A stretch of DNA of 64,000 nucleotides from a virus. Location of the stretch: IMG/VR virus record IMGVR_UViG_3300042486_001390, positions 26,565 to 90,564 of that record; one strand, given 5' to 3'. Below, one piece after another: positions 1-64,000 of the stretch. Below the pieces are notes generated by a model. The model searched no databases, was not told where the DNA came from, and saw only the letters and a program-made list of their open reading frames with translations. The position numbers and the translations under genes are program-made. The stretch's first letter is position 1, and the number at the start of each line of letters is the position of its first letter.

Positions 1-237
1 TAAGTAAATGTTAACCATGGCGGCAATCTGACTGACTGTGTCTGATAGTGAATTAATCTCTTCACATTTGACTTTTTGAATCCCTGAATATTTTTTCAGG
101 ATTAACCAGTCTGGCCACTCTTCCCACTCTTCGATAGGCAATCCCCATGCACACCATTTGTAATAGATTTCTTCCCAATTAATGGGGTTAGCGATTGCCT
201 CTAACCGCGCATTAATTGCGTTATCTATTCGTTTTTT
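1..237 (-). CDS. Tail assembly chaperone C-terminal extension (GT-like) reached by -1 frameshift; runs off the window edge
   Basis: The -1 frame after slippery A AAA AAC (231-237) is open to position 1 (KRIDNAINARLEAIANPINWEEIYYKW...) with no early start codon; position is downstream of the tail tube gene. Confidence 0.7.
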
Positions 238-1010
238 TCGTCATCCTCCGTTGGCTCTGATTCTGGTTTTTCAGGCTCTGGTTTCTCAGTTTCTGGGTTT
301 TGCCACTGGGTTATGTCTTGCCAGAGATAGTCTTGATAGAGTCTCACTACCATAAATTGAGACAGATCATTAATGTCTTGTATGGTGAAATCAACAGAAG
401 ACTTATCCTTGAGCTTAACTACGCGGCGAGGGCTTCCAAGAAAGTTAGCTAATAAGGCTTTATTGTAAGTTTCATAGGTTGTTTCCCGATCCTTAAATAA
501 AGCGTTTAATTCATCGAGATAAGGCTCTACAAGTTCTATAGATTCTCTTGTTAGTTCTCTTGTTTTTTTGCGATTATTTAAAATTGATTGCTGCACGATA
601 GCGGCGGTTTCTACTTTTTGTTCTACGCTGTCAGATTTTACGCCGTCAAGGGCATCAACCATGACCTGTTCAATTCGTTCTCGGATCGAACCGTCGTTAA
701 CTACTACTCCTTCAATTTCAGCAGTGGATAACCCTGTTTTTTGCCCGATGGCTTTAATTTTTTCAAGATAAGCTTTGTCAGCTTTTTCCCGTGCCTCTAA
801 ATATTCCTTAACCGACTCGTTTTCTCTTGGATTAATTCCGTATCGTTTTAAAAACTTAATCCCAATTTCCCCATTTTCTTCAGTGGCAATTGTATCTATC
901 TTTTCCAGTAAAGTATCGTTGTCTTCGATATAATAAAGCCACTCTTTTTTTAAAGGGAAAAAGAATGTTTCATTAAATTTCAATTTGCCTAATACGCTTA
1001 ACTTCGCCAT
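225..1010 (-). CDS. Tail assembly chaperone (G-like)
   Basis: 261 aa, acidic C-terminus, two genes downstream of tail tube, ends just after a slippery heptamer. Confidence 0.6.
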   Translation of the reverse strand: MAKLSVLGKLKFNETFFFPLKKEWLYYIEDNDTLLEKIDTIATEENGEIGIKFLKRYGINPRENESVKEYLEAREKADKAYLEKIKAIGQKTGLSTAEIEGVVVNDGSIRERIEQVMVDALDGVKSDSVEQKVETAAIVQQSILNNRKKTRELTRESIELVEPYLDELNALFKDRETTYETYNKALLANFLGSPRRVVKLKDKSSVDFTIQDINDLSQFMVVRLYQDYLWQDITQWQNPETEKPEPEKPESEPTEDDEKNE

Positions 1011-1266
1011 TTATTTTTACCTTTTGATTTCTTTTTGCACTTTGTTCAGTATTGAGCCACAGAGGATCAATGATCACAGATACCTGTATTCTTTCTTGGT
1101 TTTTTGTTCCGTCTGGTGGTTCGATTAATATCTTCTCTTGTTGACTTATTTCTCGATCAAACGTACCGAAAGAAAACCAGAGGTAATTATTGATTATTCT
1201 AGAATTGACTAACATTACCTCTTGGTTTTCATCAACAAGGAGTTTAACTGTTTTAATTGAGATCAT
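973..1266 (-). CDS. Hypothetical tail-module protein
   Basis: 97 aa ORF overlapping both neighbours in the tail operon. Confidence 0.5.
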   Translation of the reverse strand: MISIKTVKLLVDENQEVMLVNSRIINNYLWFSFGTFDREISQQEKILIEPPDGTKNQERIQVSVIIDPLWLNTEQSAKRNQKVKINGEVKRIRQIEI

Positions 1267-1990
1267 CGGCTACATTAGGAGAAAATGGCGACGTTGCCAT
1301 CGGTTTAATGTCAAACACATTGCCACTAATAGTTAGAGTTACGTTTGCTTGTAGGAAATTGCCTTTTTCACCACTAACATTTTGGCTAACATTTGTCTGG
1401 AATGCTAACCCCCCGCGCTGCCCCATATAGACAATTTCAAGGTAAATTCGATCACCTCTTTGCTCTGCAGCTTTTACAATTTCATATCCAGGATCACCAT
1501 GTACAAGCGGACCTGATACCGATCCAGTGCTCATGATCTCAGAGATAAATTTTTCTACCGCCATTTCACCGAAGACAGAATCAGTAACCTCGGTAGAAGA
1601 GGTATCAACGTTGAAGGTCTTGGCGCTCAAAAAAGGAACCCAGGATTTAATTGTGCATTTTTGAGCGGGAGTAGCAAGGGTAGCAGCAATTTTGGAAGGT
1701 TCGATCTGGATTTCTGTCTGGGTTGCTGTCGTCGCTGTTCGGACGATCACGTAATTACCGGCAGTCCCCACATAAATTAAAGTGCCAGCATATAAAATTC
1801 GGCCAAAACCCCCAGTCGCTACGGTAAGAGTGGTATCACCTAAGACGATCGCGGCAGCTAAATCAGCTACTCGTGTGGGAGGTTCCTCTCCAAATCCGTA
1901 AACACCAGAGATAAAAAATTGCGTATCACGGCTAGGGGTGAGGTTGTCACTCCGGTTCAACTCTAAAATCTGATTGGACATTCTAATCAC
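1253..1990 (-). CDS. Major tail tube protein
   Basis: 245 aa, beta-rich, rich in T/S/G; follows the tail terminator-like gene. Confidence 0.65.
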   Translation of the reverse strand: MIRMSNQILELNRSDNLTPSRDTQFFISGVYGFGEEPPTRVADLAAAIVLGDTTLTVATGGFGRILYAGTLIYVGTAGNYVIVRTATTATQTEIQIEPSKIAATLATPAQKCTIKSWVPFLSAKTFNVDTSSTEVTDSVFGEMAVEKFISEIMSTGSVSGPLVHGDPGYEIVKAAEQRGDRIYLEIVYMGQRGGLAFQTNVSQNVSGEKGNFLQANVTLTISGNVFDIKPMATSPFSPNVADDLN

Positions 1991-2043
1991 TGACTAAACT
2001 TTTCTAGTTATATTGTACTATAAAAGATTAGTAAATGTGTACT

Positions 2044-2493
2044 CTAGAAGCCTAAAAGTCTAGCAGTGGTAATTTTAAAGGTCGCTTTTGGTCTGATAAT
2101 CCCTTCGGGGGTTTTGGTATAAGGAGTTAAGTGAGGCTGATCTAGAAAATTCCAGTAGCGAGAAGATTTAAGCCTTTCAATCACTGGTGTTAGGGATTTC
2201 TCTAGATTGTACTGTTTTAGGGTAATGCAATAGTTATTTATACCTACGGTATATCCTAGTAAATTTTCGTGATAAGGATTAGGCTCTCTTTGAATAATTG
2301 CTTCGATGCCGCTATTAGGTTTTACTTTATAGTTAGGGGGTAATTCAGGAGGCTCCACCCAAATAGCGTCTATTTCATTTAATTTTTGCCCTGTAGGGCT
2401 TGTTATTTCGTACTTGCCTAAGTCAATACCGATAAGTATCTTTAAATTGTTTCTAATACCTAATAAAATATCTCTTAATTCTGATTCACTCAT
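2044..2493 (-). CDS. Putative tail terminator/completion protein
   Basis: Size and position between a gp10-like gene and the tail tube gene. Confidence 0.5.
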   Translation of the reverse strand: MSESELRDILLGIRNNLKILIGIDLGKYEITSPTGQKLNEIDAIWVEPPELPPNYKVKPNSGIEAIIQREPNPYHENLLGYTVGINNYCITLKQYNLEKSLTPVIERLKSSRYWNFLDQPHLTPYTKTPEGIIRPKATFKITTARLLGF

Positions 2494-2884
2494 TTAATTT
2501 TTCCTTTAAGATTTCACTATAAGCCTCAATTGGATTATAGTCTTCTATAGCCGTGTCGATAAATGGGCGGGCAGGAACATCTGTCACCGTCCCATCGTTA
2601 CGCTCTATTTGATACCCTTCATGGACAAGAGCGGCATGATCAGCCGTGTAACCGATTACTTTATAAACATCGGATACATCTTCAATAAATTGGCTATTTT
2701 TTAGCTCACCTGTGTCCACAATGTCCCGGGGTGAGCCAACTACACTACCGTTTTGACGCACGGTTTCCCGTGGCCAGTTCCATTTACTATCTTCTATCTG
2801 AAAGTTAATTTCTTGGGCAAACTCGGACACCATTTCCCCAAAAGCTTCAGTAGCTAAGTCTTTTCCTAGATTCCAGTTAATCAT
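2486..2884 (-). CDS. HK97 gp10-like tail completion protein
   Basis: Motifs IVDTGELKNS, AALVHEG and PARPFI are typical of the gp10 family. Confidence 0.75.
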   Translation of the reverse strand: MINWNLGKDLATEAFGEMVSEFAQEINFQIEDSKWNWPRETVRQNGSVVGSPRDIVDTGELKNSQFIEDVSDVYKVIGYTADHAALVHEGYQIERNDGTVTDVPARPFIDTAIEDYNPIEAYSEILKEKLNE

Positions 2885-2988
2885 TAAAAAATAGCTGCAA
2901 GTTATCCTTACAGCTATTATAACAACTTTAGACTATCCGTAATTGGATAGTCGACTCTTATGTCTCGTGGTGAGATATTAATTTATCA

Positions 2989-3345
2989 TTAAAGACTCAA
3001 ACAATCCTTTAAATTTAACGTTTCTCCATCCTTTTTGAATTTTGAGAAAAGTTGTAACTCACCGTTAATACGTTTTGTGGTTTGTTTATCAATAGTTCCT
3101 ATGCCTTGAGTTAAGGAATCCGAAAAAGTCTTACAGTCTTGCGTGTAAGTTTTTTGAATAAACCACTGCCCGCAATTGCAGTCTTTCTCGTCTATTATGT
3201 ATTTTATCTGAAAAAATACCCATTCTACGCCATGATAATTAATATTTGCCGAGAAATCTGAGTAACTCTTCCAAAACTTACACTCTCTTTCACTTGGACT
3301 AAAAACGTTTAGAACTTGTTCTTGAAACTCTTGAAATGATAGCAT
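2989..3345 (-). CDS. Hypothetical protein
   Basis: 118 aa ORF with GGGAG RBS. Confidence 0.55.
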   Translation of the reverse strand: MLSFQEFQEQVLNVFSPSERECKFWKSYSDFSANINYHGVEWVFFQIKYIIDEKDCNCGQWFIQKTYTQDCKTFSDSLTQGIGTIDKQTTKRINGELQLFSKFKKDGETLNLKDCLSL

Positions 3346-3364
3346 AATTACTCCCGTTGATTCA

Positions 3365-3595
3365 CTACTTTAGTTTAATAACTTGACCAGTCTCCAAACA
3401 CATAGCTTCAAAATACAATAACTTGTCTCGTTGATTGTAATACTCAAAAATTTTGGTAACATCTTCTTCTGTATTTATATTGGAAAAATACTGTTGAGGT
3501 ATTCCTTCTTTGTTGTATATAATGGCCCCGGTAGTAAAAGTTTGGTTTTTAGGATTGCCATCTTTATCTTCTTCTGCAAAGATTAATTGAAACAT
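3365..3595 (-). CDS. Hypothetical protein
   Basis: 76 aa ORF with AGAGG RBS. Confidence 0.55.
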   Translation of the reverse strand: MFQLIFAEEDKDGNPKNQTFTTGAIIYNKEGIPQQYFSNINTEEDVTKIFEYYNQRDKLLYFEAMCLETGQVIKLK

Positions 3596-3652
3596 AATTA
3601 CCTCTGTTGATTTGTGGTTAATAACTGATAACTGATAACTAAAATTACTCGG

Positions 3653-4423
3653 CTAATTGTCGCAGACTACCCGAAAACCATTATCGTAGTAGCGGTAGTC
3701 GCGACGGTCTTCGTAGCAGCGGTAAGCGGAACGGCAGTAAATCGGATAGTTGTACCAGGAACCACCCCGCAGACAACTATCTTTGCACCACTCCCAAACA
3801 TTACCATTCATGTCATATAGTCCCCAACCATTGGGCTTTTTCTGTCCTACGGGATGAGTTGTGTTATTAGAATTTCCGTCATACCAAGCATAATCTCCTA
3901 ACTGATTGACATCATCACCAAAATAATAGCGAGTGGTTGTCCCCGCACGACAAGCATATTCCCATTCCGCTTCTGTGGGTAGGCGATAGGTTTTCCCGGT
4001 TATTTGACTCAATTTCTGACAAAAGGCTTGAGCATCGTCCCAACTAACCTTTTCTACGGGATTTTGGGGATTATTTTTGAAGTAAGAAGGATTGGTTTCC
4101 ATTACCGCTTCATATTGTGCCTGAGTAATGGGATATTTTCCAATCTTAAAACTGTTGACTTTAACTTGGTGTTGAGGATTTTCATCATCACTAGCATCGG
4201 GATCACTATCAGGAGATCCCATGAGAAACTCACCTGCTGGTAAGCTTACCATTTCTAATGCGATTTGATTGGGTAGTTTTTCGGTCATCGTGAACTCCTT
4301 ACTCCTAAATGTTTTGTGTTCTAAACCCGCAAGTTTAGCTAACTCAACCAGATCATCTGTATCTGCATTAGCAAGACGCAGGTATAGTTCTTCAACTTCT
4401 CGAATAAAATCTGCATCACTCAT
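3653..4423 (-). CDS. FGE-sulfatase (SUMF1/CLec-fold) protein with DGR-like variable C-terminus
   Basis: Motifs FLMGS, YPITQAQY, RLPTEAEWEYACRAGT, GLYDMNGNVWEWC, RGGSW...GFRVV. Confidence 0.9.
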   Translation of the reverse strand: MSDADFIREVEELYLRLANADTDDLVELAKLAGLEHKTFRSKEFTMTEKLPNQIALEMVSLPAGEFLMGSPDSDPDASDDENPQHQVKVNSFKIGKYPITQAQYEAVMETNPSYFKNNPQNPVEKVSWDDAQAFCQKLSQITGKTYRLPTEAEWEYACRAGTTTRYYFGDDVNQLGDYAWYDGNSNNTTHPVGQKKPNGWGLYDMNGNVWEWCKDSCLRGGSWYNYPIYCRSAYRCYEDRRDYRYYDNGFRVVCDN

Positions 4424-4484
4424 TTTGTTAGTCCTAAATAGTTGATGATGATAATCAATAACTGATAACTAAACTATCACTTTA

Positions 4485-4679
4485 TTAACTGTTAACAAAC
4501 TGTTTATCTAGAAACTGTTTATCTAGATCGGCAAGCTGTTTATCTAGCTTTGCCCGCTTGTCGAGCAAATACTCATAGACTAATGAACATTCTTCGATAT
4601 GTCCCGCTTTTCTTAAGTCAATTAGCTGGCACTGGACGCAAAATAGCTCATGGTATGCGATTCGCTCTTGGTCGGTCAT
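4485..4679 (-). CDS. Hypothetical protein with its own promoter
   Basis: 64 aa ORF directly downstream of the repeated promoter/RBS block. Confidence 0.6.
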   Translation of the reverse strand: MTDQERIAYHELFCVQCQLIDLRKAGHIEECSLVYEYLLDKRAKLDKQLADLDKQFLDKQFVNS

Positions 4680-4750
4680 CGTAGTAACCTCTTTGTGTGT
4701 TTTGGTATATACCCAATATAACAGGTATATGTTTTCGTGTCAAGGGGTTT
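4676..4750 (-). promoter_or_regulatory. 75-bp promoter/RBS block, identical to 5942-6016
   Basis: Minus strand TTGACA-N17-TATATT with extended -10 TG, then AGAGG RBS and ATG; exact second copy at 5942-6016, diverged copy at ~5195-5265. Confidence 0.85.
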
Positions 4751-4940
4751 TTGTTTTTTTCAACCGATAACGACGACATCTTTCGGCGTTAGTCATTGAA
4801 TCAGGGTGGGAGGGTTTTCCTGCTGGATTACCAGTAAAGTGGTAATTGCAGTCTTTACAGCGATAACGCTGCTTTCCTGACACAGAGAACCCTTTTTTAG
4901 AGATTCTCTGTGATTGACATTTAGGACATTGCATTGTCAT
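4740..4940 (-). CDS. InsA-like zinc-ribbon small DNA-binding protein
   Basis: CPKC...GKQRYRCKDC zinc ribbon followed by TNAERCRRYR; no transposase catalytic domain. Confidence 0.65.
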   Translation of the reverse strand: MTMQCPKCQSQRISKKGFSVSGKQRYRCKDCNYHFTGNPAGKPSHPDSMTNAERCRRYRLKKTKTP

Positions 4941-5191
4941 TTAATGATAAATGATAGATGAGAATACTGTAACAGTAGATCAATCCATTGATCTTTGGTG
5001 TAACTTAACGGCTTCTCGTTAATGGTTGAAGTAGTTAGTCCTATAGCACTTGCAAGTGCTACTAATTCAGTAGATTTTAGCTTTTTAAGACTTTTTTCTG
5101 CTTTAACATATAGTTGTTCGTGTTCGTGAGAACCAATAGTGACATTTTTGAATTTTTGAGCAAATTCCTTTAATGTGTTTAACCCGTTCAT
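4937..5191 (-). CDS. Hypothetical protein, Rho-N/SAP-like helix-extended-helix
   Basis: LKKLKSTELVALASAIGL...TKDQWIDLL pattern. Confidence 0.45.
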   Translation of the reverse strand: MNGLNTLKEFAQKFKNVTIGSHEHEQLYVKAEKSLKKLKSTELVALASAIGLTTSTINEKPLSYTKDQWIDLLLQYSHLSFIIK

Positions 5192-5276
5192 CTGTTTAAC
5201 TCTTTTGTGTTTGTTTTTCTATATCCCCATTGTAGGGGATATGTTTTATGTCGTCAAGGGGTTTGGAAAATATTTT

Positions 5277-5945
5277 TCAAATAACCCCGTAGTCTGACAA
5301 TGCAAATACTGACTCCATGTCTCCTTTTTTTGCTTTTGCTTTTGCTTCTTTGACAACTTTCAAATCAGCTAAGTTTCTTTCTCTCATTTTGTCATCCATT
5401 TTGCGATAAGCTTTTTCGGCTTCTTTGAAACTTTTAAAGACCGAAATGCTACCCCATACTTCGGTCTGATAGCAATCTTGGAATAAACCAGATTGTAAAT
5501 CTTTTTTAATTTTAAAGATAATTCTCTCGAAAATGGTGTCGGTAACAGCACCTTCAAAACCGACTACATAAAAAGATTTTCCATTAACAGATAAATGTGC
5601 TATACAAGCGGCGCGTCCAGTATTGACACAGCCTAACGATTCCACTCCTACCACATAACTTAGGTGGCGAGATAACTTGTGTTGTAAAGACTGTTCTTTA
5701 CTGGTCGTCGCTTGTTTTTTGACAGTCTTAACTTGATTGACATTGACTGTGACTTTATATGTCTGTAGTTTTTCCATATATTTTTCTGACCAAGCCTTAG
5801 CCGCTTCATAGCTACGGCGGTAAGATACTTTATCATCAGGAAAATAACAGAACCACTTATCTTGATCAATTCCCACACCTTTTTTAATTTCAACTTTTTC
5901 TGCTGTTGCAACGTAGTGACCAGGTGCTTGTCTGTTAAATTTCAT
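5277..5945 (-). CDS. Hypothetical protein with its own promoter
   Basis: 222 aa ORF behind the repeated promoter block. Confidence 0.65.
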   Translation of the reverse strand: MKFNRQAPGHYVATAEKVEIKKGVGIDQDKWFCYFPDDKVSYRRSYEAAKAWSEKYMEKLQTYKVTVNVNQVKTVKKQATTSKEQSLQHKLSRHLSYVVGVESLGCVNTGRAACIAHLSVNGKSFYVVGFEGAVTDTIFERIIFKIKKDLQSGLFQDCYQTEVWGSISVFKSFKEAEKAYRKMDDKMRERNLADLKVVKEAKAKAKKGDMESVFALSDYGVI

Positions 5946-6016
5946 CGTAGTAACCTCTTTGTGTGTTTTGGTATATACCCAATATAACAGGTATATGTTT
6001 TCGTGTCAAGGGGTTT
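5942..6016 (-). promoter_or_regulatory. Second copy of the 75-bp promoter/RBS block
   Basis: Identical to 4676-4750. Confidence 0.85.
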
Positions 6017-6145
6017 AAGAAATATTTCTTAAACCCTGATGAGACTAGCTAAGATACATATTCACCAAATTAAAGATAGGTGGGATTAATAGCCTGAGTG
6101 GACAAATAACACCGTTATTTGTCCACTCAATAACGTTACCACTCC

Positions 6146-6388
6146 TCATCCACTCAACATGACAGAACGTACACATTGCAAAGTGAATAATGGTGCAGAA
6201 TTTACTTGGCTTTTTGCATACAAACACAGGAAGCTGTCAGCATAACTACCACAAGTGTAGTTAGGATCAGTAGTGATCCAGTTCCAGTGGTGTTCAATAC
6301 CTGCAACAGCTGCAGGCAGTGTATTGTACTGCCCAATTTCTAGAGATTGGTTGGTAGCGTCATTTTGCCATTCTATGTAAAAAGCCAT
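6146..6388 (-). CDS. Hypothetical protein with its own promoter
   Basis: 80 aa, AGAGGA RBS. Confidence 0.6.
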   Translation of the reverse strand: MAFYIEWQNDATNQSLEIGQYNTLPAAVAGIEHHWNWITTDPNYTCGSYADSFLCLYAKSQVNSAPLFTLQCVRSVMLSG

Positions 6389-6490
6389 AACTTTGTCCTC
6401 TTGTGTTTTGTTTGCTTGATTCTATCTTATGATATTCTCCCATAAATGTCAACTATCTGGGAGAATCTTTCTTGAACAAGTGTACTACTG
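6389..6490 (-). promoter_or_regulatory. Sigma70 promoter with ATTCTCCCA-N15-TGGGAGAAT operator
   Basis: TTGACA-N17-TAAGAT; the inverted repeat at 6434-6466 straddles the -35 box. Confidence 0.8.
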
Positions 6491-6508
6491 ACAACTGATA
6501 ACTAGAAG

Positions 6509-7441
6509 CTAACTAATCTCTAAGTCGTTAGCGTCAGCAAAGTCATAGATGTCCATGTACCAGTCTGACCATTCATCAGGGTCAGACAAATTGACTTTAT
6601 CGACTGACCACCGTGCAGTCTGTAAATATAAGCCTGCTTTCCACTTATCAGGATATGGTTGCTTTGCTTTCTCAGCATCGGTAGGGGTGAGGATAAACTG
6701 GAGAATATTTCCGTTCCATTTACCTTTTTTGATATTGTAAAAGCAAAACAAGGCATCAATTAAGTCGTCGCACTCTTGCTGGTAATCAGCAAAGTTTTCT
6801 GGCAGTTTAAACTTAGATTTTTTAGCCGTCGGTTTTTTATCTGATTTAGGTTCTGGTTTGTCTTCTAATTGACTGCTTTTTAATTGCTTATTTTCCTGTT
6901 CCAGTTGATAAATACGAGCCGTCAAGTGGTTAATAATCTCAGATCCTTCTTTATTCTCACGCTGTCTGAAATTGTGCATCTCTTCAAGAGATTGAGTCAA
7001 TTCAAGATTTTCCCATTTCAGTCTTTGAGCTAAATTAGTTAATTGCCGATTTTTTTCCCATAATTCCTCATTTGAAATAGAGTCCTTGGTAATTACAGGT
7101 TCACCTAACAACCAATCAACGAGAGCAACCTGTCTTTTTTCAGAGACTGATAACTCGTTATCAGTCTTTAACTCATTTTCTGGAAGGGTGTATTTGCAAT
7201 GATCTAAATAGTCCCACAAATTATCAAAGCCATCACAGTCACCCTGATCATAGTTTTCTAGTTTGTCCCAAAGCTTTTGGGTGTCATAGTAACCAACAAA
7301 TAGCCCTTGCGTGTGGACCGTAACACAATCACCGTTATCAGTGACTGACAATTTTTCTCCGAAACACTCTTGGCTAATTTGATTGAGGGTGCTTTGGAGA
7401 AGCCTGATAACTGTATCTCTTTTGTGCCATTCGATAGACAT
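6509..7441 (-). CDS. Hypothetical coiled-coil protein
   Basis: 310 aa with a central heptad region. Confidence 0.7.
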   Translation of the reverse strand: MSIEWHKRDTVIRLLQSTLNQISQECFGEKLSVTDNGDCVTVHTQGLFVGYYDTQKLWDKLENYDQGDCDGFDNLWDYLDHCKYTLPENELKTDNELSVSEKRQVALVDWLLGEPVITKDSISNEELWEKNRQLTNLAQRLKWENLELTQSLEEMHNFRQRENKEGSEIINHLTARIYQLEQENKQLKSSQLEDKPEPKSDKKPTAKKSKFKLPENFADYQQECDDLIDALFCFYNIKKGKWNGNILQFILTPTDAEKAKQPYPDKWKAGLYLQTARWSVDKVNLSDPDEWSDWYMDIYDFADANDLEIS

Positions 7442-7545
7442 GACTTAGTACCTTGTGTGTTTTGTTTGCCTAGATTTATCTTACAATATTCTCCCAATAA
7501 TATCAAGTATGTGGGAGAATTATTTCTGAGCAGATGTACTACGTC
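7442..7545 (-). promoter_or_regulatory. Sigma70 promoter with the same operator
   Basis: TTGATA-N17-TAAGAT; inverted repeat at 7488-7520. Confidence 0.8.
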
Positions 7546-7891
7546 TTTTTTTGTAGCGTTGGTGTTGATCCTGTTTTCGTTTAGGATCAAGTTCTCGATG
7601 TTCTAAACAATACCCAGAATTGTTTCTGGTATTAAGTGCCGTAAATTTACCCAAAACTAGGCAAGCAACGCAGTATTTGGTTTTAGGGATACTTATCTCT
7701 ACAGAGAAATTAATCCCTTTTATTTCAGGCTGTTTATCACAGATTAAAGCTACTCTTGTTAGGGCTATGCCCGACAAAGAGTAGTCTTGTAGCTTAACAA
7801 GATTTAAGTTAGTGTCGATATTGTCAATTTTTTGAATAGAAGATTTTAAAATTTTAAAATCTTCTGATTTAAGGGACAAGATTAGAATCAT
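7520..7891 (-). CDS. Hypothetical protein with Cys/His zinc-finger-like motif
   Basis: CVAC...GYCLEH plus a basic tail. Confidence 0.55.
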   Translation of the reverse strand: MILILSLKSEDFKILKSSIQKIDNIDTNLNLVKLQDYSLSGIALTRVALICDKQPEIKGINFSVEISIPKTKYCVACLVLGKFTALNTRNNSGYCLEHRELDPKRKQDQHQRYKKRRSTSAQK

Positions 7892-8001
7892 GGCAAATAC
7901 GCTGTCAATAGATTAAATTAAGCAGTTTAGTGACTTGCTTAGGTCACTGAATTTTAGATAATATAAACAAGCCTTCGGACTTGCTTGGTTCACCTTCTCT
8001 A

Positions 8002-8202
8002 TTAAAAATAGATATGGTCTGTCAGTGCATTTAGGGACTTTTGTTGTTCCCATGTTAGGGTAATTTCTTTTTTGAGCTTTAACTGCTCAATAGCTGATTC
8101 TACTTTTAGAATTTCTATAACAATTTTAGCTTTGGCACGATTGCCTTTAGTAATCTTAAGTTGAGCTTCCAATCGAGCCAGTTTAGTTTGCAATGTGTTC
8201 AT
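8002..8202 (-). CDS. Hypothetical protein; N-terminus paralogous to 10345..10806
   Basis: MNTLQTKLARLEAQL versus MNNLQSKLARLNAQL. Confidence 0.7.
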   Translation of the reverse strand: MNTLQTKLARLEAQLKITKGNRAKAKIVIEILKVESAIEQLKLKKEITLTWEQQKSLNALTDHIYF

Positions 8203-8300
8203 GCCGTCGTTCTGTCTCTTGTTTGCCTAGTCTTATCTTACAAAATTCTCCCAATAAAGTCAAGTATGTGGGTCAATCTTTTTTCTGAACGTTTGTACTA
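8203..8300 (-). promoter_or_regulatory. Sigma70 promoter with a partly degenerate operator
   Basis: TTGACT-N17-TAAGAT; ATTCTCCCA...TGGGTCAAT. Confidence 0.75.
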
Positions 8301-8311
8301 AGTATATTTAC

Positions 8312-8776
8312 TTGTTATCATTGTAGATACATTGTAGATAGGGTGATCTACAACCGAAACCGTTACCCTGTAAAGGTTCTAGACTTTGTTGATAATGTCG
8401 ATGTCTTATAAAGGAAAAAGATAAAAGAATAAACCAGACTGGACAATAAAAAGACTGCGAGAGATAACTAAGTTCAGCAGTAGAAAGAAAAAACCAAAGT
8501 CAGCAATAAATCTGTTAGTTTGTAGATAGATTGTAGATAAGGTTATTTACAATCGAAAGCCTTATAGGGTATAGATTTCAAGGTTTGTTTATCTTGTCGA
8601 CACTCTATACAGAGAGAGAAAAGATAGGGAGAAATAAACGAACTGGACAATAAGAGAAGGATAAAAAATCCTGACACAGGGAAATAGAGTAACAATATAA
8701 ACAAAGTCTAGAACCTATATATATCAATGCTTTTTGTTGTTGATCACCTTATCTACAATCTATTTACAAACTAACA
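8312..8776. repeat. Cluster of three multi-box 'arm' elements; 8513-8776 has 30-bp terminal inverted repeats
   Basis: TGTTAGTTTGTAGATAGATTGTAGATAAGG ... CCTTATCTACAATCTATTTACAAACTAACA (1 mismatch); a further arm at ~8312-8410. Confidence 0.85.
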
Positions 8777-8827
8777 AACTATAGCCCCCCTATGGGTCCA
8801 TAGGGGGTTTATCTTGAATGTCGGGGT

Positions 8828-8860
8828 GAAGACCCTCGCTTTTAGCGATGGGAGTGTCAA
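8828..8860 (+). mobile_element. IS200/IS605-family end remnant
   Basis: GAAGACCCTCGCTTTTAGCGATGGGAGTGTCAA: subterminal hairpin ending in TCAA. Confidence 0.6.
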
Positions 8861-8876
8861 ATGGGTTTAGGTATTT

Positions 8877-9582
8877 TTACCGTTTTTTGTCGTTTCTCAT
8901 AAGCATTCGACCGCCTCGCCATCCCCGTGCTTTTTCTCGTTCGGTTTCGAGTAGGTTAAATTTAGCTATATCGCGCTCTTTTTCGGCGTGTAATTCTTCG
9001 ATCACTAGCCGCTTATAGTCAAGCATCGAGTTTTTGCTGCTAAAGTCAGCGATCATAGTCTTTTGAGTTTTGATCAACTCCTCTAGTATTTGCTTCTCTT
9101 CGCTTAGTTTGACGATTTGGCTCTCAAGTTTGCCTTACCTCTGTAATTGCCTCGCTCTTGACGCGAAAACCAGCTAATGCGTGAAGGAATAATCGGACTC
9201 CTAGCTTAAGCACTTGAGAGGCTAACTCAGGATTATCCTTTGGCAACCACTTACAGATTAGGTCTTCTGGGATTAGATAAACCCCTTGCAACCCGCCCTC
9301 TGTTTGAATTTGAGCCTGTTTTAGCAATCCTAATCCTAACCCCATTGTGTTACCCCCTTGTAACCCGCTCCCTGTTTGAATTTGAGGGCGATTTGGAGAT
9401 TCAGAAGTTACCCCCTTGCTATCTTCTTTAAATAGCCGGTTTAACCGCATAGTGATAGCGTTGTGGCTTTTCCCGGACATACGAGCATATCCTTTGATTG
9501 AGGCAAAGCTTTCACCGGTCTGAGTGTCGATAATTAATTCAATACCGTCGTGATCAAAACGTTGTAAAATTAGATCAGCCAT
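8877..9582 (-). pseudogene. Antirepressor/KilA-like DNA-binding protein split by a frameshift near 9130
   Basis: N-terminal DGIELIIDTQTGESFASIKGYARMSG; the alternative frame LESQIVKLSEEKQ... is open into ORF 8877..9077. Confidence 0.55.
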
Positions 9583-9732
9583 GTTAGCCTCTACAGTAGG
9601 TTGACTTAGTTAGTCCCTCGCGTCAACGAGGGCATATTAATATTGTACTACATTAAATAATCAATTATTCCCCAATATAGAAAATTCTATATTGGGGAAT
9701 CTGGACACAGAAAAAACGAAAATCAGGGAACC

Positions 9733-9826
9733 TGCTAACAAAAACAACAAACTAATAAAACCTATATACATCAATACTTTTCACTGTTAATACACTGCTA
9801 ACAATCTGTTAACAGTGTATTAACTA
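9733..9826 (-). repeat. Diverged copy of the multi-box arm element
   Basis: AACAA boxes, central AAAACCTATATACATCAATACTTT, TGTTAA/TTAACA boxes. Confidence 0.55.
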
Positions 9827-9855
9827 AAAACCCGTCAATCAATTGACGGGTTTTG
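9826..9855. terminator. Bidirectional intrinsic terminator
   Basis: AAAAACCCGTCAAT-CA-ATTGACGGGTTTT. Confidence 0.75.
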
Positions 9856-9856
9856 A

Positions 9857-10177
9857 TTAATTAAATTTTTTGTACTCTTGTAGTATTAGGTCGGTTGCCT
9901 CCTCAATTCGGTTTCCTTTTGATAGTAGTTTAAGAATTTTAGCCAAAACTTGTCTGACTCGTTCTTTACCTATTCCTAATTCTGCTGTAGTTGATGCCAC
10001 TCTAAAGCGATAGTTCCGATGCCGGGAAGTAACAGGCACTGGGTCAAGATTGTTGTTTTTTGCCCACACCAGATAGATGTAGGCTTGTCTGGAAGTTATC
10101 ACTTTTGTTTTTCTAGTCTTAATTTTTGAAAACATTTGGCGGATCGTGCCATCAAGATCAAGTAATAAAGCTTTCAT
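9857..10177 (-). CDS. Hypothetical DNA-binding protein with a HAD motif-I fragment at its start
   Basis: MKALLLDLDGTIR, then a sigma-r4-like ELGIGKERVRQV. Confidence 0.45.
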   Translation of the reverse strand: MKALLLDLDGTIRQMFSKIKTRKTKVITSRQAYIYLVWAKNNNLDPVPVTSRHRNYRFRVASTTAELGIGKERVRQVLAKILKLLSKGNRIEEATDLILQEYKKFN

Positions 10178-10204
10178 TTTTTCAAATTTTCCCCTACTTA
10201 AGCT

Positions 10205-10298
10205 TCAGGACATCCCTAGTAGGGATTAGATAAAGCGCACGCGACTACGACTATAGTACATAGTTTCAATTCCTAATAGGAGTTCTTTGTGCAGCTAC
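10205..10298 (-). CRISPR. Phage-borne mini-array / crRNA-like unit (type I-D-like repeat, ~21-nt spacer, degenerate second repeat)
   Basis: Minus strand GTAGCTGCACAAAGAACTCCTATTAGGAATTGAAAC (36 nt, hairpin plus ATTGAAAC handle), then TATGTACTATAGTCGTAGTCG, then CGTGCGCTTTATCTAATCCCTACTAGGGATG. Confidence 0.65.
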
Positions 10299-10344
10299 CT
10301 TAAGTAAATCACTTAATTCTTGATAAGTGTTTTGCCGTGCCACT

Positions 10345-10806
10345 TTAGGCACTGGCACGCTGAGAAAAGCGGTAACATACCTCTTGATAGGAGATGCTTT
10401 GGATTTCTCCTTTGACATTTTCAAATACCCAGTAATCGCCGTCGCTGTCTTGGTAGATAGCATTTAAATTAATAGGAATTTCAAAAGTTGCTGCCACCTC
10501 TCCTTTTTTGCCTTCAAATTTTCGGCTTACAGGCTCGATAAACTTCTTAGTGAATCCACCGTGCTTAATATCTTTTTCGGGTGAGATTTTCGCTACCCAT
10601 GCTCTCCAAGCGCGGCGAGGAGTTTCTAGGGTAAGAGTGCGAGTTTTAGGCAATCTTTTAAAGCTTACGATAGTATTTTTCTCGATTGCTTCGATAGCGG
10701 CTTCTACCGCTAAGATTTTTTCAATTAGTTTACGCTGGTTTCTCCGTCCTCTAGTAATCGCTAGTTGAGCGTTTAGTCGAGCCAGTTTAGATTGTAGGTT
10801 ATTCAT
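10345..10806 (-). CDS. Hypothetical protein with its own promoter
   Basis: 153 aa; AGAGGA RBS; upstream TATATT and a GTGACA-N10-TGTCAC palindrome. Confidence 0.7.
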   Translation of the reverse strand: MNNLQSKLARLNAQLAITRGRRNQRKLIEKILAVEAAIEAIEKNTIVSFKRLPKTRTLTLETPRRAWRAWVAKISPEKDIKHGGFTKKFIEPVSRKFEGKKGEVAATFEIPINLNAIYQDSDGDYWVFENVKGEIQSISYQEVCYRFSQRASA

Positions 10807-11141
10807 TTGATTTGTCCTCTTTGTTTTGCTTACATTCCTAATATAGATCGATCCTCTTGATGAGTGTTGGCAAAGTGTGACAGTTTATCAAGTGTCACTG
10901 TGGATACTTTTGTACTGGACTGATTGAATATCCGATTTATTGCCGATTTTCAGTATATTTGGTTGTTATACGTCCATTTTTATTGATTATTACCGTTGAG
11001 AATATCACTAAGCATTTTTAACTACTATAGAAGTTCCTTCCTTTAGATCAACTTAATTTTATCGGTTTATTTTTTGGTTACACGGCACAAAATTTGTTAA
11101 TTTGGCATAATATTGATTAATCGAGATTACATTTTAATTTA

Positions 11142-11831
11142 ATGCCAAGACGAAAAAAAGTACCACCAAATAACTCAACCCCAACCCCTAAAAGCCCTGT
11201 ATCAGGTAAGGCTAGTCGGTTTGATAATCTAATACCAAATGTACCTATCGAGTTTGGTCATTATCCAATTTGGGAAAGACAACCCTACGAAATGTCTCAA
11301 TGGTTTGAAAAATTTCAAGCTTTTTATATCCATCTTCCTGCGGGGTACAGGACATTAAATCGTGCTTTTAATGATTGCGCTATGTCGGCAGGTGAGGAAA
11401 TTCCAAAGACTGAAAGTAAACGCAGTATCACCGTTCCAGAACAATGGCAATTAGCCTATAAAATTTATCGCTGGGAAGATCGAGCTAAAGCATATTGGCT
11501 TAAAAAAATACAAGATCAAGAGGCTTATAGAGATGGAATTTTAAGCCAAATAATAGATAAAAGCATAAAGAATGCTTTTAAAACACTCGAAAAAAGCGAA
11601 GAGATAAACAATCGTTCGCTAGACGATCCTAACGGTAATTGGAGTCACAAAGACGCTGTGATCATGACTAAAGCTGTCACGGAAATAGTAGAAAAAGCAT
11701 TAGGGCTTGACACTGTAGAATATGCTATTAGTATTTTACAAAAAAATGGGTTGGCCGCAATCGACCCCGACGGGAACCTAATAGGACAGCCAACAGATAA
11801 AGGTAATTTAGAAGATGAAACTATCTTATAG
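11142..11831 (+). CDS. Putative terminase small subunit
   Basis: Overlaps terL; WERQPYE...YRWEDRAKAY pattern seen in terS-like proteins. Confidence 0.6.
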   Translation: MPRRKKVPPNNSTPTPKSPVSGKASRFDNLIPNVPIEFGHYPIWERQPYEMSQWFEKFQAFYIHLPAGYRTLNRAFNDCAMSAGEEIPKTESKRSITVPEQWQLAYKIYRWEDRAKAYWLKKIQDQEAYRDGILSQIIDKSIKNAFKTLEKSEEINNRSLDDPNGNWSHKDAVIMTKAVTEIVEKALGLDTVEYAISILQKNGLAAIDPDGNLIGQPTDKGNLEDETIL

Positions 11832-13452
11832 AAATCTATCTAAGATAAAAGCAGCGACCGAAAAATATAAACTTGTTAATACCAAAGAAGAAATTGTTTT
11901 CCCTCAATTACAAGAGGGAAAACAAGCTTTATTTGGGGAAATTGATGCTGATGTAATCTTCTATGGCGGAGGCGCAGGAAGTGGCAAGAGTGCCGGGCTA
12001 TTAATTGATTTTGCCCGTCAAGAATTTATTAGCAATCCTGACTATCGGGCTGTTATATTTCGTCGGACGTATCCTGAATTTACTCAAGCAGGTGGACTAA
12101 TAGATGAAAGCCAAAAAATCTATCAAGCAGTGAAAGGTAATTTTATTGAAAAGCCTCCAGGGTGGCGATTTCCATTTGGATCAAAAATATCTTTTAGACA
12201 TTTGCAATACGAAAAAACTGTCTATGTTTATCAAGGGGGACAAATTGCAAGGATAGGTTTTGACGAATTAACCCATTTTACAGAAGAACAGTTTTTCTAT
12301 CTTCTCTCTAGAAACCGTTCAGTATCGGGAATTAAACCCGCAGTTAGGGCAACTTGTAACCCCGATGCTGACTCTTGGGTAGCTAGTTTTATCTCTTGGT
12401 GGATCGACCCTAAGACTGGGTATGCTATTGAAGAAAGAGGGGGAATAGTTAAATATTTTATTAGACGAGAAAACATAATCCACTGGGCTGATACTAAAGA
12501 AGAACTAATCGATAAATTTAGTCTTAAAGATGAACTTTTTGACCTTATTCCTAAAGATAAAAGAGAAAAGTTTTTATCAAATACAGATACTAATATTACA
12601 CCAGATAATCTGATTAAGAGTTTTACTTTTATTCCAGCTACGATTTTTGATAATCCAGCTTTAATTAGGGTTAATCCTACTTATTTGGCTAACCTTTACG
12701 CTTTACATCCTATTGAGCGGGAAAGACTTCTCAGAGGTAACTGGAAAGTTAAATATGAAGCTGGTACGGTATTTGATCGGACTTGGTTTGAGATTCTCGA
12801 TAAAATCCCCGATAGTTGGAAATTAATAGGTAAAGTGAGATTCTGGGATTTAGCGGCAACTGCTAAAGAGAATGCTGAGAATTATCATTGCTATACCAGT
12901 GGCACTCTTGTCTATAAATACCAAAGAATTAAGAATACACTACCAGATTCAACCGAGATTAAGGAATTTACTTATGTGATTGCGGACAATATCTGTGAGC
13001 AGAAAAAGGTAGGGGAAGTTGAATTAATGCTTAAAAATACTGCTGAATTGGATGGGAAAACTGTAGCTGTAAGATGGGAACAAGAAGGGGGATCGAGCGG
13101 TAAATTTGTTGAAAATACCATTACTAATGTAATTAGAGAAAATCATCCGAACCATGACGTTAAAGCGATCGTACCTCAAGGGGATAAGCTAACGCGAGCT
13201 TTACCAGTAGCCACGGCAGCTAGTCGGGGACAAATCTTTATCTTAAGAGATGGGACGTGGAACACTCGGTTTTTAAATGCCTGCCAGGGTTTTGATGGTA
13301 GCAAAAAAACACCCCCGACTAACGACATCGTAGATAGCCTATCGGGAGCATTTTATTCCCTTGAAAATGAGTTTCAAGAACATGAGAGAATTATTAGCAC
13401 GATTGTTACTTCTGCTCCTGTTAATCGGTTTAGAAGCGGTTTTAGGGGTTAG
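11815..13452 (+). CDS. terL: Terminase large subunit
   Basis: Walker A YGGGAGSGKS, Walker B FDELTHF, ATCNP, nuclease WDLA...DIVDSLSGA. Confidence 0.95.
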   Translation: MKLSYRNLSKIKAATEKYKLVNTKEEIVFPQLQEGKQALFGEIDADVIFYGGGAGSGKSAGLLIDFARQEFISNPDYRAVIFRRTYPEFTQAGGLIDESQKIYQAVKGNFIEKPPGWRFPFGSKISFRHLQYEKTVYVYQGGQIARIGFDELTHFTEEQFFYLLSRNRSVSGIKPAVRATCNPDADSWVASFISWWIDPKTGYAIEERGGIVKYFIRRENIIHWADTKEELIDKFSLKDELFDLIPKDKREKFLSNTDTNITPDNLIKSFTFIPATIFDNPALIRVNPTYLANLYALHPIERERLLRGNWKVKYEAGTVFDRTWFEILDKIPDSWKLIGKVRFWDLAATAKENAENYHCYTSGTLVYKYQRIKNTLPDSTEIKEFTYVIADNICEQKKVGEVELMLKNTAELDGKTVAVRWEQEGGSSGKFVENTITNVIRENHPNHDVKAIVPQGDKLTRALPVATAASRGQIFILRDGTWNTRFLNACQGFDGSKKTPPTNDIVDSLSGAFYSLENEFQEHERIISTIVTSAPVNRFRSGFRG

Positions 13453-13636
13453 TGGTAGTCCATCCACATTTCCAAACGATACCAGAGGTGTTAATGTTAA
13501 TACGCTCTATTTCAATTGGATTGTCGTTATTGCTATCAAAATAATTACACCAATGCCAGATAGCTTCTGTTTTTGATTCCGATACAATAAGAAGACTAAA
13601 TGATGTAACTGAATCTTTAACTAGGTACAAATTCAT
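13442..13636 (-). CDS. Hypothetical protein
   Basis: 64 aa ORF at the end of a minus-strand operon. Confidence 0.5.
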   Translation of the reverse strand: MNLYLVKDSVTSFSLLIVSESKTEAIWHWCNYFDSNNDNPIEIERININTSGIVWKCGWTTTNP

Positions 13637-13654
13637 AATAGTTGTAAAAATATT

Positions 13655-13945
13655 CTAATTAATTTGATTTACTAGAGACTCTCGATAAAGTCTTTCGCGT
13701 TCTATCCAGAAACGAGCAGAAGGTACGCCTAAAGCTAATTCCATTTTATAAGCAATACAAACAGTAATTTCTTCTTTACCTTTTATGAGTTGATTAATAG
13801 TCTTTTTCGGCAACCCCATGCGACTAGCAAATTCAGTTCTAGTTATTTTTCTTTCTTTTAGGATTTCACTAAGGGTTTCTCCTGGTGGAGAAACAAAATC
13901 TGATGTATATTTATTTTCAATAGTATTAGTCATAGATTTGATCAA
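13655..13945 (-). CDS. HigA-like HTH antitoxin/regulator (orphan)
   Basis: SPPGETLSEIL...EFASRMG...TINQLIKG...LALGVPSARFW. Confidence 0.8.
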   Translation of the reverse strand: MIKSMTNTIENKYTSDFVSPPGETLSEILKERKITRTEFASRMGLPKKTINQLIKGKEEITVCIAYKMELALGVPSARFWIERERLYRESLVNQIN

Positions 13946-13948
13946 TAG

Positions 13949-14482
13949 TTATAAATAATCATAAACAAAATAATTAACAACTTTAATAGCTTCCTTGACT
14001 CTTGGAATAAAGTCAATATCTAAGCTGATAAACATAAAAGGGTCTTCTGTTTTTTTTGTGTTTTTTAGTTTATGATAGCACGAAATATCTAGTAATAAAA
14101 TATCTCCTGCTTTTAAAACCAATCTTTGTGTATCTTTTCTTTGGACTAATAAAGAGTTTATTTGATCATCCATACTTTTAAAGGGAGTATAATTTTTTAA
14201 GAGTTTTTCTAAAGTATTATTGTTTACTGTAGAAGAGTAGAGTTCATAGTTGTCACTCTGAACAACTAAAATAATTGAATATTTTCTACCCTTATAAATG
14301 TCGTCAGTGTGCCAATTTACTCCTATCGTTCCCCATGAAGCATAAGAGTCTTCGCACGTATCATAAAGAGGGTGTATATTGTTATGTGTTACGAAACACT
14401 TAGTGGTATAACAAGAATCAGTTGCTATTTTGTTTAACCTGTCTAAATTGTGATATTCGCCTAATTTATACAGAGGTTTCAT
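13949..14482 (-). CDS. 2OG-Fe(II)-oxygenase/cupin-like protein
   Basis: WHTD...LKAGDILLLD..CYH, an HxD...H triad. Confidence 0.55.
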   Translation of the reverse strand: MKPLYKLGEYHNLDRLNKIATDSCYTTKCFVTHNNIHPLYDTCEDSYASWGTIGVNWHTDDIYKGRKYSIILVVQSDNYELYSSTVNNNTLEKLLKNYTPFKSMDDQINSLLVQRKDTQRLVLKAGDILLLDISCYHKLKNTKKTEDPFMFISLDIDFIPRVKEAIKVVNYFVYDYL

Positions 14483-14531
14483 TTTTTATTTGGTTGATGA
14501 TTGTTGACTGATAGCTGATAACTGATCGAAA

Positions 14532-15059
14532 CTAAGTAAATAATCTTGATGCAATACTAAGTAAATACACCCATTCTTCTTCAAGCATTAACATCATTCC
14601 AGAAGGATCGGGATTGGTAAGTAAGCAAAAGCTTACTTCGTCTATGCGATCACTGTCGTAGAATAACTCAATATCAGTATTTGGAAATACTGTCATAAAG
14701 CCAAATTTAAACTTGGCATTTTGACGATTTTCGCAGGTTAGTGTAGCTGAATGACTTGGATTCTCCCACGGAATACGATCTCTAAAGCTTTGATAAGTTA
14801 TTTTTAGTTTCCAGTCAATAACTGAGGGAAAGTCTTCTTTAAAATGTTCTTCCTTTACCCATTTAGCAATTTCGTCGATTATCCATTCTTGATCTTTTTG
14901 GATGAAGTAGTGAACGCCTTCTGAATATCGAAACGGGAATAACTTTGTTTCGTACCAGTTTAACTTGAACCCTTGCGGGTCTGAGTCAATTTTAGGGAAT
15001 TGCCCTATATCCATCATTGTCATGGTTTTTACTCCTAAATAAATTGTTTTTACTGACAA
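14532..15059 (-). CDS. DUF6876-like protein (likely start ~15023)
   Basis: YSEGVHYF...WIIDEIA; paralog of 18219..18626. Confidence 0.6.
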   Translation of the reverse strand: MSVKTIYLGVKTMTMMDIGQFPKIDSDPQGFKLNWYETKLFPFRYSEGVHYFIQKDQEWIIDEIAKWVKEEHFKEDFPSVIDWKLKITYQSFRDRIPWENPSHSATLTCENRQNAKFKFGFMTVFPNTDIELFYDSDRIDEVSFCLLTNPDPSGMMLMLEEEWVYLLSIASRLFT

Positions 15060-15281
15060 CTAATGATTGAGCAGATAATTTTCTAGTTCTTCTTCCGTGT
15101 AATTACATACAGGACGGTAATTTAATTCTTTATGGCAAAGATCGTAAAATTCAGCTTTACTGCCTGCTTTTTCCCATATCCAATGAATCATCTCACCGTC
15201 AATTCCTTGATTAATTGCCCACATATCCGCTTCAATTTTCTCAGATTCATCTTTCCAGTTAGAATTTTGTTGCTGTGTCAT
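15060..15281 (-). CDS. Hypothetical protein
   Basis: 73 aa ORF. Confidence 0.55.
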   Translation of the reverse strand: MTQQQNSNWKDESEKIEADMWAINQGIDGEMIHWIWEKAGSKAEFYDLCHKELNYRPVCNYTEEELENYLLNH

Positions 15282-15333
15282 GATACTTAACTCTTAGTGG
15301 TTTTTACTGACAACTGATAACTGACAACTGATA

Positions 15334-16650
15334 CTATTTTTTGAGAATGAGTTTAGGCTTTTTGCTAAACTCAACTGGTAGGTTTTTTTGCTGGCAGACA
15401 GTCCGGCAATCTGTCCATCTTTTACCGACCTTAGCAAGATAGGAGTCTTGGTTCCACTCCACCTTGTACCCTGCTTTTTCGCAGGCTGTCTTATAAGGAA
15501 ATTGAGATTCCTTCTGTCGAGCAGTAATCTGCTCTTCTCTAGCCTTTTCTAAGGCTTCTAGCTCGTTTTTGCGAACCTTAAAGGCTATGGCTTCGATTAC
15601 TGCTCGATGCAGTTCGGTAGCATCTTTCGGAAAGGATTCATAGCCATTTCTTAAATCGCGGCTACGGACTACTACCCGTCTTTCTTCGCCACTCGTAAGC
15701 CTTATTTGAATCCCTAGAGATAGGGATTCTTCGACAAGTTGGGGGAATTTAGCCCCAAAATCTTCAATCAATTTTTGATTTTCCGAAACTTCCGAAACTT
15801 TAGGAGCAGGTTCGGGTTCGGAAGCCGCTTCTACTTCTACTACTTTAGGATTTTCTATATCCCATTTTTTTCTGGTCCAATAACCAGAATAATGGTTTAA
15901 TAATACCCACTCTTTTTCTGATCTGGGTTTTGGAGGATCGGTTAACTGTTTGGCTTCCCCGCTGGGAAGCTGGTAGTTTACGACCCGAACGGTCACATAA
16001 CCGCCATGGGATCTCGATCCCATTCCGTCAGATGAAGGGGTATCTGACCCCTCGGAATAGAACCTTTCGGTTCTTTCATTGATTATTATGCCGTGTGTCA
16101 CGGCATAATAATCGCTATTTTCATAACGGTCGTATTTTTTTAACCTGTCTTTGATTGACAGGTAGTTGCCCCACTCTTTTTCCCGCGCTTCTTCCCGCGC
16201 TTCTACGGCTCTTTTTTCCGCTTTTTCTCTTTCGGCTTGGCCGGCAATCCAAGCCTCTTTCGCTTTCTTAGAAGCCTCTTTAGAAGCCTCTAAAGAGTCC
16301 AGATAATTAATGATTATCTGGTTGATTTCATCTTCTTCGAAACCTACTGAGTAAGTTAGGGAATTGAGATCAATTCCCCAAGCACCTGCCCACAGACTTC
16401 CGTCTGTAGTCATTTCCTCCTCGCTCGGTAAATATAAACCAGCGTAATCGCCGGTTAGTTGAGCCATTTCTGCCGTAACAGGAATCTCTGCCCAACTGGC
16501 AGTAGGCAAAGGGACGAGGCGGTCTTCAAACCCGTCATTGTACCAGAAGCACTCCCCTTCTCCTTGTACCGCGATCACTTTGCTTTCAAACAACAGACCT
16601 CCGTCCTCAGTGTCAAAGGGGATGTATGCGACGGTGATTTGAGATTTCAT
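15334..16650 (-). CDS. Hypothetical protein with its own promoter
   Basis: 438 aa, charged helical segments, somewhat higher GC. Confidence 0.75.
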   Translation of the reverse strand: MKSQITVAYIPFDTEDGGLLFESKVIAVQGEGECFWYNDGFEDRLVPLPTASWAEIPVTAEMAQLTGDYAGLYLPSEEEMTTDGSLWAGAWGIDLNSLTYSVGFEEDEINQIIINYLDSLEASKEASKKAKEAWIAGQAEREKAEKRAVEAREEAREKEWGNYLSIKDRLKKYDRYENSDYYAVTHGIIINERTERFYSEGSDTPSSDGMGSRSHGGYVTVRVVNYQLPSGEAKQLTDPPKPRSEKEWVLLNHYSGYWTRKKWDIENPKVVEVEAASEPEPAPKVSEVSENQKLIEDFGAKFPQLVEESLSLGIQIRLTSGEERRVVVRSRDLRNGYESFPKDATELHRAVIEAIAFKVRKNELEALEKAREEQITARQKESQFPYKTACEKAGYKVEWNQDSYLAKVGKRWTDCRTVCQQKNLPVEFSKKPKLILKK

Positions 16651-16750
16651 AACTTTGTCCTCTTGTGTTTTGCTTACTCTCTTATCTTATGACATTCTCC
16701 CAATAAAGTCAAGTGGGTGGGAGAATCTTTTTTGAGCAGATGTACTACTT
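16651..16750 (-). promoter_or_regulatory. Sigma70 promoter with TTCTCCCA/TGGGAGAA operator
   Basis: TTGACT-N17-TAAGAT; inverted repeat at 16694-16726. Confidence 0.8.
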
Positions 16751-16865
16751 ATTAATCCCAAATAGTTGATAATGATAACTGATAACCTTAATCTTCTATG
16801 CGCCAATCTGCATTTGCTACAGCATCATCTTATTAGGTTTCACCGTTGAGTACTGATTGGACAAC

Positions 16866-17132
16866 CTACCCCTTTATCTGTTTTACACACAAATATCCTC
16901 TATTTCCGTCAGAACGACGGAAATTCAATTCGGTAAATGTTCCACACCTCCAAGATGGAAGCAATAATACTTTTGGGTTTTCGTGTCCTTGTGATGTAAG
17001 GTAGTGATTAGCTTTGTGGAGTGTTTGACCTACTCCAAACACTGCCATTCCGATTAAGGTAGCAATCAAAAGATACGATGCGTTCTCTAGCCTTGCAATT
17101 GTTCCTAGTATTTTTCTGGATTCCTCGTTCAT
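16866..17132 (-). CDS. Small membrane protein (start MNEES at 17132)
   Basis: One hydrophobic helix; its GAGG RBS lies inside the hammerhead. Confidence 0.6.
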   Translation of the reverse strand: MNEESRKILGTIARLENASYLLIATLIGMAVFGVGQTLHKANHYLTSQGHENPKVLLLPSWRCGTFTELNFRRSDGNRGYLCVKQIKG

Positions 17133-17200
17133 GCTATCCTCATCAGTGCCTAGAATTGAGCCGCTAGGCATACGGGAAAGGTTCCCGTTTCGGATCGGCT
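17133..17200 (-). ncRNA. Type II hammerhead ribozyme
   Basis: Minus strand AGCCG ATCC GAAA C GGGAA-CCT-TTCCC GTA TGCCTAG-CGGCTCAATT-CTAGGCA CTGATGA GGAT: all core nucleotides, three stems, and a loop-I/5' flank pseudoknot. Confidence 0.92.
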
Positions 17201-17585
17201 AGGGCTTTTGTAAAAACAAACAGCCTAAAACATTTGAGGGGTTAGACTCATCCCGGACGATTGCACCGGGGGCAAGGCAGTCCGTCCGTCCTTGTTTACT
17301 AGCGGCCGCCGCCACTAGCCCAGAGACAATGTAGAAAGTTTCCCCGTCTGCATCTGGTAGCCCCTCAATATCCCCGTAAATAACGGTTTCTACTGGGATA
17401 CCGTCAATGGGTTCTGCGGGTTCGTTGGACATTTTAACTCGCGGGAGAATCCCCGATGCGGGAATTTCCTTAAGAATCACAATCTTCTCTTTGTTTCCCA
17501 GAAACTGTTTCTTTGCATCTTGGGTGATGCCAGCTTCTTTGTTTAATATGGTGATAGTGTGAGGGGTTGCGTTGACAATAGCCAT
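17199..17585 (-). CDS. Conserved phage protein (N[A/L]TPH family)
   Basis: MAIVNATPHTITI...YIVSGLVA...VRDE; AGGAG RBS before 17585. Confidence 0.7.
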   Translation of the reverse strand: MAIVNATPHTITILNKEAGITQDAKKQFLGNKEKIVILKEIPASGILPRVKMSNEPAEPIDGIPVETVIYGDIEGLPDADGETFYIVSGLVAAAASKQGRTDCLAPGAIVRDESNPSNVLGCLFLQKP

Positions 17586-17640
17586 GGTTTTTACTCCTAA
17601 ATAATTGTTAGCTGACAACTGATAACTGATAACTAATTTA

Positions 17641-18168
17641 TTAATCACAAACTACCCGAAAACCAATATTACGCCAGCGACATTTTTCAAAATAGTAACT
17701 GAGTTGTGCCGCACAACATTCATAGGAGCAGGTATCGAATCCGCCCCCACGGGGAACGTTTTGACACCATTCCCAGACGTTGCCGTGCATATCGTACAAT
17801 CCCCAATTGTTAGGTAATTTCTGACCCACAGGATGAGTTATTAATCCAGAATTATCTTCGTACCAAGCGTAATCTTTTAGCTGATCGAAATCATTACCAA
17901 AGCTAAATAGGGTTTCTGTACCAGCGCGACAAGCATATTCCCATTCTGAATTTGTAGGTAGGCGATAGTTTTTCCCTGTTATTCGTCTCAATTTCTGGTA
18001 AAAAGCTATAGCGTCGTCATAACTAACTTGTTCTACTGGATTTTGGGGTTTGTGCATAAAATAAGAGGGGTTGTTTCCCATTACCTCTTGATATTGTTCT
18101 TGAGTTATTGGATATTTCCCAATTTTAAAGGTTACGTTCGGAATCTCTATCATTTCAATCTCAATCAT
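17641..18168 (-). CDS. Second FGE-sulfatase/CLec-fold protein
   Basis: RLPTNSEWEYACRAGT, GLYDMHGNVWEWC, RGG...IGFRVVCD. Confidence 0.9.
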   Translation of the reverse strand: MIEIEMIEIPNVTFKIGKYPITQEQYQEVMGNNPSYFMHKPQNPVEQVSYDDAIAFYQKLRRITGKNYRLPTNSEWEYACRAGTETLFSFGNDFDQLKDYAWYEDNSGLITHPVGQKLPNNWGLYDMHGNVWEWCQNVPRGGGFDTCSYECCAAQLSYYFEKCRWRNIGFRVVCD

Positions 18169-18218
18169 TTTTTTGGCTCCTAAATAATTTGTTTTTACTG
18201 ATAACTGACAACTGATAA

Positions 18219-18554
18219 CTAATACTCGGAGGATAGCAATAGAATACCGTCACACAACCAAAGCGTGACCTCCGAAAAAGGAAACTCGGTAAATGGGATC
18301 TGCTGAGTTATGACAGATTCATTGTCTTGTTCGCAGGTAAGGACTGCGGATTTATCGGAGTTAACTATTAACATCCAGAACTGAATCTGGCTTGAATCAA
18401 GTTTTTTTTGCCATGACGCAATTGCATCAAGTAACCAATAGGCTTTACCATTTTCGGCCACATATTTTACACCATCGGTGTACTCAAACGGGTAATTTTT
18501 ATTACTGTAGTAATTTTCCGTGCCATGAAAATTACTAAGATTTTCTTTGTTCAT
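18219..18554 (-). CDS. DUF6876-family protein
   Basis: FHGTENYY...YTDGVKYVA...AYWLLDAIASWQ...LLLSSEY. Confidence 0.75.
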   Translation of the reverse strand: MNKENLSNFHGTENYYSNKNYPFEYTDGVKYVAENGKAYWLLDAIASWQKKLDSSQIQFWMLIVNSDKSAVLTCEQDNESVITQQIPFTEFPFSEVTLWLCDGILLLSSEY

Positions 18555-18610
18555 GATTTTGACTCCTAATAGGTTGCTAATAACTGATAGCTGATAACTG
18601 ATAACTGGTA

Positions 18611-19087
18611 TTAAAACTCTTGCCATGTCGTCGGATCGGACATTGGCTCACTGTACCGACTTAAATCCGATGGTTCGTTATCATCGTAAATAAAATCGTC
18701 GTTCGGTTCGTTACTAGGAATCTCATAGTAGCGTCCGCCGCAATCCACAAAGCCCATCGTAGGGGACAATGCAAAAGCTTTTTTGACGGGTTGAAATTCG
18801 ATTGCGGGTAATTCCTGGTTGGGAAGTTTTCCGTCGGGGCTGAAACCCCGACTTAACTTGCCATTAAAGGCATCAAACCACCACTCCTTCCCAGTTTGCT
18901 GGCAAGTGACTCGGAGGGTCGTTATTTGTCCCTCTCCCCATACTTCAAGAGCGACACGGTGTTTTTGTCCTTTGGCGACCATGACAAAATTACCAGACAT
19001 AACGGGGACGGAGTTAGATTTGACGGATACGCGATTGGATGCTAACATGACTTTTGACCTAATAAGGGTTGACGGAAAGGCGATCAC
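18611..19087 (-). CDS. Hypothetical protein
   Basis: First gene of the operon; TTGACA promoter at ~19155. Confidence 0.6.
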   Translation of the reverse strand: MIAFPSTLIRSKVMLASNRVSVKSNSVPVMSGNFVMVAKGQKHRVALEVWGEGQITTLRVTCQQTGKEWWFDAFNGKLSRGFSPDGKLPNQELPAIEFQPVKKAFALSPTMGFVDCGGRYYEIPSNEPNDDFIYDDNEPSDLSRYSEPMSDPTTWQEF

Positions 19088-19211
19088 ACTAATTTGTGGT
19101 TGGGAGTGGTCGTCTTTCTCTATATCTGTATATTACCGCGAAGTCAGTAATATTGTCAAGCATTATTCCAAAAAAAGTTATAATAAATTGTAGAGACACA
19201 AAACTAATACA

Positions 19212-19415
19212 ATGGTACTAAAAAACAGAGTCAAAGAATTTACACAGTCTAGAGGTATCACAATCTATAAATTCATTCAACAAACAGGGATTGCGATGTC
19301 CACGGGATACAAACTATCTCAGAATCCTAATCACTTACCGTCTATCACAGTCTTACAGGCAATCTGTAACAGATACGAGATACAGCCTAACGAAATTGTC
19401 TATTGGATTGATTGA
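19212..19415 (+). CDS. XRE/Cro-like HTH regulator
   Basis: 67 aa, RGITIYKF..TGIAMSTGYKL...LQAIC; divergent from the early operon. Confidence 0.85.
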   Translation: MVLKNRVKEFTQSRGITIYKFIQQTGIAMSTGYKLSQNPNHLPSITVLQAICNRYEIQPNEIVYWID

Positions 19416-19434
19416 AAGTGTGATATACTGGCAA

Positions 19435-19507
19435 GCGGGGTGAGTGAAATGGTTTCCACATAGGCCTCATAAGCCTAAAACACTAGGTTCGACTCCTAGA
19501 CCCCACA
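19435..19507 (+). tRNA. tRNA with CAT anticodon (elongator Met or Ile2), atypical
   Basis: Acceptor GCGGGGT/ACCCCAC (C2.A71 mismatch), anticodon arm TAGGC-CTCATAA-GCCTA, T arm CTAGG-TTCGACT-CCTAG, upstream TGnTATACT; no encoded CCA. Confidence 0.8.
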
Positions 19508-19511
19508 TTAA

Positions 19512-19570
19512 TCAAGTAAAATTCCAATTAAGAGAATTATCAAATCCTTGAATGTCAGTAAGGAATTTTT
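19512..19570. repeat. Duplicate of the padR 3' end (21245-21303)
   Basis: 42 bp identical, 59 bp with 3 mismatches. Confidence 0.9.
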
Positions 19571-19744
19571 AACTGACAGGGGGACAAGAGGACTGAATCT
19601 ATATATCATAAGCTTTTCATGGTTTTAGCTCGAAAAAATTCGCCGCACCATATCTCGCTTATTAATAATAATTCCCAGTAAGCTTGCTCCTGTCCCTAAT
19701 TCTTTCGTTGGCTTTTTGCCTAGAATCGCTAGTTCTTTAAATCA

Positions 19745-19830
19745 GGCGCAGAACCCCGCAGGGGAAAGAAGCAGAAACCTAAATCGTGAGGCTTGGGAAT
19801 CGCCGTCCGTTTACGGCGGTGAGAGTGAAA
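19745..19830 (+). mobile_element. IS605/TnpB right-end (omega-RNA-like) remnant
   Basis: AAGCAGAAACCTAAATCGTGAGGCTTGGGAATCGCCGTCCGTTTACGGCGGTGAGAGTGAAA: two hairpins resembling tnpB 3' ends. Confidence 0.5.
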
Positions 19831-19858
19831 CTTCCGGGGTCACGGTTTCGATCAACGG

Positions 19859-20359
19859 TCAGGACGGAGGGGGAAGGGGGCAAGGTTCCCCAGTGGGAAT
19901 TGGGGAAGCGATCGAAGCCGATTGCTGTAACCTTAGCAGTCTTTCCATATTGTCTAGCCGTGATTTAATTGCCGCTATCTGATGATCGACTTGAAGCGAC
20001 CTATCTCTGATTTTTTGATTAATATCCTTGATGTCGCCGTCAACAGCCAGAACCCAGTTGTCAAGCCGATCCTTTACAACCTCTATACTCGGTACATTAT
20101 CGGGTAAGTGATTAGATAGCTTTTTTTCTATCGCATCCTCACTAAATTTACTAGGTACGGTATCGAGTAACGGACTACCTACTAACTCAGGGTTATAGGC
20201 TAAAAGCTTCAATAATTCGATGATGCCAGTGCCAAGAGAAGGGAGCGTTTCCCCTTCCTTATCCTTACGGGTGATACCGTACTGGTTGCAGTACCCAGTA
20301 ATAAAATCTTCTATGTCCTTTGGCAAATAGCAGGTTACAGCCTTGTTGTTTGTGGTCAT
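19859..20359 (-). CDS. RHH-like DNA-binding protein
   Basis: N-terminal KAVTCYLPKDIEDFI strand-helix. Confidence 0.5.
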   Translation of the reverse strand: MTTNNKAVTCYLPKDIEDFITGYCNQYGITRKDKEGETLPSLGTGIIELLKLLAYNPELVGSPLLDTVPSKFSEDAIEKKLSNHLPDNVPSIEVVKDRLDNWVLAVDGDIKDINQKIRDRSLQVDHQIAAIKSRLDNMERLLRLQQSASIASPIPTGEPCPLPPPS

Positions 20360-20577
20360 GGTAAGTTACCTAGCCGATTACTTTTTTAGTCTAACACCTT
20401 ACCTTACTAGGGTAAGTGACCTATAAGATATAGTAATGTTTTGTAGTCAATTACCTAGTAAAGTCTGATTAATGGGTAGTTGACTTAGGTAAGTGACTAG
20501 GGTATTATAGATACATAAGGGGTTGAGACACCACAGAAAACCCCGCAGAACCTAGAAAACTAAAGAGGATTAAAGAT

Positions 20578-21132
20578 ATGTTGTTCGCTAACAAGATTAA
20601 CGAAGTTAATGCGTCTATTGCTGGCATTTCTCAAGAAATCGAAGATTTACAGTCCCGGATTGAAGCCTTACGGATCGAAAAGCTTGAGTTAGAACAGTAT
20701 CAACAGCAACTCGGATCGGCGGAAAATGCCTCCGAGAGTGCGATCGAGCAGGTCAAAACTGCATTGGCTATGATTAAAGCCATTAGCCCAGCAGAACGAG
20801 AAACCTTCAAGGATGCCCTAATTAGCCTTTTTGATGAGGGTGACATTCCCTTACTGGCAAGCGCCGAACCCGAACCCGAACCGGAACCGTCGGATAATGA
20901 AAATAACCCCCCCAATGGGAACGGTCACAATGGCAATGGTCACGGGCATATTGATGTGGAGTCTTTTGAGATAGGGGTCAGTGACCTCACAGCTTCCCTA
21001 AACAAAATGGGGATTAACGACCTACGAAAACTAGCCAAAAAACACCGACTAGATAGTAAGGGTGCAAAATTCATCCTGATTCACCGATTAATCGAGTCTG
21101 GCATCTCAGAAGCTGATCTAGTGGCAAGTTAA
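20578..21132 (+). CDS. Coiled-coil protein with C-terminal SAP/Rho-N-like domain
   Basis: Heptads, EP linker, LNKMGINDLRKLAKKHRLDSKGAKFILIHRL. Confidence 0.65.
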   Translation: MLFANKINEVNASIAGISQEIEDLQSRIEALRIEKLELEQYQQQLGSAENASESAIEQVKTALAMIKAISPAERETFKDALISLFDEGDIPLLASAEPEPEPEPSDNENNPPNGNGHNGNGHGHIDVESFEIGVSDLTASLNKMGINDLRKLAKKHRLDSKGAKFILIHRLIESGISEADLVAS

Positions 21133-21244
21133 AGCGATAATCACCCCGACCGATCGCGACGGTCGGGTGCAATCCTCTAAACTAAACTATCTAAAATTCG
21201 GTTTGAAGGCTCTCAGTTTTACCGATGAGATGAAAACCGACATT

Positions 21245-21538
21245 TCAAGTAAAATTCCAATTAAGAGAATTATCAAATCCTTGAATATCAGCAAGGGATT
21301 TTTCTCCTGATTGGGTAAGTCGATAGTATCTTTTTCTAGCACCGGCTCTATCGTTAGATCGCTCGGTTCCCCATCGAGATTTAATGAGTCCTTTTTCCTC
21401 TAATTTCTGAAATACAGGGTAAAACGAGCCAATATCAAGGCTTCTACCTTTAGTATTGGCTATAGATTCAATTATCTGTAATCCCGACAATTCTTTATTG
21501 TAGAGAGAGCGTAAAACAAGGATTTCTTTGTTTGTCAT
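21245..21538 (-). CDS. PadR-family transcriptional regulator
   Basis: GSFYPVFQKLEEKGLIKSRW...RKRYYRLTQSG. Confidence 0.9.
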   Translation of the reverse strand: MTNKEILVLRSLYNKELSGLQIIESIANTKGRSLDIGSFYPVFQKLEEKGLIKSRWGTERSNDRAGARKRYYRLTQSGEKSLADIQGFDNSLNWNFT

Positions 21539-21542
21539 TGCT

Positions 21543-21677
21543 TTAAAGTTTTCTAATCGGTCTTTTTCTGGGTGATTGTCGATCTTGAATTAAATCTTGG
21601 TTTTCCTCAAGGAAAGACTCTAGCTGATCATCGGGAATTTCTCGGAACTCGCCAGTTTTCAATAAAACAGTAGCCAT
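21543..21677 (-). CDS. Small hypothetical protein (likely start MATVLL)
   Basis: AGGAG RBS before the ATG at 21677. Confidence 0.5.
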   Translation of the reverse strand: MATVLLKTGEFREIPDDQLESFLEENQDLIQDRQSPRKRPIRKL

Positions 21678-21781
21678 GGTAAATCGAACTCCTGAATATT
21701 CGTCTCGATCGCTATTATAGCAGTGACTTGACATTGGCTCATAAAGGCTCATAACTTGGCTCATAAAGGCTCATAACGGCT

Positions 21782-22036
21782 TTATGAGCCTTTTGTATAA
21801 AAGGTTGCACGGCGCATACCATGCTGGTTTAAGCGACCTTGTTGTTTGAGCTTCTGTAACAGTTTAGAGGCTTGATCTTTGGTTAGACGACAGAGATACA
21901 TCACATCCGATCGCTTGATTTGCCCATGTTGAGCGGCGTAGTTAAGGACGAACTGCTCATTTTGGAGATTTGAAAAGCCTATTTGTCGAGCGTACTCAGT
22001 TTTTTGTCCTGCGGATTGATAGACGATTGAGAGCAA
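21782..22036 (-). pseudogene. C-terminal wHTH fragment of a RecG-like/ATP-binding protein
   Basis: EQFVLNY...GQIKRSDVMYLCRL...LLQKL...G...TFY; truncated at the 5' end. Confidence 0.55.
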
Positions 22037-22168
22037 AAACTCTACTCTAGAGGAACAAATCGAGTTAATGGGGGGATATTAAGTAAAAAGCAGTAAACAA
22101 CCTTGTTTACTGCTAAAATAAAAAACAATTGAAATTGACACCATAAATGGTACATAACTGATAAAGCT

Positions 22169-22197
22169 AACCCCTGTAGTCTCTACAGGGGTTTTTT
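22169..22197 (+). terminator. Intrinsic terminator
   Basis: AACCCCTGTAG-TCT-CTACAGGGGTTTTTT. Confidence 0.75.
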
Positions 22198-22282
22198 GTT
22201 GTCTAATGTTCGGAGCTTGTTGTCTAATGTTCGGAGCTTGGTGGGTAATGTTCGGAGCTTGTTGTCTAATGTTCGGAGCTTG
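22196..22282. repeat. Four tandem 21-bp repeats (iteron-like)
   Basis: TTGTTGTCTAATGTTCGGAGC x4; third copy TTGGTGGGTAATGTTCGGAGC. Confidence 0.9.
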
Positions 22283-22285
22283 GCT

Positions 22286-22968
22286 GATTGTTAGATTGTT
22301 AATAGATTGTAGATAAGGATATCTACAATGGAAGTCTTGATATATATAGGGTTCAGACTTTGTTGATGTTGTTAACGCTATCCCCCAATATTATTTTTTG
22401 TGTTCTTATTGCTGACCTCGATTAATTAGATTGTTAGTTTGTAAATAGGTTGTAAATACCCTTATTAACAAAGATAAAAAGGATAAAAGTATTGATATAT
22501 ATAGCTTTCATTATTTCTTTACCTCTTTGTTGATATTGTTGATGATTACCCCGTGTGTATTTTTTGCCTTATTGTTGAGCCTGTTTCTTTTTATTGTTGA
22601 CCTTGTTTGTTTTCTTTATCTTTTTCTCCTCCTATAAGGCATCGACAATATCTACAAAGTCTCAAACCTAGTCAAGGTAAAGGTTTCGATTGTTAATAAC
22701 CTTATTAACAATCGAATTACAAAAGAACAAATTAGCGATAAAACACTTCTCGACACTAAAATTCTCTGATTAGCCAAAAATACGGCATTTTGTCAATAGA
22801 GTCGGTTTTGCATTTAATGACTTTTTATTGCTGACTTTGCTGTATATCTTCTTTTCTCTCTTTTCCTCTATAAGGCATCGACAATATCTACAAAGTCTCA
22901 AACCTATACCCTGTAAAGCTTTCGATTGTAGATAAGGTTATCTACAATCTATTTACAATCTAACAATC
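22286..22968. repeat. Four multi-box arm elements in two nested inverted pairs
   Basis: Outer GATTGTTAGATTG... / ...CAATCTAACAATC (22286/22968); inner ~22432/22728. Confidence 0.85.
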
Positions 22969-23214
22969 GCTCTGTAGTATTTGTAGTATATGTAATACGG
23001 ATAGATAAAAAAATACCGCTCCCTCGTAGGGCGGTAATCCAAGTCAATCTTTAAAAAAATTTTCTCATAGTCTTAATAGAATTGTCAAGACAAAAAATAG
23101 CCGCGCTCCCGGGTGCGGTATAAAAGAGCGCGGCGGTATAAATTATGTTTTCCTTTTAAGTATATCTCAAAAAAGAAAATTTAATATATAATACAATAAA
23201 CAGTACAGAACTTA

Positions 23215-23676
23215 TTGATGCCCCAAAAAGTCCTCACAGGCAATCTCTATTTAATAGGGCAGTCGTATCCTACGATTGCCAGTGAAACTGTTATTGAGAT
23301 TAAGCAGGGAACGACTTGGGATGAGGAGTTTTATGTTCAAGGAGATATTACGGCATGGAACATTAACTTCTATATTGCCAAACAATCAGGCGAGACTAGA
23401 ATAGCTACTGGTCGGATCGAGGGGTTGCAATTTGGAGATTTTACGGTAGAGGGAACTGAATATGAAAATTACACTTATTTTAAGTTGATTGTCGATAGTA
23501 ATATTACGGCTGAAATGGATATTACTCCAATTGCAATCAAAGAAATACTCCAACCGAAAGCAGGAAGAGACTACTGGCAAGCTGACTTAGAGGCTTCTAG
23601 AACAATTGCTAGTAAATTGATAGTCCAACCTTTAGCTTTTGATTTAACTCCTGTAGTGGTGAGGGGGCAAGTCTGA
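23215..23676 (+). CDS. Putative tail/baseplate upper protein
   Basis: IEIKQGTTW...VVVRGQV resembles BppU-N-like proteins; first gene of the + strand fibre operon. Confidence 0.45.
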   Translation: MMPQKVLTGNLYLIGQSYPTIASETVIEIKQGTTWDEEFYVQGDITAWNINFYIAKQSGETRIATGRIEGLQFGDFTVEGTEYENYTYFKLIVDSNITAEMDITPIAIKEILQPKAGRDYWQADLEASRTIASKLIVQPLAFDLTPVVVRGQV

Positions 23677-24146
23677 TGGCGGTAATTATTCAGTCCTCTG
23701 GTGCGATAGCGGAAATAACAGGCATCTCTCAAAAGGTAATTCTTTCAGCTACTTTAGGGAATGCCGGCTGGTCTCCTATTCTTTCTTTAATTTCTGACGG
23801 CAATCGTCGGGTACTGCAAGTATCTGATTGGGTAGGCGGTTCTGGTTCGCCACCGGCTATTGGTGGGTATATTGGGAATAATGGCATAGTTCTATCGATT
23901 ACCGATGCGATTAATATTCGTGGCGAAAAAGGTGAGCAGGGAGAGCCAAGTCCTTCCTATCTACACACTCAATCCACTAATTCAGATAGTTGGCTAATTA
24001 ACCATAATTTAAATGCCTATCCTCAAATTCAATTATTTAGTTTAGGTTGGGTTAAAATTTATGCCGATGAACAGCATTTATCTTTGAATACTACCCAAGT
24101 TTCTTTTTCGTATCCTGCTGTAGGATACGCGATTCTTTCTTTATAG
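23676..24146 (+). CDS. Tail fibre-associated protein with short collagen motif
   Basis: RGEKGEQGEP; HTQS...WLINHNL. Confidence 0.65.
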   Translation: MAVIIQSSGAIAEITGISQKVILSATLGNAGWSPILSLISDGNRRVLQVSDWVGGSGSPPAIGGYIGNNGIVLSITDAINIRGEKGEQGEPSPSYLHTQSTNSDSWLINHNLNAYPQIQLFSLGWVKIYADEQHLSLNTTQVSFSYPAVGYAILSL

Positions 24147-24155
24147 AGGTAAATT

Positions 24156-24950
24156 ATGCCCCGATTTGATAACAACCTTACGTTTGCTCCTAATTCGACG
24201 GCAAAAGTCCCTAATCCACAGAGTGCAAACGACGCTGTAAATCTTGGATTTATAGAAGATTATTTTACTGGATTAAATGAGAAGGCGGCGGTTTTAGCTT
24301 CATCCTCTGGTAATATCAATTTAGATGCTCCAGGATCGACTATTGGGGGAGTAACGATGTCCCTTAATGGCCGTTTTTTAGCACCTAGTCAAACAAATAA
24401 CACTCAAAACGGGATTTATATTTGGAACGGGGCTTCTGTACCAGCAACGCGAAGTTCTGATGCAAATACTTCTACTGAGTTAAATAATGCCACTGTTTAT
24501 GTTCCCGATTCTACGGGAACAACTATCGGTGCGACTTATCGACAAATTACCCGAAATCCAATAATAGGAACCGATCCGATTATCTGGACTATTTACGGAA
24601 ATTCTGTCCCTGATGCAACGACAACTACTCCGGGAAGAGTAACTTTAGCATCCTCGACAAATATTAATAACAATACCGATGTAGGTAAAGTTGTTACTGT
24701 GGAAGCTTTGCTAGGTTCAAATGTAATTAAACGACAAGCTAAAGCCACAATTGGCAATGGCACTGACAGCACTTTCCCTATCAGCCACACGTTTAATACT
24801 TTTGATGTTGATGTAAAAGTCCGCAGAACTGCTGGCGATCGAGCCGATGTATATCCAGATATTACAAGGCCAACTACTGGATCAATTACGGTTACTTTTA
24901 GCTATGTTCCGACTGCTGGAGAGTTTACTGTATTGCTAGAGGCTTATTGA
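24156..24950 (+). CDS. Tail fibre protein
   Basis: NDAVNLG, QTNNTQNGIY, VPDATTTTPGRVTLAS, IGNG...FPISH motifs. Confidence 0.7.
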   Translation: MPRFDNNLTFAPNSTAKVPNPQSANDAVNLGFIEDYFTGLNEKAAVLASSSGNINLDAPGSTIGGVTMSLNGRFLAPSQTNNTQNGIYIWNGASVPATRSSDANTSTELNNATVYVPDSTGTTIGATYRQITRNPIIGTDPIIWTIYGNSVPDATTTTPGRVTLASSTNINNNTDVGKVVTVEALLGSNVIKRQAKATIGNGTDSTFPISHTFNTFDVDVKVRRTAGDRADVYPDITRPTTGSITVTFSYVPTAGEFTVLLEAY

Positions 24951-24951
24951 T

Positions 24952-25362
24952 GTGGCAGAAAACGCAGGGATAATTACTAAACTCCAGGATTTTGTTGACG
25001 TTAATTGGGTTGCTAGTCGGTTGCAAAGCGAGATAGTAACTATTACGAACATTTCTGCTGCACAGCAAATTCCTGTTGCTTCTTTTCTAAGAGAAATTAC
25101 TCTTTTAGAAGTGCGAAATTTGCGTACAACCGTGGGAAGTGCTACAATGACTTTTAGCTTTGGTAGTGGTGCTTCTTTTGGGGCAATACCAGGACTATCT
25201 AACCTATCTCTTACTACTGCCCGGGCTAATTTTACAGTATCTGGACAAGGACAAATTATTACTACTGCTCAAGAAATTCGATTCGATATTACCAGTGTTA
25301 CTGGCGGACCATTGAGTATCCCCTTTTTGTTAATTTTTCGCGAAACACCGTCGCTAACTTAA
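24952..25362 (+). CDS. Putative tail fibre-associated protein
   Basis: Beta-rich, 136 aa, in the fibre operon. Confidence 0.5.
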   Translation: MAENAGIITKLQDFVDVNWVASRLQSEIVTITNISAAQQIPVASFLREITLLEVRNLRTTVGSATMTFSFGSGASFGAIPGLSNLSLTTARANFTVSGQGQIITTAQEIRFDITSVTGGPLSIPFLLIFRETPSLT

Positions 25363-25794
25363 ATGCCTAATAGTTTAACTGCCCAAAGTTTATTCCTAAA
25401 TAGTCCCGAATATATTGAAAGATACCAAATTGCATTAACAAATGTTTCTGGGTCTTTCAATGGAATGTCAACTGATCCAGCTTTTTTCGGTAATCAAATC
25501 AAGCCTAGTTTAATCGATGATGAATCTGTCCGATTTTATGTTTACAAAAGGATTTTATCAGAAATGATCGTTTTTAATCCTTATGTTAAATTAAATGTGG
25601 CTAAATTGGGAATGACGGCATCAGTCTTTGGAGAAACTCCAAGACTTACTATTTCTGTTAATAGCGAAGGGAAATTAAATCCGATTTCTGAATCGGATAT
25701 TTTGCAAGCAGTAATAGAACAATTCAACGACGAGAATCTGTTAGCTCAATTGCTAAATCAAAATATTCTCAAAGTGTCTGCGGTTTTTAATTAA
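25363..25794 (+). CDS. Hypothetical protein in the fibre operon
   Basis: Translationally coupled ORF. Confidence 0.55.
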   Translation: MPNSLTAQSLFLNSPEYIERYQIALTNVSGSFNGMSTDPAFFGNQIKPSLIDDESVRFYVYKRILSEMIVFNPYVKLNVAKLGMTASVFGETPRLTISVNSEGKLNPISESDILQAVIEQFNDENLLAQLLNQNILKVSAVFN

Positions 25795-26531
25795 TGCTAA
25801 TAATTGACGCTAGTCCCCCATTGTGGACACCCGCAAATCTACCTGGGCTTTCGGTGTGGTTTGATGCAGCGGACCTGGCCACCATCACGGCGAGCAGTGG
25901 CGGCGGTGTGACCGAGTGGCGCGACAAAAGCGGGTTTCAACGTAATGTGTCCGTGCCATCCGTGTCCAATAGCCCGACCCTGCGACAGAATGTCCAAAAC
26001 GGCTTGCCGGCCATCGACTGGGGGGCAGCGATAAATAACAGAGGGCTGCGGCGCATCTCTGGGCTGTCCGGTTTCAATCCGACCCGATATTTGATTGTCG
26101 CCCATTACGAAGGGCCGAACCCGTTCAGTGAGTATGGCGGTTTGGTTTGCCACCAATTCAACGCAACGACCGATGCTATTCTCACGCAAAACTTCGGCGC
26201 CGGATGGTACGCTGGCTCATTTTTCCATAACGGCAACCCCACGGCGACCAGCGCGGCTCTTCCGACGATCAGCCAGCCTTTCGTTGTAGCGTCAAATTTC
26301 GCGCATAGTGCCAACAGAACCAGTCTCTTTATCGGCAATGATCGGTTTTTACCGGGGCTTTCGCGCGGCTGGCGCGGCAAGATTTTCGAGGTCGTGGGGA
26401 TAGATTTCGTCTGGTCGGGCGCAGAGCGCGCCCGAGCGGAAGGATACGCATCATGGAAATGGGGCCTCGTCGCTAACCTGCCCGCCACGCACCCGTTCAA
26501 AAACCGTCCGCCTCTTGTGTCTGATATTTAA
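25794..26531 (+). CDS. Putative receptor-binding protein (lectin/LamG-like), GC-rich
   Basis: WFDAAD...WRDKSG...EGYASWKWGL..NLP.THPFK. Confidence 0.65.
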   Translation: MLIIDASPPLWTPANLPGLSVWFDAADLATITASSGGGVTEWRDKSGFQRNVSVPSVSNSPTLRQNVQNGLPAIDWGAAINNRGLRRISGLSGFNPTRYLIVAHYEGPNPFSEYGGLVCHQFNATTDAILTQNFGAGWYAGSFFHNGNPTATSAALPTISQPFVVASNFAHSANRTSLFIGNDRFLPGLSRGWRGKIFEVVGIDFVWSGAERARAEGYASWKWGLVANLPATHPFKNRPPLVSDI

Positions 26532-26568
26532 GGTAAAATAAAATCAGAAAATATTTGGAGAATTTAAA

Positions 26569-26739
26569 TTGAATTACAGAAAATATTTAGCTGGAATTAG
26601 TATTCCACCAGCAGAAGTTATCACATGGCAAGATAAGAGTGGCAATAATAACCACCTTTTACCACAACCGAAAAAAGGTGGCATCAACGGCTTTCTGTCT
26701 TATCGAGCGATGCTGTTAAATATCATCCCATCCCGTTAA
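26569..26739 (+). pseudogene. Short remnant paralog of the preceding receptor-binding gene
   Basis: TTG start with GGAG RBS; VITWQDKSGNNNH matches VTEWRDKSGFQRN. Confidence 0.5.
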
Positions 26740-27777
26740 TCCAGAAGACATAACATAACTGGTAACAGTAGCTTCAAAAAAGTTCGACTTAGTGTGACCT
26801 TCTCCTTGAGTATCAGAGAATTTCTCTAAATGGGAATAGGGAGATTTTTTGTATTTATCTTCAGTAAAAATTGGATTTAAACCAATAGCTTTTAGTCGAA
26901 TATTGGCAAGGTATTTGGTATATTGATCAGTGCTATCTTCTGTAATTCCTAATATTTGATTGCCGACAATATGATTAGTCCATTTGATTTCCTGCTCAAC
27001 TGCACAATAAAATAAATTTTCTATTTCTTGTTTGCTATAAGAGAAAACATTCATCGCTTCAACAATTAACTTTTGATATAATCGGACGTGGCTTAATTCG
27101 TCTCGATTAATCATCCTAAAAATATCGGCAGAACCAGGCATTAATTGTCGAGAAGCAAGATTGTAAAAGAATACAAATCCATTATAAAAATACAAACTTT
27201 CTAGCAGATAATCAGCGAGAAGGGCGATAAAATAGCTTTCAGTAGTTTGTTTATTGATATATTGCTGATAAAGATTAGCAATAAATTCACAGCGATCCTT
27301 AAGAACTTTATCGGTGCGCCATAAATCATAAATTTCAGCCCTTTTGTTTGAGGGAATAATAGTCTCAATCAAGTATTGATAACTTTGATTGTGCATAGCC
27401 TCTTGAGAGATTTGTTCTGCCATACAAAGGCTAATCTCTGGGGCTGTGACACAAGATTTTAAGTGAGGAATGTTACAGGTTTGTACAGAATCAAGAAAAG
27501 TTAGATAAGACAAAATACCATCATAGGCACGTCTTTCGTCAAGGGTTAAATTATTATAATCAGTTATATCTTGAGTAATATCTATTTTTTGCGGGATCCA
27601 AAAATTTTCACGCATCTGTTGATATAAACCTACAGCCCAAGCGTAGCGGACATCATTTAATTGCATTAGGTTGGTAGTGTTACCAAACCAGATAGATCGA
27701 GTTTCAGTCGCATCATCTCCTGATGGATTAAAGATCGGGGAAATGGGCATTTTATTGTTAAGACTGATCAATGACAT
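26716..27777 (-). CDS. nrdB: Ribonucleotide reductase class I beta subunit
   Basis: FWIPQKI, LTFLDSVQ, QEAMHNQSY, ESLYFYNGF, RDELSH, NFFE. Confidence 0.95.
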   Translation of the reverse strand: MSLISLNNKMPISPIFNPSGDDATETRSIWFGNTTNLMQLNDVRYAWAVGLYQQMRENFWIPQKIDITQDITDYNNLTLDERRAYDGILSYLTFLDSVQTCNIPHLKSCVTAPEISLCMAEQISQEAMHNQSYQYLIETIIPSNKRAEIYDLWRTDKVLKDRCEFIANLYQQYINKQTTESYFIALLADYLLESLYFYNGFVFFYNLASRQLMPGSADIFRMINRDELSHVRLYQKLIVEAMNVFSYSKQEIENLFYCAVEQEIKWTNHIVGNQILGITEDSTDQYTKYLANIRLKAIGLNPIFTEDKYKKSPYSHLEKFSDTQGEGHTKSNFFEATVTSYVMSSGLTGWDDI

Positions 27778-27786
27778 AGTTTTACT

Positions 27787-28068
27787 TTACTTTGGCTCCC
27801 AGTCTTTACATTGTACACAAGAAATAGAGGGATTTACACTACATTTCAGATTAAAATCTTTATGGGTTTCAGGATTATAATATTTACAAGAACTAATCCG
27901 ATTATATTCAGCTATTGAATAGCATTTAAATTGTTTAACCGTGTAGATTAAATTGGTCTTAAATCTAAAAAACACTCTACACACGACAACAGCAAAAATT
28001 AAAGCAGTATAAAGTAAAAATATACTTAATACAATAGTTGCTAGAAAGTTAATAATTATTATTGCCAT
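27787..28068 (-). CDS. Membrane-anchored Cys-rich (DUF6464-like) protein
   Basis: TM helix, then CKYY...LKCSVNP...CVQCKDW. Confidence 0.55.
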   Translation of the reverse strand: MAIIIINFLATIVLSIFLLYTALIFAVVVCRVFFRFKTNLIYTVKQFKCYSIAEYNRISSCKYYNPETHKDFNLKCSVNPSISCVQCKDWEPK

Positions 28069-28073
28069 GATGA

Positions 28074-28259
28074 TTATTTATTTTTTCGAGTATTGATAAA
28101 ATCTTCAAGAATTTCAATAAAACATTCAACAAAACCTTTAAGCCAGCCAATTGTATAAAACGAAATTGAAAAAACAGTTAGGGCAAATATTGTGCTAACT
28201 ACAAGACCTACAGTACATAAAATTACATTAGAGATAATATTCATGATTAATTGGCGCAA
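28074..28259 (-). CDS. Small membrane protein
   Basis: Hydrophobic, 61 aa. Confidence 0.45.
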   Translation of the reverse strand: MRQLIMNIISNVILCTVGLVVSTIFALTVFSISFYTIGWLKGFVECFIEILEDFINTRKNK

Positions 28260-30553
28260 CTAGAACAACTATTGTCAGACTCTTTAAAGTTATCCTTTTG
28301 AACAGTTCGTACATAATAGACTGCTTTACATCCTGATTCCCACGCTAAAACTAGGGTTTCATAAATGTCTTTAGCTGTTAATGCGCGGTTAGGTTCATCA
28401 GGAAAATAAACCCCTTGATTAAGGTTGAACAGCAATTCCATAGAAATCCCTGTATCAATCCATTTTTGCATTTCAGCAATCGCTTGGACGACAATCTTTT
28501 GATCAAGATTTTGATTCTCTTGGTAATACCAAAAGAAATCCTTAATAAAAGGAGGGCAATTAGGGATAGCACCCTTTGAGTTCTTTTCTGTAAATACCCG
28601 CTTAAAAACGGGCAAAACACTGGCAGTGCAACCTTGAATTAAGGAAGAAGTAGTGTTGGGAGCTACAGCAGCAATATGGGAATTTCTAATGCCAAATTGT
28701 TGAATACTTTTGGCTAATTGATGCCATCTCTCTGGTTGACTAGCATTACTTGAAAAATATTCTACTGGTTTAGCCCCTAATAATTTGCCTTGACTCCATT
28801 CACTGTTAGAGAAGGCTTGATAATGTCCACGTTGTTTAGCTAATTCCATCGAAGCGTAAGTACAAAAATAGCTAATATTTTCAAATAAATCACTGATCCT
28901 TGTAAAGTCTTTGTAGGATAATTTCCGTTTAGCTAACCAGTCAGCCAATCCGGTGACACCAACTCCAATCGTTCGATATTTATCATTATGTTCTTTAGCC
29001 TCGCCAATTGGGGGACAAGTGAGGTCGATAGTATTGTCAAGCATCCTGACAGCAAGATGACACATTTCTGATAAATTAGTAGGAGTGTCAATGTTAGCAA
29101 GATTAAGACTAACTAAATTACAGCAATGGGCTGTTTTACCCGGTGTGACATTAGAAAAGCTCTCACAGCACAAATTAACTTGAGGGATGTACCCATCATG
29201 TTTATTAGGATTAGCGCGATTGATAGTATCTTTGAAGGCAAGATAGGGCATACCTGTCTCAATTTGAGGGCGCATAACATCTTTAAATAACTCCCTAGCA
29301 TTAACCTTTTTGTAGAGAGTAATTTTTGTTCCTAGACTATCTTCAATTAATTCATAAGCCTCTTCAAATTTGTCCCCCCATAGCTCTGCTAATTCTATCC
29401 CTAGTTTTATCCGAACTTCATAAGGATCAACTAATGTCCACTCGGCTTTATTTATTACCCGACGCATAAATTCATCGGTGATAACTAATTGGGGAAAAAT
29501 ATCATAAGCTTTGCGTCTTTGATCACCGTTTTCTGTTTGCATTTCCAGAAATTCTGGCACATCTAAATGCCAGATGTCAACACCGATAGTTACTGCCCCG
29601 GCGCGTTTTCCCCCCTGATTTACTGCAATAGCTGTATCGTTGAGTAATTTAATCCAAGGAATAATCCCACCAGAAGCGTTAGCTTTCCCCATAACCGAGC
29701 TACCAGTGGCACGGATTCTACTCACATTCACCCCGACACCGCCACCATTCTTGGAGATGCGAGCAGTATTAGTAATCTCGCTAAAAATACTCTCTAGATT
29801 GTCTTCCATTGCTACGATGAAGCAACTACTTAAAGAACCATTAGGGGTTCTTAAATTGCCTAAAATTGGGGTAGCTAGAGAAATTTTTCTTTGGGCTATG
29901 GCTAGGTAGATTTGATAAGCAAAACGTAATCTATTTTCTGGTTTTTCTACACTTGCAAGTAATAAAGCGCAAGCTAAGAAAGCTTCTTGAGGTAATTCAC
30001 AATCAAGTAAATACCTTTTTGACAGCATGATCGCACCAGCATAGTCAAAATCTTTATCGTATTCTGGGTATATCCACTCTCCCGCAATTTCTAAATCTTT
30101 TTCATCATAGATTTCTGTGATTTTTGGATCATAAACACCCCTTTTTACCTGCCACTGGACATATTTAGCGTAGTCGGTTCCTTCTAATCTTCTGAAAACC
30201 GTGCGAGATAAATAGCCGCCAAATTCTCTTTTAATCCTTGTATCTTTCCATAATCCCCAGATGTGAAGTCTTCCGGCTACATACTTCCAATCGGTTTCTT
30301 CTACACAAAACAATTGTGTGGCAACATTAATTAAATTTTCTTGAATTTCCCTAGTGGTAATCCCATCTCGTAATCGAGAAGTTAATCCTGATTCTAAAGC
30401 GAGGGGATTGACATCTAACCCTTCACACGCCCATTCAACTACTCGCCGAATTTTGGTAATGTCTAAGGGACGAGTTTCTCCACTTCTTTGAATTACGTTA
30501 ATCATTTGGTTACTCCTGATTTTTAATTTTACTTTAATAATCCTAGCGTTCAT
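28247..30553 (-). CDS. nrdA: Ribonucleotide reductase class I alpha subunit with ATP cone
   Basis: ATP-cone N-terminus, LSSCF, NLCCE, CNL, APNTTSS, YYVR, C-terminal CSSC. Confidence 0.95.
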   Translation of the reverse strand: MNARIIKVKLKIRSNQMINVIQRSGETRPLDITKIRRVVEWACEGLDVNPLALESGLTSRLRDGITTREIQENLINVATQLFCVEETDWKYVAGRLHIWGLWKDTRIKREFGGYLSRTVFRRLEGTDYAKYVQWQVKRGVYDPKITEIYDEKDLEIAGEWIYPEYDKDFDYAGAIMLSKRYLLDCELPQEAFLACALLLASVEKPENRLRFAYQIYLAIAQRKISLATPILGNLRTPNGSLSSCFIVAMEDNLESIFSEITNTARISKNGGGVGVNVSRIRATGSSVMGKANASGGIIPWIKLLNDTAIAVNQGGKRAGAVTIGVDIWHLDVPEFLEMQTENGDQRRKAYDIFPQLVITDEFMRRVINKAEWTLVDPYEVRIKLGIELAELWGDKFEEAYELIEDSLGTKITLYKKVNARELFKDVMRPQIETGMPYLAFKDTINRANPNKHDGYIPQVNLCCESFSNVTPGKTAHCCNLVSLNLANIDTPTNLSEMCHLAVRMLDNTIDLTCPPIGEAKEHNDKYRTIGVGVTGLADWLAKRKLSYKDFTRISDLFENISYFCTYASMELAKQRGHYQAFSNSEWSQGKLLGAKPVEYFSSNASQPERWHQLAKSIQQFGIRNSHIAAVAPNTTSSLIQGCTASVLPVFKRVFTEKNSKGAIPNCPPFIKDFFWYYQENQNLDQKIVVQAIAEMQKWIDTGISMELLFNLNQGVYFPDEPNRALTAKDIYETLVLAWESGCKAVYYVRTVQKDNFKESDNSCSSCAN

Positions 30554-30777
30554 TCGATATTAGGACGGTCATTTTCTTCTGATTTTTCGTAAGTCGCTTC
30601 TATAGCTTTATCAATCCAAGCATTGATTTGATCATGCCTAATTTCTCCATAATCGGTTTCATCGTAAACTTCATTTTCACTTTTAATTCCTATATTTGAA
30701 TAAAGTAATAAGAAATTGTATAAATCAATTTCGTTGACCGATTGTATTAACTCTGTAAGAACTTGTTTAGCGTCCAT
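30550..30777 (-). CDS. Hypothetical protein
   Basis: 75 aa ORF in the operon. Confidence 0.5.
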   Translation of the reverse strand: MDAKQVLTELIQSVNEIDLYNFLLLYSNIGIKSENEVYDETDYGEIRHDQINAWIDKAIEATYEKSEENDRPNIE

Positions 30778-30813
30778 TGTTATTTATCTTGAGTGTAATT
30801 TAATTTGAAGTAA

Positions 30814-31212
30814 TTACATCTTTGTCGGTTGCCAATTGATTGATATTCTCAGTCTATCATAAGTTCCAGCTTTTATAAAGCCACACTCTTCTAAATATTC
30901 TATTAAAGGTTTAATTCGTGTTCTAGGAAACCCTAGAGTGTCAGCTAATTCTGTAATATTAATCATTGTAAATTTGCCGTTATTTTTTTCTTTTATTGAC
31001 TTTGCAGTAGATATAATGATCTGTCCTTTTATAGCCAAATAAGCTTTTAAGTTGCCATAATATTGTTGTCCTCTTGCTGTCTTTAAAGAGTTAATTATAG
31101 CAGTCTCATTGCCGTTAAAACACAGGTTGCAAGGATTAACATAGCAAGGGCATTTATACAGATAAGTGCCGTCGGGAAAGGATTGTCCTTTTGGGATGAT
31201 TTGTGTTGGCAT
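30814..31212 (-). CDS. HTH-containing protein
   Basis: ITELADTLG...LIEYLEECGFI. Confidence 0.5.
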   Translation of the reverse strand: MPTQIIPKGQSFPDGTYLYKCPCYVNPCNLCFNGNETAIINSLKTARGQQYYGNLKAYLAIKGQIIISTAKSIKEKNNGKFTMINITELADTLGFPRTRIKPLIEYLEECGFIKAGTYDRLRISINWQPTKM

Positions 31213-32811
31213 TTATTTATCCTGAATGTAATTTGTTTTTAGTTGAGATGCCCGTTCAATTTCTCTAGCTAGGTAGCCGATATGAAAAGATTGAATACTG
31301 GGACAATCGGCAATTATTTGACGGATTAGCTTCAAAGGATTCTTACCTTCCCATTTTCCCACAAATTCACCGTTAGGGTTTAGCTGACTGACTGTGATAT
31401 TATTACTATCTGTTTCCACTAAAAAGTTACCAGCAGGATCACTGTAGCCTCGAAACTCTTGACTAATAATTGATTGGTATTGATTGTTAATTAACTGTTC
31501 TACATTTTCCCAACAGTCATCGTAAATATGGGCTGATTGACTAATGGTAATCAGTGGACCCATTGATAAATCGTAGTCAGACTGCCTAGCAATTTCATCT
31601 CTGATATGACGCTGTAAAGCCCGTAATCCCATTGCATTAGCTGGCCAAGCGGAAAACATATCATTACTTCTAAAGGTAGCTGTTAAAGACAGTTCATTAT
31701 CTACTACTCTTACCCAGATATGATTGAGACAGGGAGATCCGCTGTGATTATGATCTGAATCGCCTACCGAGCGGCCTCCTCGGTCAATAGAATTTGGTAC
31801 TATTTCCCACCCGTCAGAATCGAAAAAAAACTCGTTTGATCGGGAAAACTCACTTTTTAAAGCCAAGCTGTAACATCCACTGGTAAGACTTTGGGGGTTG
31901 CCACTCCCGCTATCCCAAAGGGACATAACGGCACTAGCTGAGTCATTTTCTTCAATCAATTTGTTGATAACTGCTTTAATCTGGTCTTGACCAAACCAAG
32001 AGCGTAATCTTTGACCATAGGTATATTTAACCCCCTCCCTATAATCAGCATCATCAAGTATTTGTGGGATATAGTTCTTTAGATATTCTCTATCTAAAGG
32101 TAAGTAATTAGGTTCTGGAAAATAAAAATCTTCTGGTTCATCGGTAACTATCGCCATTAGGTCGATTAACTCTTGCCATTTACCATCATACCCAGTAGGT
32201 CTGATAGTGCCAATAGTTTTGATTCTTTGCAGTATTTTTATCCAAGTTTCAGCAATGGTTTTACCTTCAATCCGATGACCATATCGTGAACCGGGTTTTA
32301 CTTCTGATGTAGGTTCATTGTAGGGAAAAACCATCGGTTCTGCCCACAAACCAAAGTTTCCTACTTCTACTATTGATTTTATATCTATATCCCGTTCAAG
32401 ATTTGGTATTAAAATCACAGAATATCGTAATTGATTTAAAACTTCTAAAGGAATATTTATATCAATATATCCTTTCACTAAAGAATCAATTACCCAACAC
32501 TCTTTCCCTACATAATTCTTCCCTCTATAAACCCCATTTTTAAAGAAGTCTTTTAGACATTGAACGCTACCAGAATTTTTGTCTTCTTGGGTTGAATCCA
32601 TTACAACAAGATAACGAACGTGGGGATTAGCTAACAAATTGCGAACCAGAAAGTTAATTCCCCTTGATGCGCTATAGAGGTTCCCGATCACAGCATAATC
32701 AGAAGGATCAAGTTTTGCGGCTACCGACTTAGCAGGAGTCCATCCTGTACAGATAGCAATATAGCCACTGCCTAAAATCAACTGATTGGGCTTGTAGATT
32801 GCATTAAACAT
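31213..32811 (-). CDS. thyA: Cyanobacterial-type thymidylate synthase with MtrA-like N-terminus and DUF4346-like C-terminus
   Basis: YTYGQRL, SPCL, FRSND...WPAN, SAHIY; N-terminal AICTGWT...LLANP; C-terminal DPAGNF...HIGYLAREI. Confidence 0.85.
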   Translation of the reverse strand: MFNAIYKPNQLILGSGYIAICTGWTPAKSVAAKLDPSDYAVIGNLYSASRGINFLVRNLLANPHVRYLVVMDSTQEDKNSGSVQCLKDFFKNGVYRGKNYVGKECWVIDSLVKGYIDINIPLEVLNQLRYSVILIPNLERDIDIKSIVEVGNFGLWAEPMVFPYNEPTSEVKPGSRYGHRIEGKTIAETWIKILQRIKTIGTIRPTGYDGKWQELIDLMAIVTDEPEDFYFPEPNYLPLDREYLKNYIPQILDDADYREGVKYTYGQRLRSWFGQDQIKAVINKLIEENDSASAVMSLWDSGSGNPQSLTSGCYSLALKSEFSRSNEFFFDSDGWEIVPNSIDRGGRSVGDSDHNHSGSPCLNHIWVRVVDNELSLTATFRSNDMFSAWPANAMGLRALQRHIRDEIARQSDYDLSMGPLITISQSAHIYDDCWENVEQLINNQYQSIISQEFRGYSDPAGNFLVETDSNNITVSQLNPNGEFVGKWEGKNPLKLIRQIIADCPSIQSFHIGYLAREIERASQLKTNYIQDK

Positions 32812-33149
32812 TGGCTTTTCCTTTTTCTTTAATATTGGGTTGCTTCCAAGTTTCTATTTCTTTCAGAAATAAATCAGATTTAGGTTTCCAATTTTCTATT
32901 TCTTCTAGAAGCAAGTCCAGTTTTGCGTTGATTTCTTCAAGAGTCATAATTGATTTTACCTCTACTTTGTTCAAGAGATTTTATTTCTGCTAATGTTTTT
33001 TTTGATTGATTCTTTTTCATTGGCAAGCAATTCTCTTACTTTTTGAAAAAGAATCAATATTCTTTTGTCAATTTCTGTGATAGTTATAAGTCCCTCTTTA
33101 TTTGAGAATTTTTTACGAAAAGCAAATATTAGGGATGCTATCAGAAACT

Positions 33150-33446
33150 TTAACAAATATACGAAAGGTTTAGAGGAGGAGATGCGGGATGAGGTCTAAC
33201 AAATACATGATGTACCAATCCAGCTAGTTGATAAGTTCCAATGTATTGTCCTTTTTTATCTATCAAATCGTCATCAGTACAGTAAGTCAAAATATCAAAA
33301 ATCCTCTTAGGTTCTTCTGTTTCTACTAATGCCCAAAGTGTAGGAATATTATTCTGCAACTGAACGCATAATATCTTTGCGTTTAAAGGCATTTCGATCT
33401 CGTGACAAGAAGTTGTATCTATAGGGTACTTCCAGATGGTTCTCAT
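33150..33446 (-). CDS. Conserved phage hypothetical protein
   Basis: TIWKY...ILCVQLQ...LWALV...YIGTYQ...VHHVF. Confidence 0.65.
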   Translation of the reverse strand: MRTIWKYPIDTTSCHEIEMPLNAKILCVQLQNNIPTLWALVETEEPKRIFDILTYCTDDDLIDKKGQYIGTYQLAGLVHHVFVRPHPASPPLNLSYIC

Positions 33447-33501
33447 TGGTTTTTTGGGTTAGTGTACATTGATCCGATAACCGATAACTGGCACTGTAGT
33501 A

Positions 33502-33705
33502 TTACTCTGGTTTTTGCCACGGATTATCACCTAATCCCCATTGATGTTTAAGAAAAGCTTTGTACATATTTTCTCTGACCATCATTTGTTCGTAAAGCTT
33601 GATCAGGAAATCCTGCGCTTGCTCCTGACTCATTTTTTCTACCTGAGTCTGAAAAGAACGAATATTGAACTGCTGTTCTAAAGAAAGTTTGATAGGTTGA
33701 GACAT
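33502..33705 (-). CDS. nblA: Phycobilisome degradation protein NblA
   Basis: LSLEQQFNIRSFQTQVEKMSQEQAQDFLIKLYEQMMVRENMYK. Confidence 0.95.
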   Translation of the reverse strand: MSQPIKLSLEQQFNIRSFQTQVEKMSQEQAQDFLIKLYEQMMVRENMYKAFLKHQWGLGDNPWQKPE

Positions 33706-33720
33706 AGCATTACTCCTAAA

Positions 33721-33915
33721 TTAAAATTCAGACTCTTCTTTTTGAGGTTCAAATCTATTATCAAAGTCTTCCAACGTTTGTTTTAGACAATGATAAAAGC
33801 CATTAAATTCGTCAAAAGGTTCCCAGTCTTTTTCGTGATGTTTGAGTAGCTTTCTTGCCATTTCTGGTTCAATGGGAACATAGATGTAATCTTCTAGCGT
33901 GAATTTATCTTCCAC
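33721..33915 (-). CDS. Hypothetical protein
   Basis: 64 aa ORF in the operon. Confidence 0.5.
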   Translation of the reverse strand: MEDKFTLEDYIYVPIEPEMARKLLKHHEKDWEPFDEFNGFYHCLKQTLEDFDNRFEPQKEESEF

Positions 33916-34183
33916 CGCCTAACTCCTCCCAAAAATTGTCAAAACAAGTGATTTTCATCTCTAATCTTCTGTCAAATAAATCTTGAAAATTAGGATTATC
34001 AATTTCTTTTTTTATTCTATCAGAGTATTCATGTACAAAAGAAATAATGTTTTCAAGGCTGATAGCATTGTTAGCTTCATCTTGATAATATTGTTCTTTT
34101 TGAGCATCCGACATTTTATCCCAAATTTGACTTCTTAATTCTATTAAGTCTTTTTTAAGGTTTTTTATTAGATTCGCATCCAT
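33905..34183 (-). CDS. Hypothetical protein
   Basis: 92 aa, AGAGG RBS. Confidence 0.55.
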   Translation of the reverse strand: MDANLIKNLKKDLIELRSQIWDKMSDAQKEQYYQDEANNAISLENIISFVHEYSDRIKKEIDNPNFQDLFDRRLEMKITCFDNFWEELGGGR

Positions 34184-34206
34184 ACCATAACACCTCTTTT
34201 AGATAA

Positions 34207-34392
34207 TTATCTCTTTTTGATCGCCATTTTTTCGAGTATTAACCGAGTATCTTTTTCTGCCTGAGATTTAGCGTATAAAGCTATAAACTTTAATCCTTTG
34301 CGAATAATTTCAGCCCTCGGTAAATTCAACTGCTGAGATATTTCTTCGAGACATTCTGAGCTTTTCCCACTAATTGAAATTTTGATAATCAT
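34207..34392 (-). CDS. CopG/RHH-family regulator
   Basis: KISISG...LEEISQQLNLPRAEIIRKGL. Confidence 0.6.
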   Translation of the reverse strand: MIIKISISGKSSECLEEISQQLNLPRAEIIRKGLKFIALYAKSQAEKDTRLILEKMAIKKR

Positions 34393-34402
34393 GTTTTAGC
34401 TC

Positions 34403-34606
34403 TTACCGATACTTCTCCACTAAATAATCAATATACGATTCTTTGGGGTCTTCTGAGCCTAAATCAACAACCCCCACTAAGTTTCTTGTCCAAGAATCAA
34501 GATCGCTTATGTTAGGGAATGAGAGTAGGTGATTTTTTGCTTTGTCTTTTACTATCGCAATATTTAACATGAAAAATGTTAAATCTATCAGTAATTGTTT
34601 TGACAT
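34403..34606 (-). CDS. Hypothetical protein (antitoxin C-terminus-like)
   Basis: WTRNLVGV...YIDYLVEKYR. Confidence 0.45.
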   Translation of the reverse strand: MSKQLLIDLTFFMLNIAIVKDKAKNHLLSFPNISDLDSWTRNLVGVVDLGSEDPKESYIDYLVEKYR

Positions 34607-34647
34607 AATTTTATCTTGTTTCTACAAATTTACCATAATTAAACTAT

Positions 34648-35151
34648 ATGCCTTCTTACTTGAATTGTCAAGATAATTTTGATACACTAAGATTAGAAAA
34701 ATTTATATTAATACAAATGTTCGACAGTGCTATTGGAGTTGCGGGAAAGTTTCTAGAAAATCCCACAATTAAGGCTAATGCCTCTCTATCCTTTTCCGTG
34801 GCTACAGGCTCGACTATAACTACAGATAGCGTAGGCAATCCGATCATAAGCCCTGCAGCGATGGAATCCGTAGTAATTACCTGTTGGTTGCAACAGTCAA
34901 AACCGCCTGTGGCAGAATTACAAGAGGGTAGTTATCTCGATTGTGAATATTTTGAGGGAAGATTGGTAAAGCCTAAAGATTACCCGCTCCCAGTCAGGAC
35001 TACAGGGGAACTACAAGTAACAATTAATGGCAGAATCGGTCTTGTCAGGCAGTTAAATGTGTTTGAGTCTCCAACAAGTCAACAGTTAGGAATTGCCGCA
35101 AAACTAGGACGGAGAATTAAACTTTATGTAAGGTTTGATCAGGGTAGTTAA
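34648..35151 (+). CDS. Putative head-closure protein (likely start 34717)
   Basis: TTDSVGNP motif, beta-rich; inverted relative to the head operon. Confidence 0.5.
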   Translation: MPSYLNCQDNFDTLRLEKFILIQMFDSAIGVAGKFLENPTIKANASLSFSVATGSTITTDSVGNPIISPAAMESVVITCWLQQSKPPVAELQEGSYLDCEYFEGRLVKPKDYPLPVRTTGELQVTINGRIGLVRQLNVFESPTSQQLGIAAKLGRRIKLYVRFDQGS

Positions 35152-35309
35152 GCACCGGAACCTTTTAAGTAGCCGAGGTATCCTGAAACAATTGCCACGA
35201 TAACATTGCCGTAGGTGTCAGTAGTTTCAGGAGTTAGAGTGGAATGAATCAGGCAAGCGAAAACAATTAAAACACAGACAATAGACGGGTCTAACTTAAG
35301 ATATGACAT
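35148..35309 (-). CDS. Small two-TM protein, holin-like (not in the ORF track)
   Basis: MSYLKLDPSIVCVLIVFACLIHSTLTPETTDTYGNVIVAIVSGYLGYLKGSGA. Confidence 0.55.
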   Translation of the reverse strand: MSYLKLDPSIVCVLIVFACLIHSTLTPETTDTYGNVIVAIVSGYLGYLKGSGA

Positions 35310-35706
35310 TGCTGTTATCATCTTTTATAAAAATTTTCCTTAGAATTGGTTTATCACTAATTGTTAACTTTAATTCGTCTTGGTTCCATTTCGTGAATAT
35401 TGAATCGTATCCATAAATATATTTTAAACTGTCATCGACAATAACCCCCGCTTTTTTTAGCCCATCATTGACATACTTTGCGCTACCACAAACATTATCA
35501 GGGTCACGCCCAAAGTTTTTAATTCGCCATTCGTAAAGCATCCATACTTTGTCAGGAAAACATGGAACTTCTTGTTCTATAATAAGTTTTTGTATATTAA
35601 AATCCCATTCTTTTTTAGTAGTTGCGCTTTTAAATTTATTTGCGCGAGCTAATCTTATTTGATCATTAAGAGTCGGCGGAAGTGGACAGATAAAAATCGC
35701 TTTCAT
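35296..35706 (-). CDS. RusA-like Holliday junction resolvase
   Basis: PPTLN...RDPDNV...KYVNDGL...GVIVDD. Confidence 0.85.
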   Translation of the reverse strand: MKAIFICPLPPTLNDQIRLARANKFKSATTKKEWDFNIQKLIIEQEVPCFPDKVWMLYEWRIKNFGRDPDNVCGSAKYVNDGLKKAGVIVDDSLKYIYGYDSIFTKWNQDELKLTISDKPILRKIFIKDDNSNVIS

Positions 35707-36374
35707 AATCTTGTTGGGCGATACTTTTTAAATATCATTAACAAATCATCAGGAATTGTACCAAGTTGACCAGTCCCATAATTGATTTTTGCCTCTTCAA
35801 AAGGTAATTCAACTGACGAAACACCCTTAAAAGAACCCGTATTGCATACCCAATCTAAAACACGGCCAAAAGCCGCTTTTATCTCTCTTGTTTGTCGGGT
35901 ATCTTGAGAGAAATTAATGCCACTGGAATACTCCACGTCAGCCTCGGAAAACTCAGGATATGGTTCCCGACTGTAGCCATGATAGCCGCCATATCCCCAC
36001 GATCTACCAATTGCTGTAGATAGGTGAATTTGCCCGTCTATATCGATTATGTAGTCGTTAGAACCTAAAATTTGCCAACTATCAGGAGCGATAGCCCGAT
36101 TAAATCCATCGGTAATATTGCCTAGTCTGGCTTTAATTATCGGAGCAGGATTGCTGATAATTGGAGTATTTATACTGACATAAGTTAATCTAAAATTTTG
36201 GAATTTCAGGTTAACTCTTAGTCTTTCCCGGTGACGGGTAATTTCTAGGGGTCGATCTGCCCCTCTATCGCCTTCAATGATTGATTGAACAAAGTAAATC
36301 GCACCAGTGACGGCATCTTCTGATAAAGATACCGATGGTGCGAAAATAGAGAGGTCATCAACGCTAAAAATCAT
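35703..36374 (-). CDS. Head-tail adaptor protein
   Basis: Downstream of the capsid gene; VEYSSG...IPDDLLMIFKKYR. Confidence 0.6.
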   Translation of the reverse strand: MIFSVDDLSIFAPSVSLSEDAVTGAIYFVQSIIEGDRGADRPLEITRHRERLRVNLKFQNFRLTYVSINTPIISNPAPIIKARLGNITDGFNRAIAPDSWQILGSNDYIIDIDGQIHLSTAIGRSWGYGGYHGYSREPYPEFSEADVEYSSGINFSQDTRQTREIKAAFGRVLDWVCNTGSFKGVSSVELPFEEAKINYGTGQLGTIPDDLLMIFKKYRPTRL

Positions 36375-36598
36375 TAGGAAACCTTACTCAACAAAGGACA
36401 ACTTGTGTCATGAACCGGGCAAAATGGACGATGTTCGAGGTCGGTTCTAAGTTGACCCTTACACCGGTTACAGACTGGATAACCCAGTGCTTTTAGGTTG
36501 TCATAAGTAACTTTATTGGTTCCATTTGTCGGGGGAAGGTTTTTAGTTCCACCTGTCACAGTGGGTAAAGTTTCTTCGAGGGTTTCTTTGCTTGCCAT
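36374..36598 (-). CDS. Small zinc-finger protein (start MASKE)
   Basis: CNRC...CPVH..SCP. Confidence 0.5.
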   Translation of the reverse strand: MASKETLEETLPTVTGGTKNLPPTNGTNKVTYDNLKALGYPVCNRCKGQLRTDLEHRPFCPVHDTSCPLLSKVS

Positions 36599-36618
36599 AA
36601 TTGTTAGAAAGATAGGGT

Positions 36619-38496
36619 TTATACAGCTACATCTAGGGTGCGTAATTCGGCTACTCGTAACTGCTGAGAGGCTTCCCCAGTACCTACGGGATCGACATCT
36701 AAGGTCTTGTAGCCGAGCCACGCTAACCAAGTTGCGCGAATCCGACGATCAAATTGAGTGACATTATCAAAAGTGATTTGAAACGGCATCCCTACACCAA
36801 CACCTAACGCACCGGCTCCAATTAAATAACCAGTACGGGTAGTTTTAGCACCTAAAGAACCGCCCAATGTTTCACTTTGAACACCGGGTTGACCAGCCGC
36901 TCCGACACCGACACTATTGCCAGTTTCAAAAATATGAAATTTTTCTACTAACCCTAAATACGAGCTAACCCTTCCAGTATCTCCAGGGGGAATATAAGAC
37001 GGATTGAGAATATTTAGTAAAGCGTCAAGATCGCGAGTTGTATTTGCTTGCCAATCGTCATCATAACTCTCTTTTAATTGCAGAATTTGAGTCGAATTTA
37101 GGAATAACAAATACGTCTGGTCGGGATACATCTGGAACCTGTTATCGTGGGCATATTGATATAATCGCCGCAAGAATCCTTTGGTAAAAGTTCCATCATC
37201 TCCTGTTGCCGATAGCCCAGCAGGAGAAGTAACAAGACTGCCTTTTTTGTTATACAAATGCAGTGACGTGCTATCAAGCATAGTTTTGATCATGGTATTA
37301 TCAAAACTTGCATAGTCGTAATACAGCGTATTCTGCATCCAATCAATCATTCCCATCGCACTAAAATATTCAGTGAAAGTTGGGATAGAAACAGGTCGGA
37401 TTGCAGTAGAAGCACCTACTTTACCGCGCCCATATTCAAAGATTTCTGCCGATACGCTAGACGCACTATTATTATCTGATTCAGAAGTCAGATCAGCATA
37501 CTCACCCTTTCCTGATAGTTGATAATCGCTTACCGACGGGGAACTTGTTAGGTAATTTAATCGAGGAATTCGGATAACAGTTCCATTACGAGCCGTAAAG
37601 TCTAAGGCATAATTAGGAATCTGCCAAAAGGCAAATCCAGGGATTTGAGTTGTACGGAGAATTGCTGACAAAGTGTCGAGAAAAAATGGGGGAAGATCAG
37701 CCGCAGTCGTTGGGGCATTTTTTGAAACTTGACCGCCCACTACAGGAGCCGAACGAGTCCCTCTGAACCAGCCTTGTTTGCGACCCCAATCATCTAAAGA
37801 GTTGACAATCTGTTGCCGGTTATTTTTAACATGGCGATCTAATCGTACTTTATCGTACAGGTTTACTGTCTGATTACCGCCCATTACAGGAGCCGAATAG
37901 ATTACACCAGAATTTTTCTGAATGTCTTCAATCAAATCAAAGGTTTCGTCAAGCGCACCAGTGATTTTATCGGCATCATGGGCGACGGTTTTGTTGAAGT
38001 TAGGCAACTGCATTTTTTCGGGTGTTTGGCTACCGTAAAGCTTTCCTAAGTCAGCAAAGTTATTAATCGTTTTTTCCGACTCAGTGATTTTAGTTTCTAG
38101 TTGAGCAATTTTTTCATTAGATTTTTGGATAGCTTCCGTGGCAGAATTGAGAGAAGCTTCTAAGGTGGCTTTTGTAGCTTCAAATTGTTGCTTTTGGGAC
38201 TCTAATGCAGATTTTTTGTCTAATTCCATCGCTTGCTTTACCGAAGCTACGGTTTCTGCTACGGTGTTTTGTACAATCTCTTGAATCGCTTTGAGATCAA
38301 GGACTGGGACGGGAGTGGGATCAGGGTCAGAATTTTTGACTGGTACACCACTTCCAGAAGGCTTTAAGTCACCTCGAAAAGTGGCTTTTTGAGTCAAGGC
38401 GTAGATTTCTTCTTGAGAAGGAGTATCACTTCCTTCTACTGAATCTTTAACAACTACGGGAGTAACCCGCTTAATTTCTTTTAGGATACTTTTCAT
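36619..38496 (-). CDS. Major capsid protein with N-terminal scaffold
   Basis: 625 aa; coiled-coil N-terminus; GTVIRIPR; follows the protease gene. Confidence 0.75.
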   Translation of the reverse strand: MKSILKEIKRVTPVVVKDSVEGSDTPSQEEIYALTQKATFRGDLKPSGSGVPVKNSDPDPTPVPVLDLKAIQEIVQNTVAETVASVKQAMELDKKSALESQKQQFEATKATLEASLNSATEAIQKSNEKIAQLETKITESEKTINNFADLGKLYGSQTPEKMQLPNFNKTVAHDADKITGALDETFDLIEDIQKNSGVIYSAPVMGGNQTVNLYDKVRLDRHVKNNRQQIVNSLDDWGRKQGWFRGTRSAPVVGGQVSKNAPTTAADLPPFFLDTLSAILRTTQIPGFAFWQIPNYALDFTARNGTVIRIPRLNYLTSSPSVSDYQLSGKGEYADLTSESDNNSASSVSAEIFEYGRGKVGASTAIRPVSIPTFTEYFSAMGMIDWMQNTLYYDYASFDNTMIKTMLDSTSLHLYNKKGSLVTSPAGLSATGDDGTFTKGFLRRLYQYAHDNRFQMYPDQTYLLFLNSTQILQLKESYDDDWQANTTRDLDALLNILNPSYIPPGDTGRVSSYLGLVEKFHIFETGNSVGVGAAGQPGVQSETLGGSLGAKTTRTGYLIGAGALGVGVGMPFQITFDNVTQFDRRIRATWLAWLGYKTLDVDPVGTGEASQQLRVAELRTLDVAV

Positions 38497-38551
38497 TACT
38501 GATTACTGATCACTAACTATTAGATATAATTGTACTACAGAACTTTCTATT

Positions 38552-39271
38552 TTAGGTAAAAACAAAAGTATTGAGACGGGAATCTATTAATCTTGCCTGA
38601 CGACAATTGCCACTGGTAACAAAACTGCATTCGATAGAATCCATCTTTCCGGAACGGCGATAGTAAGGGGTTAGCGTTTCTTCATCTACTAGCCCTGCCA
38701 TATACGGGGGGTAGTGAGGACATTTAGGGTCACTGTAAGGAATATCGCAGATAGGACAAATCGACTCGCCATAAAAAATTCCCCCCATTGAAACATCGGC
38801 TTTTCTGCCATAGGAAATTTCTGAAATAATCGGGTGAGTCGCTTCTACAAAACCGAAAACCAAGACCTGGTGATAACCGTCTTTTTGAATTATTCGGTAA
38901 TCTTCGCTTGGATTAGGGGATTTTTCGAGGATTCGTGTTATTCCTTCTTTGCTTACGCGAGGTAAGGAATAAATAAAAGAATCATAGATCATCCCAAAAG
39001 TTTTGGTTTGATCTTCCCATTCATGATCGATCATCAAAGCGCACCCAGGGTAACTAGCTACCATAGCTTCTAAAACATTTTTATCCCATACCTGGCCAGA
39101 ACTGTGAATTAAGTTATTTGAGGCAATTAAAGCAAATCGCATCAGTTCCGATGATTCCCACGGATCGAGTCCGTAGGGCTTGAATTGATTGATTAACGAC
39201 ATCTCCTCGTCGGTAGGATGACGGATCTGTAGCAATATCTCTAATTCAGCGCGGGTTAGTTTTAGTTCCAT
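38552..39271 (-). CDS. Prohead protease
   Basis: MIDH, DVSMG, CPIC...CPH, ECSFV. Confidence 0.75.
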   Translation of the reverse strand: MELKLTRAELEILLQIRHPTDEEMSLINQFKPYGLDPWESSELMRFALIASNNLIHSSGQVWDKNVLEAMVASYPGCALMIDHEWEDQTKTFGMIYDSFIYSLPRVSKEGITRILEKSPNPSEDYRIIQKDGYHQVLVFGFVEATHPIISEISYGRKADVSMGGIFYGESICPICDIPYSDPKCPHYPPYMAGLVDEETLTPYYRRSGKMDSIECSFVTSGNCRQARLIDSRLNTFVFT

Positions 39272-39312
39272 GTCAATAAAAAATACTTATATAAATAATT
39301 CTATCTAAAGAC

Positions 39313-39456
39313 TTGACGTTTATGGTTGTTTGATCTATATTAATAGTGTCGTCTCCAACCGAAACCCATAAATATAAAATTTCAATACAAAATATTTGTC
39401 TCCATAGAAAGTGTATAGCCGAGGAAACAGCGCAGGATTGATACCCTGCGTTTTTC
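39313..39456 (+). ncRNA. Putative ~110-nt sRNA (promoter to terminator), antisense to the head operon
   Basis: TTGACG-N17-TATATT at 39313-39341; CGCAGG...CCTGCG-TTTTT at 39431-39455. Confidence 0.55.
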
Positions 39457-40099
39457 ATTTCGTCCAGCCAAAGTTTAACGAGAGCATATTCTGGGTAGGG
39501 CGTGTTCTGGAATTAGAAAAAACAAAATAACAGCCACAATTAGCCCGACAAGTGCATCTCTCAGTCGGTCGGGGGAGTGTTCCAATAGGCTGCCAACCGG
39601 CACTTTCATAAAAAAGACACTCCTGGCAAGATTCTTTTTTGGTAATTATTCTCTTTTCCCACTTGTTGACTAGAGCGTGTCCTCTCCTGTTTCCCTCTTC
39701 AAAAGCTTCCCTCGACTTGGCAACGTACTGTTTAGAGCGGTTGATTATTTGAGCCTCTGATTGAGTACCAAGAATAATATCACGGGAAAACTTTCTCAAT
39801 CGTGCGTATTGTGTTCTAAGCATCTGACCAATTCTGCCATAGTCAGAAGCGTTCATATCAGGCTTGCCAACTCGATAAAGCTGAATAGTTAGGTTTTTAA
39901 TCTCGAAAGACATTTTCTCTTCCCACTCACTAACAGTTATTTTTTTTTCTAAAAGGTCACGGGTAAGTTTATCTGTTTTTTGGATACGGGCATTAATAGT
40001 TTGTTGGGAGATTTGCCTAACTTTTTCAGTAGAGACAAATCTTCCCGTTCTATTGTCTCGATAGCGTCGGGTTGCGGGATTAAAAGAAAAATCACTCAT
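39455..40099 (-). CDS. Head morphogenesis (Mu gpF-like) protein
   Basis: CQEC...GWQPIG...CRANCGC. Confidence 0.7.
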   Translation of the reverse strand: MSDFSFNPATRRYRDNRTGRFVSTEKVRQISQQTINARIQKTDKLTRDLLEKKITVSEWEEKMSFEIKNLTIQLYRVGKPDMNASDYGRIGQMLRTQYARLRKFSRDIILGTQSEAQIINRSKQYVAKSREAFEEGNRRGHALVNKWEKRIITKKESCQECLFYESAGWQPIGTLPRPTERCTCRANCGCYFVFSNSRTRPTQNMLSLNFGWTK

Positions 40100-40263
40100 A
40101 ACTTATTTCAGGTTCTAATAGGTTTTTAAATTCATCATCCGGAGGTTTCTTTTTCCAGTCATCGATAGCTTTTTGAATGTCATCGGCTGTTACTTCCGCT
40201 CTCTCTAGTAATCGACCAATTGGCTGTAAGTTTTTATCTTCTGGGTTAAATTTATCTGTCATA

Positions 40264-40488
40264 TTATTTATCTCCTAATCCGTCATAAACTAATTCTTGG
40301 GTTTTTTCTGATTTATTGAGTTTAGCTTTTAGGTTACGGTTTTTAATTTCTAACATTTTTACCTTTAATTTTAATGTTTCATAATCAAACATCAGGTTAT
40401 CGTATGAGTTGGTTAATTCGGCGTATTCGGCTCTCAAGTCTTCTATACTCAAATCTTCGATAATAGCGTCAAAGTTATTGTTATTCAT
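40264..40488 (-). CDS. Hypothetical coiled-coil protein
   Basis: 74 aa with heptads. Confidence 0.5.
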   Translation of the reverse strand: MNNNNFDAIIEDLSIEDLRAEYAELTNSYDNLMFDYETLKLKVKMLEIKNRNLKAKLNKSEKTQELVYDGLGDK

Positions 40489-40749
40489 GAATTTTCTCTT
40501 TAAATTAAATAATAACTCTTGACGGTCAAGAGTTATTTCTTGTCAGTTCCCTAATCCACTTACGCTTCTGTTTCTGCTTTGTTAAGTTCGCCGATCTAAG
40601 CTTTTAGCTTAGACACCTCATCTTTTAAAGCTTCAATAACCTCCAATCCGGTCATATTGGCGACTAGAACATTATCATTAGAATCGGAAACAACATAAGC
40701 TTTTAGATTTGTCATAATTACCTCTTGGCTTTACTGTATTTTATCAAAT

Positions 40750-42159
40750 TTAAAACAGTTTTAACTGTAATGGAGAATTATCTATTATTTCCTCTATCGG
40801 TTCATCTGGAATAGGTTCTATAGGTTGGTCTAATCTATTACAGGCTATCTGATAATATTCTAGTTCTTTCTCGATACAGATATAATTTCTACCAAGTTCT
40901 TTACAGGCTAATGCAGTAGTGCCAGAACCACAAAAAGGGTCGAGGACTATCCCACCCGGCGGTAATCCTAATGTGATCAGATATTTCATTAATGCTAGTG
41001 GTTTTACCGTAGGATGAGTATTACCTTCACCGCGTTCGGATTTACTAGCCTTAGCGCAGTAGAAAAAGCGGGCAGCAGAGCCTGAGTCACCGTATGTTTC
41101 AGCGATATGGTCTGTCTTGCTTCCGAAGAGAGGCTTGCTGGTTCGTATCTGTCCCTCTTTCATCTTTCCGCTTTTTGTCTCAGGAAACAACTCCACCACC
41201 TCCTTGCTGCCGTCGTGGATCAGGTTGGCAGGCCAGCGGCCTTGTGTAGTTATTTTACCCGTTCGATTACTGCCACCAGTGTCGTAACTTGATCTGTTTC
41301 TATCACGTTCAACACCATTGATGAAAACTGGCTTACCTTCACACTCCACACGACACCCATCGATATTAATCCCCCCAGTTCCCCACTGTAGGACATTTTC
41401 AGCAACCGTGCCAGTGAGAGGTTTACGAGCCACAATGATTGGTTCAAAGGCTGGTTTTAGAGCAGTCCCCCAGCCTTGCCATTGTTTTGCTTCGGGTGTG
41501 GCGGGGGCGGTAATGACTAGGTTTTGGCGTTGGCCGGTGTAAGTGTTCGGGAGCGGGACTCCGACTTGGTGCGACCAAGCAGATTGCCCCACCACCTCGC
41601 GCTTGGCTTCGATTCGCTGCACTAGCTCATCAACCCATGCTGGAACCTCGCCACAGTGCGGCCGAACCAGATCCCACAGGGCATCAGTGGGGATCGCAGG
41701 TTGGCTGGCCGCTGTCAAATAATGGCTGCCCATGTTGGTATCGGTAATCTGATCAAGCTGCCGCGCAGTAAGCCCCGTAGTCCTCATCCAGGCCGTGAAC
41801 TTGTGTAGTCGGCTCGTTTCGCCGTTGCACTTATCAATTGCCTTGCTCACATCCAGCGACTTAGGGAACCCCGACCCATAGACCCACATAATGGTATCTC
41901 TGATTTCCCAACCAGCGTCCTCGATTGCTACTGCCAATCGGTGAAAAGTACGAGTCCCACCAAAAGCAAATAGGTGCGCTCCTGGTTTAGCGACTCGTAA
42001 AGCTTCAATCCAAAACTGTACACCAGGTACATCATGATCCCAATTTTTCCCCATGAACGAAAGTCCATAAGGAGGATCGGTTAGGATTAAATCAATAGAA
42101 CCATCAGGAATAGTTTTTAAAACCTCAAGACAATCACCGTGAATAATTTGATTAATCAT
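40750..42159 (-). CDS. DNA methyltransferase (N4/N6, beta class) with internal insertion
   Basis: DPPY near the N-terminus, HPTVKP, LDPFCGSGTT. Confidence 0.92.
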   Translation of the reverse strand: MINQIIHGDCLEVLKTIPDGSIDLILTDPPYGLSFMGKNWDHDVPGVQFWIEALRVAKPGAHLFAFGGTRTFHRLAVAIEDAGWEIRDTIMWVYGSGFPKSLDVSKAIDKCNGETSRLHKFTAWMRTTGLTARQLDQITDTNMGSHYLTAASQPAIPTDALWDLVRPHCGEVPAWVDELVQRIEAKREVVGQSAWSHQVGVPLPNTYTGQRQNLVITAPATPEAKQWQGWGTALKPAFEPIIVARKPLTGTVAENVLQWGTGGINIDGCRVECEGKPVFINGVERDRNRSSYDTGGSNRTGKITTQGRWPANLIHDGSKEVVELFPETKSGKMKEGQIRTSKPLFGSKTDHIAETYGDSGSAARFFYCAKASKSERGEGNTHPTVKPLALMKYLITLGLPPGGIVLDPFCGSGTTALACKELGRNYICIEKELEYYQIACNRLDQPIEPIPDEPIEEIIDNSPLQLKLF

Positions 42160-43426
42160 TTTGATTTATATTTAGTTTCTTAACAGGTTGTTTATTAGTT
42201 TCTTCATCGGTTAAATCAGAGCCAGTGTCTTCAACCTCCCCTCCTGATAGACCATCTATAGACTCACTCCATTCTGGCCACAGTATCCGATATTTATTTC
42301 TAGCATTTTCGGTATAAAAATCTAATCCTTTTCTGAGAATGATTTCTGTGTCAATTACCTGTTTAATAGCACCACTAAGAAGCTGACACCATTCTAATCT
42401 CATCCTAGAATAGCGACGATCAGGCGACCGGGATAACTCTTTAGTTCCCCCTTTTGATTCTAATCCTGGGAAGAAATAGGTCGGGAATCCAGGGATAATT
42501 AGCTTGTACCGGCATTGTAAAAGAGTATCAATTAATCCTGTTAAATCAGAGTTAAAATTAGTCATTTTGCGAATATCTTGCCCAGGATAGCTGAGAATAT
42601 GATCGGTTATAATGCCACTTTTTCTACGGATTTCTAATTCTCGCTCATAAATTCTTTCTTGCTCGGTAGAAATACCTGGCATAATATGAAGAGTCGGAGA
42701 AACTCCTAAGTCATTGGATGCCCTAATCAAATTATCGAAAGCCTGTTTAACATCAGCCCAAGCATCTAAAGAAGCTAACCAAAGAGAGCGACCATAAAGA
42801 AAATCAGGTTCATGGCGAATATGGCAGATTTTATAGGGTTCAAAAAAATAATCAGGGTCAGACTCCGAAACGTATTTTCTTTGCTCAAATCCTATTAATT
42901 CCCCTTGATCTGTTTCTTTTCTAAACATCTCAAAGGTAGGTAAATAAAGAGTCTTTGCTACACCAAAATCTTTAGACTTGTTGGCAGATAGCCCTTCTCG
43001 TTCAATGCCTAACTCTAGAAAACATTCTCCCTTCCCCAATGCCCATCTTAACGCTTTCTTGAGTCTATCCCCACCAATCATGTAGGTTGAAAAATTCTGC
43101 CTTCTTAACCTAATATCTTCTGCAATGGCAAACACTTCTGGGCTAATAGGAGTTTCTTCATCATCAAGGGTTTTGGCTACTACCCATCCCTGATCGTCTC
43201 CATCGTCAGATGCAAAGGTATCAGAAGCGGCCATGTTTAAGGCGTGAATTACCTCGTAACACCATTGATTAAGTTCGATTAATTCTCTTGATATTCTCGG
43301 ATCACGGATAGGATTTTCCGTAATCTCCAAATCGTAGCGACGTGATACTGACACGATCCCTGGTGAGGTAAGGGATCGCTGAGAACCTCTTAATGTTTGA
43401 TCATCCTTTTTCTTCTTTTTTGCCAT
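42152..43426 (-). CDS. Portal protein
   Basis: 424 aa; GECFLE...ICHIR...LYGRSL; upstream of head genes. Confidence 0.7.
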   Translation of the reverse strand: MAKKKKKDDQTLRGSQRSLTSPGIVSVSRRYDLEITENPIRDPRISRELIELNQWCYEVIHALNMAASDTFASDDGDDQGWVVAKTLDDEETPISPEVFAIAEDIRLRRQNFSTYMIGGDRLKKALRWALGKGECFLELGIEREGLSANKSKDFGVAKTLYLPTFEMFRKETDQGELIGFEQRKYVSESDPDYFFEPYKICHIRHEPDFLYGRSLWLASLDAWADVKQAFDNLIRASNDLGVSPTLHIMPGISTEQERIYERELEIRRKSGIITDHILSYPGQDIRKMTNFNSDLTGLIDTLLQCRYKLIIPGFPTYFFPGLESKGGTKELSRSPDRRYSRMRLEWCQLLSGAIKQVIDTEIILRKGLDFYTENARNKYRILWPEWSESIDGLSGGEVEDTGSDLTDEETNKQPVKKLNINQND

Positions 43427-43517
43427 TGGAACTGCCGTGTACTATTTCTATGATATAAGAAAAACAGACCATTTTGTTGATGGCCTGCCTTAAATCACCC
43501 AAGGAGAAATCTAAATA

Positions 43518-43784
43518 TTAAAAAAATCTATCAAATGTCCCATCGCTTCGCAAAACGCTTCTTTCGTCAATGTCATCACTGGAAAAAAATAAATCAGTAG
43601 TTAACGCTTCCATTAAAGCCTTAGCCGCAACATTAGATATTGTGATTCCCACTTTTGAAGTCACATCCATTATACAGTAATTCTCTAGGAGACAGTAAGT
43701 AATTGTAATAATCTCGTAACAGTTAACAAATTCTGGATGACCTTCTACTGTCTCTAGTATTAACGGACGAAATTCTTTTCTCAT
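43518..43784 (-). CDS. Hypothetical protein
   Basis: 88 aa, AGAGG RBS. Confidence 0.5.
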   Translation of the reverse strand: MRKEFRPLILETVEGHPEFVNCYEIITITYCLLENYCIMDVTSKVGITISNVAAKALMEALTTDLFFSSDDIDERSVLRSDGTFDRFF

Positions 43785-43839
43785 GACAACCTCTGGCTTT
43801 AACTAAATATTACAGGTTACTTTTTGAATTGTCAAGATT

Positions 43840-44598
43840 CTAGATAAATTTTAAAGCCCTCTCATAATATCGTTTTCTTTCGGCTAGTCCATTTGTACCA
43901 CCGTTGACACGACGGGTAATTTGTTCAACGGTTGCCCCACGGTCACACAGTTCGTTCATTTTGTTATTTTGCCACCAAAACCCAGAAGGTAAAAACAAAT
44001 ATCTTTCGCTAACATATCGCCACCCTTCCATAATACGCTGATCGCCTATATAGTTAGCAAATGCCTGATAATTGGACCTGCCGGTCATTTGGAGAGCATC
44101 TACACCTCTGAACTTTTTGCCGTCACCAGGTCTGGTATTCCCTAAGTCTTTTCGTCCTTCATAATTTGAGCCGTCGTGGATTTCTACCAGGTAACGTAAT
44201 CCTGCTGATTCATGAGCTATTTGGCTTAAAAAATGTCGAACTCTTTGCACTGTGGTAATGTCAAATCTCTTAAGGCACTCATCTAATTTTTGAAACTGAA
44301 AATCAGTAATTTTATCGTTAAGCCTGTCAAACACACCCTCAACTTGATCCTTGCGGACTATAGAGGGATTAGGGTCGTCAAAGTGACCAACAAAAGCGTA
44401 CCAATTAAATTTACCCTCAATCGGGGGCTTTACTTCTAGCAAATAGTGATTTTTTTCTCTTTTGATAATCTGATTATAAATCACTCTTTGTCCGGCTTTG
44501 ATTGGGATTGTTCTAAAGTCTTGGGGAAGACTTTCAGAACTAGAGTCAATTAAGTGCGATTTTAAAATAGTGTTGCGATTTGCTGTTAGGGATTTCAT
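43840..44598 (-). CDS. Endolysin, glycoside hydrolase family 19
   Basis: FLSQIAHES, YEGRKDLGN, QMTGRSNY, ITRRVNGGTNGLAER. Confidence 0.92.
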   Translation of the reverse strand: MKSLTANRNTILKSHLIDSSSESLPQDFRTIPIKAGQRVIYNQIIKREKNHYLLEVKPPIEGKFNWYAFVGHFDDPNPSIVRKDQVEGVFDRLNDKITDFQFQKLDECLKRFDITTVQRVRHFLSQIAHESAGLRYLVEIHDGSNYEGRKDLGNTRPGDGKKFRGVDALQMTGRSNYQAFANYIGDQRIMEGWRYVSERYLFLPSGFWWQNNKMNELCDRGATVEQITRRVNGGTNGLAERKRYYERALKFI

Positions 44599-44634
44599 GA
44601 TAGTTTATTCAACAAGATTAATAATTTTATCAAC

Positions 44635-45072
44635 TTAAGATTTAGTCTTAAGTTGCTGTTCGATTAAAGTAAGACGATGATCTATATCTTCCTGTTTAGC
44701 TCTCATTGTCTCAATTTGCCTTTGATTATTTGATAAAGATTTTTGTTCATTTTCTATAATCGCCAATCTTATAGATAAATCTAAAGTCAATTTATCCAAT
44801 CGATCCATGCTTGTGGAGATTTTATCAACGACTTTATCAACCATTTTTTCGATTCTTACTTCTAGCGTCTCCATTTGAGCAGCCGTGTGTTTTATTGTGT
44901 TATTATCCAACTCTTGTGCTTCTGATTTTGATTTTAAAGCAAGATATACTACAAAAATCCCCCCGACTGAAATAAGGATGCTAAGTATAGAGCTAATATC
45001 AGAAAACGTTAGTCGTGCTGGTTGCGGTTCGTTATAAGGTGCTGGTGTAGAAACAATAAAAAAGTAGTTCAT
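44635..45072 (-). CDS. Membrane-anchored coiled-coil protein (holin/lysis-associated?)
   Basis: One TM helix plus heptads, adjacent to the endolysin. Confidence 0.5.
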   Translation of the reverse strand: MNYFFIVSTPAPYNEPQPARLTFSDISSILSILISVGGIFVVYLALKSKSEAQELDNNTIKHTAAQMETLEVRIEKMVDKVVDKISTSMDRLDKLTLDLSIRLAIIENEQKSLSNNQRQIETMRAKQEDIDHRLTLIEQQLKTKS

Positions 45073-45141
45073 GGTAAACTGAATTTATTTTATATTTTAT
45101 ACTGTAAATATTTTTTTGATGATTAATTTTTTTAGAAAAAC

Positions 45142-46872
45142 TTAGCTTTGCTTTGGAGAGCTTAACAAAAAGTCATTTCCAGGCATAAAGTTGCCAAAAC
45201 TGGGGATATTTCCAAAATTTATAGCATTATTCCAAGTGTTTTTGCAAGTATTGTAAGTTTTGTCACAGCCAGCAGTAAGGATTACGCCGTCGTGGGTAGC
45301 TACGGGGCCAGGTGCTTCAGTAAATAACTGAATTTGAGTTTTACCTCCAAATATTGGAACAGTTCGGTAAATTGCGTAAGTAGCTGATTTATTTGCTCCG
45401 TCTGTAAATGTACATTTTCCCCAAGCGAGATTTTGGTATTCTCCCCACACCTCAAATTCCCTCCGACTAGCAACATTAGCTACTTGAGTTTCGTAAAATG
45501 GTACTTGTTTACGGCATCCTGAGTTATCACCGTTATCCTGTCCAAAAGCCCATTGGCAAAAAGGTGATGTTTTTTCATCTCTACTTTGCCTTAAATTAAT
45601 ACTAGAGCCAGTAAGATTTTCAAGTGTATAGCTTTCGCTACCAAGTGATTTAATTTCTCCCACATAACCTATTTGTATTTGCTCGTCTGGAATATCTAAA
45701 AGTGAATTAGGTAGGTTTCTCCAATCAACAACTGCTGTGATAATTCGAGCTTCTCTAAATCTATCAGAAAAAAGTAAATTTTCGTCAATATTATCACTAA
45801 AAGCACCTCTATATTCCTGATTATCCGATTGTATTCCTAATTGCTTTTCTATTGCAGTCGGATCAAGAGCTTGCTTTGCCCGAAATACTACCCCACCAAT
45901 TGTTAAGTCTTGGGAAAAATTTGTATAACCAAGCTTTTCTCCGTTTGTAAGTTCAATTAAAACGCAATAACACAGCGTTAAAACAGGATTTGCAAAAGAA
46001 TCTTCTAACCCTGAATCTTGTTGTATTCCCTCAGTAAATCTCCTTATCTGTAATTCTCCAAGTGAATAAATCTGTAAAGAGGATTGGTTCTGGTAGCTCA
46101 AAGAGACAGAGTTGAATCGGGACAAAATTGATAAATCGTTAACTAAATCAGGATAACGAAATGTCGCTCCTGAACCTTTGGCGCACAACCACAAGGCAAT
46201 CAAATAATCAATATCTTTTTGAGATAAAGTTCTTCTTTGCTGTAAAGAGCTAATGTCAGAGGGAATATTTCTCCGAGAAAATCTTTTTCTTTCTCCACTA
46301 GATAAGCTAATAATATTTGTCTCAAATTTAGGAGAAATTGTACACCTTTTAGTCAAATTTAAATTAAAATCGTGATTTAAGTCTGAAGAAAAAACATCGC
46401 TAGGTAGCAATGCAATTTCAGGCTCAATTCTTGATTCTCGTAAAATTAATTTTGGGATAGAAAAAATAGTGTTATCTCTATTTTTTGTAATAGGTTGATA
46501 ATCTAGTTTGTCTTCTTCAAAATGACACAATACTTTAAAAGTGCCTTCCCAAGTTAACTTGGGGCTACTAAGAGGTGGATTGTTGAAAACTATTTTACCA
46601 GGAGCTACTATATATTCCGACGGTGGTATTTCTGTAGTTCCTTGATAGATTTTTAGGCTGTCAATATCTGGATAAAGAATAGGTCTGTGATGAACGTTGT
46701 CGCCGCAGGAATATTTTTTAATCAAAATAAATTCTGTTTTTACCCCATCGTGTTCTGGGCTAAATATTCCTTCTGTATAGAATTCGGTAGCAAGAGCATT
46801 TCTACTAAACTCTGAATTATCTATATCGAAACGACAATAAACAAAATTACCATTTGGGATAAAAGAAGTCAT
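45142..46872 (-). CDS. Tail-tip protein: DUF2460 C-half + DUF2460-like repeat + DUF2163/BR0599 hub
   Basis: DGVKTEFILIKKY; SGERKRF; LGYTN; CQW...C; AGCDKTYNTC...NFGNIP. Confidence 0.8.
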   Translation of the reverse strand: MTSFIPNGNFVYCRFDIDNSEFSRNALATEFYTEGIFSPEHDGVKTEFILIKKYSCGDNVHHRPILYPDIDSLKIYQGTTEIPPSEYIVAPGKIVFNNPPLSSPKLTWEGTFKVLCHFEEDKLDYQPITKNRDNTIFSIPKLILRESRIEPEIALLPSDVFSSDLNHDFNLNLTKRCTISPKFETNIISLSSGERKRFSRRNIPSDISSLQQRRTLSQKDIDYLIALWLCAKGSGATFRYPDLVNDLSILSRFNSVSLSYQNQSSLQIYSLGELQIRRFTEGIQQDSGLEDSFANPVLTLCYCVLIELTNGEKLGYTNFSQDLTIGGVVFRAKQALDPTAIEKQLGIQSDNQEYRGAFSDNIDENLLFSDRFREARIITAVVDWRNLPNSLLDIPDEQIQIGYVGEIKSLGSESYTLENLTGSSINLRQSRDEKTSPFCQWAFGQDNGDNSGCRKQVPFYETQVANVASRREFEVWGEYQNLAWGKCTFTDGANKSATYAIYRTVPIFGGKTQIQLFTEAPGPVATHDGVILTAGCDKTYNTCKNTWNNAINFGNIPSFGNFMPGNDFLLSSPKQS

Positions 46873-46886
46873 GTTAAAATCGCTGT

Positions 46887-47666
46887 TTATGGTGTTCTAT
46901 CGAATCCTGAGTTATTAATGTCAAAAGTGCAATAAAGAAAAGTACCATCTACCGTATCTACAGGACGCATACTATTAACAATATCATTGCTTAATCGACA
47001 ATAAATTAGCCATTCATAAATTCCTTTTACCTGATAATCAGAAAGGTCACGATAAAGAAAATCTTTTTTTGATCCTTTCATTTCTTCATGAAAGTCGAGA
47101 ATGGCATTTAAATCATCAGATTGTAACGCAGTTCGAGCAAGATTGAACACTCTAATAGGGCTAGACCATCCCACTATTCGTTGTTCTGCCCCTTCTGTGT
47201 TTTCTAGTAAAGAATTAGAAAACTGAATTTCTGTTTGATAGTCTTTATCTGGAATAATAGGAAATTCAGGAATATTTACTGGGTAAGGATCATCAGGAAA
47301 ATCAGTTTGATTAATGACACGAATAATGTCAATTACTGTAACATCATAAGCTAGTTTTTTGGGTTCGTTTACAGTACCAGAATAAGTGTAATTTCTACTG
47401 GTTCTCTCTAAAGGGATTGTGCCGGCAATTAAACCAGTGTAACGAGAGTTGTACTGATTTTCTGGAATAGAGAAAATACTTACTTGTTGACCGTGTTTGC
47501 TAATTATTTTCCAAAATTGACCAAATAGATTAATTCCACCAACAGGCTTTAATGTCGGTTCTTTGTCCCACGAAATTGGTGTACCAGTACGCCAAAATAT
47601 AGGATTATCTTGACTCCCATTTAAGCTTTTTTCTCTAGCAGTTCCAAAAACGTGATAATAGATCAT
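46887..47666 (-). CDS. Tail-tip protein carrying the DUF2460 N-half
   Basis: GAEQRIVGWSSPIRVFNL...ILDFHEEMKG...FLYRDLSD. Confidence 0.7.
   Translation of the reverse strand: MIYYHVFGTAREKSLNGSQDNPIFWRTGTPISWDKEPTLKPVGGINLFGQFWKIISKHGQQVSIFSIPENQYNSRYTGLIAGTIPLERTSRNYTYSGTVNEPKKLAYDVTVIDIIRVINQTDFPDDPYPVNIPEFPIIPDKDYQTEIQFSNSLLENTEGAEQRIVGWSSPIRVFNLARTALQSDDLNAILDFHEEMKGSKKDFLYRDLSDYQVKGIYEWLIYCRLSNDIVNSMRPVDTVDGTFLYCTFDINNSGFDRTP
46889..46974. repeat. 86-bp perfect direct repeat (second copy 48533-48618)
   Basis: ATGGTGTTCTATCGAATCC...GGACGCATACTA at both sites. Confidence 0.95.
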
Positions 47667-47667
47667 A

Positions 47668-48534
47668 CTAAACTATCCCTGTAGCCCACACTCTCATTAA
47701 TATTGATTCGTTCCCCATTTTTGCGACACACTTCCAGTAAGGATTATTAGAGCCATCACGATCAACTGCTGTATTTCGATATGTTCCCCCCACAGAAAGA
47801 TTTAAAGAAGATTTTAGAACATTTGGGATATATCCAACGGCTTTATTAGGAGCTACATTATCTCTTAAATAAAATTCTGTTGTATTTGCGCCTGGCGTAG
47901 CGGTTTGACAAGAGACAGGGTAATTGGCAATAGGATCTGGAGTTGTTGCTCCTGGGAACACAAAGTTTTGCCTATCATTCACTCCCAATGATGGACGGCC
48001 GGCCGCTCTTGACTCCAAGCTCGGTCCGTCCGTCCATAAAAAATACGCATTCTGAACAAAAGCCGATTGAGAAAACAAAGGGTCTTTTAGCCATCCGCAA
48101 CTAAAAAAGTGGTGCGCACCACTATTATTATCAACGAAAATACTTAAACTGTGCGAATTTAAAACTGCCCAACAATAAGATAAAGAACGGTCAAAAATAC
48201 TACCAAACAAGTCAAGACAGTCTATTCCACAATATTGGGCATCGGCATCCAGCGTCGTCGAGAAGTTTCCCATGTCCTTACTTATTCCAATACGGTTAAA
48301 TCTAAATTTTGACGCAGTTGCAGGCAAACTTAGTGATTCAAAGCTAACTGGTAAAATTAAATTAAATGTAGTAGAATTTGCGAAAGCGCAAGTTTGTCCA
48401 AAAAAACCATTTATCCAGTTAGCACATTGAGTGCTTGTAAATCCCTGCGACTCCGGGGCCCAATCTAGATTATTAGTTGTCCAGCCATAATAAGAATTGC
48501 CGGCGTTGTCATTATTAATTAAAGGTAAGTTCAT
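47668..48534 (-). CDS. Putative tail/receptor-binding protein
   Basis: 288 aa, rich in N/S/T/W, within the tail-tip cluster. Confidence 0.5.
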   Translation of the reverse strand: MNLPLINNDNAGNSYYGWTTNNLDWAPESQGFTSTQCANWINGFFGQTCAFANSTTFNLILPVSFESLSLPATASKFRFNRIGISKDMGNFSTTLDADAQYCGIDCLDLFGSIFDRSLSYCWAVLNSHSLSIFVDNNSGAHHFFSCGWLKDPLFSQSAFVQNAYFLWTDGPSLESRAAGRPSLGVNDRQNFVFPGATTPDPIANYPVSCQTATPGANTTEFYLRDNVAPNKAVGYIPNVLKSSLNLSVGGTYRNTAVDRDGSNNPYWKCVAKMGNESILMRVWATGIV

Positions 48535-48707
48535 GGTGTTCTATCGAATCCTGAGTTATTAATGTCAAAAGTGCAATAAAGAAAAGTACCATCTACCGTA
48601 TCTACAGGACGCATACTACTAATTGTAGCATTGCCTAGTTGGCAATAAGTAAATTCGCCGTCAGGAATAAAGGGATTTAAAGCAGGAAAAAACAACCATC
48701 TAGACAT
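48531..48707 (-). CDS. 58-aa peptide with two DG.F.YC motifs (not in the ORF track)
   Basis: MSRWLFFPALNPFIPDGEFTYCQLGNATISSMRPVDTVDGTFLYCTFDINNSGFDRTP; overlaps both neighbours. Confidence 0.7.
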   Translation of the reverse strand: MSRWLFFPALNPFIPDGEFTYCQLGNATISSMRPVDTVDGTFLYCTFDINNSGFDRTP

Positions 48708-49371
48708 ATTTTCTTCCTATAGTAAAAAATAAATGCTTAGGATTATTAACAGCAGAAACAACAAGTTCTAACTTGCTTCCTATGCCAAGAAGATTCCCTG
48801 TTGTTACGGGAACAGTTAATTGAGTAGAAGTAATAGATAGATTATTTAAATTAGGGACATCTATTCCATCAATCTTAACCGATATAGTAGCTGTACCAGA
48901 TTCAGTGACGGCACTAAAGCTTAGGATATTATACCCTCTTAATAAAGCGAAATCAAGAGGATAAGTTTGAACAATAGGAGCTTCTATATCCCCAGAGTAT
49001 TGATCAAAACTAGAAACAAGTACCCAGTTTGTGCCATTAAAAAATATTGTTTCTCCAGAAACAGAAAAAACTGTTAGTCCGATAAAAGGCTGCCAGAATT
49101 TCCAAGTTCCTGTAGGCAAGCCATTCAAGCCAATTACGGGACAAGCTATCTGATTAGTCTTTCCCACCCATGCCCCAGTAGCTCCTGCGGGGACAATATA
49201 GTAGCTATCTATACTTTGAGGAATTGGGGGTGTGGCAAGGGTACGGGAAAGAATAGGCGCGGAGCCTATAGAAATAAGTCTAAATAGCTCGTTCGCTATT
49301 TGTTCTTTGTATTCCTGGGAAGATGCCAGCAATAACCCATTAGAGCCGAATATTGTCCCAGCCATCTCCAA
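48700..49371 (-). CDS. DUF2793-like tail protein
   Basis: ATPP...YIVPAGATGAWVGKTNQIA...W.F..P..G. Confidence 0.75.
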   Translation of the reverse strand: MEMAGTIFGSNGLLLASSQEYKEQIANELFRLISIGSAPILSRTLATPPIPQSIDSYYIVPAGATGAWVGKTNQIACPVIGLNGLPTGTWKFWQPFIGLTVFSVSGETIFFNGTNWVLVSSFDQYSGDIEAPIVQTYPLDFALLRGYNILSFSAVTESGTATISVKIDGIDVPNLNNLSITSTQLTVPVTTGNLLGIGSKLELVVSAVNNPKHLFFTIGRKYV

Positions 49372-51148
49372 ATTCCTCTGCCATCTTAGCTTTTACCCAG
49401 TTATTATTTTCGATTTTACAAAGACTTTTCAAGTAAGCCTCGTAATTATTCAAGTCTTTTACAGTATAGTCTTTTTTGAAGATTGCGTGTAACTTCCAAG
49501 ATTTAGGGGGCATCCAGTCTTTGCTTAGTCTAGGATTTTTAAATGTTTTGATCAGCCATCCCCGGACACTTTCAATATGCTCACCTTTTTTGTAAGCTTC
49601 TCTGAGAGCGTACTTGTAGGCTAGGTATAATTCTCTATCTTTATCGTGAATTATAATCTCTAGTCTTTCGTTGGCGATTTGTTTTTTTTCTTTTGTTGGA
49701 AATTCATAGCCACAATGAGGACAAATACGAGCGGAAGCGTAGGTTATTTTATTGCAATTTTCGCACTCTTTAGTCGGAGCTTGCCCTTTTTGGGCATCAG
49801 AAGACGTAGAAAGTTGAGGATACTTTACATCCTCGATAAATCCATGCTCGGTTACGTTCCCCGCTTGATCCAAAATCAGACAATCAATCTTGCCCAACCA
49901 GCTACAGAGCCGTTGACCCCGACCAGTCATCTGAATATAAAGAGTTCTGCTTTTTGTCGGTCTAGCGTGAATAATGCAAGAAATTGCGGGCAAGTTAAAT
50001 CCTATCCCGCAGGTATTAATATTTACAATCCCCCGCAATCTCAATTCAGCTACTTTTCTAAATATTTCTCTTCTTTCCTGCTCTGGTGTTTCGGCTGTGA
50101 TAATGGCCGTGGGAACACCCCTCTCGTTAAATTCTGTACAGAGCATTTTAGCGTGTTCTACACCCGTAGCAAAACAAACGAATTGTCTCCCTTGACCGAG
50201 CCTGCGATACTCGGAAACTGTTGATTTTACCGCCTCAAGACAACGAATCTCTAACTGACTAGCGTCAAAATCACCGCCATTAATTTTTACTCCTTTAGTA
50301 TTAATTTTATTTTTAGTTCCAAAATAAACACAACCGACAAGCGCACCCCGTTCGATCATTTCTTTTGGAGTGGGGCCAACTATTTGAACCTCAAAAATAT
50401 CTCCCAACTCTTCACGCGGAGTTGCTGTTAGTCCAATTAAGAGGCGATTATCTACTGGTAGGGTTTTCCCTAAAAAAAGGTGCTGTTGTTTCCGAATTAC
50501 TCCCCATGCTAAGTTTATTTCTTGTAATATCTCTTTTGACTCAGCGTAAACTAGACTAAGGTGTTTGCATTTTTCTTTAGCTTCCTCAAAAGTAATTTTG
50601 TAAGGTTCTATATCTTCTCTTTCTACGGCAATCCCTAATACCGCTAATTCATCACGAATATCTTTAATTGAGGTTGTTTGTTTACCGTTCTTAAGATTGG
50701 GAAAGCTATTTTTAAACCATTGGCAGTAAGCTGATAGATGAACTTCATCGGCTAGTATTACTTCGGGATTAAACCAAGCAATATCTCGTCCTCTGGACAA
50801 GGTTTGAGTTGTTGCGATTTGTACTAATTGGCTTCTATTTTCCCTGTAGTTACCAGCAATTACCCCAGCAGATAGTCCAAATTTTTCTAGAGTTTCTAGG
50901 GTTTGCTCAATAAGCACCCTAAAAGGTACTACGATTAAAGTCCGACGCTGCCTTTTTACAGCAGCGTCGTAGATTATTTGACACAAAAATACTGTTTTGC
51001 CCCATCCGCAAGGGGCAACTACTAAGGCTCTTTTGTAGATTTTTAGAGCATCATACAGTTCTCTTTTAAGAGCTTTTTGGTCATCTCTTAATTGAATTTG
51101 TGGTTTGGTCGGTACGAAAAGTGTTTGTGTTTGTAGTGTTAGTGTCAT
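49340..51148 (-). CDS. SF2 (DEXH) helicase with C-terminal zinc finger
   Basis: APCGWGKT, DEVH, TAT, QMTGRGQR, CENC...CPHC. Confidence 0.92.
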   Translation of the reverse strand: MTLTLQTQTLFVPTKPQIQLRDDQKALKRELYDALKIYKRALVVAPCGWGKTVFLCQIIYDAAVKRQRRTLIVVPFRVLIEQTLETLEKFGLSAGVIAGNYRENRSQLVQIATTQTLSRGRDIAWFNPEVILADEVHLSAYCQWFKNSFPNLKNGKQTTSIKDIRDELAVLGIAVEREDIEPYKITFEEAKEKCKHLSLVYAESKEILQEINLAWGVIRKQQHLFLGKTLPVDNRLLIGLTATPREELGDIFEVQIVGPTPKEMIERGALVGCVYFGTKNKINTKGVKINGGDFDASQLEIRCLEAVKSTVSEYRRLGQGRQFVCFATGVEHAKMLCTEFNERGVPTAIITAETPEQERREIFRKVAELRLRGIVNINTCGIGFNLPAISCIIHARPTKSRTLYIQMTGRGQRLCSWLGKIDCLILDQAGNVTEHGFIEDVKYPQLSTSSDAQKGQAPTKECENCNKITYASARICPHCGYEFPTKEKKQIANERLEIIIHDKDRELYLAYKYALREAYKKGEHIESVRGWLIKTFKNPRLSKDWMPPKSWKLHAIFKKDYTVKDLNNYEAYLKSLCKIENNNWVKAKMAEEFGDGWDNIRL

Positions 51149-51152
51149 GATA

Positions 51153-51638
51153 TTAGGTGATTGTCTTGATAAAATTTGATATAGCTCCTGCTATTTCGCC
51201 TGTCTTGTCACGAATAAAGGTAATCTCCTCTTGTTTGTCAGAGATTCCAAATGTTGAGTAATACCCATTATCTGGATCACCATACTCTTTACACATGGCT
51301 ATTTCTTTTATTTTTCCTGTTCTTAAATCAAATATCGTACCAGTTACTCTAATTTCTGGTATCAAGCTAAAGCTTGGTATAAAACCACAAAAAACTCTGA
51401 CATGGGCTATGGTCTGACTATCTAAAATAACTTTGGCATTACCTATTAGGCAAATTTGTTGATCGCACTTTATTTCCCATTCCGACCAAAGAAAATTTTT
51501 AAACGCCCAACTGTTCCAGTCAGAATTATCGTTATATTCTTTGTGACAAAAAGCCGCAATTTTTTTAAGTATATCTATTTTTTTTGAGCGTTCCATAGCT
51601 TCTAACTTTTTAAAAAACTCTTCTGCTGTTATTGTCAT
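51153..51638 (-). CDS. Paralog-array protein 1
   Basis: KKIAAFCHKEY...IAGAISNFIK. Confidence 0.65.
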   Translation of the reverse strand: MTITAEEFFKKLEAMERSKKIDILKKIAAFCHKEYNDNSDWNSWAFKNFLWSEWEIKCDQQICLIGNAKVILDSQTIAHVRVFCGFIPSFSLIPEIRVTGTIFDLRTGKIKEIAMCKEYGDPDNGYYSTFGISDKQEEITFIRDKTGEIAGAISNFIKTIT

Positions 51639-51685
51639 AGTGTCACCTTGGTTTATATTTTGGTTTTAATAAAATCTATAGTCAA

Positions 51686-52114
51686 TTACAAGTGACTATT
51701 TTTTTCAACTTTCCTAGACGAGTCTATTTTAGACTGTATTTCATTTTCGATAAAATCTGAGATAGGTCTCATTATTTTCCTTGTTTCTGGTAGTAAAATA
51801 TCCAAATGTTTACCATCTCCTTGTATTTTTTTCTTGTTTGATTTTATTTCAACCCAACTAAGATAAGGTACAGAATTATACTCTAAAGCTAAACAAGCTT
51901 CTACTGTAACTATTAATTTTTTAGAATATTTATTTTGATATTCAATCCACACCCTGTATTGACATTGAGTTGGACTTTGACAAAAAATTTCCAGTGTTCC
52001 CTGTAGATAGGAAAATCCGTCTTCTGTCTTTATTTGCCATTCTGAGTAATTAGAATGGCTAAAAGTTTCTCTGCAAAAAACCTCAATTTGTTTTAATGCT
52101 TCTATTTTGTTCAT
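51686..52114 (-). CDS. Paralog-array protein 2
   Basis: KQIEVFCRETF...RKIMRPISDFIENEIQ. Confidence 0.7.
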   Translation of the reverse strand: MNKIEALKQIEVFCRETFSHSNYSEWQIKTEDGFSYLQGTLEIFCQSPTQCQYRVWIEYQNKYSKKLIVTVEACLALEYNSVPYLSWVEIKSNKKKIQGDGKHLDILLPETRKIMRPISDFIENEIQSKIDSSRKVEKNSHL

Positions 52115-52119
52115 TAGTA

Positions 52120-52596
52120 TTAATCCTTAATCTCAATTGTTTTGATAAAACCTAAAATAGTCTCCATTATCTTTGTTGCTTCTGGAATCAATATATTGAA
52201 CTCTTCTTTGTTTCCGTTTGGATAAAGATTATATCTTGAAGTTTCATTGTTTTTGTCAAGACTGTAGTTCCAATGCAGGACAACTAAAGACCCGACTAAC
52301 GTACCTTCTATTGTGATTTTTTCAAAGCATTTGTTTATCAATTGATATTCAGTCGAAATTTCTCGACATTCAATCAAAACTTCATACTTTTTGTTTTTTA
52401 TTAACTTACCATAAGTTTTGTAAAGATAATCTTCGTTAATTACCAAAGTTCCTATTAAACGAATACATTTGTCGTCTGCGACTGTATCCCACTCTGAGAT
52501 GTCCACTGTATCGTATTCGGAGATACTCATTTGCTCAAAAGGTTTTTTAAAGAAATCTCTGATTTCTTTAAGTGACGCTTTTTTTAATAGTTCCAT
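52120..52596 (-). CDS. Paralog-array protein 3
   Basis: KEIRDFFKKPF...TKIMETILGFIK. Confidence 0.65.
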   Translation of the reverse strand: MELLKKASLKEIRDFFKKPFEQMSISEYDTVDISEWDTVADDKCIRLIGTLVINEDYLYKTYGKLIKNKKYEVLIECREISTEYQLINKCFEKITIEGTLVGSLVVLHWNYSLDKNNETSRYNLYPNGNKEEFNILIPEATKIMETILGFIKTIEIKD

Positions 52597-52606
52597 TGTT
52601 ATTACC

Positions 52607-52939
52607 TCAAATACAAATAACTAAATCGCCGACACAAACATTGACAAATTCCTTGCAGTCGTATCGAGAATTATTGCAAGCTTGAATAATAGAGGTATTT
52701 TCTTCAACAGAAATAATCATTCCTGACCCTTTATAAAGAATACGATGACCAATGAAGTCCCTAGTTATCGGGTCGTATATTGGCTTGTTTGTAATCGAAT
52801 AAACTAGATGAGAAGTATCTATTCGGATACAATTTAATTTACCACGGTTTATTACTACTTTAAAATTATCGATAACTTCAATTACCTTAGCTGGATACGT
52901 TCCTTTAGGCGGAAGTCCTAACTCTTTGTTTGTCGCCAT
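52607..52939 (-). CDS. FlgT-C-like small beta protein
   Basis: AKVIEV...VVINRG...IYDPIT. Confidence 0.5.
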   Translation of the reverse strand: MATNKELGLPPKGTYPAKVIEVIDNFKVVINRGKLNCIRIDTSHLVYSITNKPIYDPITRDFIGHRILYKGSGMIISVEENTSIIQACNNSRYDCKEFVNVCVGDLVICI

Positions 52940-52962
52940 TGTTTTAACTCTTAGTAATGTTT

Positions 52963-53337
52963 TTACTCTTGGATTTCATCGAGAATAAAGTTAAAAATAT
53001 TTAACATTATTTTTCGAGATTGTTTGGATAATAGCCAATCTTTTTCATTCCATATTTTGGCTGTCTCATAAAGAGTAAAATCTATGTCACTATCTTTTTC
53101 AAAATTTATCCAAACGTGAAACGTGCCTAGCCAGACTATAGGAGATGATATTTTAGAAGAACCTAAAATATATTCAAATTCACATTCTTTGTGAACCCCT
53201 AATGTTAATTCAATAAAAGAATCTGATCCATAAATATATGTTGAGTCTTTTCTTGCAGATTTGATGTCCCATTTTAAATCTGGGTATTTTTCTTTACAAA
53301 ACTTAAATAGTTTTTCCGCTACTAACTGTGTGTCCAT
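52963..53337 (-). CDS. Paralog-array protein 4
   Basis: AEKLFKFCKEKYPDLKW...RKIMLNIFNFILDEIQE. Confidence 0.75.
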   Translation of the reverse strand: MDTQLVAEKLFKFCKEKYPDLKWDIKSARKDSTYIYGSDSFIELTLGVHKECEFEYILGSSKISSPIVWLGTFHVWINFEKDSDIDFTLYETAKIWNEKDWLLSKQSRKIMLNIFNFILDEIQE

Positions 53338-53350
53338 GTGTTGCTCCTAT

Positions 53351-53749
53351 TTACTCTTGAATCTCATCGAGAATGAAATTAAAAATGTCTAGCATTACTT
53401 TTCGGTATTGACTAACTAATTTCCAATCTTCTGCACTCCATAGCTCATGTCTATAATAGGCAAGATTCTCAAAAACTATAATGTCTTCATACCAATCATG
53501 ACAGAACTCAGTAGGAGGATTTATCCAAATTTTAAACCTTCCTATAAGATTATCTTGCCACTGAACACACTTAAGTCGTCCGTCTAATCCCGTACAAAAA
53601 CCGTATCTAATCTCTATGTTGTCATTAGAAAAAGTTAAGCATTGAATGATTTTGTAGTCATTATCTGTAAAATCAAAATTCCAGTCTAAATCTGGGTATT
53701 TTTCTTTACAGAAATTGAATATTTTTTCTGCTGCTTGTTGTGTGTCCAT
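53351..53749 (-). CDS. Paralog-array protein 5
   Basis: AEKIFNFCKEKYPDLDW...RKVMLDIFNFILDEIQE. Confidence 0.75.
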   Translation of the reverse strand: MDTQQAAEKIFNFCKEKYPDLDWNFDFTDNDYKIIQCLTFSNDNIEIRYGFCTGLDGRLKCVQWQDNLIGRFKIWINPPTEFCHDWYEDIIVFENLAYYRHELWSAEDWKLVSQYRKVMLDIFNFILDEIQE

Positions 53750-53764
53750 CAGTGTTACTCCTAT

Positions 53765-54211
53765 TTAATCTTGGATTTCGTCTTCAATAAAATTAAAGAT
53801 TTCTCTCACTATTTTTCTGGCTTTTTTTACTAAAAGCCAGCTATCATCATTCCACTCGTCATGAGTGGCAATCATAAACTCTAACTCGCTATCCTTATCG
53901 TGGTTTAGATTTACTTTAAAACTACCTGACCAGGGAAGTAAAGATTTTTCTTCTGATTGAGATATTAAAAGCAACGCCAGTATATAATCGTAAGTAGCTT
54001 CTTTTTCGTAAGAATAGAATTCTTGTTTTTCCTCTGAGCAAATTTCTAGCTCTAATTTAAACTCAGAGCAAGAGCCAAGAATAAGTAAAGCATTCCTACA
54101 ACCATCAATATTACTATAAGAATAATCCCAAGACCATTTTAAATCTGGATATTTTTCTTCACAAAAATTAAACAGTTTTTCCGCTACTAACCGTGCGTCC
54201 ATTAGTGTCAC
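53765..54211 (-). CDS. Paralog-array protein 6
   Basis: AEKLFNFCEEKYPDLKW...RKIVREIFNFIEDEIQD. Confidence 0.75.
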   Translation of the reverse strand: MTLMDARLVAEKLFNFCEEKYPDLKWSWDYSYSNIDGCRNALLILGSCSEFKLELEICSEEKQEFYSYEKEATYDYILALLLISQSEEKSLLPWSGSFKVNLNHDKDSELEFMIATHDEWNDDSWLLVKKARKIVREIFNFIEDEIQD

Positions 54212-54229
54212 TCTTGTTGGGTGAAATTA

Positions 54230-54412
54230 CTAGGAAATACCTACTGTTTCTTCTACTACGATGCCATGATGCCCGTTGCGGCTTAAAGCGTCTAAATAAG
54301 CCATTAATCGGCTTTCGTGCATAGAAGTTTTAATCTTACAAGGTTTATTTCTTCTATCTATTGTCCTGATCGTGTATCTCATTGTCTCCAATCCTTTAGG
54401 TGTCTTTTGCAA
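54230..54412 (-). CDS. Hypothetical protein
   Basis: GGAG RBS before the internal MRYTIR. Confidence 0.45.
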   Translation of the reverse strand: MQKTPKGLETMRYTIRTIDRRNKPCKIKTSMHESRLMAYLDALSRNGHHGIVVEETVGIS

Positions 54413-54718
54413 TTTTCTAGATGCGCTTTAAGCCTTTTGGCAGACTCTTGTTCTTCCGTTCCTCTGATAAGTCCTTTGTTCTTATCAATGTCATCCTGAC
54501 TTACCAACTTTTTCGACACTTTTTTAGTTTCTTTTTCCATAATCACACCTTTGCTTTTTTAAACAATACCGTACAATAGGCTCAAATTAACTCTGTAGTC
54601 TTTATAGGCCTCGTTCATATCTAATAATAAAGCCGATATAATTACTAAATAAGCCAAAATCGTTAGCCAAAAAATTACACAATATAGTTGTTTTTTTGAG
54701 TTTGTTGTCATTTTACAC

Positions 54719-54907
54719 TTACACCTTTACTTTTTTAAAACCTCGTTGTTCCAAAACTTTATTATACTCCTGAATTTTAGAGTATAAAATGGCACGTTTT
54801 TTTTGGACATTTTCCCCAGATTCTTGTTTAGAACTCCGATATTGTCCAGCATAGAAATTAGCGTAATAACTAATTTCATTGTTTTTCATGTTTACGATAA
54901 GCTTCAT
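54719..54907 (-). CDS. Hypothetical protein with its own promoter
   Basis: TTGACA-N17-TAAGAT upstream, AAGGAG RBS. Confidence 0.6.
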   Translation of the reverse strand: MKLIVNMKNNEISYYANFYAGQYRSSKQESGENVQKKRAILYSKIQEYNKVLEQRGFKKVKV

Positions 54908-54958
54908 GATTTTCTCCTTGATTCATTACTTAAATCTTACATTATTTTACTAGAATTG

Positions 54959-55162
54959 TCAAGAAATTTCTGTAAAATCTTCTTTGCGAAAACAGTAAAA
55001 ATGTTCTCCTTTTGTGAGATGATCGAGTGACTCAAAATGGTAATATATTCCTATGGCAGTCTTGACAATCCCCAGTGGTTTACATTGGGGGAAAATACGT
55101 CCATAGGAATTGACACGATAAACCTTTTCAGGGTATCGAGAGGGAATGTATTGTCCAATCAT
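54959..55162 (-). CDS. Hypothetical protein
   Basis: Coupled to the primase stop codon. Confidence 0.5.
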   Translation of the reverse strand: MIGQYIPSRYPEKVYRVNSYGRIFPQCKPLGIVKTAIGIYYHFESLDHLTKGEHFYCFRKEDFTEIS

Positions 55163-58062
55163 TAGGTATTTATATCCTGTAGATAACAGTTAGAGAATGG
55201 AATTGAAAAAGTGATCACAGATCCATTTAAGATAGTTTCTACCCTCAAAAGCCATTGATTGTCAAAAGTGTCAAAAGTTGCTTCTATAACTTTTCCGACC
55301 GCTCTTGGTGGGATAGTTCGCTCTCCTATCTCTACAGATGCAGCCGTTCGTATTAATACGGTTTCTTTTTTAAGATCAGGGAGGCTATCGATATAGACAC
55401 CATCAGCTGAGAATTCATCGATTACTGGTTCTGATTCAATTTCTACTATGTCAGAATTAGAGATCGATTCATTTTTTGGGCGTGTAAAAGTGGGACTGGC
55501 AACTTGAACAATTTCTTCTTTTATCTCTGATTGATATTCCAGAGAATCTTCTATCTCAAAAGTTTCTACTACTTTTGGCTCCTGATAGTGCAACACCATA
55601 CCCCTTGACTTAATTTCTAGTCGTCCATAACCAGCGTTTTCTAGCTGAGTAAGTAGGGTACGGGCGATAGAGGTATTTACTCTTTCTCCGTTAATTTTAC
55701 GTCCGCCAAATTTGCCGACAACTTCCCGGGGTGTCATTTTTCCAGCAGTTTTAACGATCTCCCAGATTTCGGATAAAATGCCCTGTACTGGATTTTCGTC
55801 CTGAGACGTGACTCCTTGAATTGTCAAGAATTGACTGATATAGAAGTCGGTCATCTTAGCAGCTTTAATGGCTGTTTGTACAGGAATACTGTAAAGATTA
55901 GTATTATCTGGATCAAATATCCAATTGAGAAGATGGATACTTAATGTAAGCCTTAAAAAGGTCTTCATTTGTTTGCCTAGGTAGGAAGCAAATGATGGAT
56001 TAATCGCTCGGTACTTCTTAATAAGTATCTCGTAATGGTATTTGATCCCGAAAGCGTAGTCTTCCCCGTTCGAGGTAAACCAACAATTATAAGGATCGAC
56101 AATCCCATTTTCATCAGCTTCTAGGCTAATTCCACTGATTTGATTGACCAGTGTTTCGATACACTCGTCAATAGAGTTGGGATCTTCTGGCGGTCTGCCA
56201 GGACGAGGATCAAGGGGTTCATGAAGTAAGAAAAGATACCGAGAAACCGCCCCGTCAACATCATTGGATAAATCAAGATATTTTCTGAGTTTCTCGACTT
56301 GTATCCCGCCTAATTTATTAAGTGTTTGCCCATCTAGGTAATATCTGCTGTCTTTGTTTACCCGGTCAAAAGTATTTCGGATAGGGCCATTCCAGTTACT
56401 TAAGTCTCGTTGCCGGTCATTCCCTTTACCGCCTGATCGGTACTGATTTAATCCCTCGAAAAATCCCGATAGCTCATCATATACGACTACCCCACCTTGC
56501 CAAGAAGGTTGCGAGGACATCGTTTTTAAAATACCGTCAAGAGTCCCCTCATCGTAAAACCACCGACGCGCCTGACAATGTTCTTTCTCATAAAGACGAG
56601 GGTTGATTTCAGCGTTTGTTTTGTTTGCCTTGCGATCTGACGCTGACATCTCTTGCCATGCGGCTTTTAGATCATCTAGCTTAGATTCTTCTTTAGTAAC
56701 TCTCTTCTGCTCGGCTAAATCTTTTCTTTTTAAAACCCGACAAACTTCATTTTGAGTGAGAGTTTTGCCAGTAGAAACCCCGCCTAAGTCTGCACAATAG
56801 AAGATCGGGTATTCCTTCCAGCATTCCCTTTCTCTTACAGTAGTTCGGAGGTTAATTGCAAACCGGCTACCTAAAATAGCTCCCAATATTGGCCATAAAG
56901 AATGCAGTAATCTGATTGGGGGTTGATTCAAAGTTTTGGCACGGGATATAATTGCCTCAGCTAAAGGTTGGGGAAGTATTTCAAAAAGATCAATCTCTTT
57001 TTTCTGGTAATGCTTACCTTTCAGGAAACCTTCTAGTCCTGTCTTGATAGCGTCCCCTTCCGCTATTTCTGTTTTACGGATTTCAATTAAATGCCGTATT
57101 TCTGCTGGTTTCTTACCAGTGGCTTTTGCCCACAGATCGACTTTTTCTTGCCACTGAGTTCGGGTGATTTCGTCCTGACCAATACAGCCGTCAATAGCTG
57201 TTATTAGGTCTTGAAAAGTCATCGTTTCTGTTACTGTGACTTCTTTTTCTTTGCTCTCTTTTATTTCTTTTGGTTCATCAACTATTGAAGCTAATAATTC
57301 CTTAAGATCGATTTTCTTTTCCTCAATCCAATTAAGAATATCTACCCCTTGAGAATCTGGTAAATGATCCCACAAAGGAGAGTCTGGATAGGCATAAAGC
57401 CATTTCGATTCTGGGAAGTCTTGATAAATTTTCTGGCAGTGAGCTACTCCTCCCTGATCGCGATCAGGGCATAAAATCAGATTTGCTCCCTTCAAAGCTT
57501 TCGTGTGATCTGGCTGCCATTTCTTTGATCCGCCTATATTACAAGTAGCAACTAATCCTAGAGATTCAAGCTTTTCTACCTTAGTCTCACCCTCAACTAT
57601 GAAAATCTGGATTCCTTCTTTAATAGCCTTTTCTAGGCGGTCCTGACGATAAAGAGGTATATCTTTGTACTCAATATCGCCTATGCCCCACTTCCAAGTT
57701 TTACCACTGTCTGTAGAATGCTGCTGCTTAATATCCTTTTTCCAGATACCATTCTCTTGATAGTCCTTCCGGTACACACGGACTCTTAACCCATTGGCAA
57801 GAGGGGGATAAAGGAAGTATTGGGCTTTTTCTTCTTTATAGGCAGAAAATTTGGGTTCTTTCTTAAGATAGTAGAGCGGTGTACCCTCACTATCTACTTT
57901 GCTCGATTTTTCCCATCCTGGTGCGGGGTCGTAGTTTCGCTTGCATACCGAGAGTAGATTGCCGTCCTCGGCTGTGTACATATAGCACCAATCAGTCTTA
58001 CCACAGTGGGGGCAAGGATTGTTTTCGTTGATCTTGACACGATTCGAGGATTGTGTTACCAT
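55162..58062 (-). CDS. Primase-helicase: zinc finger + TOPRIM + DUF3987-like P-loop domain
   Basis: CPHC..DWC; IVEGE...CPDRD; GGVSTGKT, YDELSG; start probably MVTQ. Confidence 0.85.
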   Translation of the reverse strand: MVTQSSNRVKINENNPCPHCGKTDWCYMYTAEDGNLLSVCKRNYDPAPGWEKSSKVDSEGTPLYYLKKEPKFSAYKEEKAQYFLYPPLANGLRVRVYRKDYQENGIWKKDIKQQHSTDSGKTWKWGIGDIEYKDIPLYRQDRLEKAIKEGIQIFIVEGETKVEKLESLGLVATCNIGGSKKWQPDHTKALKGANLILCPDRDQGGVAHCQKIYQDFPESKWLYAYPDSPLWDHLPDSQGVDILNWIEEKKIDLKELLASIVDEPKEIKESKEKEVTVTETMTFQDLITAIDGCIGQDEITRTQWQEKVDLWAKATGKKPAEIRHLIEIRKTEIAEGDAIKTGLEGFLKGKHYQKKEIDLFEILPQPLAEAIISRAKTLNQPPIRLLHSLWPILGAILGSRFAINLRTTVRERECWKEYPIFYCADLGGVSTGKTLTQNEVCRVLKRKDLAEQKRVTKEESKLDDLKAAWQEMSASDRKANKTNAEINPRLYEKEHCQARRWFYDEGTLDGILKTMSSQPSWQGGVVVYDELSGFFEGLNQYRSGGKGNDRQRDLSNWNGPIRNTFDRVNKDSRYYLDGQTLNKLGGIQVEKLRKYLDLSNDVDGAVSRYLFLLHEPLDPRPGRPPEDPNSIDECIETLVNQISGISLEADENGIVDPYNCWFTSNGEDYAFGIKYHYEILIKKYRAINPSFASYLGKQMKTFLRLTLSIHLLNWIFDPDNTNLYSIPVQTAIKAAKMTDFYISQFLTIQGVTSQDENPVQGILSEIWEIVKTAGKMTPREVVGKFGGRKINGERVNTSIARTLLTQLENAGYGRLEIKSRGMVLHYQEPKVVETFEIEDSLEYQSEIKEEIVQVASPTFTRPKNESISNSDIVEIESEPVIDEFSADGVYIDSLPDLKKETVLIRTAASVEIGERTIPPRAVGKVIEATFDTFDNQWLLRVETILNGSVITFSIPFSNCYLQDINT

Positions 58063-58203
58063 AAATGTTATTGAAATAAAAGTGTTTTGTTTACAGACCC
58101 GCTTCCGAGCGGGTTTTTTGTTGGGTAGATGGGTAGGAGGGAGCAAATCAAAGTATTTACTATCCTAGCAGAAATTTCTTGATCGGTAAATACTACACTT
58201 GCA

Positions 58204-58452
58204 CTACACTTGTAAATCCTTGCTACGCTTAGGTTCTGGGTCACGCAAAGAGTTGTAAAAGGCATCTTCGCCCTCTTTTCTAGCAGTGAGTTCGTCCTCA
58301 ATGGGGATAAAAAGGTAAAACTTTAGGGCAATTTCAAATGCCTCTTGGGTTTTTAGTCCTAAAACCTTTGATCTTTGGCACATCTCGTCCCATAGTTCTT
58401 TCTTAACCCGGATTGACACAACTTTTATTGGAGCATCTTGATTGGCAGACAT
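58204..58452 (-). CDS. RHH-like regulator
   Basis: VVSIRVKKELWDEM...AFEIALK. Confidence 0.55.
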   Translation of the reverse strand: MSANQDAPIKVVSIRVKKELWDEMCQRSKVLGLKTQEAFEIALKFYLFIPIEDELTARKEGEDAFYNSLRDPEPKRSKDLQV

Positions 58453-58617
58453 AGTTCATACAGAATTTTCTGTATTATATCATAAAAGTTGAGATTGCCT
58501 GTAAGTTTTTTGTAAGTTTTTTGTAGGGTAGTAAGCTTTTCTGTGTTCTGCCCCAAAAGATTTACAGAAAGAAGTTTACCAATATTTACAGGAGAAACTG
58601 ATCGGAGCATAACAGAG

Positions 58618-58645
58618 AAAACAGAGGGTTAACCCTCTGTTTTTT
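58618..58645. terminator. Bidirectional terminator
   Basis: AAAACAGAGGG-TTAA-CCCTCTGTTTTTT. Confidence 0.75.
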
Positions 58646-58657
58646 ATTTGAGATTTA

Positions 58658-59014
58658 TTAAAACATATCATTTTTTGCTTGATATGTTCTAACTGGAGTA
58701 AATCCTTCTTTATCTTTTCGGTTAATTCCATAGTCACTTAAGTACGGACCGTAAAGGGGAATACATTCTAAATGTCTATAATAATTCTCTAAGTTCCATC
58801 GGCTGCCATCAGAAAATACATAAACCGTATATCCGTAAACTATTTCAATTTTTTCTAGACTCCCAAGTATTCTTTTTGAATGAATACTTCTAAAAATCTT
58901 TTTTTCTGCCTGTTTTTTTTCTTGTTCTATTTTTTCTGGACTCAGTTGTACGGGGTCAGGACGGGTCCACTCTATTTCACAAGCAGGACAATCTGAAGAG
59001 ACGAAAAAAGACAT
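58658..59014 (-). CDS. Hypothetical protein
   Basis: 118 aa, AGGAG RBS. Confidence 0.55.
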   Translation of the reverse strand: MSFFVSSDCPACEIEWTRPDPVQLSPEKIEQEKKQAEKKIFRSIHSKRILGSLEKIEIVYGYTVYVFSDGSRWNLENYYRHLECIPLYGPYLSDYGINRKDKEGFTPVRTYQAKNDMF

Positions 59015-59067
59015 AATACTCCTAATTGTTTTGATTTTTTAACTAATTATTGATCACTTACAACTAA

Positions 59068-59337
59068 TTACTGATCGCTTACATCTGATAACTGATAACT
59101 AAGAATTTGTATATCAAATGTAAGGCACTCTATCTCAATTAATAAAACTTTAATCGTTTCTAATGCACATCTTGCTTCTACACAGTCTAAAGACACTAAT
59201 TTATCGAGCATTTGTTCATAGAGAATAGCTTTTTCCTCTTTATTGAAGCCACTAGCATCTTCTAACTTTAATAATTTTTCGATCATTTCTTGAAGCTGAA
59301 AAGAGGCTGGCTCATTCAATATTAGTGGTTTTGTCAT
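59068..59337 (-). CDS. Hypothetical helical protein, related to 59393..59845
   Basis: FNKEEKAILYEQMLDKL versus SSKEEKTVFFELMLLDL. Confidence 0.55.
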   Translation of the reverse strand: MTKPLILNEPASFQLQEMIEKLLKLEDASGFNKEEKAILYEQMLDKLVSLDCVEARCALETIKVLLIEIECLTFDIQILSYQLSDVSDQ

Positions 59338-59392
59338 TGTTTTACTCCTAATTGTTTTGATTTTTAGTTGATAACTGATAGCTAATTTTAAA

Positions 59393-59845
59393 CTAATCTA
59401 ACTTAGATAGTAAAGCTTCAATTGTCTTTATCCCATTTCCTGCCGCTACACATCCGTCTTTAGAAGCTAAAAGCGACAAATCTAAAAGCATTAATTCAAA
59501 AAAGACTGTTTTTTCTTCTTTGCTAGAAAAGGGAAAAATATCATGGACTTGGTCTGCTAGTTTTGTGGCCATCAGTAGAATTTCGGGGTTGAGTGTATTT
59601 TTTTGGTTCATTGTTTTTTCCAGTTTAGATAGCAGGGTTTCAATGACATGAAATGTGGTTCCGCACCAACTTTTCATGTAGATATTAAGTCTATAGCAAT
59701 TGTAGAGGTTTGTAAGCACTTGCTCAAAGATATCTTCTTGATCTCCTCTTTCTAAAGAAGCAAATATTTCTCTACCGACTGTATCTGCTAATTTTTGGGA
59801 TAGCAGTCTAATTTGAATTTTTGTACGTGCATGATTTTGGCTCAT
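59393..59845 (-). CDS. Hypothetical protein with two internal helical repeats
   Basis: KLADTV...IETLLSKLE / KLADQV...IEALLSKLD. Confidence 0.6.
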   Translation of the reverse strand: MSQNHARTKIQIRLLSQKLADTVGREIFASLERGDQEDIFEQVLTNLYNCYRLNIYMKSWCGTTFHVIETLLSKLEKTMNQKNTLNPEILLMATKLADQVHDIFPFSSKEEKTVFFELMLLDLSLLASKDGCVAAGNGIKTIEALLSKLD

Positions 59846-59894
59846 CGTTTTTTAATTTATTTAGCAATTTCTAACCGATAACTGATAACTAATC

Positions 59895-60944
59895 CTATAA
59901 TCTCTCTACAAAATCAATAACTTTTTCCCATAACTCTTTGGGAAAATCTACGGTCATTGTATCATCGTCTGTTTGCCTTGCATTTCCTTCGGTTGCTAAA
60001 GTCATTAGTAGATACTTAATGTCTTTAGCTTTAGGAGTAAGTTTAATGGGTTTTGGTTCCGTTTCGTGGCTAGGTTTTACACTCTCATCGGAGTCAGTTG
60101 GATTTTTAGACTCTATAAAGTTGGCTGTTACCGATTCGACTAATTCCCCAGTGGCTTTTATCCCTTTTTCTTCTGCTATAGCTACAGTCTCTAAAAGCAC
60201 ATTTTCTTTTTCCGAGAGTGTTAGTTCATTTTTCCTTACAAGATTGTGTAAAGTCGTTTCCGATACTTTACCTTCGATTGCTTTTAATGTCGGACTAGAC
60301 ATCGAGGAAATCTCTAAAGTTCGGTTATATTCTGATTTTTTCCATCCCGTCTTTTCACAAAACTGTTGGCAGGACTGCTCTTCAGTTAAACCAGCTAATC
60401 TATCCTCGTGTAAATGCCGTCTAATCAATTTTGCCTTATCGTACACTGATAACTTTTCGCTATCAGTGCCGTAGGAGAGCATTTGATACTCTAAATCACG
60501 GACGGTCAGACCTGATGCTAGAGGCTTAATAATTGCCAAAACATTAGGAACAATAATCTCTTGAGAGGCTAAAAGCAACCAAGCCAAGACCCTTCGATGG
60601 CCGTCCATGGGAAACAATCTATCGCCGTCGGCGACTAAATGTAAAGGTTGATAAATTGTTCCCGATGCTAGTATTTTATCGGCTAGTTCTTGAATTAACT
60701 CCAAGTCGTAGGTAACGCGAGTGTTCCATCCGTTTTCACCTGAGATGGACTCAATTAAGTCTTGACTAAAGGTTAAATGGGTTTCGCTAGGTAGGACGCG
60801 CATTTTGCCGTCGTCATGTATTCCTATTCTCGGCCCGATAAAATCACCATTAGCCATTCTAAAAGAAATTAGTCGGGGATCGATCACTATTAACTCCCGT
60901 GCAGAGCCATAGGCTCTGATTTTGTCTCTTGATTTTGCGCTCAT
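59895..60944 (-). CDS. ParB/Srx-domain protein
   Basis: IQELADKILASG..QPL...DGHRR. Confidence 0.75.
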   Translation of the reverse strand: MSAKSRDKIRAYGSARELIVIDPRLISFRMANGDFIGPRIGIHDDGKMRVLPSETHLTFSQDLIESISGENGWNTRVTYDLELIQELADKILASGTIYQPLHLVADGDRLFPMDGHRRVLAWLLLASQEIIVPNVLAIIKPLASGLTVRDLEYQMLSYGTDSEKLSVYDKAKLIRRHLHEDRLAGLTEEQSCQQFCEKTGWKKSEYNRTLEISSMSSPTLKAIEGKVSETTLHNLVRKNELTLSEKENVLLETVAIAEEKGIKATGELVESVTANFIESKNPTDSDESVKPSHETEPKPIKLTPKAKDIKYLLMTLATEGNARQTDDDTMTVDFPKELWEKVIDFVERL

Positions 60945-60985
60945 TTTGTTACTCCTCAGTTGTGATTGTTGGTTTGTTTTTACGT

Positions 60986-61405
60986 TTAAGACATTTTTAG
61001 GTCTTCATAGCGTTTTCCCCATTCGTTAACAAGAATCGTAATTTCTGGAAAATTAATCGCCTTACCTTTAATCCATATATACGGATTATTTGATTCTGAT
61101 AAACTTGTTAATGTTTCAAATAGCAAGTTCGCAGAATTGAAATCTACAAATGTTAAGTTAATTTTGATTACTTTCTTAGTCTTGCCAGAATCGCAAGTAA
61201 TCTCAAAATCTGCCCTTAATTGCTGTACTTGATCAATGCCTACACTAAAAACTGGATTAGCTACCAATCCATGTAAGCAAATACTTTCGACTTGCCCTGT
61301 ACTTAAAACTTTCCATTGGTTTTTGCTGCTTTCAACCAAGATTTCTTGTATTTGCTGGGAAGTCAGTTCATCCCACCAATCACGACTTAAGAGATTCAAA
61401 TTCAT
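60986..61405 (-). CDS. Hypothetical protein
   Basis: 139 aa, AAGGAG RBS. Confidence 0.55.
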   Translation of the reverse strand: MNLNLLSRDWWDELTSQQIQEILVESSKNQWKVLSTGQVESICLHGLVANPVFSVGIDQVQQLRADFEITCDSGKTKKVIKINLTFVDFNSANLLFETLTSLSESNNPYIWIKGKAINFPEITILVNEWGKRYEDLKMS

Positions 61406-61486
61406 TTAATACTCCTTAATTTCCATTTTTAGATTTTTTAGCTTTTTAGGTTTTTAGGTTGCTGATAACTGACAACTGGCAACTAA

Positions 61487-62278
61487 TTAAAAATCTTCAC
61501 TAAGAAGTTCACTAGGATCAATATTTTCACTGCCAACTTCTATTACCATTGCGTCTATAGCTTTTTTCAGGAGGTCGGCTAATTCTTTTTCAGAAGTTGC
61601 TTGTTGGGCGACTTGCTCTGCTTGTGATTTAAGTAATCCTTTATTTACAGCCCAAGCGATGCCAGCTTGCTTGCGCTCTTCTGATAGCACCGACTGTGGT
61701 TTGCTTGGCAAAGATACTTCCACATCTACTACATTACCAGATTCGCCAATTTCAGCGCCTAGTTCATCAGGAATATAAATAGGTGCGCCAAGTGCTAAGT
61801 CGGGGCAAAACTCACGGAACCCGGTAGAAATCGCCCTTGCAAAAAGCATAGGTTTGGGGTATTTTTTCCAGTTAGGATTCCCTCCGAGAAGTCCCGCTAC
61901 TTGGGCATCGTGGATTGAAAAAGAACTAATCCCTAACGGCTCCCAGTTGTTTTGCCAAAGCTCAAAAAATTCTAATTCGCAGATTTCTGGCGTGTGTTTA
62001 ATTTTTTTGTATCGGTATTTACCCGATCCTTTAATTAAAGCTGCCATTAAATTAGCACTTAGTGCAGGTTTCCCCTGTATTAAATGAATACCAGTCATCG
62101 AAGCAAAAGCAGGGATTCCTAACTCTTTTCCCGCTAAAACTTTGACAAAACATTTAGCAGCACTTTGTACATCCCCAAACATTCCTGATTTTGCCAAAAT
62201 ATCAGAAACTTTGTAAATATCATCGACTGTTTTAAGTTCTAATGGGGAAGATTTGATATTGACAATTTCACTAGACAT
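61487..62278 (-). CDS. RecT/Bet-like single-strand annealing protein (start MSSE)
   Basis: GKELGI...IHLIQGKP...WKKYPKPMLFARA...FCPD..G.IY.PDE. Confidence 0.75.
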   Translation of the reverse strand: MSSEIVNIKSSPLELKTVDDIYKVSDILAKSGMFGDVQSAAKCFVKVLAGKELGIPAFASMTGIHLIQGKPALSANLMAALIKGSGKYRYKKIKHTPEICELEFFELWQNNWEPLGISSFSIHDAQVAGLLGGNPNWKKYPKPMLFARAISTGFREFCPDLALGAPIYIPDELGAEIGESGNVVDVEVSLPSKPQSVLSEERKQAGIAWAVNKGLLKSQAEQVAQQATSEKELADLLKKAIDAMVIEVGSENIDPSELLSEDF

Positions 62279-62288
62279 AATATTTCTC

Positions 62289-62579
62289 CTAAAAATAGGT
62301 GTAAGGATCGCTGAACTTAAGAGATGAAGGAAACTCATCTATTTCTTTACCAGCAAAATACTTGACCACACTTGGGCAAGTGACATTATGAGCCTCTGTT
62401 ACTTCCAGAAGTTTCGACATAACCACTTGCTGTGCTTCATTTAAAAGAAATTCATAGCAAGCATCAGTATCTTCGCCGTCTTCTGGTTTTCCATGAATAT
62501 TTATACTCACATTCACAAACTCAAAATTACCAAGGTTGACTCTCTGAGTGTAATCCACCGAGATATGGGTAATAAGCAT
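62289..62579 (-). CDS. Conserved phage hypothetical protein
   Basis: ISVDY...VNLGNFE; preceded by TTGACA-N17-TAAGAT. Confidence 0.65.
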   Translation of the reverse strand: MLITHISVDYTQRVNLGNFEFVNVSINIHGKPEDGEDTDACYEFLLNEAQQVVMSKLLEVTEAHNVTCPSVVKYFAGKEIDEFPSSLKFSDPYTYF

Positions 62580-62702
62580 TTTTCCTCTGAAACTCGATTA
62601 ATACAATCTTATAGTAAATTGCTAGAATTGTCAAGCATTTTTAAGAAAAAACCTTACAAAAAAATTACAAAAAGATAGTAGTACAAAAGAACTAAGTTAT
62701 TA

Positions 62703-62835
62703 TTGTAAATAGATTGTAGATAAGGGTATCTACAATGAAACTATTGATATATATAGGTTTCAGGCTTTGTTAATACTGTTATCACTATCCCCCAATATTA
62801 TTTTTTTTTACACTCTTACTGTCTAGTTCGTTTAT
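62703..62835 (+). repeat. Single multi-box arm element
   Basis: TTGTAAATAGATTGTAGATAAGGGTATCTACAATGAAA...GATATATATAGGTTTCAGGCTTTGTT; close to 22296-22400. Confidence 0.85.
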
Positions 62836-62959
62836 CGAAAATTTAGGATAAGGGGAAATAGCGATCGCTACAAGCCTAGAGTGTGTTTTAATGCTTGATC
62901 AATTTCTGCTGTCGGCATTGAGCCAATCACACAGTAAATTGTCAGGACTGATTGCCATT

Positions 62960-63928
62960 TTAGGTTAAGGCATAACGAGAACCAATTTTACCGATTGCAT
63001 CGGTGGCACTGAAACGAACGCTATCTTCCGCATCGGATAAAGCCTTGAGTAACCCAGGAATCGCTGTTTCTGTGCCAATCTTAGCCAAAGATTCAGCCGC
63101 TTTAGCGCAAATTCTGGGGTGGTTATCATCTAGTTTTTTAGAGAGGGAGTTAATGACGATTTTGGTATATTCATTAATTTTAATCATATTGTTTTCTGTA
63201 GTGACTAATTGGAGTAACTTGTCTTTTGTCTCTGCCAAATTCTTATCTTCTGTATTGCGCTGTAAACTTTGAGTATTATAAATTTTTTTAATTAATTCTT
63301 CACCAGCAGAAAAAACATTACTATCTGAATATTTGGTTGTACTGGCTTCTTCAAAAAATATATTAATTCCCTCTGACCATTCAGCTTTTAACTCTGAGTC
63401 ATCTACTTGCTCTAATAGATTATTACTAAGAGATTGAAGTTCTTGAAGCTGCGTTTTGACATGAGGTGCTTTCGCATAAATTCTTCCCCAAGTGGCCAAA
63501 AAATCAAAAGTTTGTTCGGCAATTAAAGGGGTTCCGTCCGCAAGACTAACTTTAAAAAAAGCGTCGAGGGCAGGGGCAAGAAGCGCAAAAATTGGTAATT
63601 CCCAACTATTGACAGAAGCGGTAAGAACAAGTAGGCTGATTCTAGATGGACTATCAGGGGGAATACTATTGCGAGATAAAATTGACGCAATAAATAACCA
63701 AACAACCTCATTGTTAATCTCGCTGTCATTCTGTAGAAGCTTACGTCCCAATACCCCTAAGCCGATTTCTGAAGCTTTGATCGATCCCAGTGCCAACAGA
63801 TCTGCAAACTCTCTAACATGACTATCCACCCTTCTCAGATTGCCGAAAGCTCTATCAATTTCTTCTCTAGCGTTATCACTATCGCCAGAGTCTAAAAATT
63901 GTTGTACTCTTCTAAGCATCGTTGTCAT
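62960..63928 (-). CDS. HEAT-repeat (PBS-lyase-like) protein, possibly host DNA
   Basis: AAESLAKIG..TAIPGLLKALSDAEDSVRFSATDAIGKIG. Confidence 0.7.
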   Translation of the reverse strand: MTTMLRRVQQFLDSGDSDNAREEIDRAFGNLRRVDSHVREFADLLALGSIKASEIGLGVLGRKLLQNDSEINNEVVWLFIASILSRNSIPPDSPSRISLLVLTASVNSWELPIFALLAPALDAFFKVSLADGTPLIAEQTFDFLATWGRIYAKAPHVKTQLQELQSLSNNLLEQVDDSELKAEWSEGINIFFEEASTTKYSDSNVFSAGEELIKKIYNTQSLQRNTEDKNLAETKDKLLQLVTTENNMIKINEYTKIVINSLSKKLDDNHPRICAKAAESLAKIGTETAIPGLLKALSDAEDSVRFSATDAIGKIGSRYALT

Positions 63929-64000
63929 TCTGTTTGGGGCGAAGGGATAAAGGTAAGACCACTGCGAATTTCAATATCTACACGGGCGTTTTTAGTTTTA

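Follow-up and report, generated by a model that had tools for sequence, protein, structure and literature searches.

The closest described counterparts of the element analysed here are the Racrs and solitary repeat units of Camara-Wilpert et al. 2023 (PMC10651486). Like a Racr, our element is an intergenic repeat mimic carried by a phage in which the matching cas genes are absent, while the host carries the cognate CRISPR subtype. Racrs are proposed in that paper to bind Cas6 and Cas7 into aberrant complexes, and some of them lie within operons adjoining anti-CRISPR genes, as a figure legend there describes for RacrIC1 and AcrIC5 on one bicistronic RNA. However, the phage module does not stand alone: 38 nt further downstream there is a second, partial unit, while a solitary unit is one with no other repeat, full or partial, within 100 bp, and the SRUFinder rules as given in the same paper would call the module a mini-array or discard it. 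It also differs in belonging to subtype I-D, in having a cyanobacterial host and in lacking a promoter of its own. A second kind, the Cracr RNAs, are copies, carried by viruses, of crRNA-like regulators of the host (Liu et al., bioRxiv 10.1101/2024.10.29.618823). They share with our module the phage carriage and a pair of degenerate repeats, which in the module would enclose a short pseudo-spacer, and in both cases a Cascade with fewer backbone subunits is expected. In contrast, the 219 candidates are described in that preprint as subtypes V-A, I-F, I-E, I-C and I-B from Pseudomonadota, Bacillota and Actinomycetota, with neither I-D nor cyanobacteria among those it names. They are recognized by at least nine PAM-proximal bases shared with the spacer of a host CreA/CreR regulator, and across 17 Microcystis species genomes we found no such agreement above chance between the module and a host regulator spacer or a cas or toxin promoter.

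Regulatory mini-arrays also occur inside type I-D cas loci themselves, where they have PAM-adjacent targets and a 10-nt seed (Shmakov et al. 2023 preprint, PMC10120712). Such mini-arrays are present in Microcystis I-D loci and have the same architecture as the phage module, but they are host genes located beside their own targets, and nothing beyond hairpin and handle is common to them and the module. Viruses in turn carry mini-CRISPR arrays that are used against rival viruses (review PMC11656645); these are likewise repeat-spacer-repeat units that use host machinery, with no cas genes in the virus. As that review describes them, their repeats are identical to those of the host and their spacers are directed against related viruses, whereas the module has degenerate repeats and no target was found for it. 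Finally, an anti-I-D protein of an archaeal virus is likewise aimed at type I-D, but acts as a protein that binds Cas10d, unlike the RNA-based bacterial element considered here.

The module lies in a window of 64,000 nt, positions 26,565 to 90,564 of the IMG/VR virus record IMGVR_UViG_3300042486_001390. An initial annotation had pointed to a repeat-like 36-nt unit and a second, handle-less hairpin between minus-strand genes, and the sequence is exactly as it described (Table 1). The module sits in a 167-nt gap between two minus-strand ORFs and is oriented in the direction of the surrounding genes; no handle follows the hairpin of unit 2. The 36-mer of unit 1 occurred only once in the window with up to three mismatches allowed, 0/100 shuffles matched it, and the module recurs in 30 other viral contigs, so that chance is excluded as its origin. 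The hairpin and handle of unit 1 occupy one site in the entire 90,564-bp phage record. The "21-nt spacer" of the initial annotation is a length that hinges on the chosen start of the degenerate second repeat, and the directly measurable quantity is only the distance from handle to second hairpin, which is 38 nt here and, owing to a 3-nt insert, 41 nt in some relatives. The pseudo-spacer would be the first ~17–21 nt of these 38 nt and the remainder the decayed 5' part of unit 2, a division that presupposes acceptance of that weak 5' part. The last 3 nt of the handle could form a helix with the pseudo-spacer, comprising six invariant pairs; 9 of 16 alignment rows have both of its end pairs, and no two-sided changes were seen in these 16 rows. 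The stem of unit 1 is missing from the minimum-energy fold computed for the 185-nt region. A lower stem around hairpin 2 folds in the window and not in one relative, and was dropped.

Table 1. Features of the module and its surroundings (positions in the 64,000-nt window)
Feature	Position	Strand	Remark
Unit 1, 36-nt repeat mimic	10298..10263	minus	read from sequence
Unit 1, 5' part	10298..10282	minus	unlike any host repeat
Unit 1, hairpin	10281..10271	minus	4-bp stem, 3-nt loop
Unit 1, handle	10270..10263	minus	intact, 8 nt
Spacing from handle to second hairpin	10262..10225	minus	38 nt
Unit 2	10212..10226	minus	hairpin and two flanking pairs
Unit 2, hairpin	10224..10214	minus	identical to host DR1b hairpin; flanked by A-U/U-A pairs
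Conserved module tail	10187..10213	minus	to G-rich ribosome-binding region of next gene
Upstream gene, first of leftward block	10345..10806	minus	153 aa; no family match
Downstream gene	9857..10177	minus	106 aa; weak sub-threshold Pfam matches including sigma-70 region 4
Hairpin at end of upstream ORF	10337..10358	minus	stop codon in loop; read and folded
Upstream flank with exact 21-nt match to host antitoxin (nucleotidyltransferase) gene	10296..10316	minus	
Nearest promoter-like site for leftward block	11024..11051	minus	9/12 consensus positions

The likeness to type I-D repeats that had been proposed for this unit was borne out by comparison with Microcystis. Over its last 19 nt, unit 1 agrees with the 3' end of the Microcystis repeat DR1 (type I-D) at 17 of 19 positions, and the handle matches DR1 and DR1b at 8/8. 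The two differences from DR1 amount to one two-sided swap of a stem pair, C-G to U-A, and the geometry of a 4-bp stem with a 3-nt loop directly before the handle is common to unit 1 and DR1/DR1b. According to Yang et al. 2015 (PMC4428289), DR1 and a variant are located only downstream of I-D cas clusters, and Cas6d is described as cutting after the stem-loop to yield an 8-nt handle (I-D review, PMC10212523). Judged from these alignments, unit 1 is a mimic of the Microcystis repeat of subtype I-D in exactly those parts that Cas6d and Cascade read. The likeness ends there. The 5' part of unit 1 reaches at most 8/17 identity to the 5' half of any host repeat, and comparison of unit 1 with the 18-nt 5' part of the 37-nt DR1 repeat revealed no similarity (2000/2000 shuffles scored as well); the 5' part of unit 2 was also not significantly similar to that of DR1 (1359/2000 shuffles). 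In Rfam the best match was CRISPR-DR63 with 15.3 bits against a threshold of 37 (E = 9.6), and no family reached the gathering level. An array with variable spacers of 33–43 nt, the span tabulated for Microcystis I-D in PMC4428289, beside I-D cas genes is a feature absent from the phage module, the body of which is the same in all relatives and shows no spacer-like variation.

The host is Microcystis, a bloom-forming cyanobacterium. Among the type I-D spacers of four Microcystis genomes, 29 of 285 matched the phage compared with 0 of 285 shuffled spacers; the matching spacers came from three of the four arrays, and the PAM positions read GT at 21 of the 29 matched sites. By these spacer matches, the I-D system of the host targets this phage. 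Type I-D loci with DR1 arrays are present in Microcystis genomes, csc2 (Cas7d), which served as our I-D locus marker, was detected in 7/17 Microcystis species genomes, and type I-D was reported as the commonest CRISPR system of the genus, in 12 of 14 strains (PMC4428289). The phage itself gave no DNA match to phage isolates, and its terminase has only distant relatives (≤40% identity).

The module is conserved in related phages, with both stems kept throughout. It was found in 31 viral loci, the window's own and 30 IMG/VR contigs, which represent 19 distinct sequences and comprise at least three upstream and at least four downstream contexts. The handle is invariant in 31/31 loci, the stem of unit 1 is paired in 16/16 distinct rows of the alignment, and the six pairs of unit 2 are likewise formed in 16/16, one C-to-U change leaving a wobble pair. 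Stem changes within the phage family are wobble-preserving only, while the loops vary, that of unit 2 occurring in three forms. Two-sided covariation was absent from the distinct rows of the module alignment because the phage sequences are too alike. Mean pairwise identity is 0.97 for hairpin and handle, 0.91 for the 5' part of unit 1 and 0.73 for the upstream coding sequence, making hairpin and handle the best-conserved part of the region. From the pseudo-spacer through the end of hairpin 2, 11 of 57 columns are variable; 14 nt of the module body are invariant, as are the first four nucleotides of the pseudo-spacer, while seed position 5 is T or A and splits two phage groups. The conserved tail precedes at least four different downstream genes. 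The initial annotation had raised the possibility that the region is conserved only as protein-coding sequence, through ORF 10266..10463. This is not the case, since the ORF is broken in three loci in which the hairpin is intact, and by this comparison the module is conserved as non-coding sequence.

The neighbouring genes offered little guidance, with nothing above threshold in Pfam and nothing in PHROGs, and in relatives other genes take the place of the downstream 106-aa gene. The hairpin in which the upstream ORF ends has a different stem sequence in another upstream context. No promoter was found directly upstream of the module, and the nearest promoter-like site is a mere pointer, as two such sites were found against 3.9 expected. 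The statement of the initial annotation that the phage has no cas genes holds for type I-D, since no cas6 was found, but not more widely: outside the window the phage encodes a 561-aa TnpB/Cas12f-like protein, which adjoins its own array of five unrelated repeats. Neither an integrase nor a resolvase was found in the phage. The phage would therefore rely on host enzymes, and a role of the module as an attachment site is unlikely.

We consider it probable that the module has some anti-CRISPR role directed against type I-D through its RNA, be it as decoy or as guide. The best single explanation, to which we assign a probability of about 0.42, is a Racr-type RNA anti-CRISPR decoy laid out like a crRNA. 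We infer that the module would be transcribed together with the leftward gene block and that cleavage by host Cas6d directly 3' of both hairpins would release an RNA of ~57 nt whose 5' end is a genuine 8-nt handle and whose 3' end is a hairpin, with a short body in between that targets nothing. Cas6d and those Cascade subunits that assemble at the handle would be tied up by this RNA; the shortened complexes assembled on it would be unable to attack the phage, and I-D immunity against the phage would be blunted. In favour of this reading are the mimicry of the parts read by Cas6d and Cascade, the conservation of the module independently of its flanks, the I-D spacers directed at this phage and the absence of cas6 from it. 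No guide target above chance was found in phage, host, plasmid and metagenome searches, the host part covering 17 Microcystis species genomes, which fits a decoy. On the other hand, a single repeat would suffice for a pure decoy, and the second hairpin at a near-fixed distance, together with the 14 invariant nucleotides of the body, hints at more than that. Also counting against a decoy are the stem of unit 1, which is weaker than the host's (two G-C pairs versus three) and missing from the minimum-energy fold, the 5' half unlike host repeats, the sub-threshold Rfam score, the lack of a promoter directly upstream and the absence of two-sided covariation within the phage family.

A guide in place of a decoy is doubtful. 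As a regulatory false guide of the Cracr type, the processed RNA would load a shortened host Cascade and lead it by a 9–12-nt seed to a host promoter, which would be repressed without cleavage and could belong to cas genes or to a toxin or cargo gene guarding the I-D locus. The phage layout matches that of the host's own I-D mini-array, in which, in 5/17 Microcystis genomes, a degenerate repeat that keeps its handle is separated by 41 nt from a hairpin whose handle is spoiled. By this analogy, the earlier reasoning that two cuts need the first handle while the second is dispensable is mirrored in the host. About 65 nt upstream of the host mini-array there is a 10-nt target flanked by GTC, which co-varies with the pseudo-spacer of that array, and a second type of host mini-array is located between cas3 and a nucleotidyltransferase cargo gene. 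Consistently, I-D mini-arrays regulating cas10d or toxin-antitoxin cargo have been described (PMC10120712), as have phage copies of mini-arrays for V-A and the type I subtypes named above (I-F, I-E, I-C and I-B; Liu et al. preprint), and the invariant first four nucleotides of the pseudo-spacer would suit a seed. However, the phage seed was found in no host mini-array (28-nt pattern, ≤3 mismatches, 0/17 Microcystis genomes), the phage body is not similar to the host mini-array body (930/2000 shuffles scored as well), and the variation at seed position 5 between the two phage groups also argues against a guide.

The target searches pointed the same way. An 18-nt pattern gave one match in a single Microcystis genome compared with 10 for the control, and PAM+12 with ≤1 mismatch gave 22 matches against 17 for the control in 17 Microcystis species representatives. 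The suggestion of a guide target at host cas promoters found no backing with a PAM-anchored seed, which gave nothing above chance: 185 kb of cas loci contained one PAM+9 match, inside a small ORF, where by our estimate ~0.7 would be expected by chance. The link that had been drawn to the phage's own promoters also fell away, as the phage genome yielded 16 matches compared with 15 for the control, and the motif TGTACTA, said to recur there, is present 11 times in the window where 6.6 would be expected, a number that 8/100 shuffles reach, so that it is not enriched. One recurring host site does favour a guide, a GTT-flanked 11-nt seed match at seven sites in 6/17 Microcystis genomes. However, what contains this site is an element of ~220 nt that is present in dozens of copies per genome or more, with differing flanks; the site is not located at a cas or toxin promoter and matches no known RNA family. 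That the pseudo-spacer guides a shortened Cascade to this promoter-like site in a high-copy Microcystis mobile element, or to a cas or toxin promoter in unsampled strains, is a shade more doubtful than the guide reading as a whole. If a false guide were nevertheless the truth, it would be the first case for type I-D and for a cyanobacterial phage, with host transcription rewired through the immune complex and not merely jammed.

We regard it as unlikely that the module is an inert leftover or recombination linker, that is, a captured fragment of host CRISPR that persists at a cassette boundary where phages exchange genes. The flanking genes vary among relatives, and one relative (L017) breaks off directly after the pseudo-spacer, as such a boundary would predict. 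The exact 21-nt match of the upstream flank, present at one site each in 10/17 Microcystis genomes within a gene for Pfam NTP_transf_2 that is followed by HepT, suggests captured host DNA, and other stretches common to the phage and Microcystis genomes at 85–95% identity are in keeping with this. Six RNA runs contained small shares of the window; four of them, metatranscriptomes, gave only one to three low-depth contigs each, from which neither ends nor strand nor level can be read and which may stem from DNA, an outcome also compatible with an inert sequence. However, the decay of the module is patterned and not random, with the handle preserved at 8/8 in 31 loci and the stems always paired, while changes are limited to loops, wobble positions and the part that the Cas6 cut would discard; moreover, the module is oriented with the surrounding genes.

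The location of the module between two genes of one block, without its own promoter, and a conserved tail that reaches the ribosome-binding region of whichever gene follows would also accommodate an mRNA processing site, at which host Cas6d cuts the early polycistronic phage RNA between the first and second gene and the protein-bound hairpins cap the fragments, setting their stability or translation. We find this quite improbable, given that phage expression would hinge on a defence enzyme whose locus marker csc2 was found in only the 7/17 species genomes noted above, and that the perfectly kept handle would be left unexplained. An ordinary one-spacer viral mini-array, in which all 38 nt would be a true spacer directed at a rival phage or plasmid by means of host Cas proteins, would agree with the range of Microcystis I-D spacers (PMC4428289) and with the review that describes viral mini-arrays as mostly targeting related viruses (PMC11656645), but is very improbable: the supposed spacer is constant across all relatives, no protospacer was found in 50,697 phage records, and elsewhere matches were only partial. 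Plasmids gave weak, partial repeat-like matches in three records. Exact 16-, 17- and 20-mers in IMG/VR returned family members plus 29 and 2 unrelated matches without extension, the two non-family 17-mer matches lacking a GT PAM, and PAM+17 in metagenomes gave four matches without extension (22–24 of 38 identical); the viral loci examined for a guide match held only the module itself. The notion that the region encodes the C-terminal part of a small protein, its stop codon inside the handle, is hardly credible, for although the frame is open for 59–68 codons from a start codon in 18/31 loci, it is cut to 8, 10 and 17 codons without a start by 1-nt or 28-nt deletions that spare hairpin and handle, measures 16–36 codons in 10 further loci, runs in a different frame over the end of the 153-aa gene, has no Pfam match and stops ~95 nt short of the end of the conservation.

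Both functions considered for the module, the decoy and the guide, are of kinds already described, in Racrs and in Cracrs or regulatory mini-arrays, respectively. The module would thus be a further member of the known Racr/Cracr kind and not a new principle, and, the principle having been published, it is a good test case, not the discovery of a kind. An RNA decoy of this type would extend RNA anti-CRISPRs to a new subtype, I-D, and to a new phylum, the cyanobacteria, and a compact off-switch RNA for type I-D could serve where that system is used for genome editing. For Microcystis itself, an RNA countermeasure in this widespread family of its phages would help to explain how they can last in blooms in which CRISPR targets them heavily.

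On the minus strand between two ORFs, the IMG/VR virus record (90,564 bp, rated complete by CheckV; the window spans its bases 26565-90564) carries a module made up of a mimic of a subtype I-D CRISPR repeat (unit 1), a stretch that includes a pseudo-spacer, a second hairpin (unit 2) and a conserved tail. The initial annotation had described a repeat-like unit followed by a hairpin that lacks the handle, the repeat 3' end that becomes the crRNA 5' handle, and this description was borne out by the sequence itself.

Coordinates of the module and of the ORFs that border it
Feature	Position	Strand	Description
Unit 1	10298..10263	minus	36 nt: 17-nt 5' part, 11-nt hairpin (4-bp stem, 3-nt loop), 8-nt handle ATTGAAAC
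Stretch between handle and second hairpin	10262..10225	minus	38 nt
Second hairpin (unit 2)	10224..10214	minus	11 nt, stem extended by two flanking pairs; no handle after it
Upstream ORF	10345..10806	minus	153 aa, borders the module gap
Downstream ORF	9857..10177	minus	106 aa, borders the module gap

Allowing up to 3 mismatches, the unit-1 36-mer has a single site in the window, with a match in 0 of 100 shuffles, and hairpin plus handle has a single occurrence across the 90,564-bp phage. CRISPR repeats from many cyanobacteria end 3' in this 19-mer (at least 120 stretches in our scan). Among the matches listed, the phage stem variant occurred in no cyanobacterial repeat, and the best identity of the phage 5' half was 8/17. 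An Rfam search returned nothing above threshold, the best hit being CRISPR-DR63 (15.3 bits against 37). A 6-8-bp hairpin can also form between the final 3 nt of the handle and the pseudo-spacer (10244-10266, minus); of 16 distinct relatives, 9 have both of its end pairs and 7 have neither. At 10296-10316 (minus), overlapping the first 3 nt of unit 1, 21 nt are identical to host sequence close to the 3' end of a gene for a 97-aa nucleotidyltransferase antitoxin, itself followed by a HepT gene; the match has one site each in 10 of 17 Microcystis genomes, with dissimilar flanks on both sides. The 106-aa ORF starts like a longer gene at the same place in three of the compared loci and then diverges, while in a fourth (L002) the shared start is followed by an early stop; this region looks like a rearranged cassette.

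The initial annotation had proposed to check conservation in related prophages, and conservation was found in viral contigs. An IMG/VR scan for the 19-nt pattern, requiring exact words, returned 48 stretches, 21 of them with the module, and two additional scans added 9 copies. The module thus recurs in 30 other viral contigs (31 copies with the window's own, 19 distinct sequences), extending from inside unit 1 to a G-rich stretch ahead of the next gene. Its sequence is retained across changing flanks, in at least 3 upstream contexts and ahead of at least 4 different downstream genes; in one relative (L017) it ends directly after the pseudo-spacer. Among 18 loci with a common upstream gene, mean pairwise identity was 0.73 in the upstream coding sequence, 0.91 in the unit-1 5' part, 0.97 in hairpin plus handle (2/19 columns variable) and 0.92 in the stretch to the end of hairpin 2. 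The handle is invariant in 31/31 copies, both stems are paired in 16/16 distinct rows, the sole stem changes within the family are two C-to-U that retain a wobble pair, and the loops take three forms. Two-sided covariation was absent within the phage family, whose sequences are too similar for that test; compared with the repeat of the host, hairpin 1 has its outer pair changed on both sides, from C-G to U-A. The features that host machinery must recognise (stem, cut site and handle) are kept, and those it can spare (the unit-1 5' part, the loops and the second handle) have drifted.

Judged from sequence, the host is Microcystis, and 17/17 Microcystis species genomes hold multi-copy stretches 85-95% identical to parts of window positions 1-20000. 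Sequences with 75-95% identity to multi-copy stretches of all 17 genomes lie at 3653-4423 (minus), an FGE-sulfatase domain gene, and at 4305-4423, 13672-13946 and 19573-19823, the last adjoining a phage tRNA gene (19435-19507) and looking like a miniature mobile element. We compared 285 spacers from I-D arrays of four complete Microcystis genomes with the phage, counting matches over at least 80% of spacer length. Altogether 29 matched (12/122, 8/68, 9/50 and 0/45 by genome), against 0/285 shuffled controls, and 21 of the 29 protospacers were flanked by G and T at -3 and -2 (GTN), in agreement with the I-D PAM reported as GTN/GTH (PMC10212523). By these matches and flanks, the host I-D system is a real and current threat to the phage lineage. 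Unit 1 agrees with the 3' end of the Microcystis I-D repeat DR1 at 17 of 19 positions; in Yang et al. 2015 (PMC4428289), DR1 and its variant are confined to sites downstream of I-D cas clusters. The phage genome has no cas6, tyrosine integrase or serine recombinase. Outside the window (G000:C1 ~6465-8487 in the whole record; L283 465-806 and 802-2487) lies a TnpB/Cas12f-like gene for a 561-aa protein with OrfB_IS605 and Cas12f1-like TNB domains, followed by five 36-nt direct repeats, 71-75 nt apart and unrelated to the I-D unit.

Directly upstream, the module lacks a promoter-like site; the nearest one (11051..11024) precedes the 153-aa gene, and the simplest view is therefore that the module is transcribed with the leftward block. 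At least half of the region's sampled words were present in 14 lake-water metagenome DNA runs (2016 to 2024), one of which may be the source sample; RNA runs gave a few low-depth contigs over the region, from which ends and strand are not readable.

The simplest mechanism for the module is that of a decoy of the RNA anti-CRISPR (Racr) type, a tentative reading to which we give a probability of about 40%. Cas6d cleavage after both hairpins would free a crRNA-like RNA, which would occupy Cas6d and the handle-binding Cascade subunits, leaving complexes unable to attack the phage.

The same RNA might instead serve as a Cracr-type false guide (a viral copy of a host crRNA-like regulator), which we consider rather unlikely. 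The conserved second hairpin, an invariant stretch in the body and look-alike mini-arrays in the host favour such a guide, but no target was found. Matches in the phage's own genome numbered 16 against 15 for a control, and the suggested recurrence of TGTACTA near phage promoters did not hold up (11 against 6.6 expected; 8/100 shuffles as high). The seed search beside a I-D PAM in host cas promoters and related phages, also proposed in the initial annotation, gave nothing above chance. A 28-nt pattern was found in 0/17 Microcystis species representatives, PAM+12 with one mismatch gave 22 matches against 17 for a control in these genomes, the cas loci (185 kb) held one PAM+9 match, within a 92-aa ORF, and phage isolates, plasmids, IMG/VR, metagenomes and the viral loci compared held no protospacer. 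GTT plus the pseudo-spacer's first 11 nt occurs at 7 sites in 6/17 Microcystis genomes; we treat it as a lead rather than a finding because an estimated 0.15-0.3 matches per genome are expected by chance. The recurring site sits within a ~220-nt element that is present dozens of times or more in every Microcystis genome, has variable flanks and belongs to no Rfam family; in copies of the element with this site, it lies within promoter-like sequence.

The host mini-arrays share the geometry of the phage module (handle, 38 or 41 nt, hairpin, spoiled second handle), whereas the similarity between their bodies is not significant. At the I-D locus of one Microcystis genome (G002), a mini-array on the strand opposite the cas genes (e.g. 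G002:C1:2802218-2802330, minus) consists of a decayed hairpin with intact handle, 41 nt and a perfect hairpin with one handle change; this type is present in 5/17 Microcystis genomes. About 65 nt upstream lies a GTC-flanked 10-nt copy of the pseudo-spacer start, and target and pseudo-spacer change together between genomes. A second kind, in another Microcystis genome (G015; L244 ~11190-11300, minus), lies between cas3 and a small ORF with a nucleotidyltransferase cargo gene, upstream of cas10d. Both match the account of I-D loci by Shmakov et al. (PMC10120712), in which mini-arrays target promoters of cas10d or toxin-antitoxin cargo.

An inert fragment captured at a recombination boundary is doubtful. 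Improbable, too, is a Cas6 processing site borrowed for the phage's own messenger. A true one-spacer mini-array is very improbable. Conservation as protein coding only, which the initial annotation had named as a refuting outcome, does not describe the region, since in 3 loci deletions outside hairpin and handle shorten ORF 10266..10463, which terminates inside the handle, to 8-17 codons lacking a start, and conservation extends ~95 nt beyond its stop codon. The frame is open for 59-68 codons in 18/31 loci and for 16-36 in 10 others, and a small protein encoded by it is scarcely credible.

Further I-D repeat mimics were seen in viral contigs. A second mimic, in nine Microcystis-type contigs, places hairpin plus handle in the loop of a long inverted repeat; two of them (L021 and L032), relatives of the phage, have both this mimic and the present module. 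Eleven more contigs hold I-D-type repeat pieces, including a family with two handle-bearing units 9 nt apart (in L029 alongside a tRNA-like end), several mini-arrays of two repeats each and a single contig with 16 repeats.

Both proposed functions, decoy and guide, are already covered by known systems: Racrs, with 2,103 solitary repeat units of viruses collected in a survey that took in IMG/VR3 (PMC10651486); Cracrs, with 219 candidates (Liu et al. preprint) of types V-A, I-F, I-E, I-C and I-B from three phyla other than cyanobacteria; and viral regulatory mini-arrays (PMC10120712). Unlike the solitary Racr units, the module has a two-hairpin layout that would be set aside by the published rules, and the titles and abstract openings returned by full-text term searches described no such element in a Microcystis phage. 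The I-D subtype, the host phylum and the two-hairpin layout are new, as is the direct connection with a phage that is itself heavily targeted by I-D spacers.

Follow-up and report, generated by a model that had tools for sequence, protein, structure and literature searches.

A type II hammerhead ribozyme, encoded on the minus strand of a phage genome, probably cuts the phage transcript between an upstream gene and a small membrane-protein gene. Judged by every sequence criterion that defines the class, the locus is a genuine type II hammerhead. The window analysed here, a stretch of 64,000 nucleotides to which all coordinates given without a contig name refer, comprises bases 26565-90564 of a 90,564-bp IMG/VR virus record (completeness 100% according to CheckV). 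The sequencing runs containing this stretch are all lake or freshwater metagenomes, and the ribonucleotide reductase of the record is 45% identical to its counterpart in Microcystis phage Ma-LMM01; we infer an uncultured freshwater phage as the source, and its host is probably a cyanobacterium. The ribozyme is present in 22 further IMG/VR contigs, found via both flanking proteins, making 23 with the window, and variation was counted over 14 distinct haplotypes with full flanks and 65 ribozyme columns, the 5' tail included.

The complete motif occupies 17136-17195 of the minus strand, with a full catalytic core and stems I, II and III of 7, 4 and 7 bp. Read in the direction of transcription, the stop codon TAG of the upstream gene (17201-17199) leads directly into a 5' tail, AGCCG (17196-17200), whose first two bases are the AG of that stop and which, as a candidate pseudoknot strand, complements the first five bases of loop I. 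The 11.x strand of stem II (ATCC, 17192-17195), which pairs with GGAT at 17136-17139, is followed by the core bases G12, A13 and A14 (17189-17191), invariant in all 14 haplotypes, and by the stem III hairpin ACGGGAA/CCT/TTCCCGT (17172-17188), in which seven base pairs, including A15.1:U16.1 (A at 17188 with T at 17172), are closed by a 3-nt loop. The cleavage-site nucleotide at position 17 of the motif, which may be any base other than G, is an A (A17, 17171) in a GUA site, the predicted cut falling between 17171 and 17170. Beyond the cut lies the stem I hairpin (17147-17170), formed by TGCCTAG (17170-17164) and CTAGGCA (17153-17147) as 7 bp around a 10-nt loop I, CGGCTCAATT (17154-17163), likewise invariant in 14 of 14 haplotypes. 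The equally invariant core stretch CUGAUGA, C3 to A9 (CTGATGA in the DNA, 17140-17146), and the 10.x strand of stem II (GGAT, 17136-17139) complete the ribozyme, after which a spacer of three bases, AGC, separates stem II from the ATG of the small gene (17132-17130). A Shine-Dalgarno-like GAGG (17138-17141), made up of G8, A9, G10.1 and G10.2, stands 5 nt before this ATG. The original prediction of a complete type II hammerhead on this strand, filling the whole gap between the two genes, is thus borne out element by element, the stop codon overlapping the 5' tail and the start codon lying 3 nt after stem II.

[quoted passage not shown] According to passages in Perreault 2011 (PMC3088659), a mispair next to the core in stem I, II or III is grounds for rejecting a candidate; here all three core-adjacent pairs (U1.1:A2.1, G10.1:C11.1 and A15.1:U16.1) are of the standard kind. 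Energy minimisation yields the expected three-way junction, with an energy that is not unusual (z = -1.22), a value that is uninformative either way for so short a junction. Our own structural descriptor detected exactly one type II hammerhead in the entire 90,564-bp record, at this site. When the record was shuffled 400 times with dinucleotide composition preserved, the relaxed descriptor (stems of at least 4/3/4 bp) was matched in 12 of the shuffles and the strict one (at least 6/4/5 bp) in none.

Comparison with the Rfam model Hammerhead_II (RF02276), which the original prediction had put forward as a check, gave a divided answer, in that the alignment runs from end to end of the model (positions 1-66, all 66), but at 27.7 bits scores below the gathering threshold of 37 bits, which is a database cut-off and not part of the ribozyme's definition. 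The corresponding E-values are 0.0011 for a 351-nt query against all families and 6.5e-5 for the genome against this family alone, and the relatives, at 30-31 bits, likewise stay below the threshold. Because of this shortfall the default Rfam scan missed the hammerhead and reported only a tRNA. A large share of the consensus score derives from the 3' tail (AGCC...), which is absent in the phage ribozyme. A sensitive all-family scan of the whole 64-kb window, accepting E up to 1, revealed no other ribozyme, and omitted the hammerhead itself, whose E-value in that search exceeds 1. On the plus strand, 47834-47880 resembles the Rfam histone 3' UTR stem-loop at a score below threshold (24.6 bits, threshold 34, E = 0.016) and is probably a chance hairpin.

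How strict this cut-off is can be gauged from a control set assembled from viral contigs by searching for motifs with a GGA/TCC stem II, in which 96 matching stretches yielded 35 distinct motifs passing the descriptor, 28 of them outside the present lineage, although these 28 include several related sets and are not fully independent. At 13 control loci with a complete type II motif by the descriptor, the gathering threshold was passed in five and failed in eight; by this measure the Rfam cut-off is a strict one for hammerheads of phages, and a candidate that stays below it need not be discarded. One unrelated viral contig (L084:384-5899) carries five type II hammerheads above the cut-off within 5.5 kb, together with a sixth complete motif below it (4547-4606).

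The ribozyme is situated within a minus-strand block of small genes extending from about 19087 down to 13949. A gene for a Cro/C1-type HTH protein (19212-19415, plus strand) is divergent from this block, an arrangement that is the sole hint of the early timing assumed in the original prediction; a tRNA gene (19435-19507, 52 bits) comes after it. The upstream gene (17199-17585, minus strand) encodes a protein of 128 aa assigned to phrog_21731, and it is its stop codon that overlaps the ribozyme. The small downstream gene (16866-17132, minus strand) encodes 88 aa with one hydrophobic segment, residues 20-38 (maximum Kyte-Doolittle value over 19 residues, 1.76), for which searches of Pfam and PHROG returned no family match. 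Its relatives fall into 17 clusters, all at least 83% identical, and no distant ones were found.

The ribozyme and the small membrane-protein gene are present or absent together, as one insertable unit. Alignment with three relatives that are without it (L015, L007 and L019) delimits an insertion of about 450 nt (16748-17198, minus strand), consisting of the hammerhead, the small gene and, after it, about 120 nt that end in TTATCAG-type heptamer repeats. In these three contigs and in L024 the upstream gene is kept, the sequences diverge right after its stop codon, and both the ribozyme and the small gene are missing. Likewise, three near-complete relatives with the insertion each contain a single RF02276 match, at this locus, and two near-complete relatives without it contain none anywhere in the genome. 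The neighbouring genes of the block have a common leader of heptamer repeats and TTAGGAG, in place of which the small gene has the ribozyme. In most small genes of the block this leader consists of a run of ACTGATA/ACTGACA-type heptamers, about 10 nt, TTAGGAG and the ATG, and it can be seen at the minus-strand gene starts at 14496-14527, 15020-15075, 15274-15340, 17578-17631, 18165-18224 and 18551-18610; lists of open reading frames render it as spurious N-terminal extensions of the form 'ISYQLSVIS...LGVKTM'. Since a copy of the heptamers (16752-16786) ends the insertion, the repeats may serve as recombination joints between cassettes. In a further contig (L047:2560-2900) only the C-terminal half of the small gene is kept (residues 40-87, 92% identical), without the ribozyme and behind a standard heptamer-plus-AGGAG leader, its frame having an upstream stop; this is probably what was left when the 5' half of the cassette was deleted or replaced. 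Just before the gene at 15334-16650 there is a hairpin, TTCTCCCA...TGGGAGAA (16684-16740, minus strand), with a promoter-like TTGACT-17-TAAGAT across its loop, and this hairpin is kept both with the cassette and without it (L015, L007).

A search of the minus strand from 18122 to 16712 revealed no promoter-like site. With no space left for a promoter between them, the upstream gene, the ribozyme and the small gene would be transcribed into a single RNA, and the ribozyme would be made only within the transcript of the upstream gene, because no promoter-like site follows the leader of that gene and no spacer is left. In the mechanism that we favour, the ribozyme would fold during transcription and cut after A17 (17171|17170). 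The upstream message would then end in the stem III hairpin, 1 nt from its 3' end, with a 2',3'-cyclic phosphate, and the small-gene message would carry a 5'-hydroxyl and begin with the stem I hairpin, from which 14 free bases lead to the AUG. Both new ends would be protected by hairpins, to judge from general knowledge of bacterial RNA decay, such that the two messages could gain independent stability and translation. The ribozyme would thereby act as the leader of an inserted accessory gene that does not have the heptamer repeats and AGGAG found ahead of the neighbouring genes. Once the 5' fragment is released, the GAGG and the start codon of this particular genome would become free as well, which we regard as a side effect of the short spacer and not as a conserved function.

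Alternatively, and along the lines of the original prediction, the main job of the ribozyme could be to gate translation, with the GAGG and the region before the AUG locked in the uncut RNA and exposed by the cut and the loss of the 5' fragment, so that processed RNA alone would yield the membrane protein. Engineered ribozyme switches do gate translation by masking and unmasking the ribosome-binding site, and in the window the arrangement is suggestive, as the GAGG is placed 5 nt before the ATG with two of its bases in stem II; in addition, the predicted probability of being unpaired rises after the cut from 0.31 to 0.46 for the GAGG and from 0.63 to 0.88 for the AUG region, and five of the 28 control hammerheads outside the lineage have an ATG 8-12 nt after G10.2. 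The predicted change in accessibility is, however, small, and the fold on which it is based ignores the pseudoknot. The arrangement is also not shared by most of the relatives. Three forms of the junction occur, namely GGAT-AGC-ATG with a 3-nt spacer (four of the 23 contigs, the window included), GGAT-ATG with a 0-nt spacer, ending exactly at the last base of stem II (two contigs), and a long form (17 contigs) with 73-80 nt between GGAT and the conserved ATGAACGAGG. Only in the 3-nt form is the GAGG well placed as a Shine-Dalgarno sequence; in the 0-nt form it is 2 nt from the ATG, too close by established spacing rules, and in the long form the start codon lies in an A/U-rich stretch without a GAGG. 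The proposal that the Shine-Dalgarno sequence resides inside the ribozyme core fits the window, but is not supported for the lineage, in which the start codon follows stem II within 0-3 nt in only 6 of the 23 contigs.

Since the ribozyme is kept in all three spacer forms, selection is on the ribozyme and not on the overlap, and since the ribozyme is intact throughout and one form ends exactly at stem II, the overlap results from the loss of the spacer in a minority of the contigs. In 20 of the 28 controls a distance of 22-57 nt separates the core from the next candidate start; in the other eight the start lies within 13 nt, three of these eight being doubtful TTG codons. Close apposition of start codon and ribozyme therefore recurs, but as a minority arrangement. 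A search of the literature on phage and cyanophage hammerheads and ribosome-binding sites, at the level of titles, found no natural hammerhead core serving as a ribosome-binding site. Gating as the principal function is, on this evidence, a doubtful reading.

The long spacer, found at L004:3442-3515 and at the corresponding place in 16 other contigs, has contents of its own. Its first hairpin, GGATAG...CTATCC, has an AAGGAG in its loop; the second is GGGAGG...CCTCCC, and the hexamer GAACAT is repeated in a variable number of copies, two to three. In the equilibrium fold of the long-spacer form GGAUAG pairs with the downstream CUAUCC and stem II is not formed, and in this model the GGAUAG/CUAUCC helix could hold the cleaved RNA in its product state or act as a rival to the active fold. 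The ATCC-TAAA-hairpin stretch of the long spacer resembles a decayed copy of the 5' half of the ribozyme. Inspected by eye as a type III hammerhead, the long spacer was rejected, as the stem III pairing fails and G12 would be a T.

The original prediction had also described the complement between loop I and the upstream AGCCG as the pseudoknot typical of type II hammerheads, and in this respect it was mistaken, because the typical pseudoknot joins loop I and the 3' tail, and the complement here is in the 5' tail. Perreault 2011 (PMC3088659), in the passages concerned, describes the type II pseudoknot as pairing loop I with the 3' tail after stem II, finds a pseudoknot in about 40% of all hammerheads, which makes it common but not defining, and identifies the 3'-tail pseudoknot as important for fast cleavage at low Mg2+. 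The phage ribozyme has no such contact of 4 bp or more, since in none of the three spacer forms, which differ in the sequence of their 3' tail, can loop I form more than 3 bp with that tail. Of the 28 controls, by comparison, 18 can form it with 4-7 bp, in sequences that differ by lineage, and the other ten are without a 3'-tail pseudoknot of at least 4 bp.

What the phage ribozyme has instead is the complement AGCCG/CGGCU between 5' tail and loop I, of 5 bp in ten and 4 bp in four of the 14 haplotypes, without covariation; among the 28 control hammerheads outside the lineage, a single one has 4 bp or more of complementarity to its 5' tail. The polarity of such a contact would, by our inference, be the mirror image of the usual one, with the 5' tail meeting the 5' half of the loop in place of the 3' tail meeting its 3' half, and the lengths of the linkers are comparable between the candidate contact and the usual 3'-tail contact. 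The invariance of loop I fits a tertiary role, but a complement of 5 bp is no more than modestly improbable by chance and nothing in it covaries; a 5'-tail pseudoknot is a possible, weakly supported contact. Taken further, the mirror-image pseudoknot could be combined with the genomic context into a more far-reaching proposal, in which the ribozyme would be the sole expression signal of a promoterless, leaderless and portable accessory-gene cassette, its cut freeing a membrane-protein message protected by a 5' hairpin and, in the short-spacer variants, unmasking the start. We consider this composite picture unlikely to be correct in full; were it true, the three spacer forms would constitute a natural deletion series for the coupling of ribozyme and translation.

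A different reading would deny useful self-cutting altogether and take the motif as a relic, or as a conserved pair of hairpins with another role, such as an RNase- or protein-binding site or a stabiliser. The sub-threshold Rfam score, the lack of a canonical tertiary pseudoknot, the lack of covariation and the stem mismatches tolerated by two relatives all speak for this. With 4 variable columns out of 65 the ribozyme is the most conserved 65-nt stretch of the locus, compared with 22-35 variable columns in each 65-nt window of the upstream gene (its last 240 nt) and 11-24 in each of the downstream gene (its first 264 nt). The core and the entire loop I do not vary among the 14 haplotypes; the last base of the 5' tail is G in ten and A in four (AGCCG/AGCCA), one base of stem III changes from G to A in a single haplotype, giving a mismatch, one base of loop III changes from C to T in three, and the outermost pair of stem II is lost (T to C) in one. 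In L018, excluded from the haplotype count since its downstream flank is cut, a G-C pair of stem III becomes G-U and the innermost pair of stem I is lost, and in one relative (L021/L069) an A.C mismatch interrupts stem III.

In no stem have both partners of a pair changed in a compensatory manner, the changes amounting to one G-C to G-U and three that break a pair, all single-sided; the fold accordingly rests on conservation and on the motif, and not on covariation, the relatives being too close. The search for diverged copies returned the same lineage only, in two half-fixed pattern scans of viral contigs (20 and 21 contigs) and in a metagenome scan, which gave four records, all of the long-spacer form with identical pseudoknot strands, one of them, equal in length to an IMG/VR contig already counted, being possibly the same DNA as that contig. 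Against the relic or hairpin reading stands the invariance, in 14 of 14 haplotypes, of all 11 core positions that do not pair, at a locus where the flanking coding sequence varies at 26-45% of columns; CUGAUGA and GAAA would be unnecessary for hairpins alone. Neither the low score nor the missing 3'-tail pseudoknot sets the phage ribozyme apart, as eight of the 13 control loci and ten of the 28 control motifs, respectively, share these features. A relic or a pair of hairpins is thus an improbable explanation.

It is hardly conceivable that the motif arose by chance or reflects coding conservation of an N-terminal extension from the ATG at 17171, which shares the reading frame of the gene in the two short-spacer forms (3 nt and 0 nt), hence the versions of 99-110 aa reported by gene callers, but which in the 17 long-form contigs opens a different frame that stops after 33 codons, while the stretch is far more conserved than the true coding sequence on both sides and strict matches are absent from all 400 shuffles. 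The supposition that the first 13 codons of the open reading frame 16866-17171 are ribozyme and not protein is upheld by this frame break, by the position of the predicted cut inside the ATG concerned (A|TG) and by the conservation of the protein, which begins at MNEES.

Assembled metatranscriptome contigs from four runs, compared with the region 16300-18300, include pieces (X21) covering 16664-17133 and 17289-17566, and a contig of a relative less than 90% alike (X23) whose match ends at 17203. No contig bridges 17134-17202; with a depth of 2-4 and population variants that break contigs, these assemblies are uninformative on cleavage, strand and expression.

The self-cutting between two genes that we favour has precedents. 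Passages in Perreault 2011 (PMC3088659) report that hammerheads flank single genes in prophages and propose a role in mRNA processing, and PMC8782182 describes in vivo cleavage, in Desulfovibrio vulgaris, by type II hammerheads that lie near phage genes. The phage ribozyme shares with bacterial and prophage type II hammerheads (PMC3088659; RF02276) the catalytic core, the loop-closed stems I and III and the open stem II, and with the RF02276 consensus a 7-bp stem I beginning UGCC...GGCA; it likewise lies between phage genes, directly before a small gene. It differs in its score, below the Rfam cut-off, in a stem II of 4 bp, and in having the 4-5 bp 5'-tail complement in place of the 3'-tail pseudoknot of at least 4 bp seen in 18 of the 28 controls. 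With the clustered hammerheads of prophages and phages (passages in Perreault 2011; contig L084) it presumably has in common the division of a multi-gene message into single-gene pieces, whereas here a single copy per genome is tied to one insertable gene and has no spacer on either side, with the stop codon overlapping the 5' tail and the start codon 3 nt from stem II.

Synthetic biology offers another comparison. In RiboJ-type insulators and aptazymes, cleavage produces a message with a fixed 5' end, where a hairpin precedes the ribosome-binding site, and the form found in the window similarly has a ribosome-binding site that is partly paired in the uncut RNA. The phage ribozyme is, in contrast to these parts, natural, of type II topology and devoid of a ligand-sensing domain, and its overlap with the ribosome-binding site is restricted to a minority of variants.

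The class, its phage context and the proposed role in processing have been in print since 2011, and in these respects the locus is a clean and fairly ordinary example. Particular to it are the single copy associated with a presence/absence gene, the missing spacers, the three spacer variants and the possible 5'-tail pseudoknot. What hammerheads do in bacteria and phages is nevertheless still largely a matter of inference, and the locus constitutes a compact test case, with one ribozyme per genome fixed to a gene that is present or absent as a unit. Given spacer lengths of 0, 3 and about 74 nt, both the effect of cleavage on downstream expression and the replacement of a 3'-tail by a 5'-tail pseudoknot become testable. 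Ultimately, the locus adds one lineage, that of lake phages with probably cyanobacterial hosts, to a well-populated class that the Rfam cut-off often misses.
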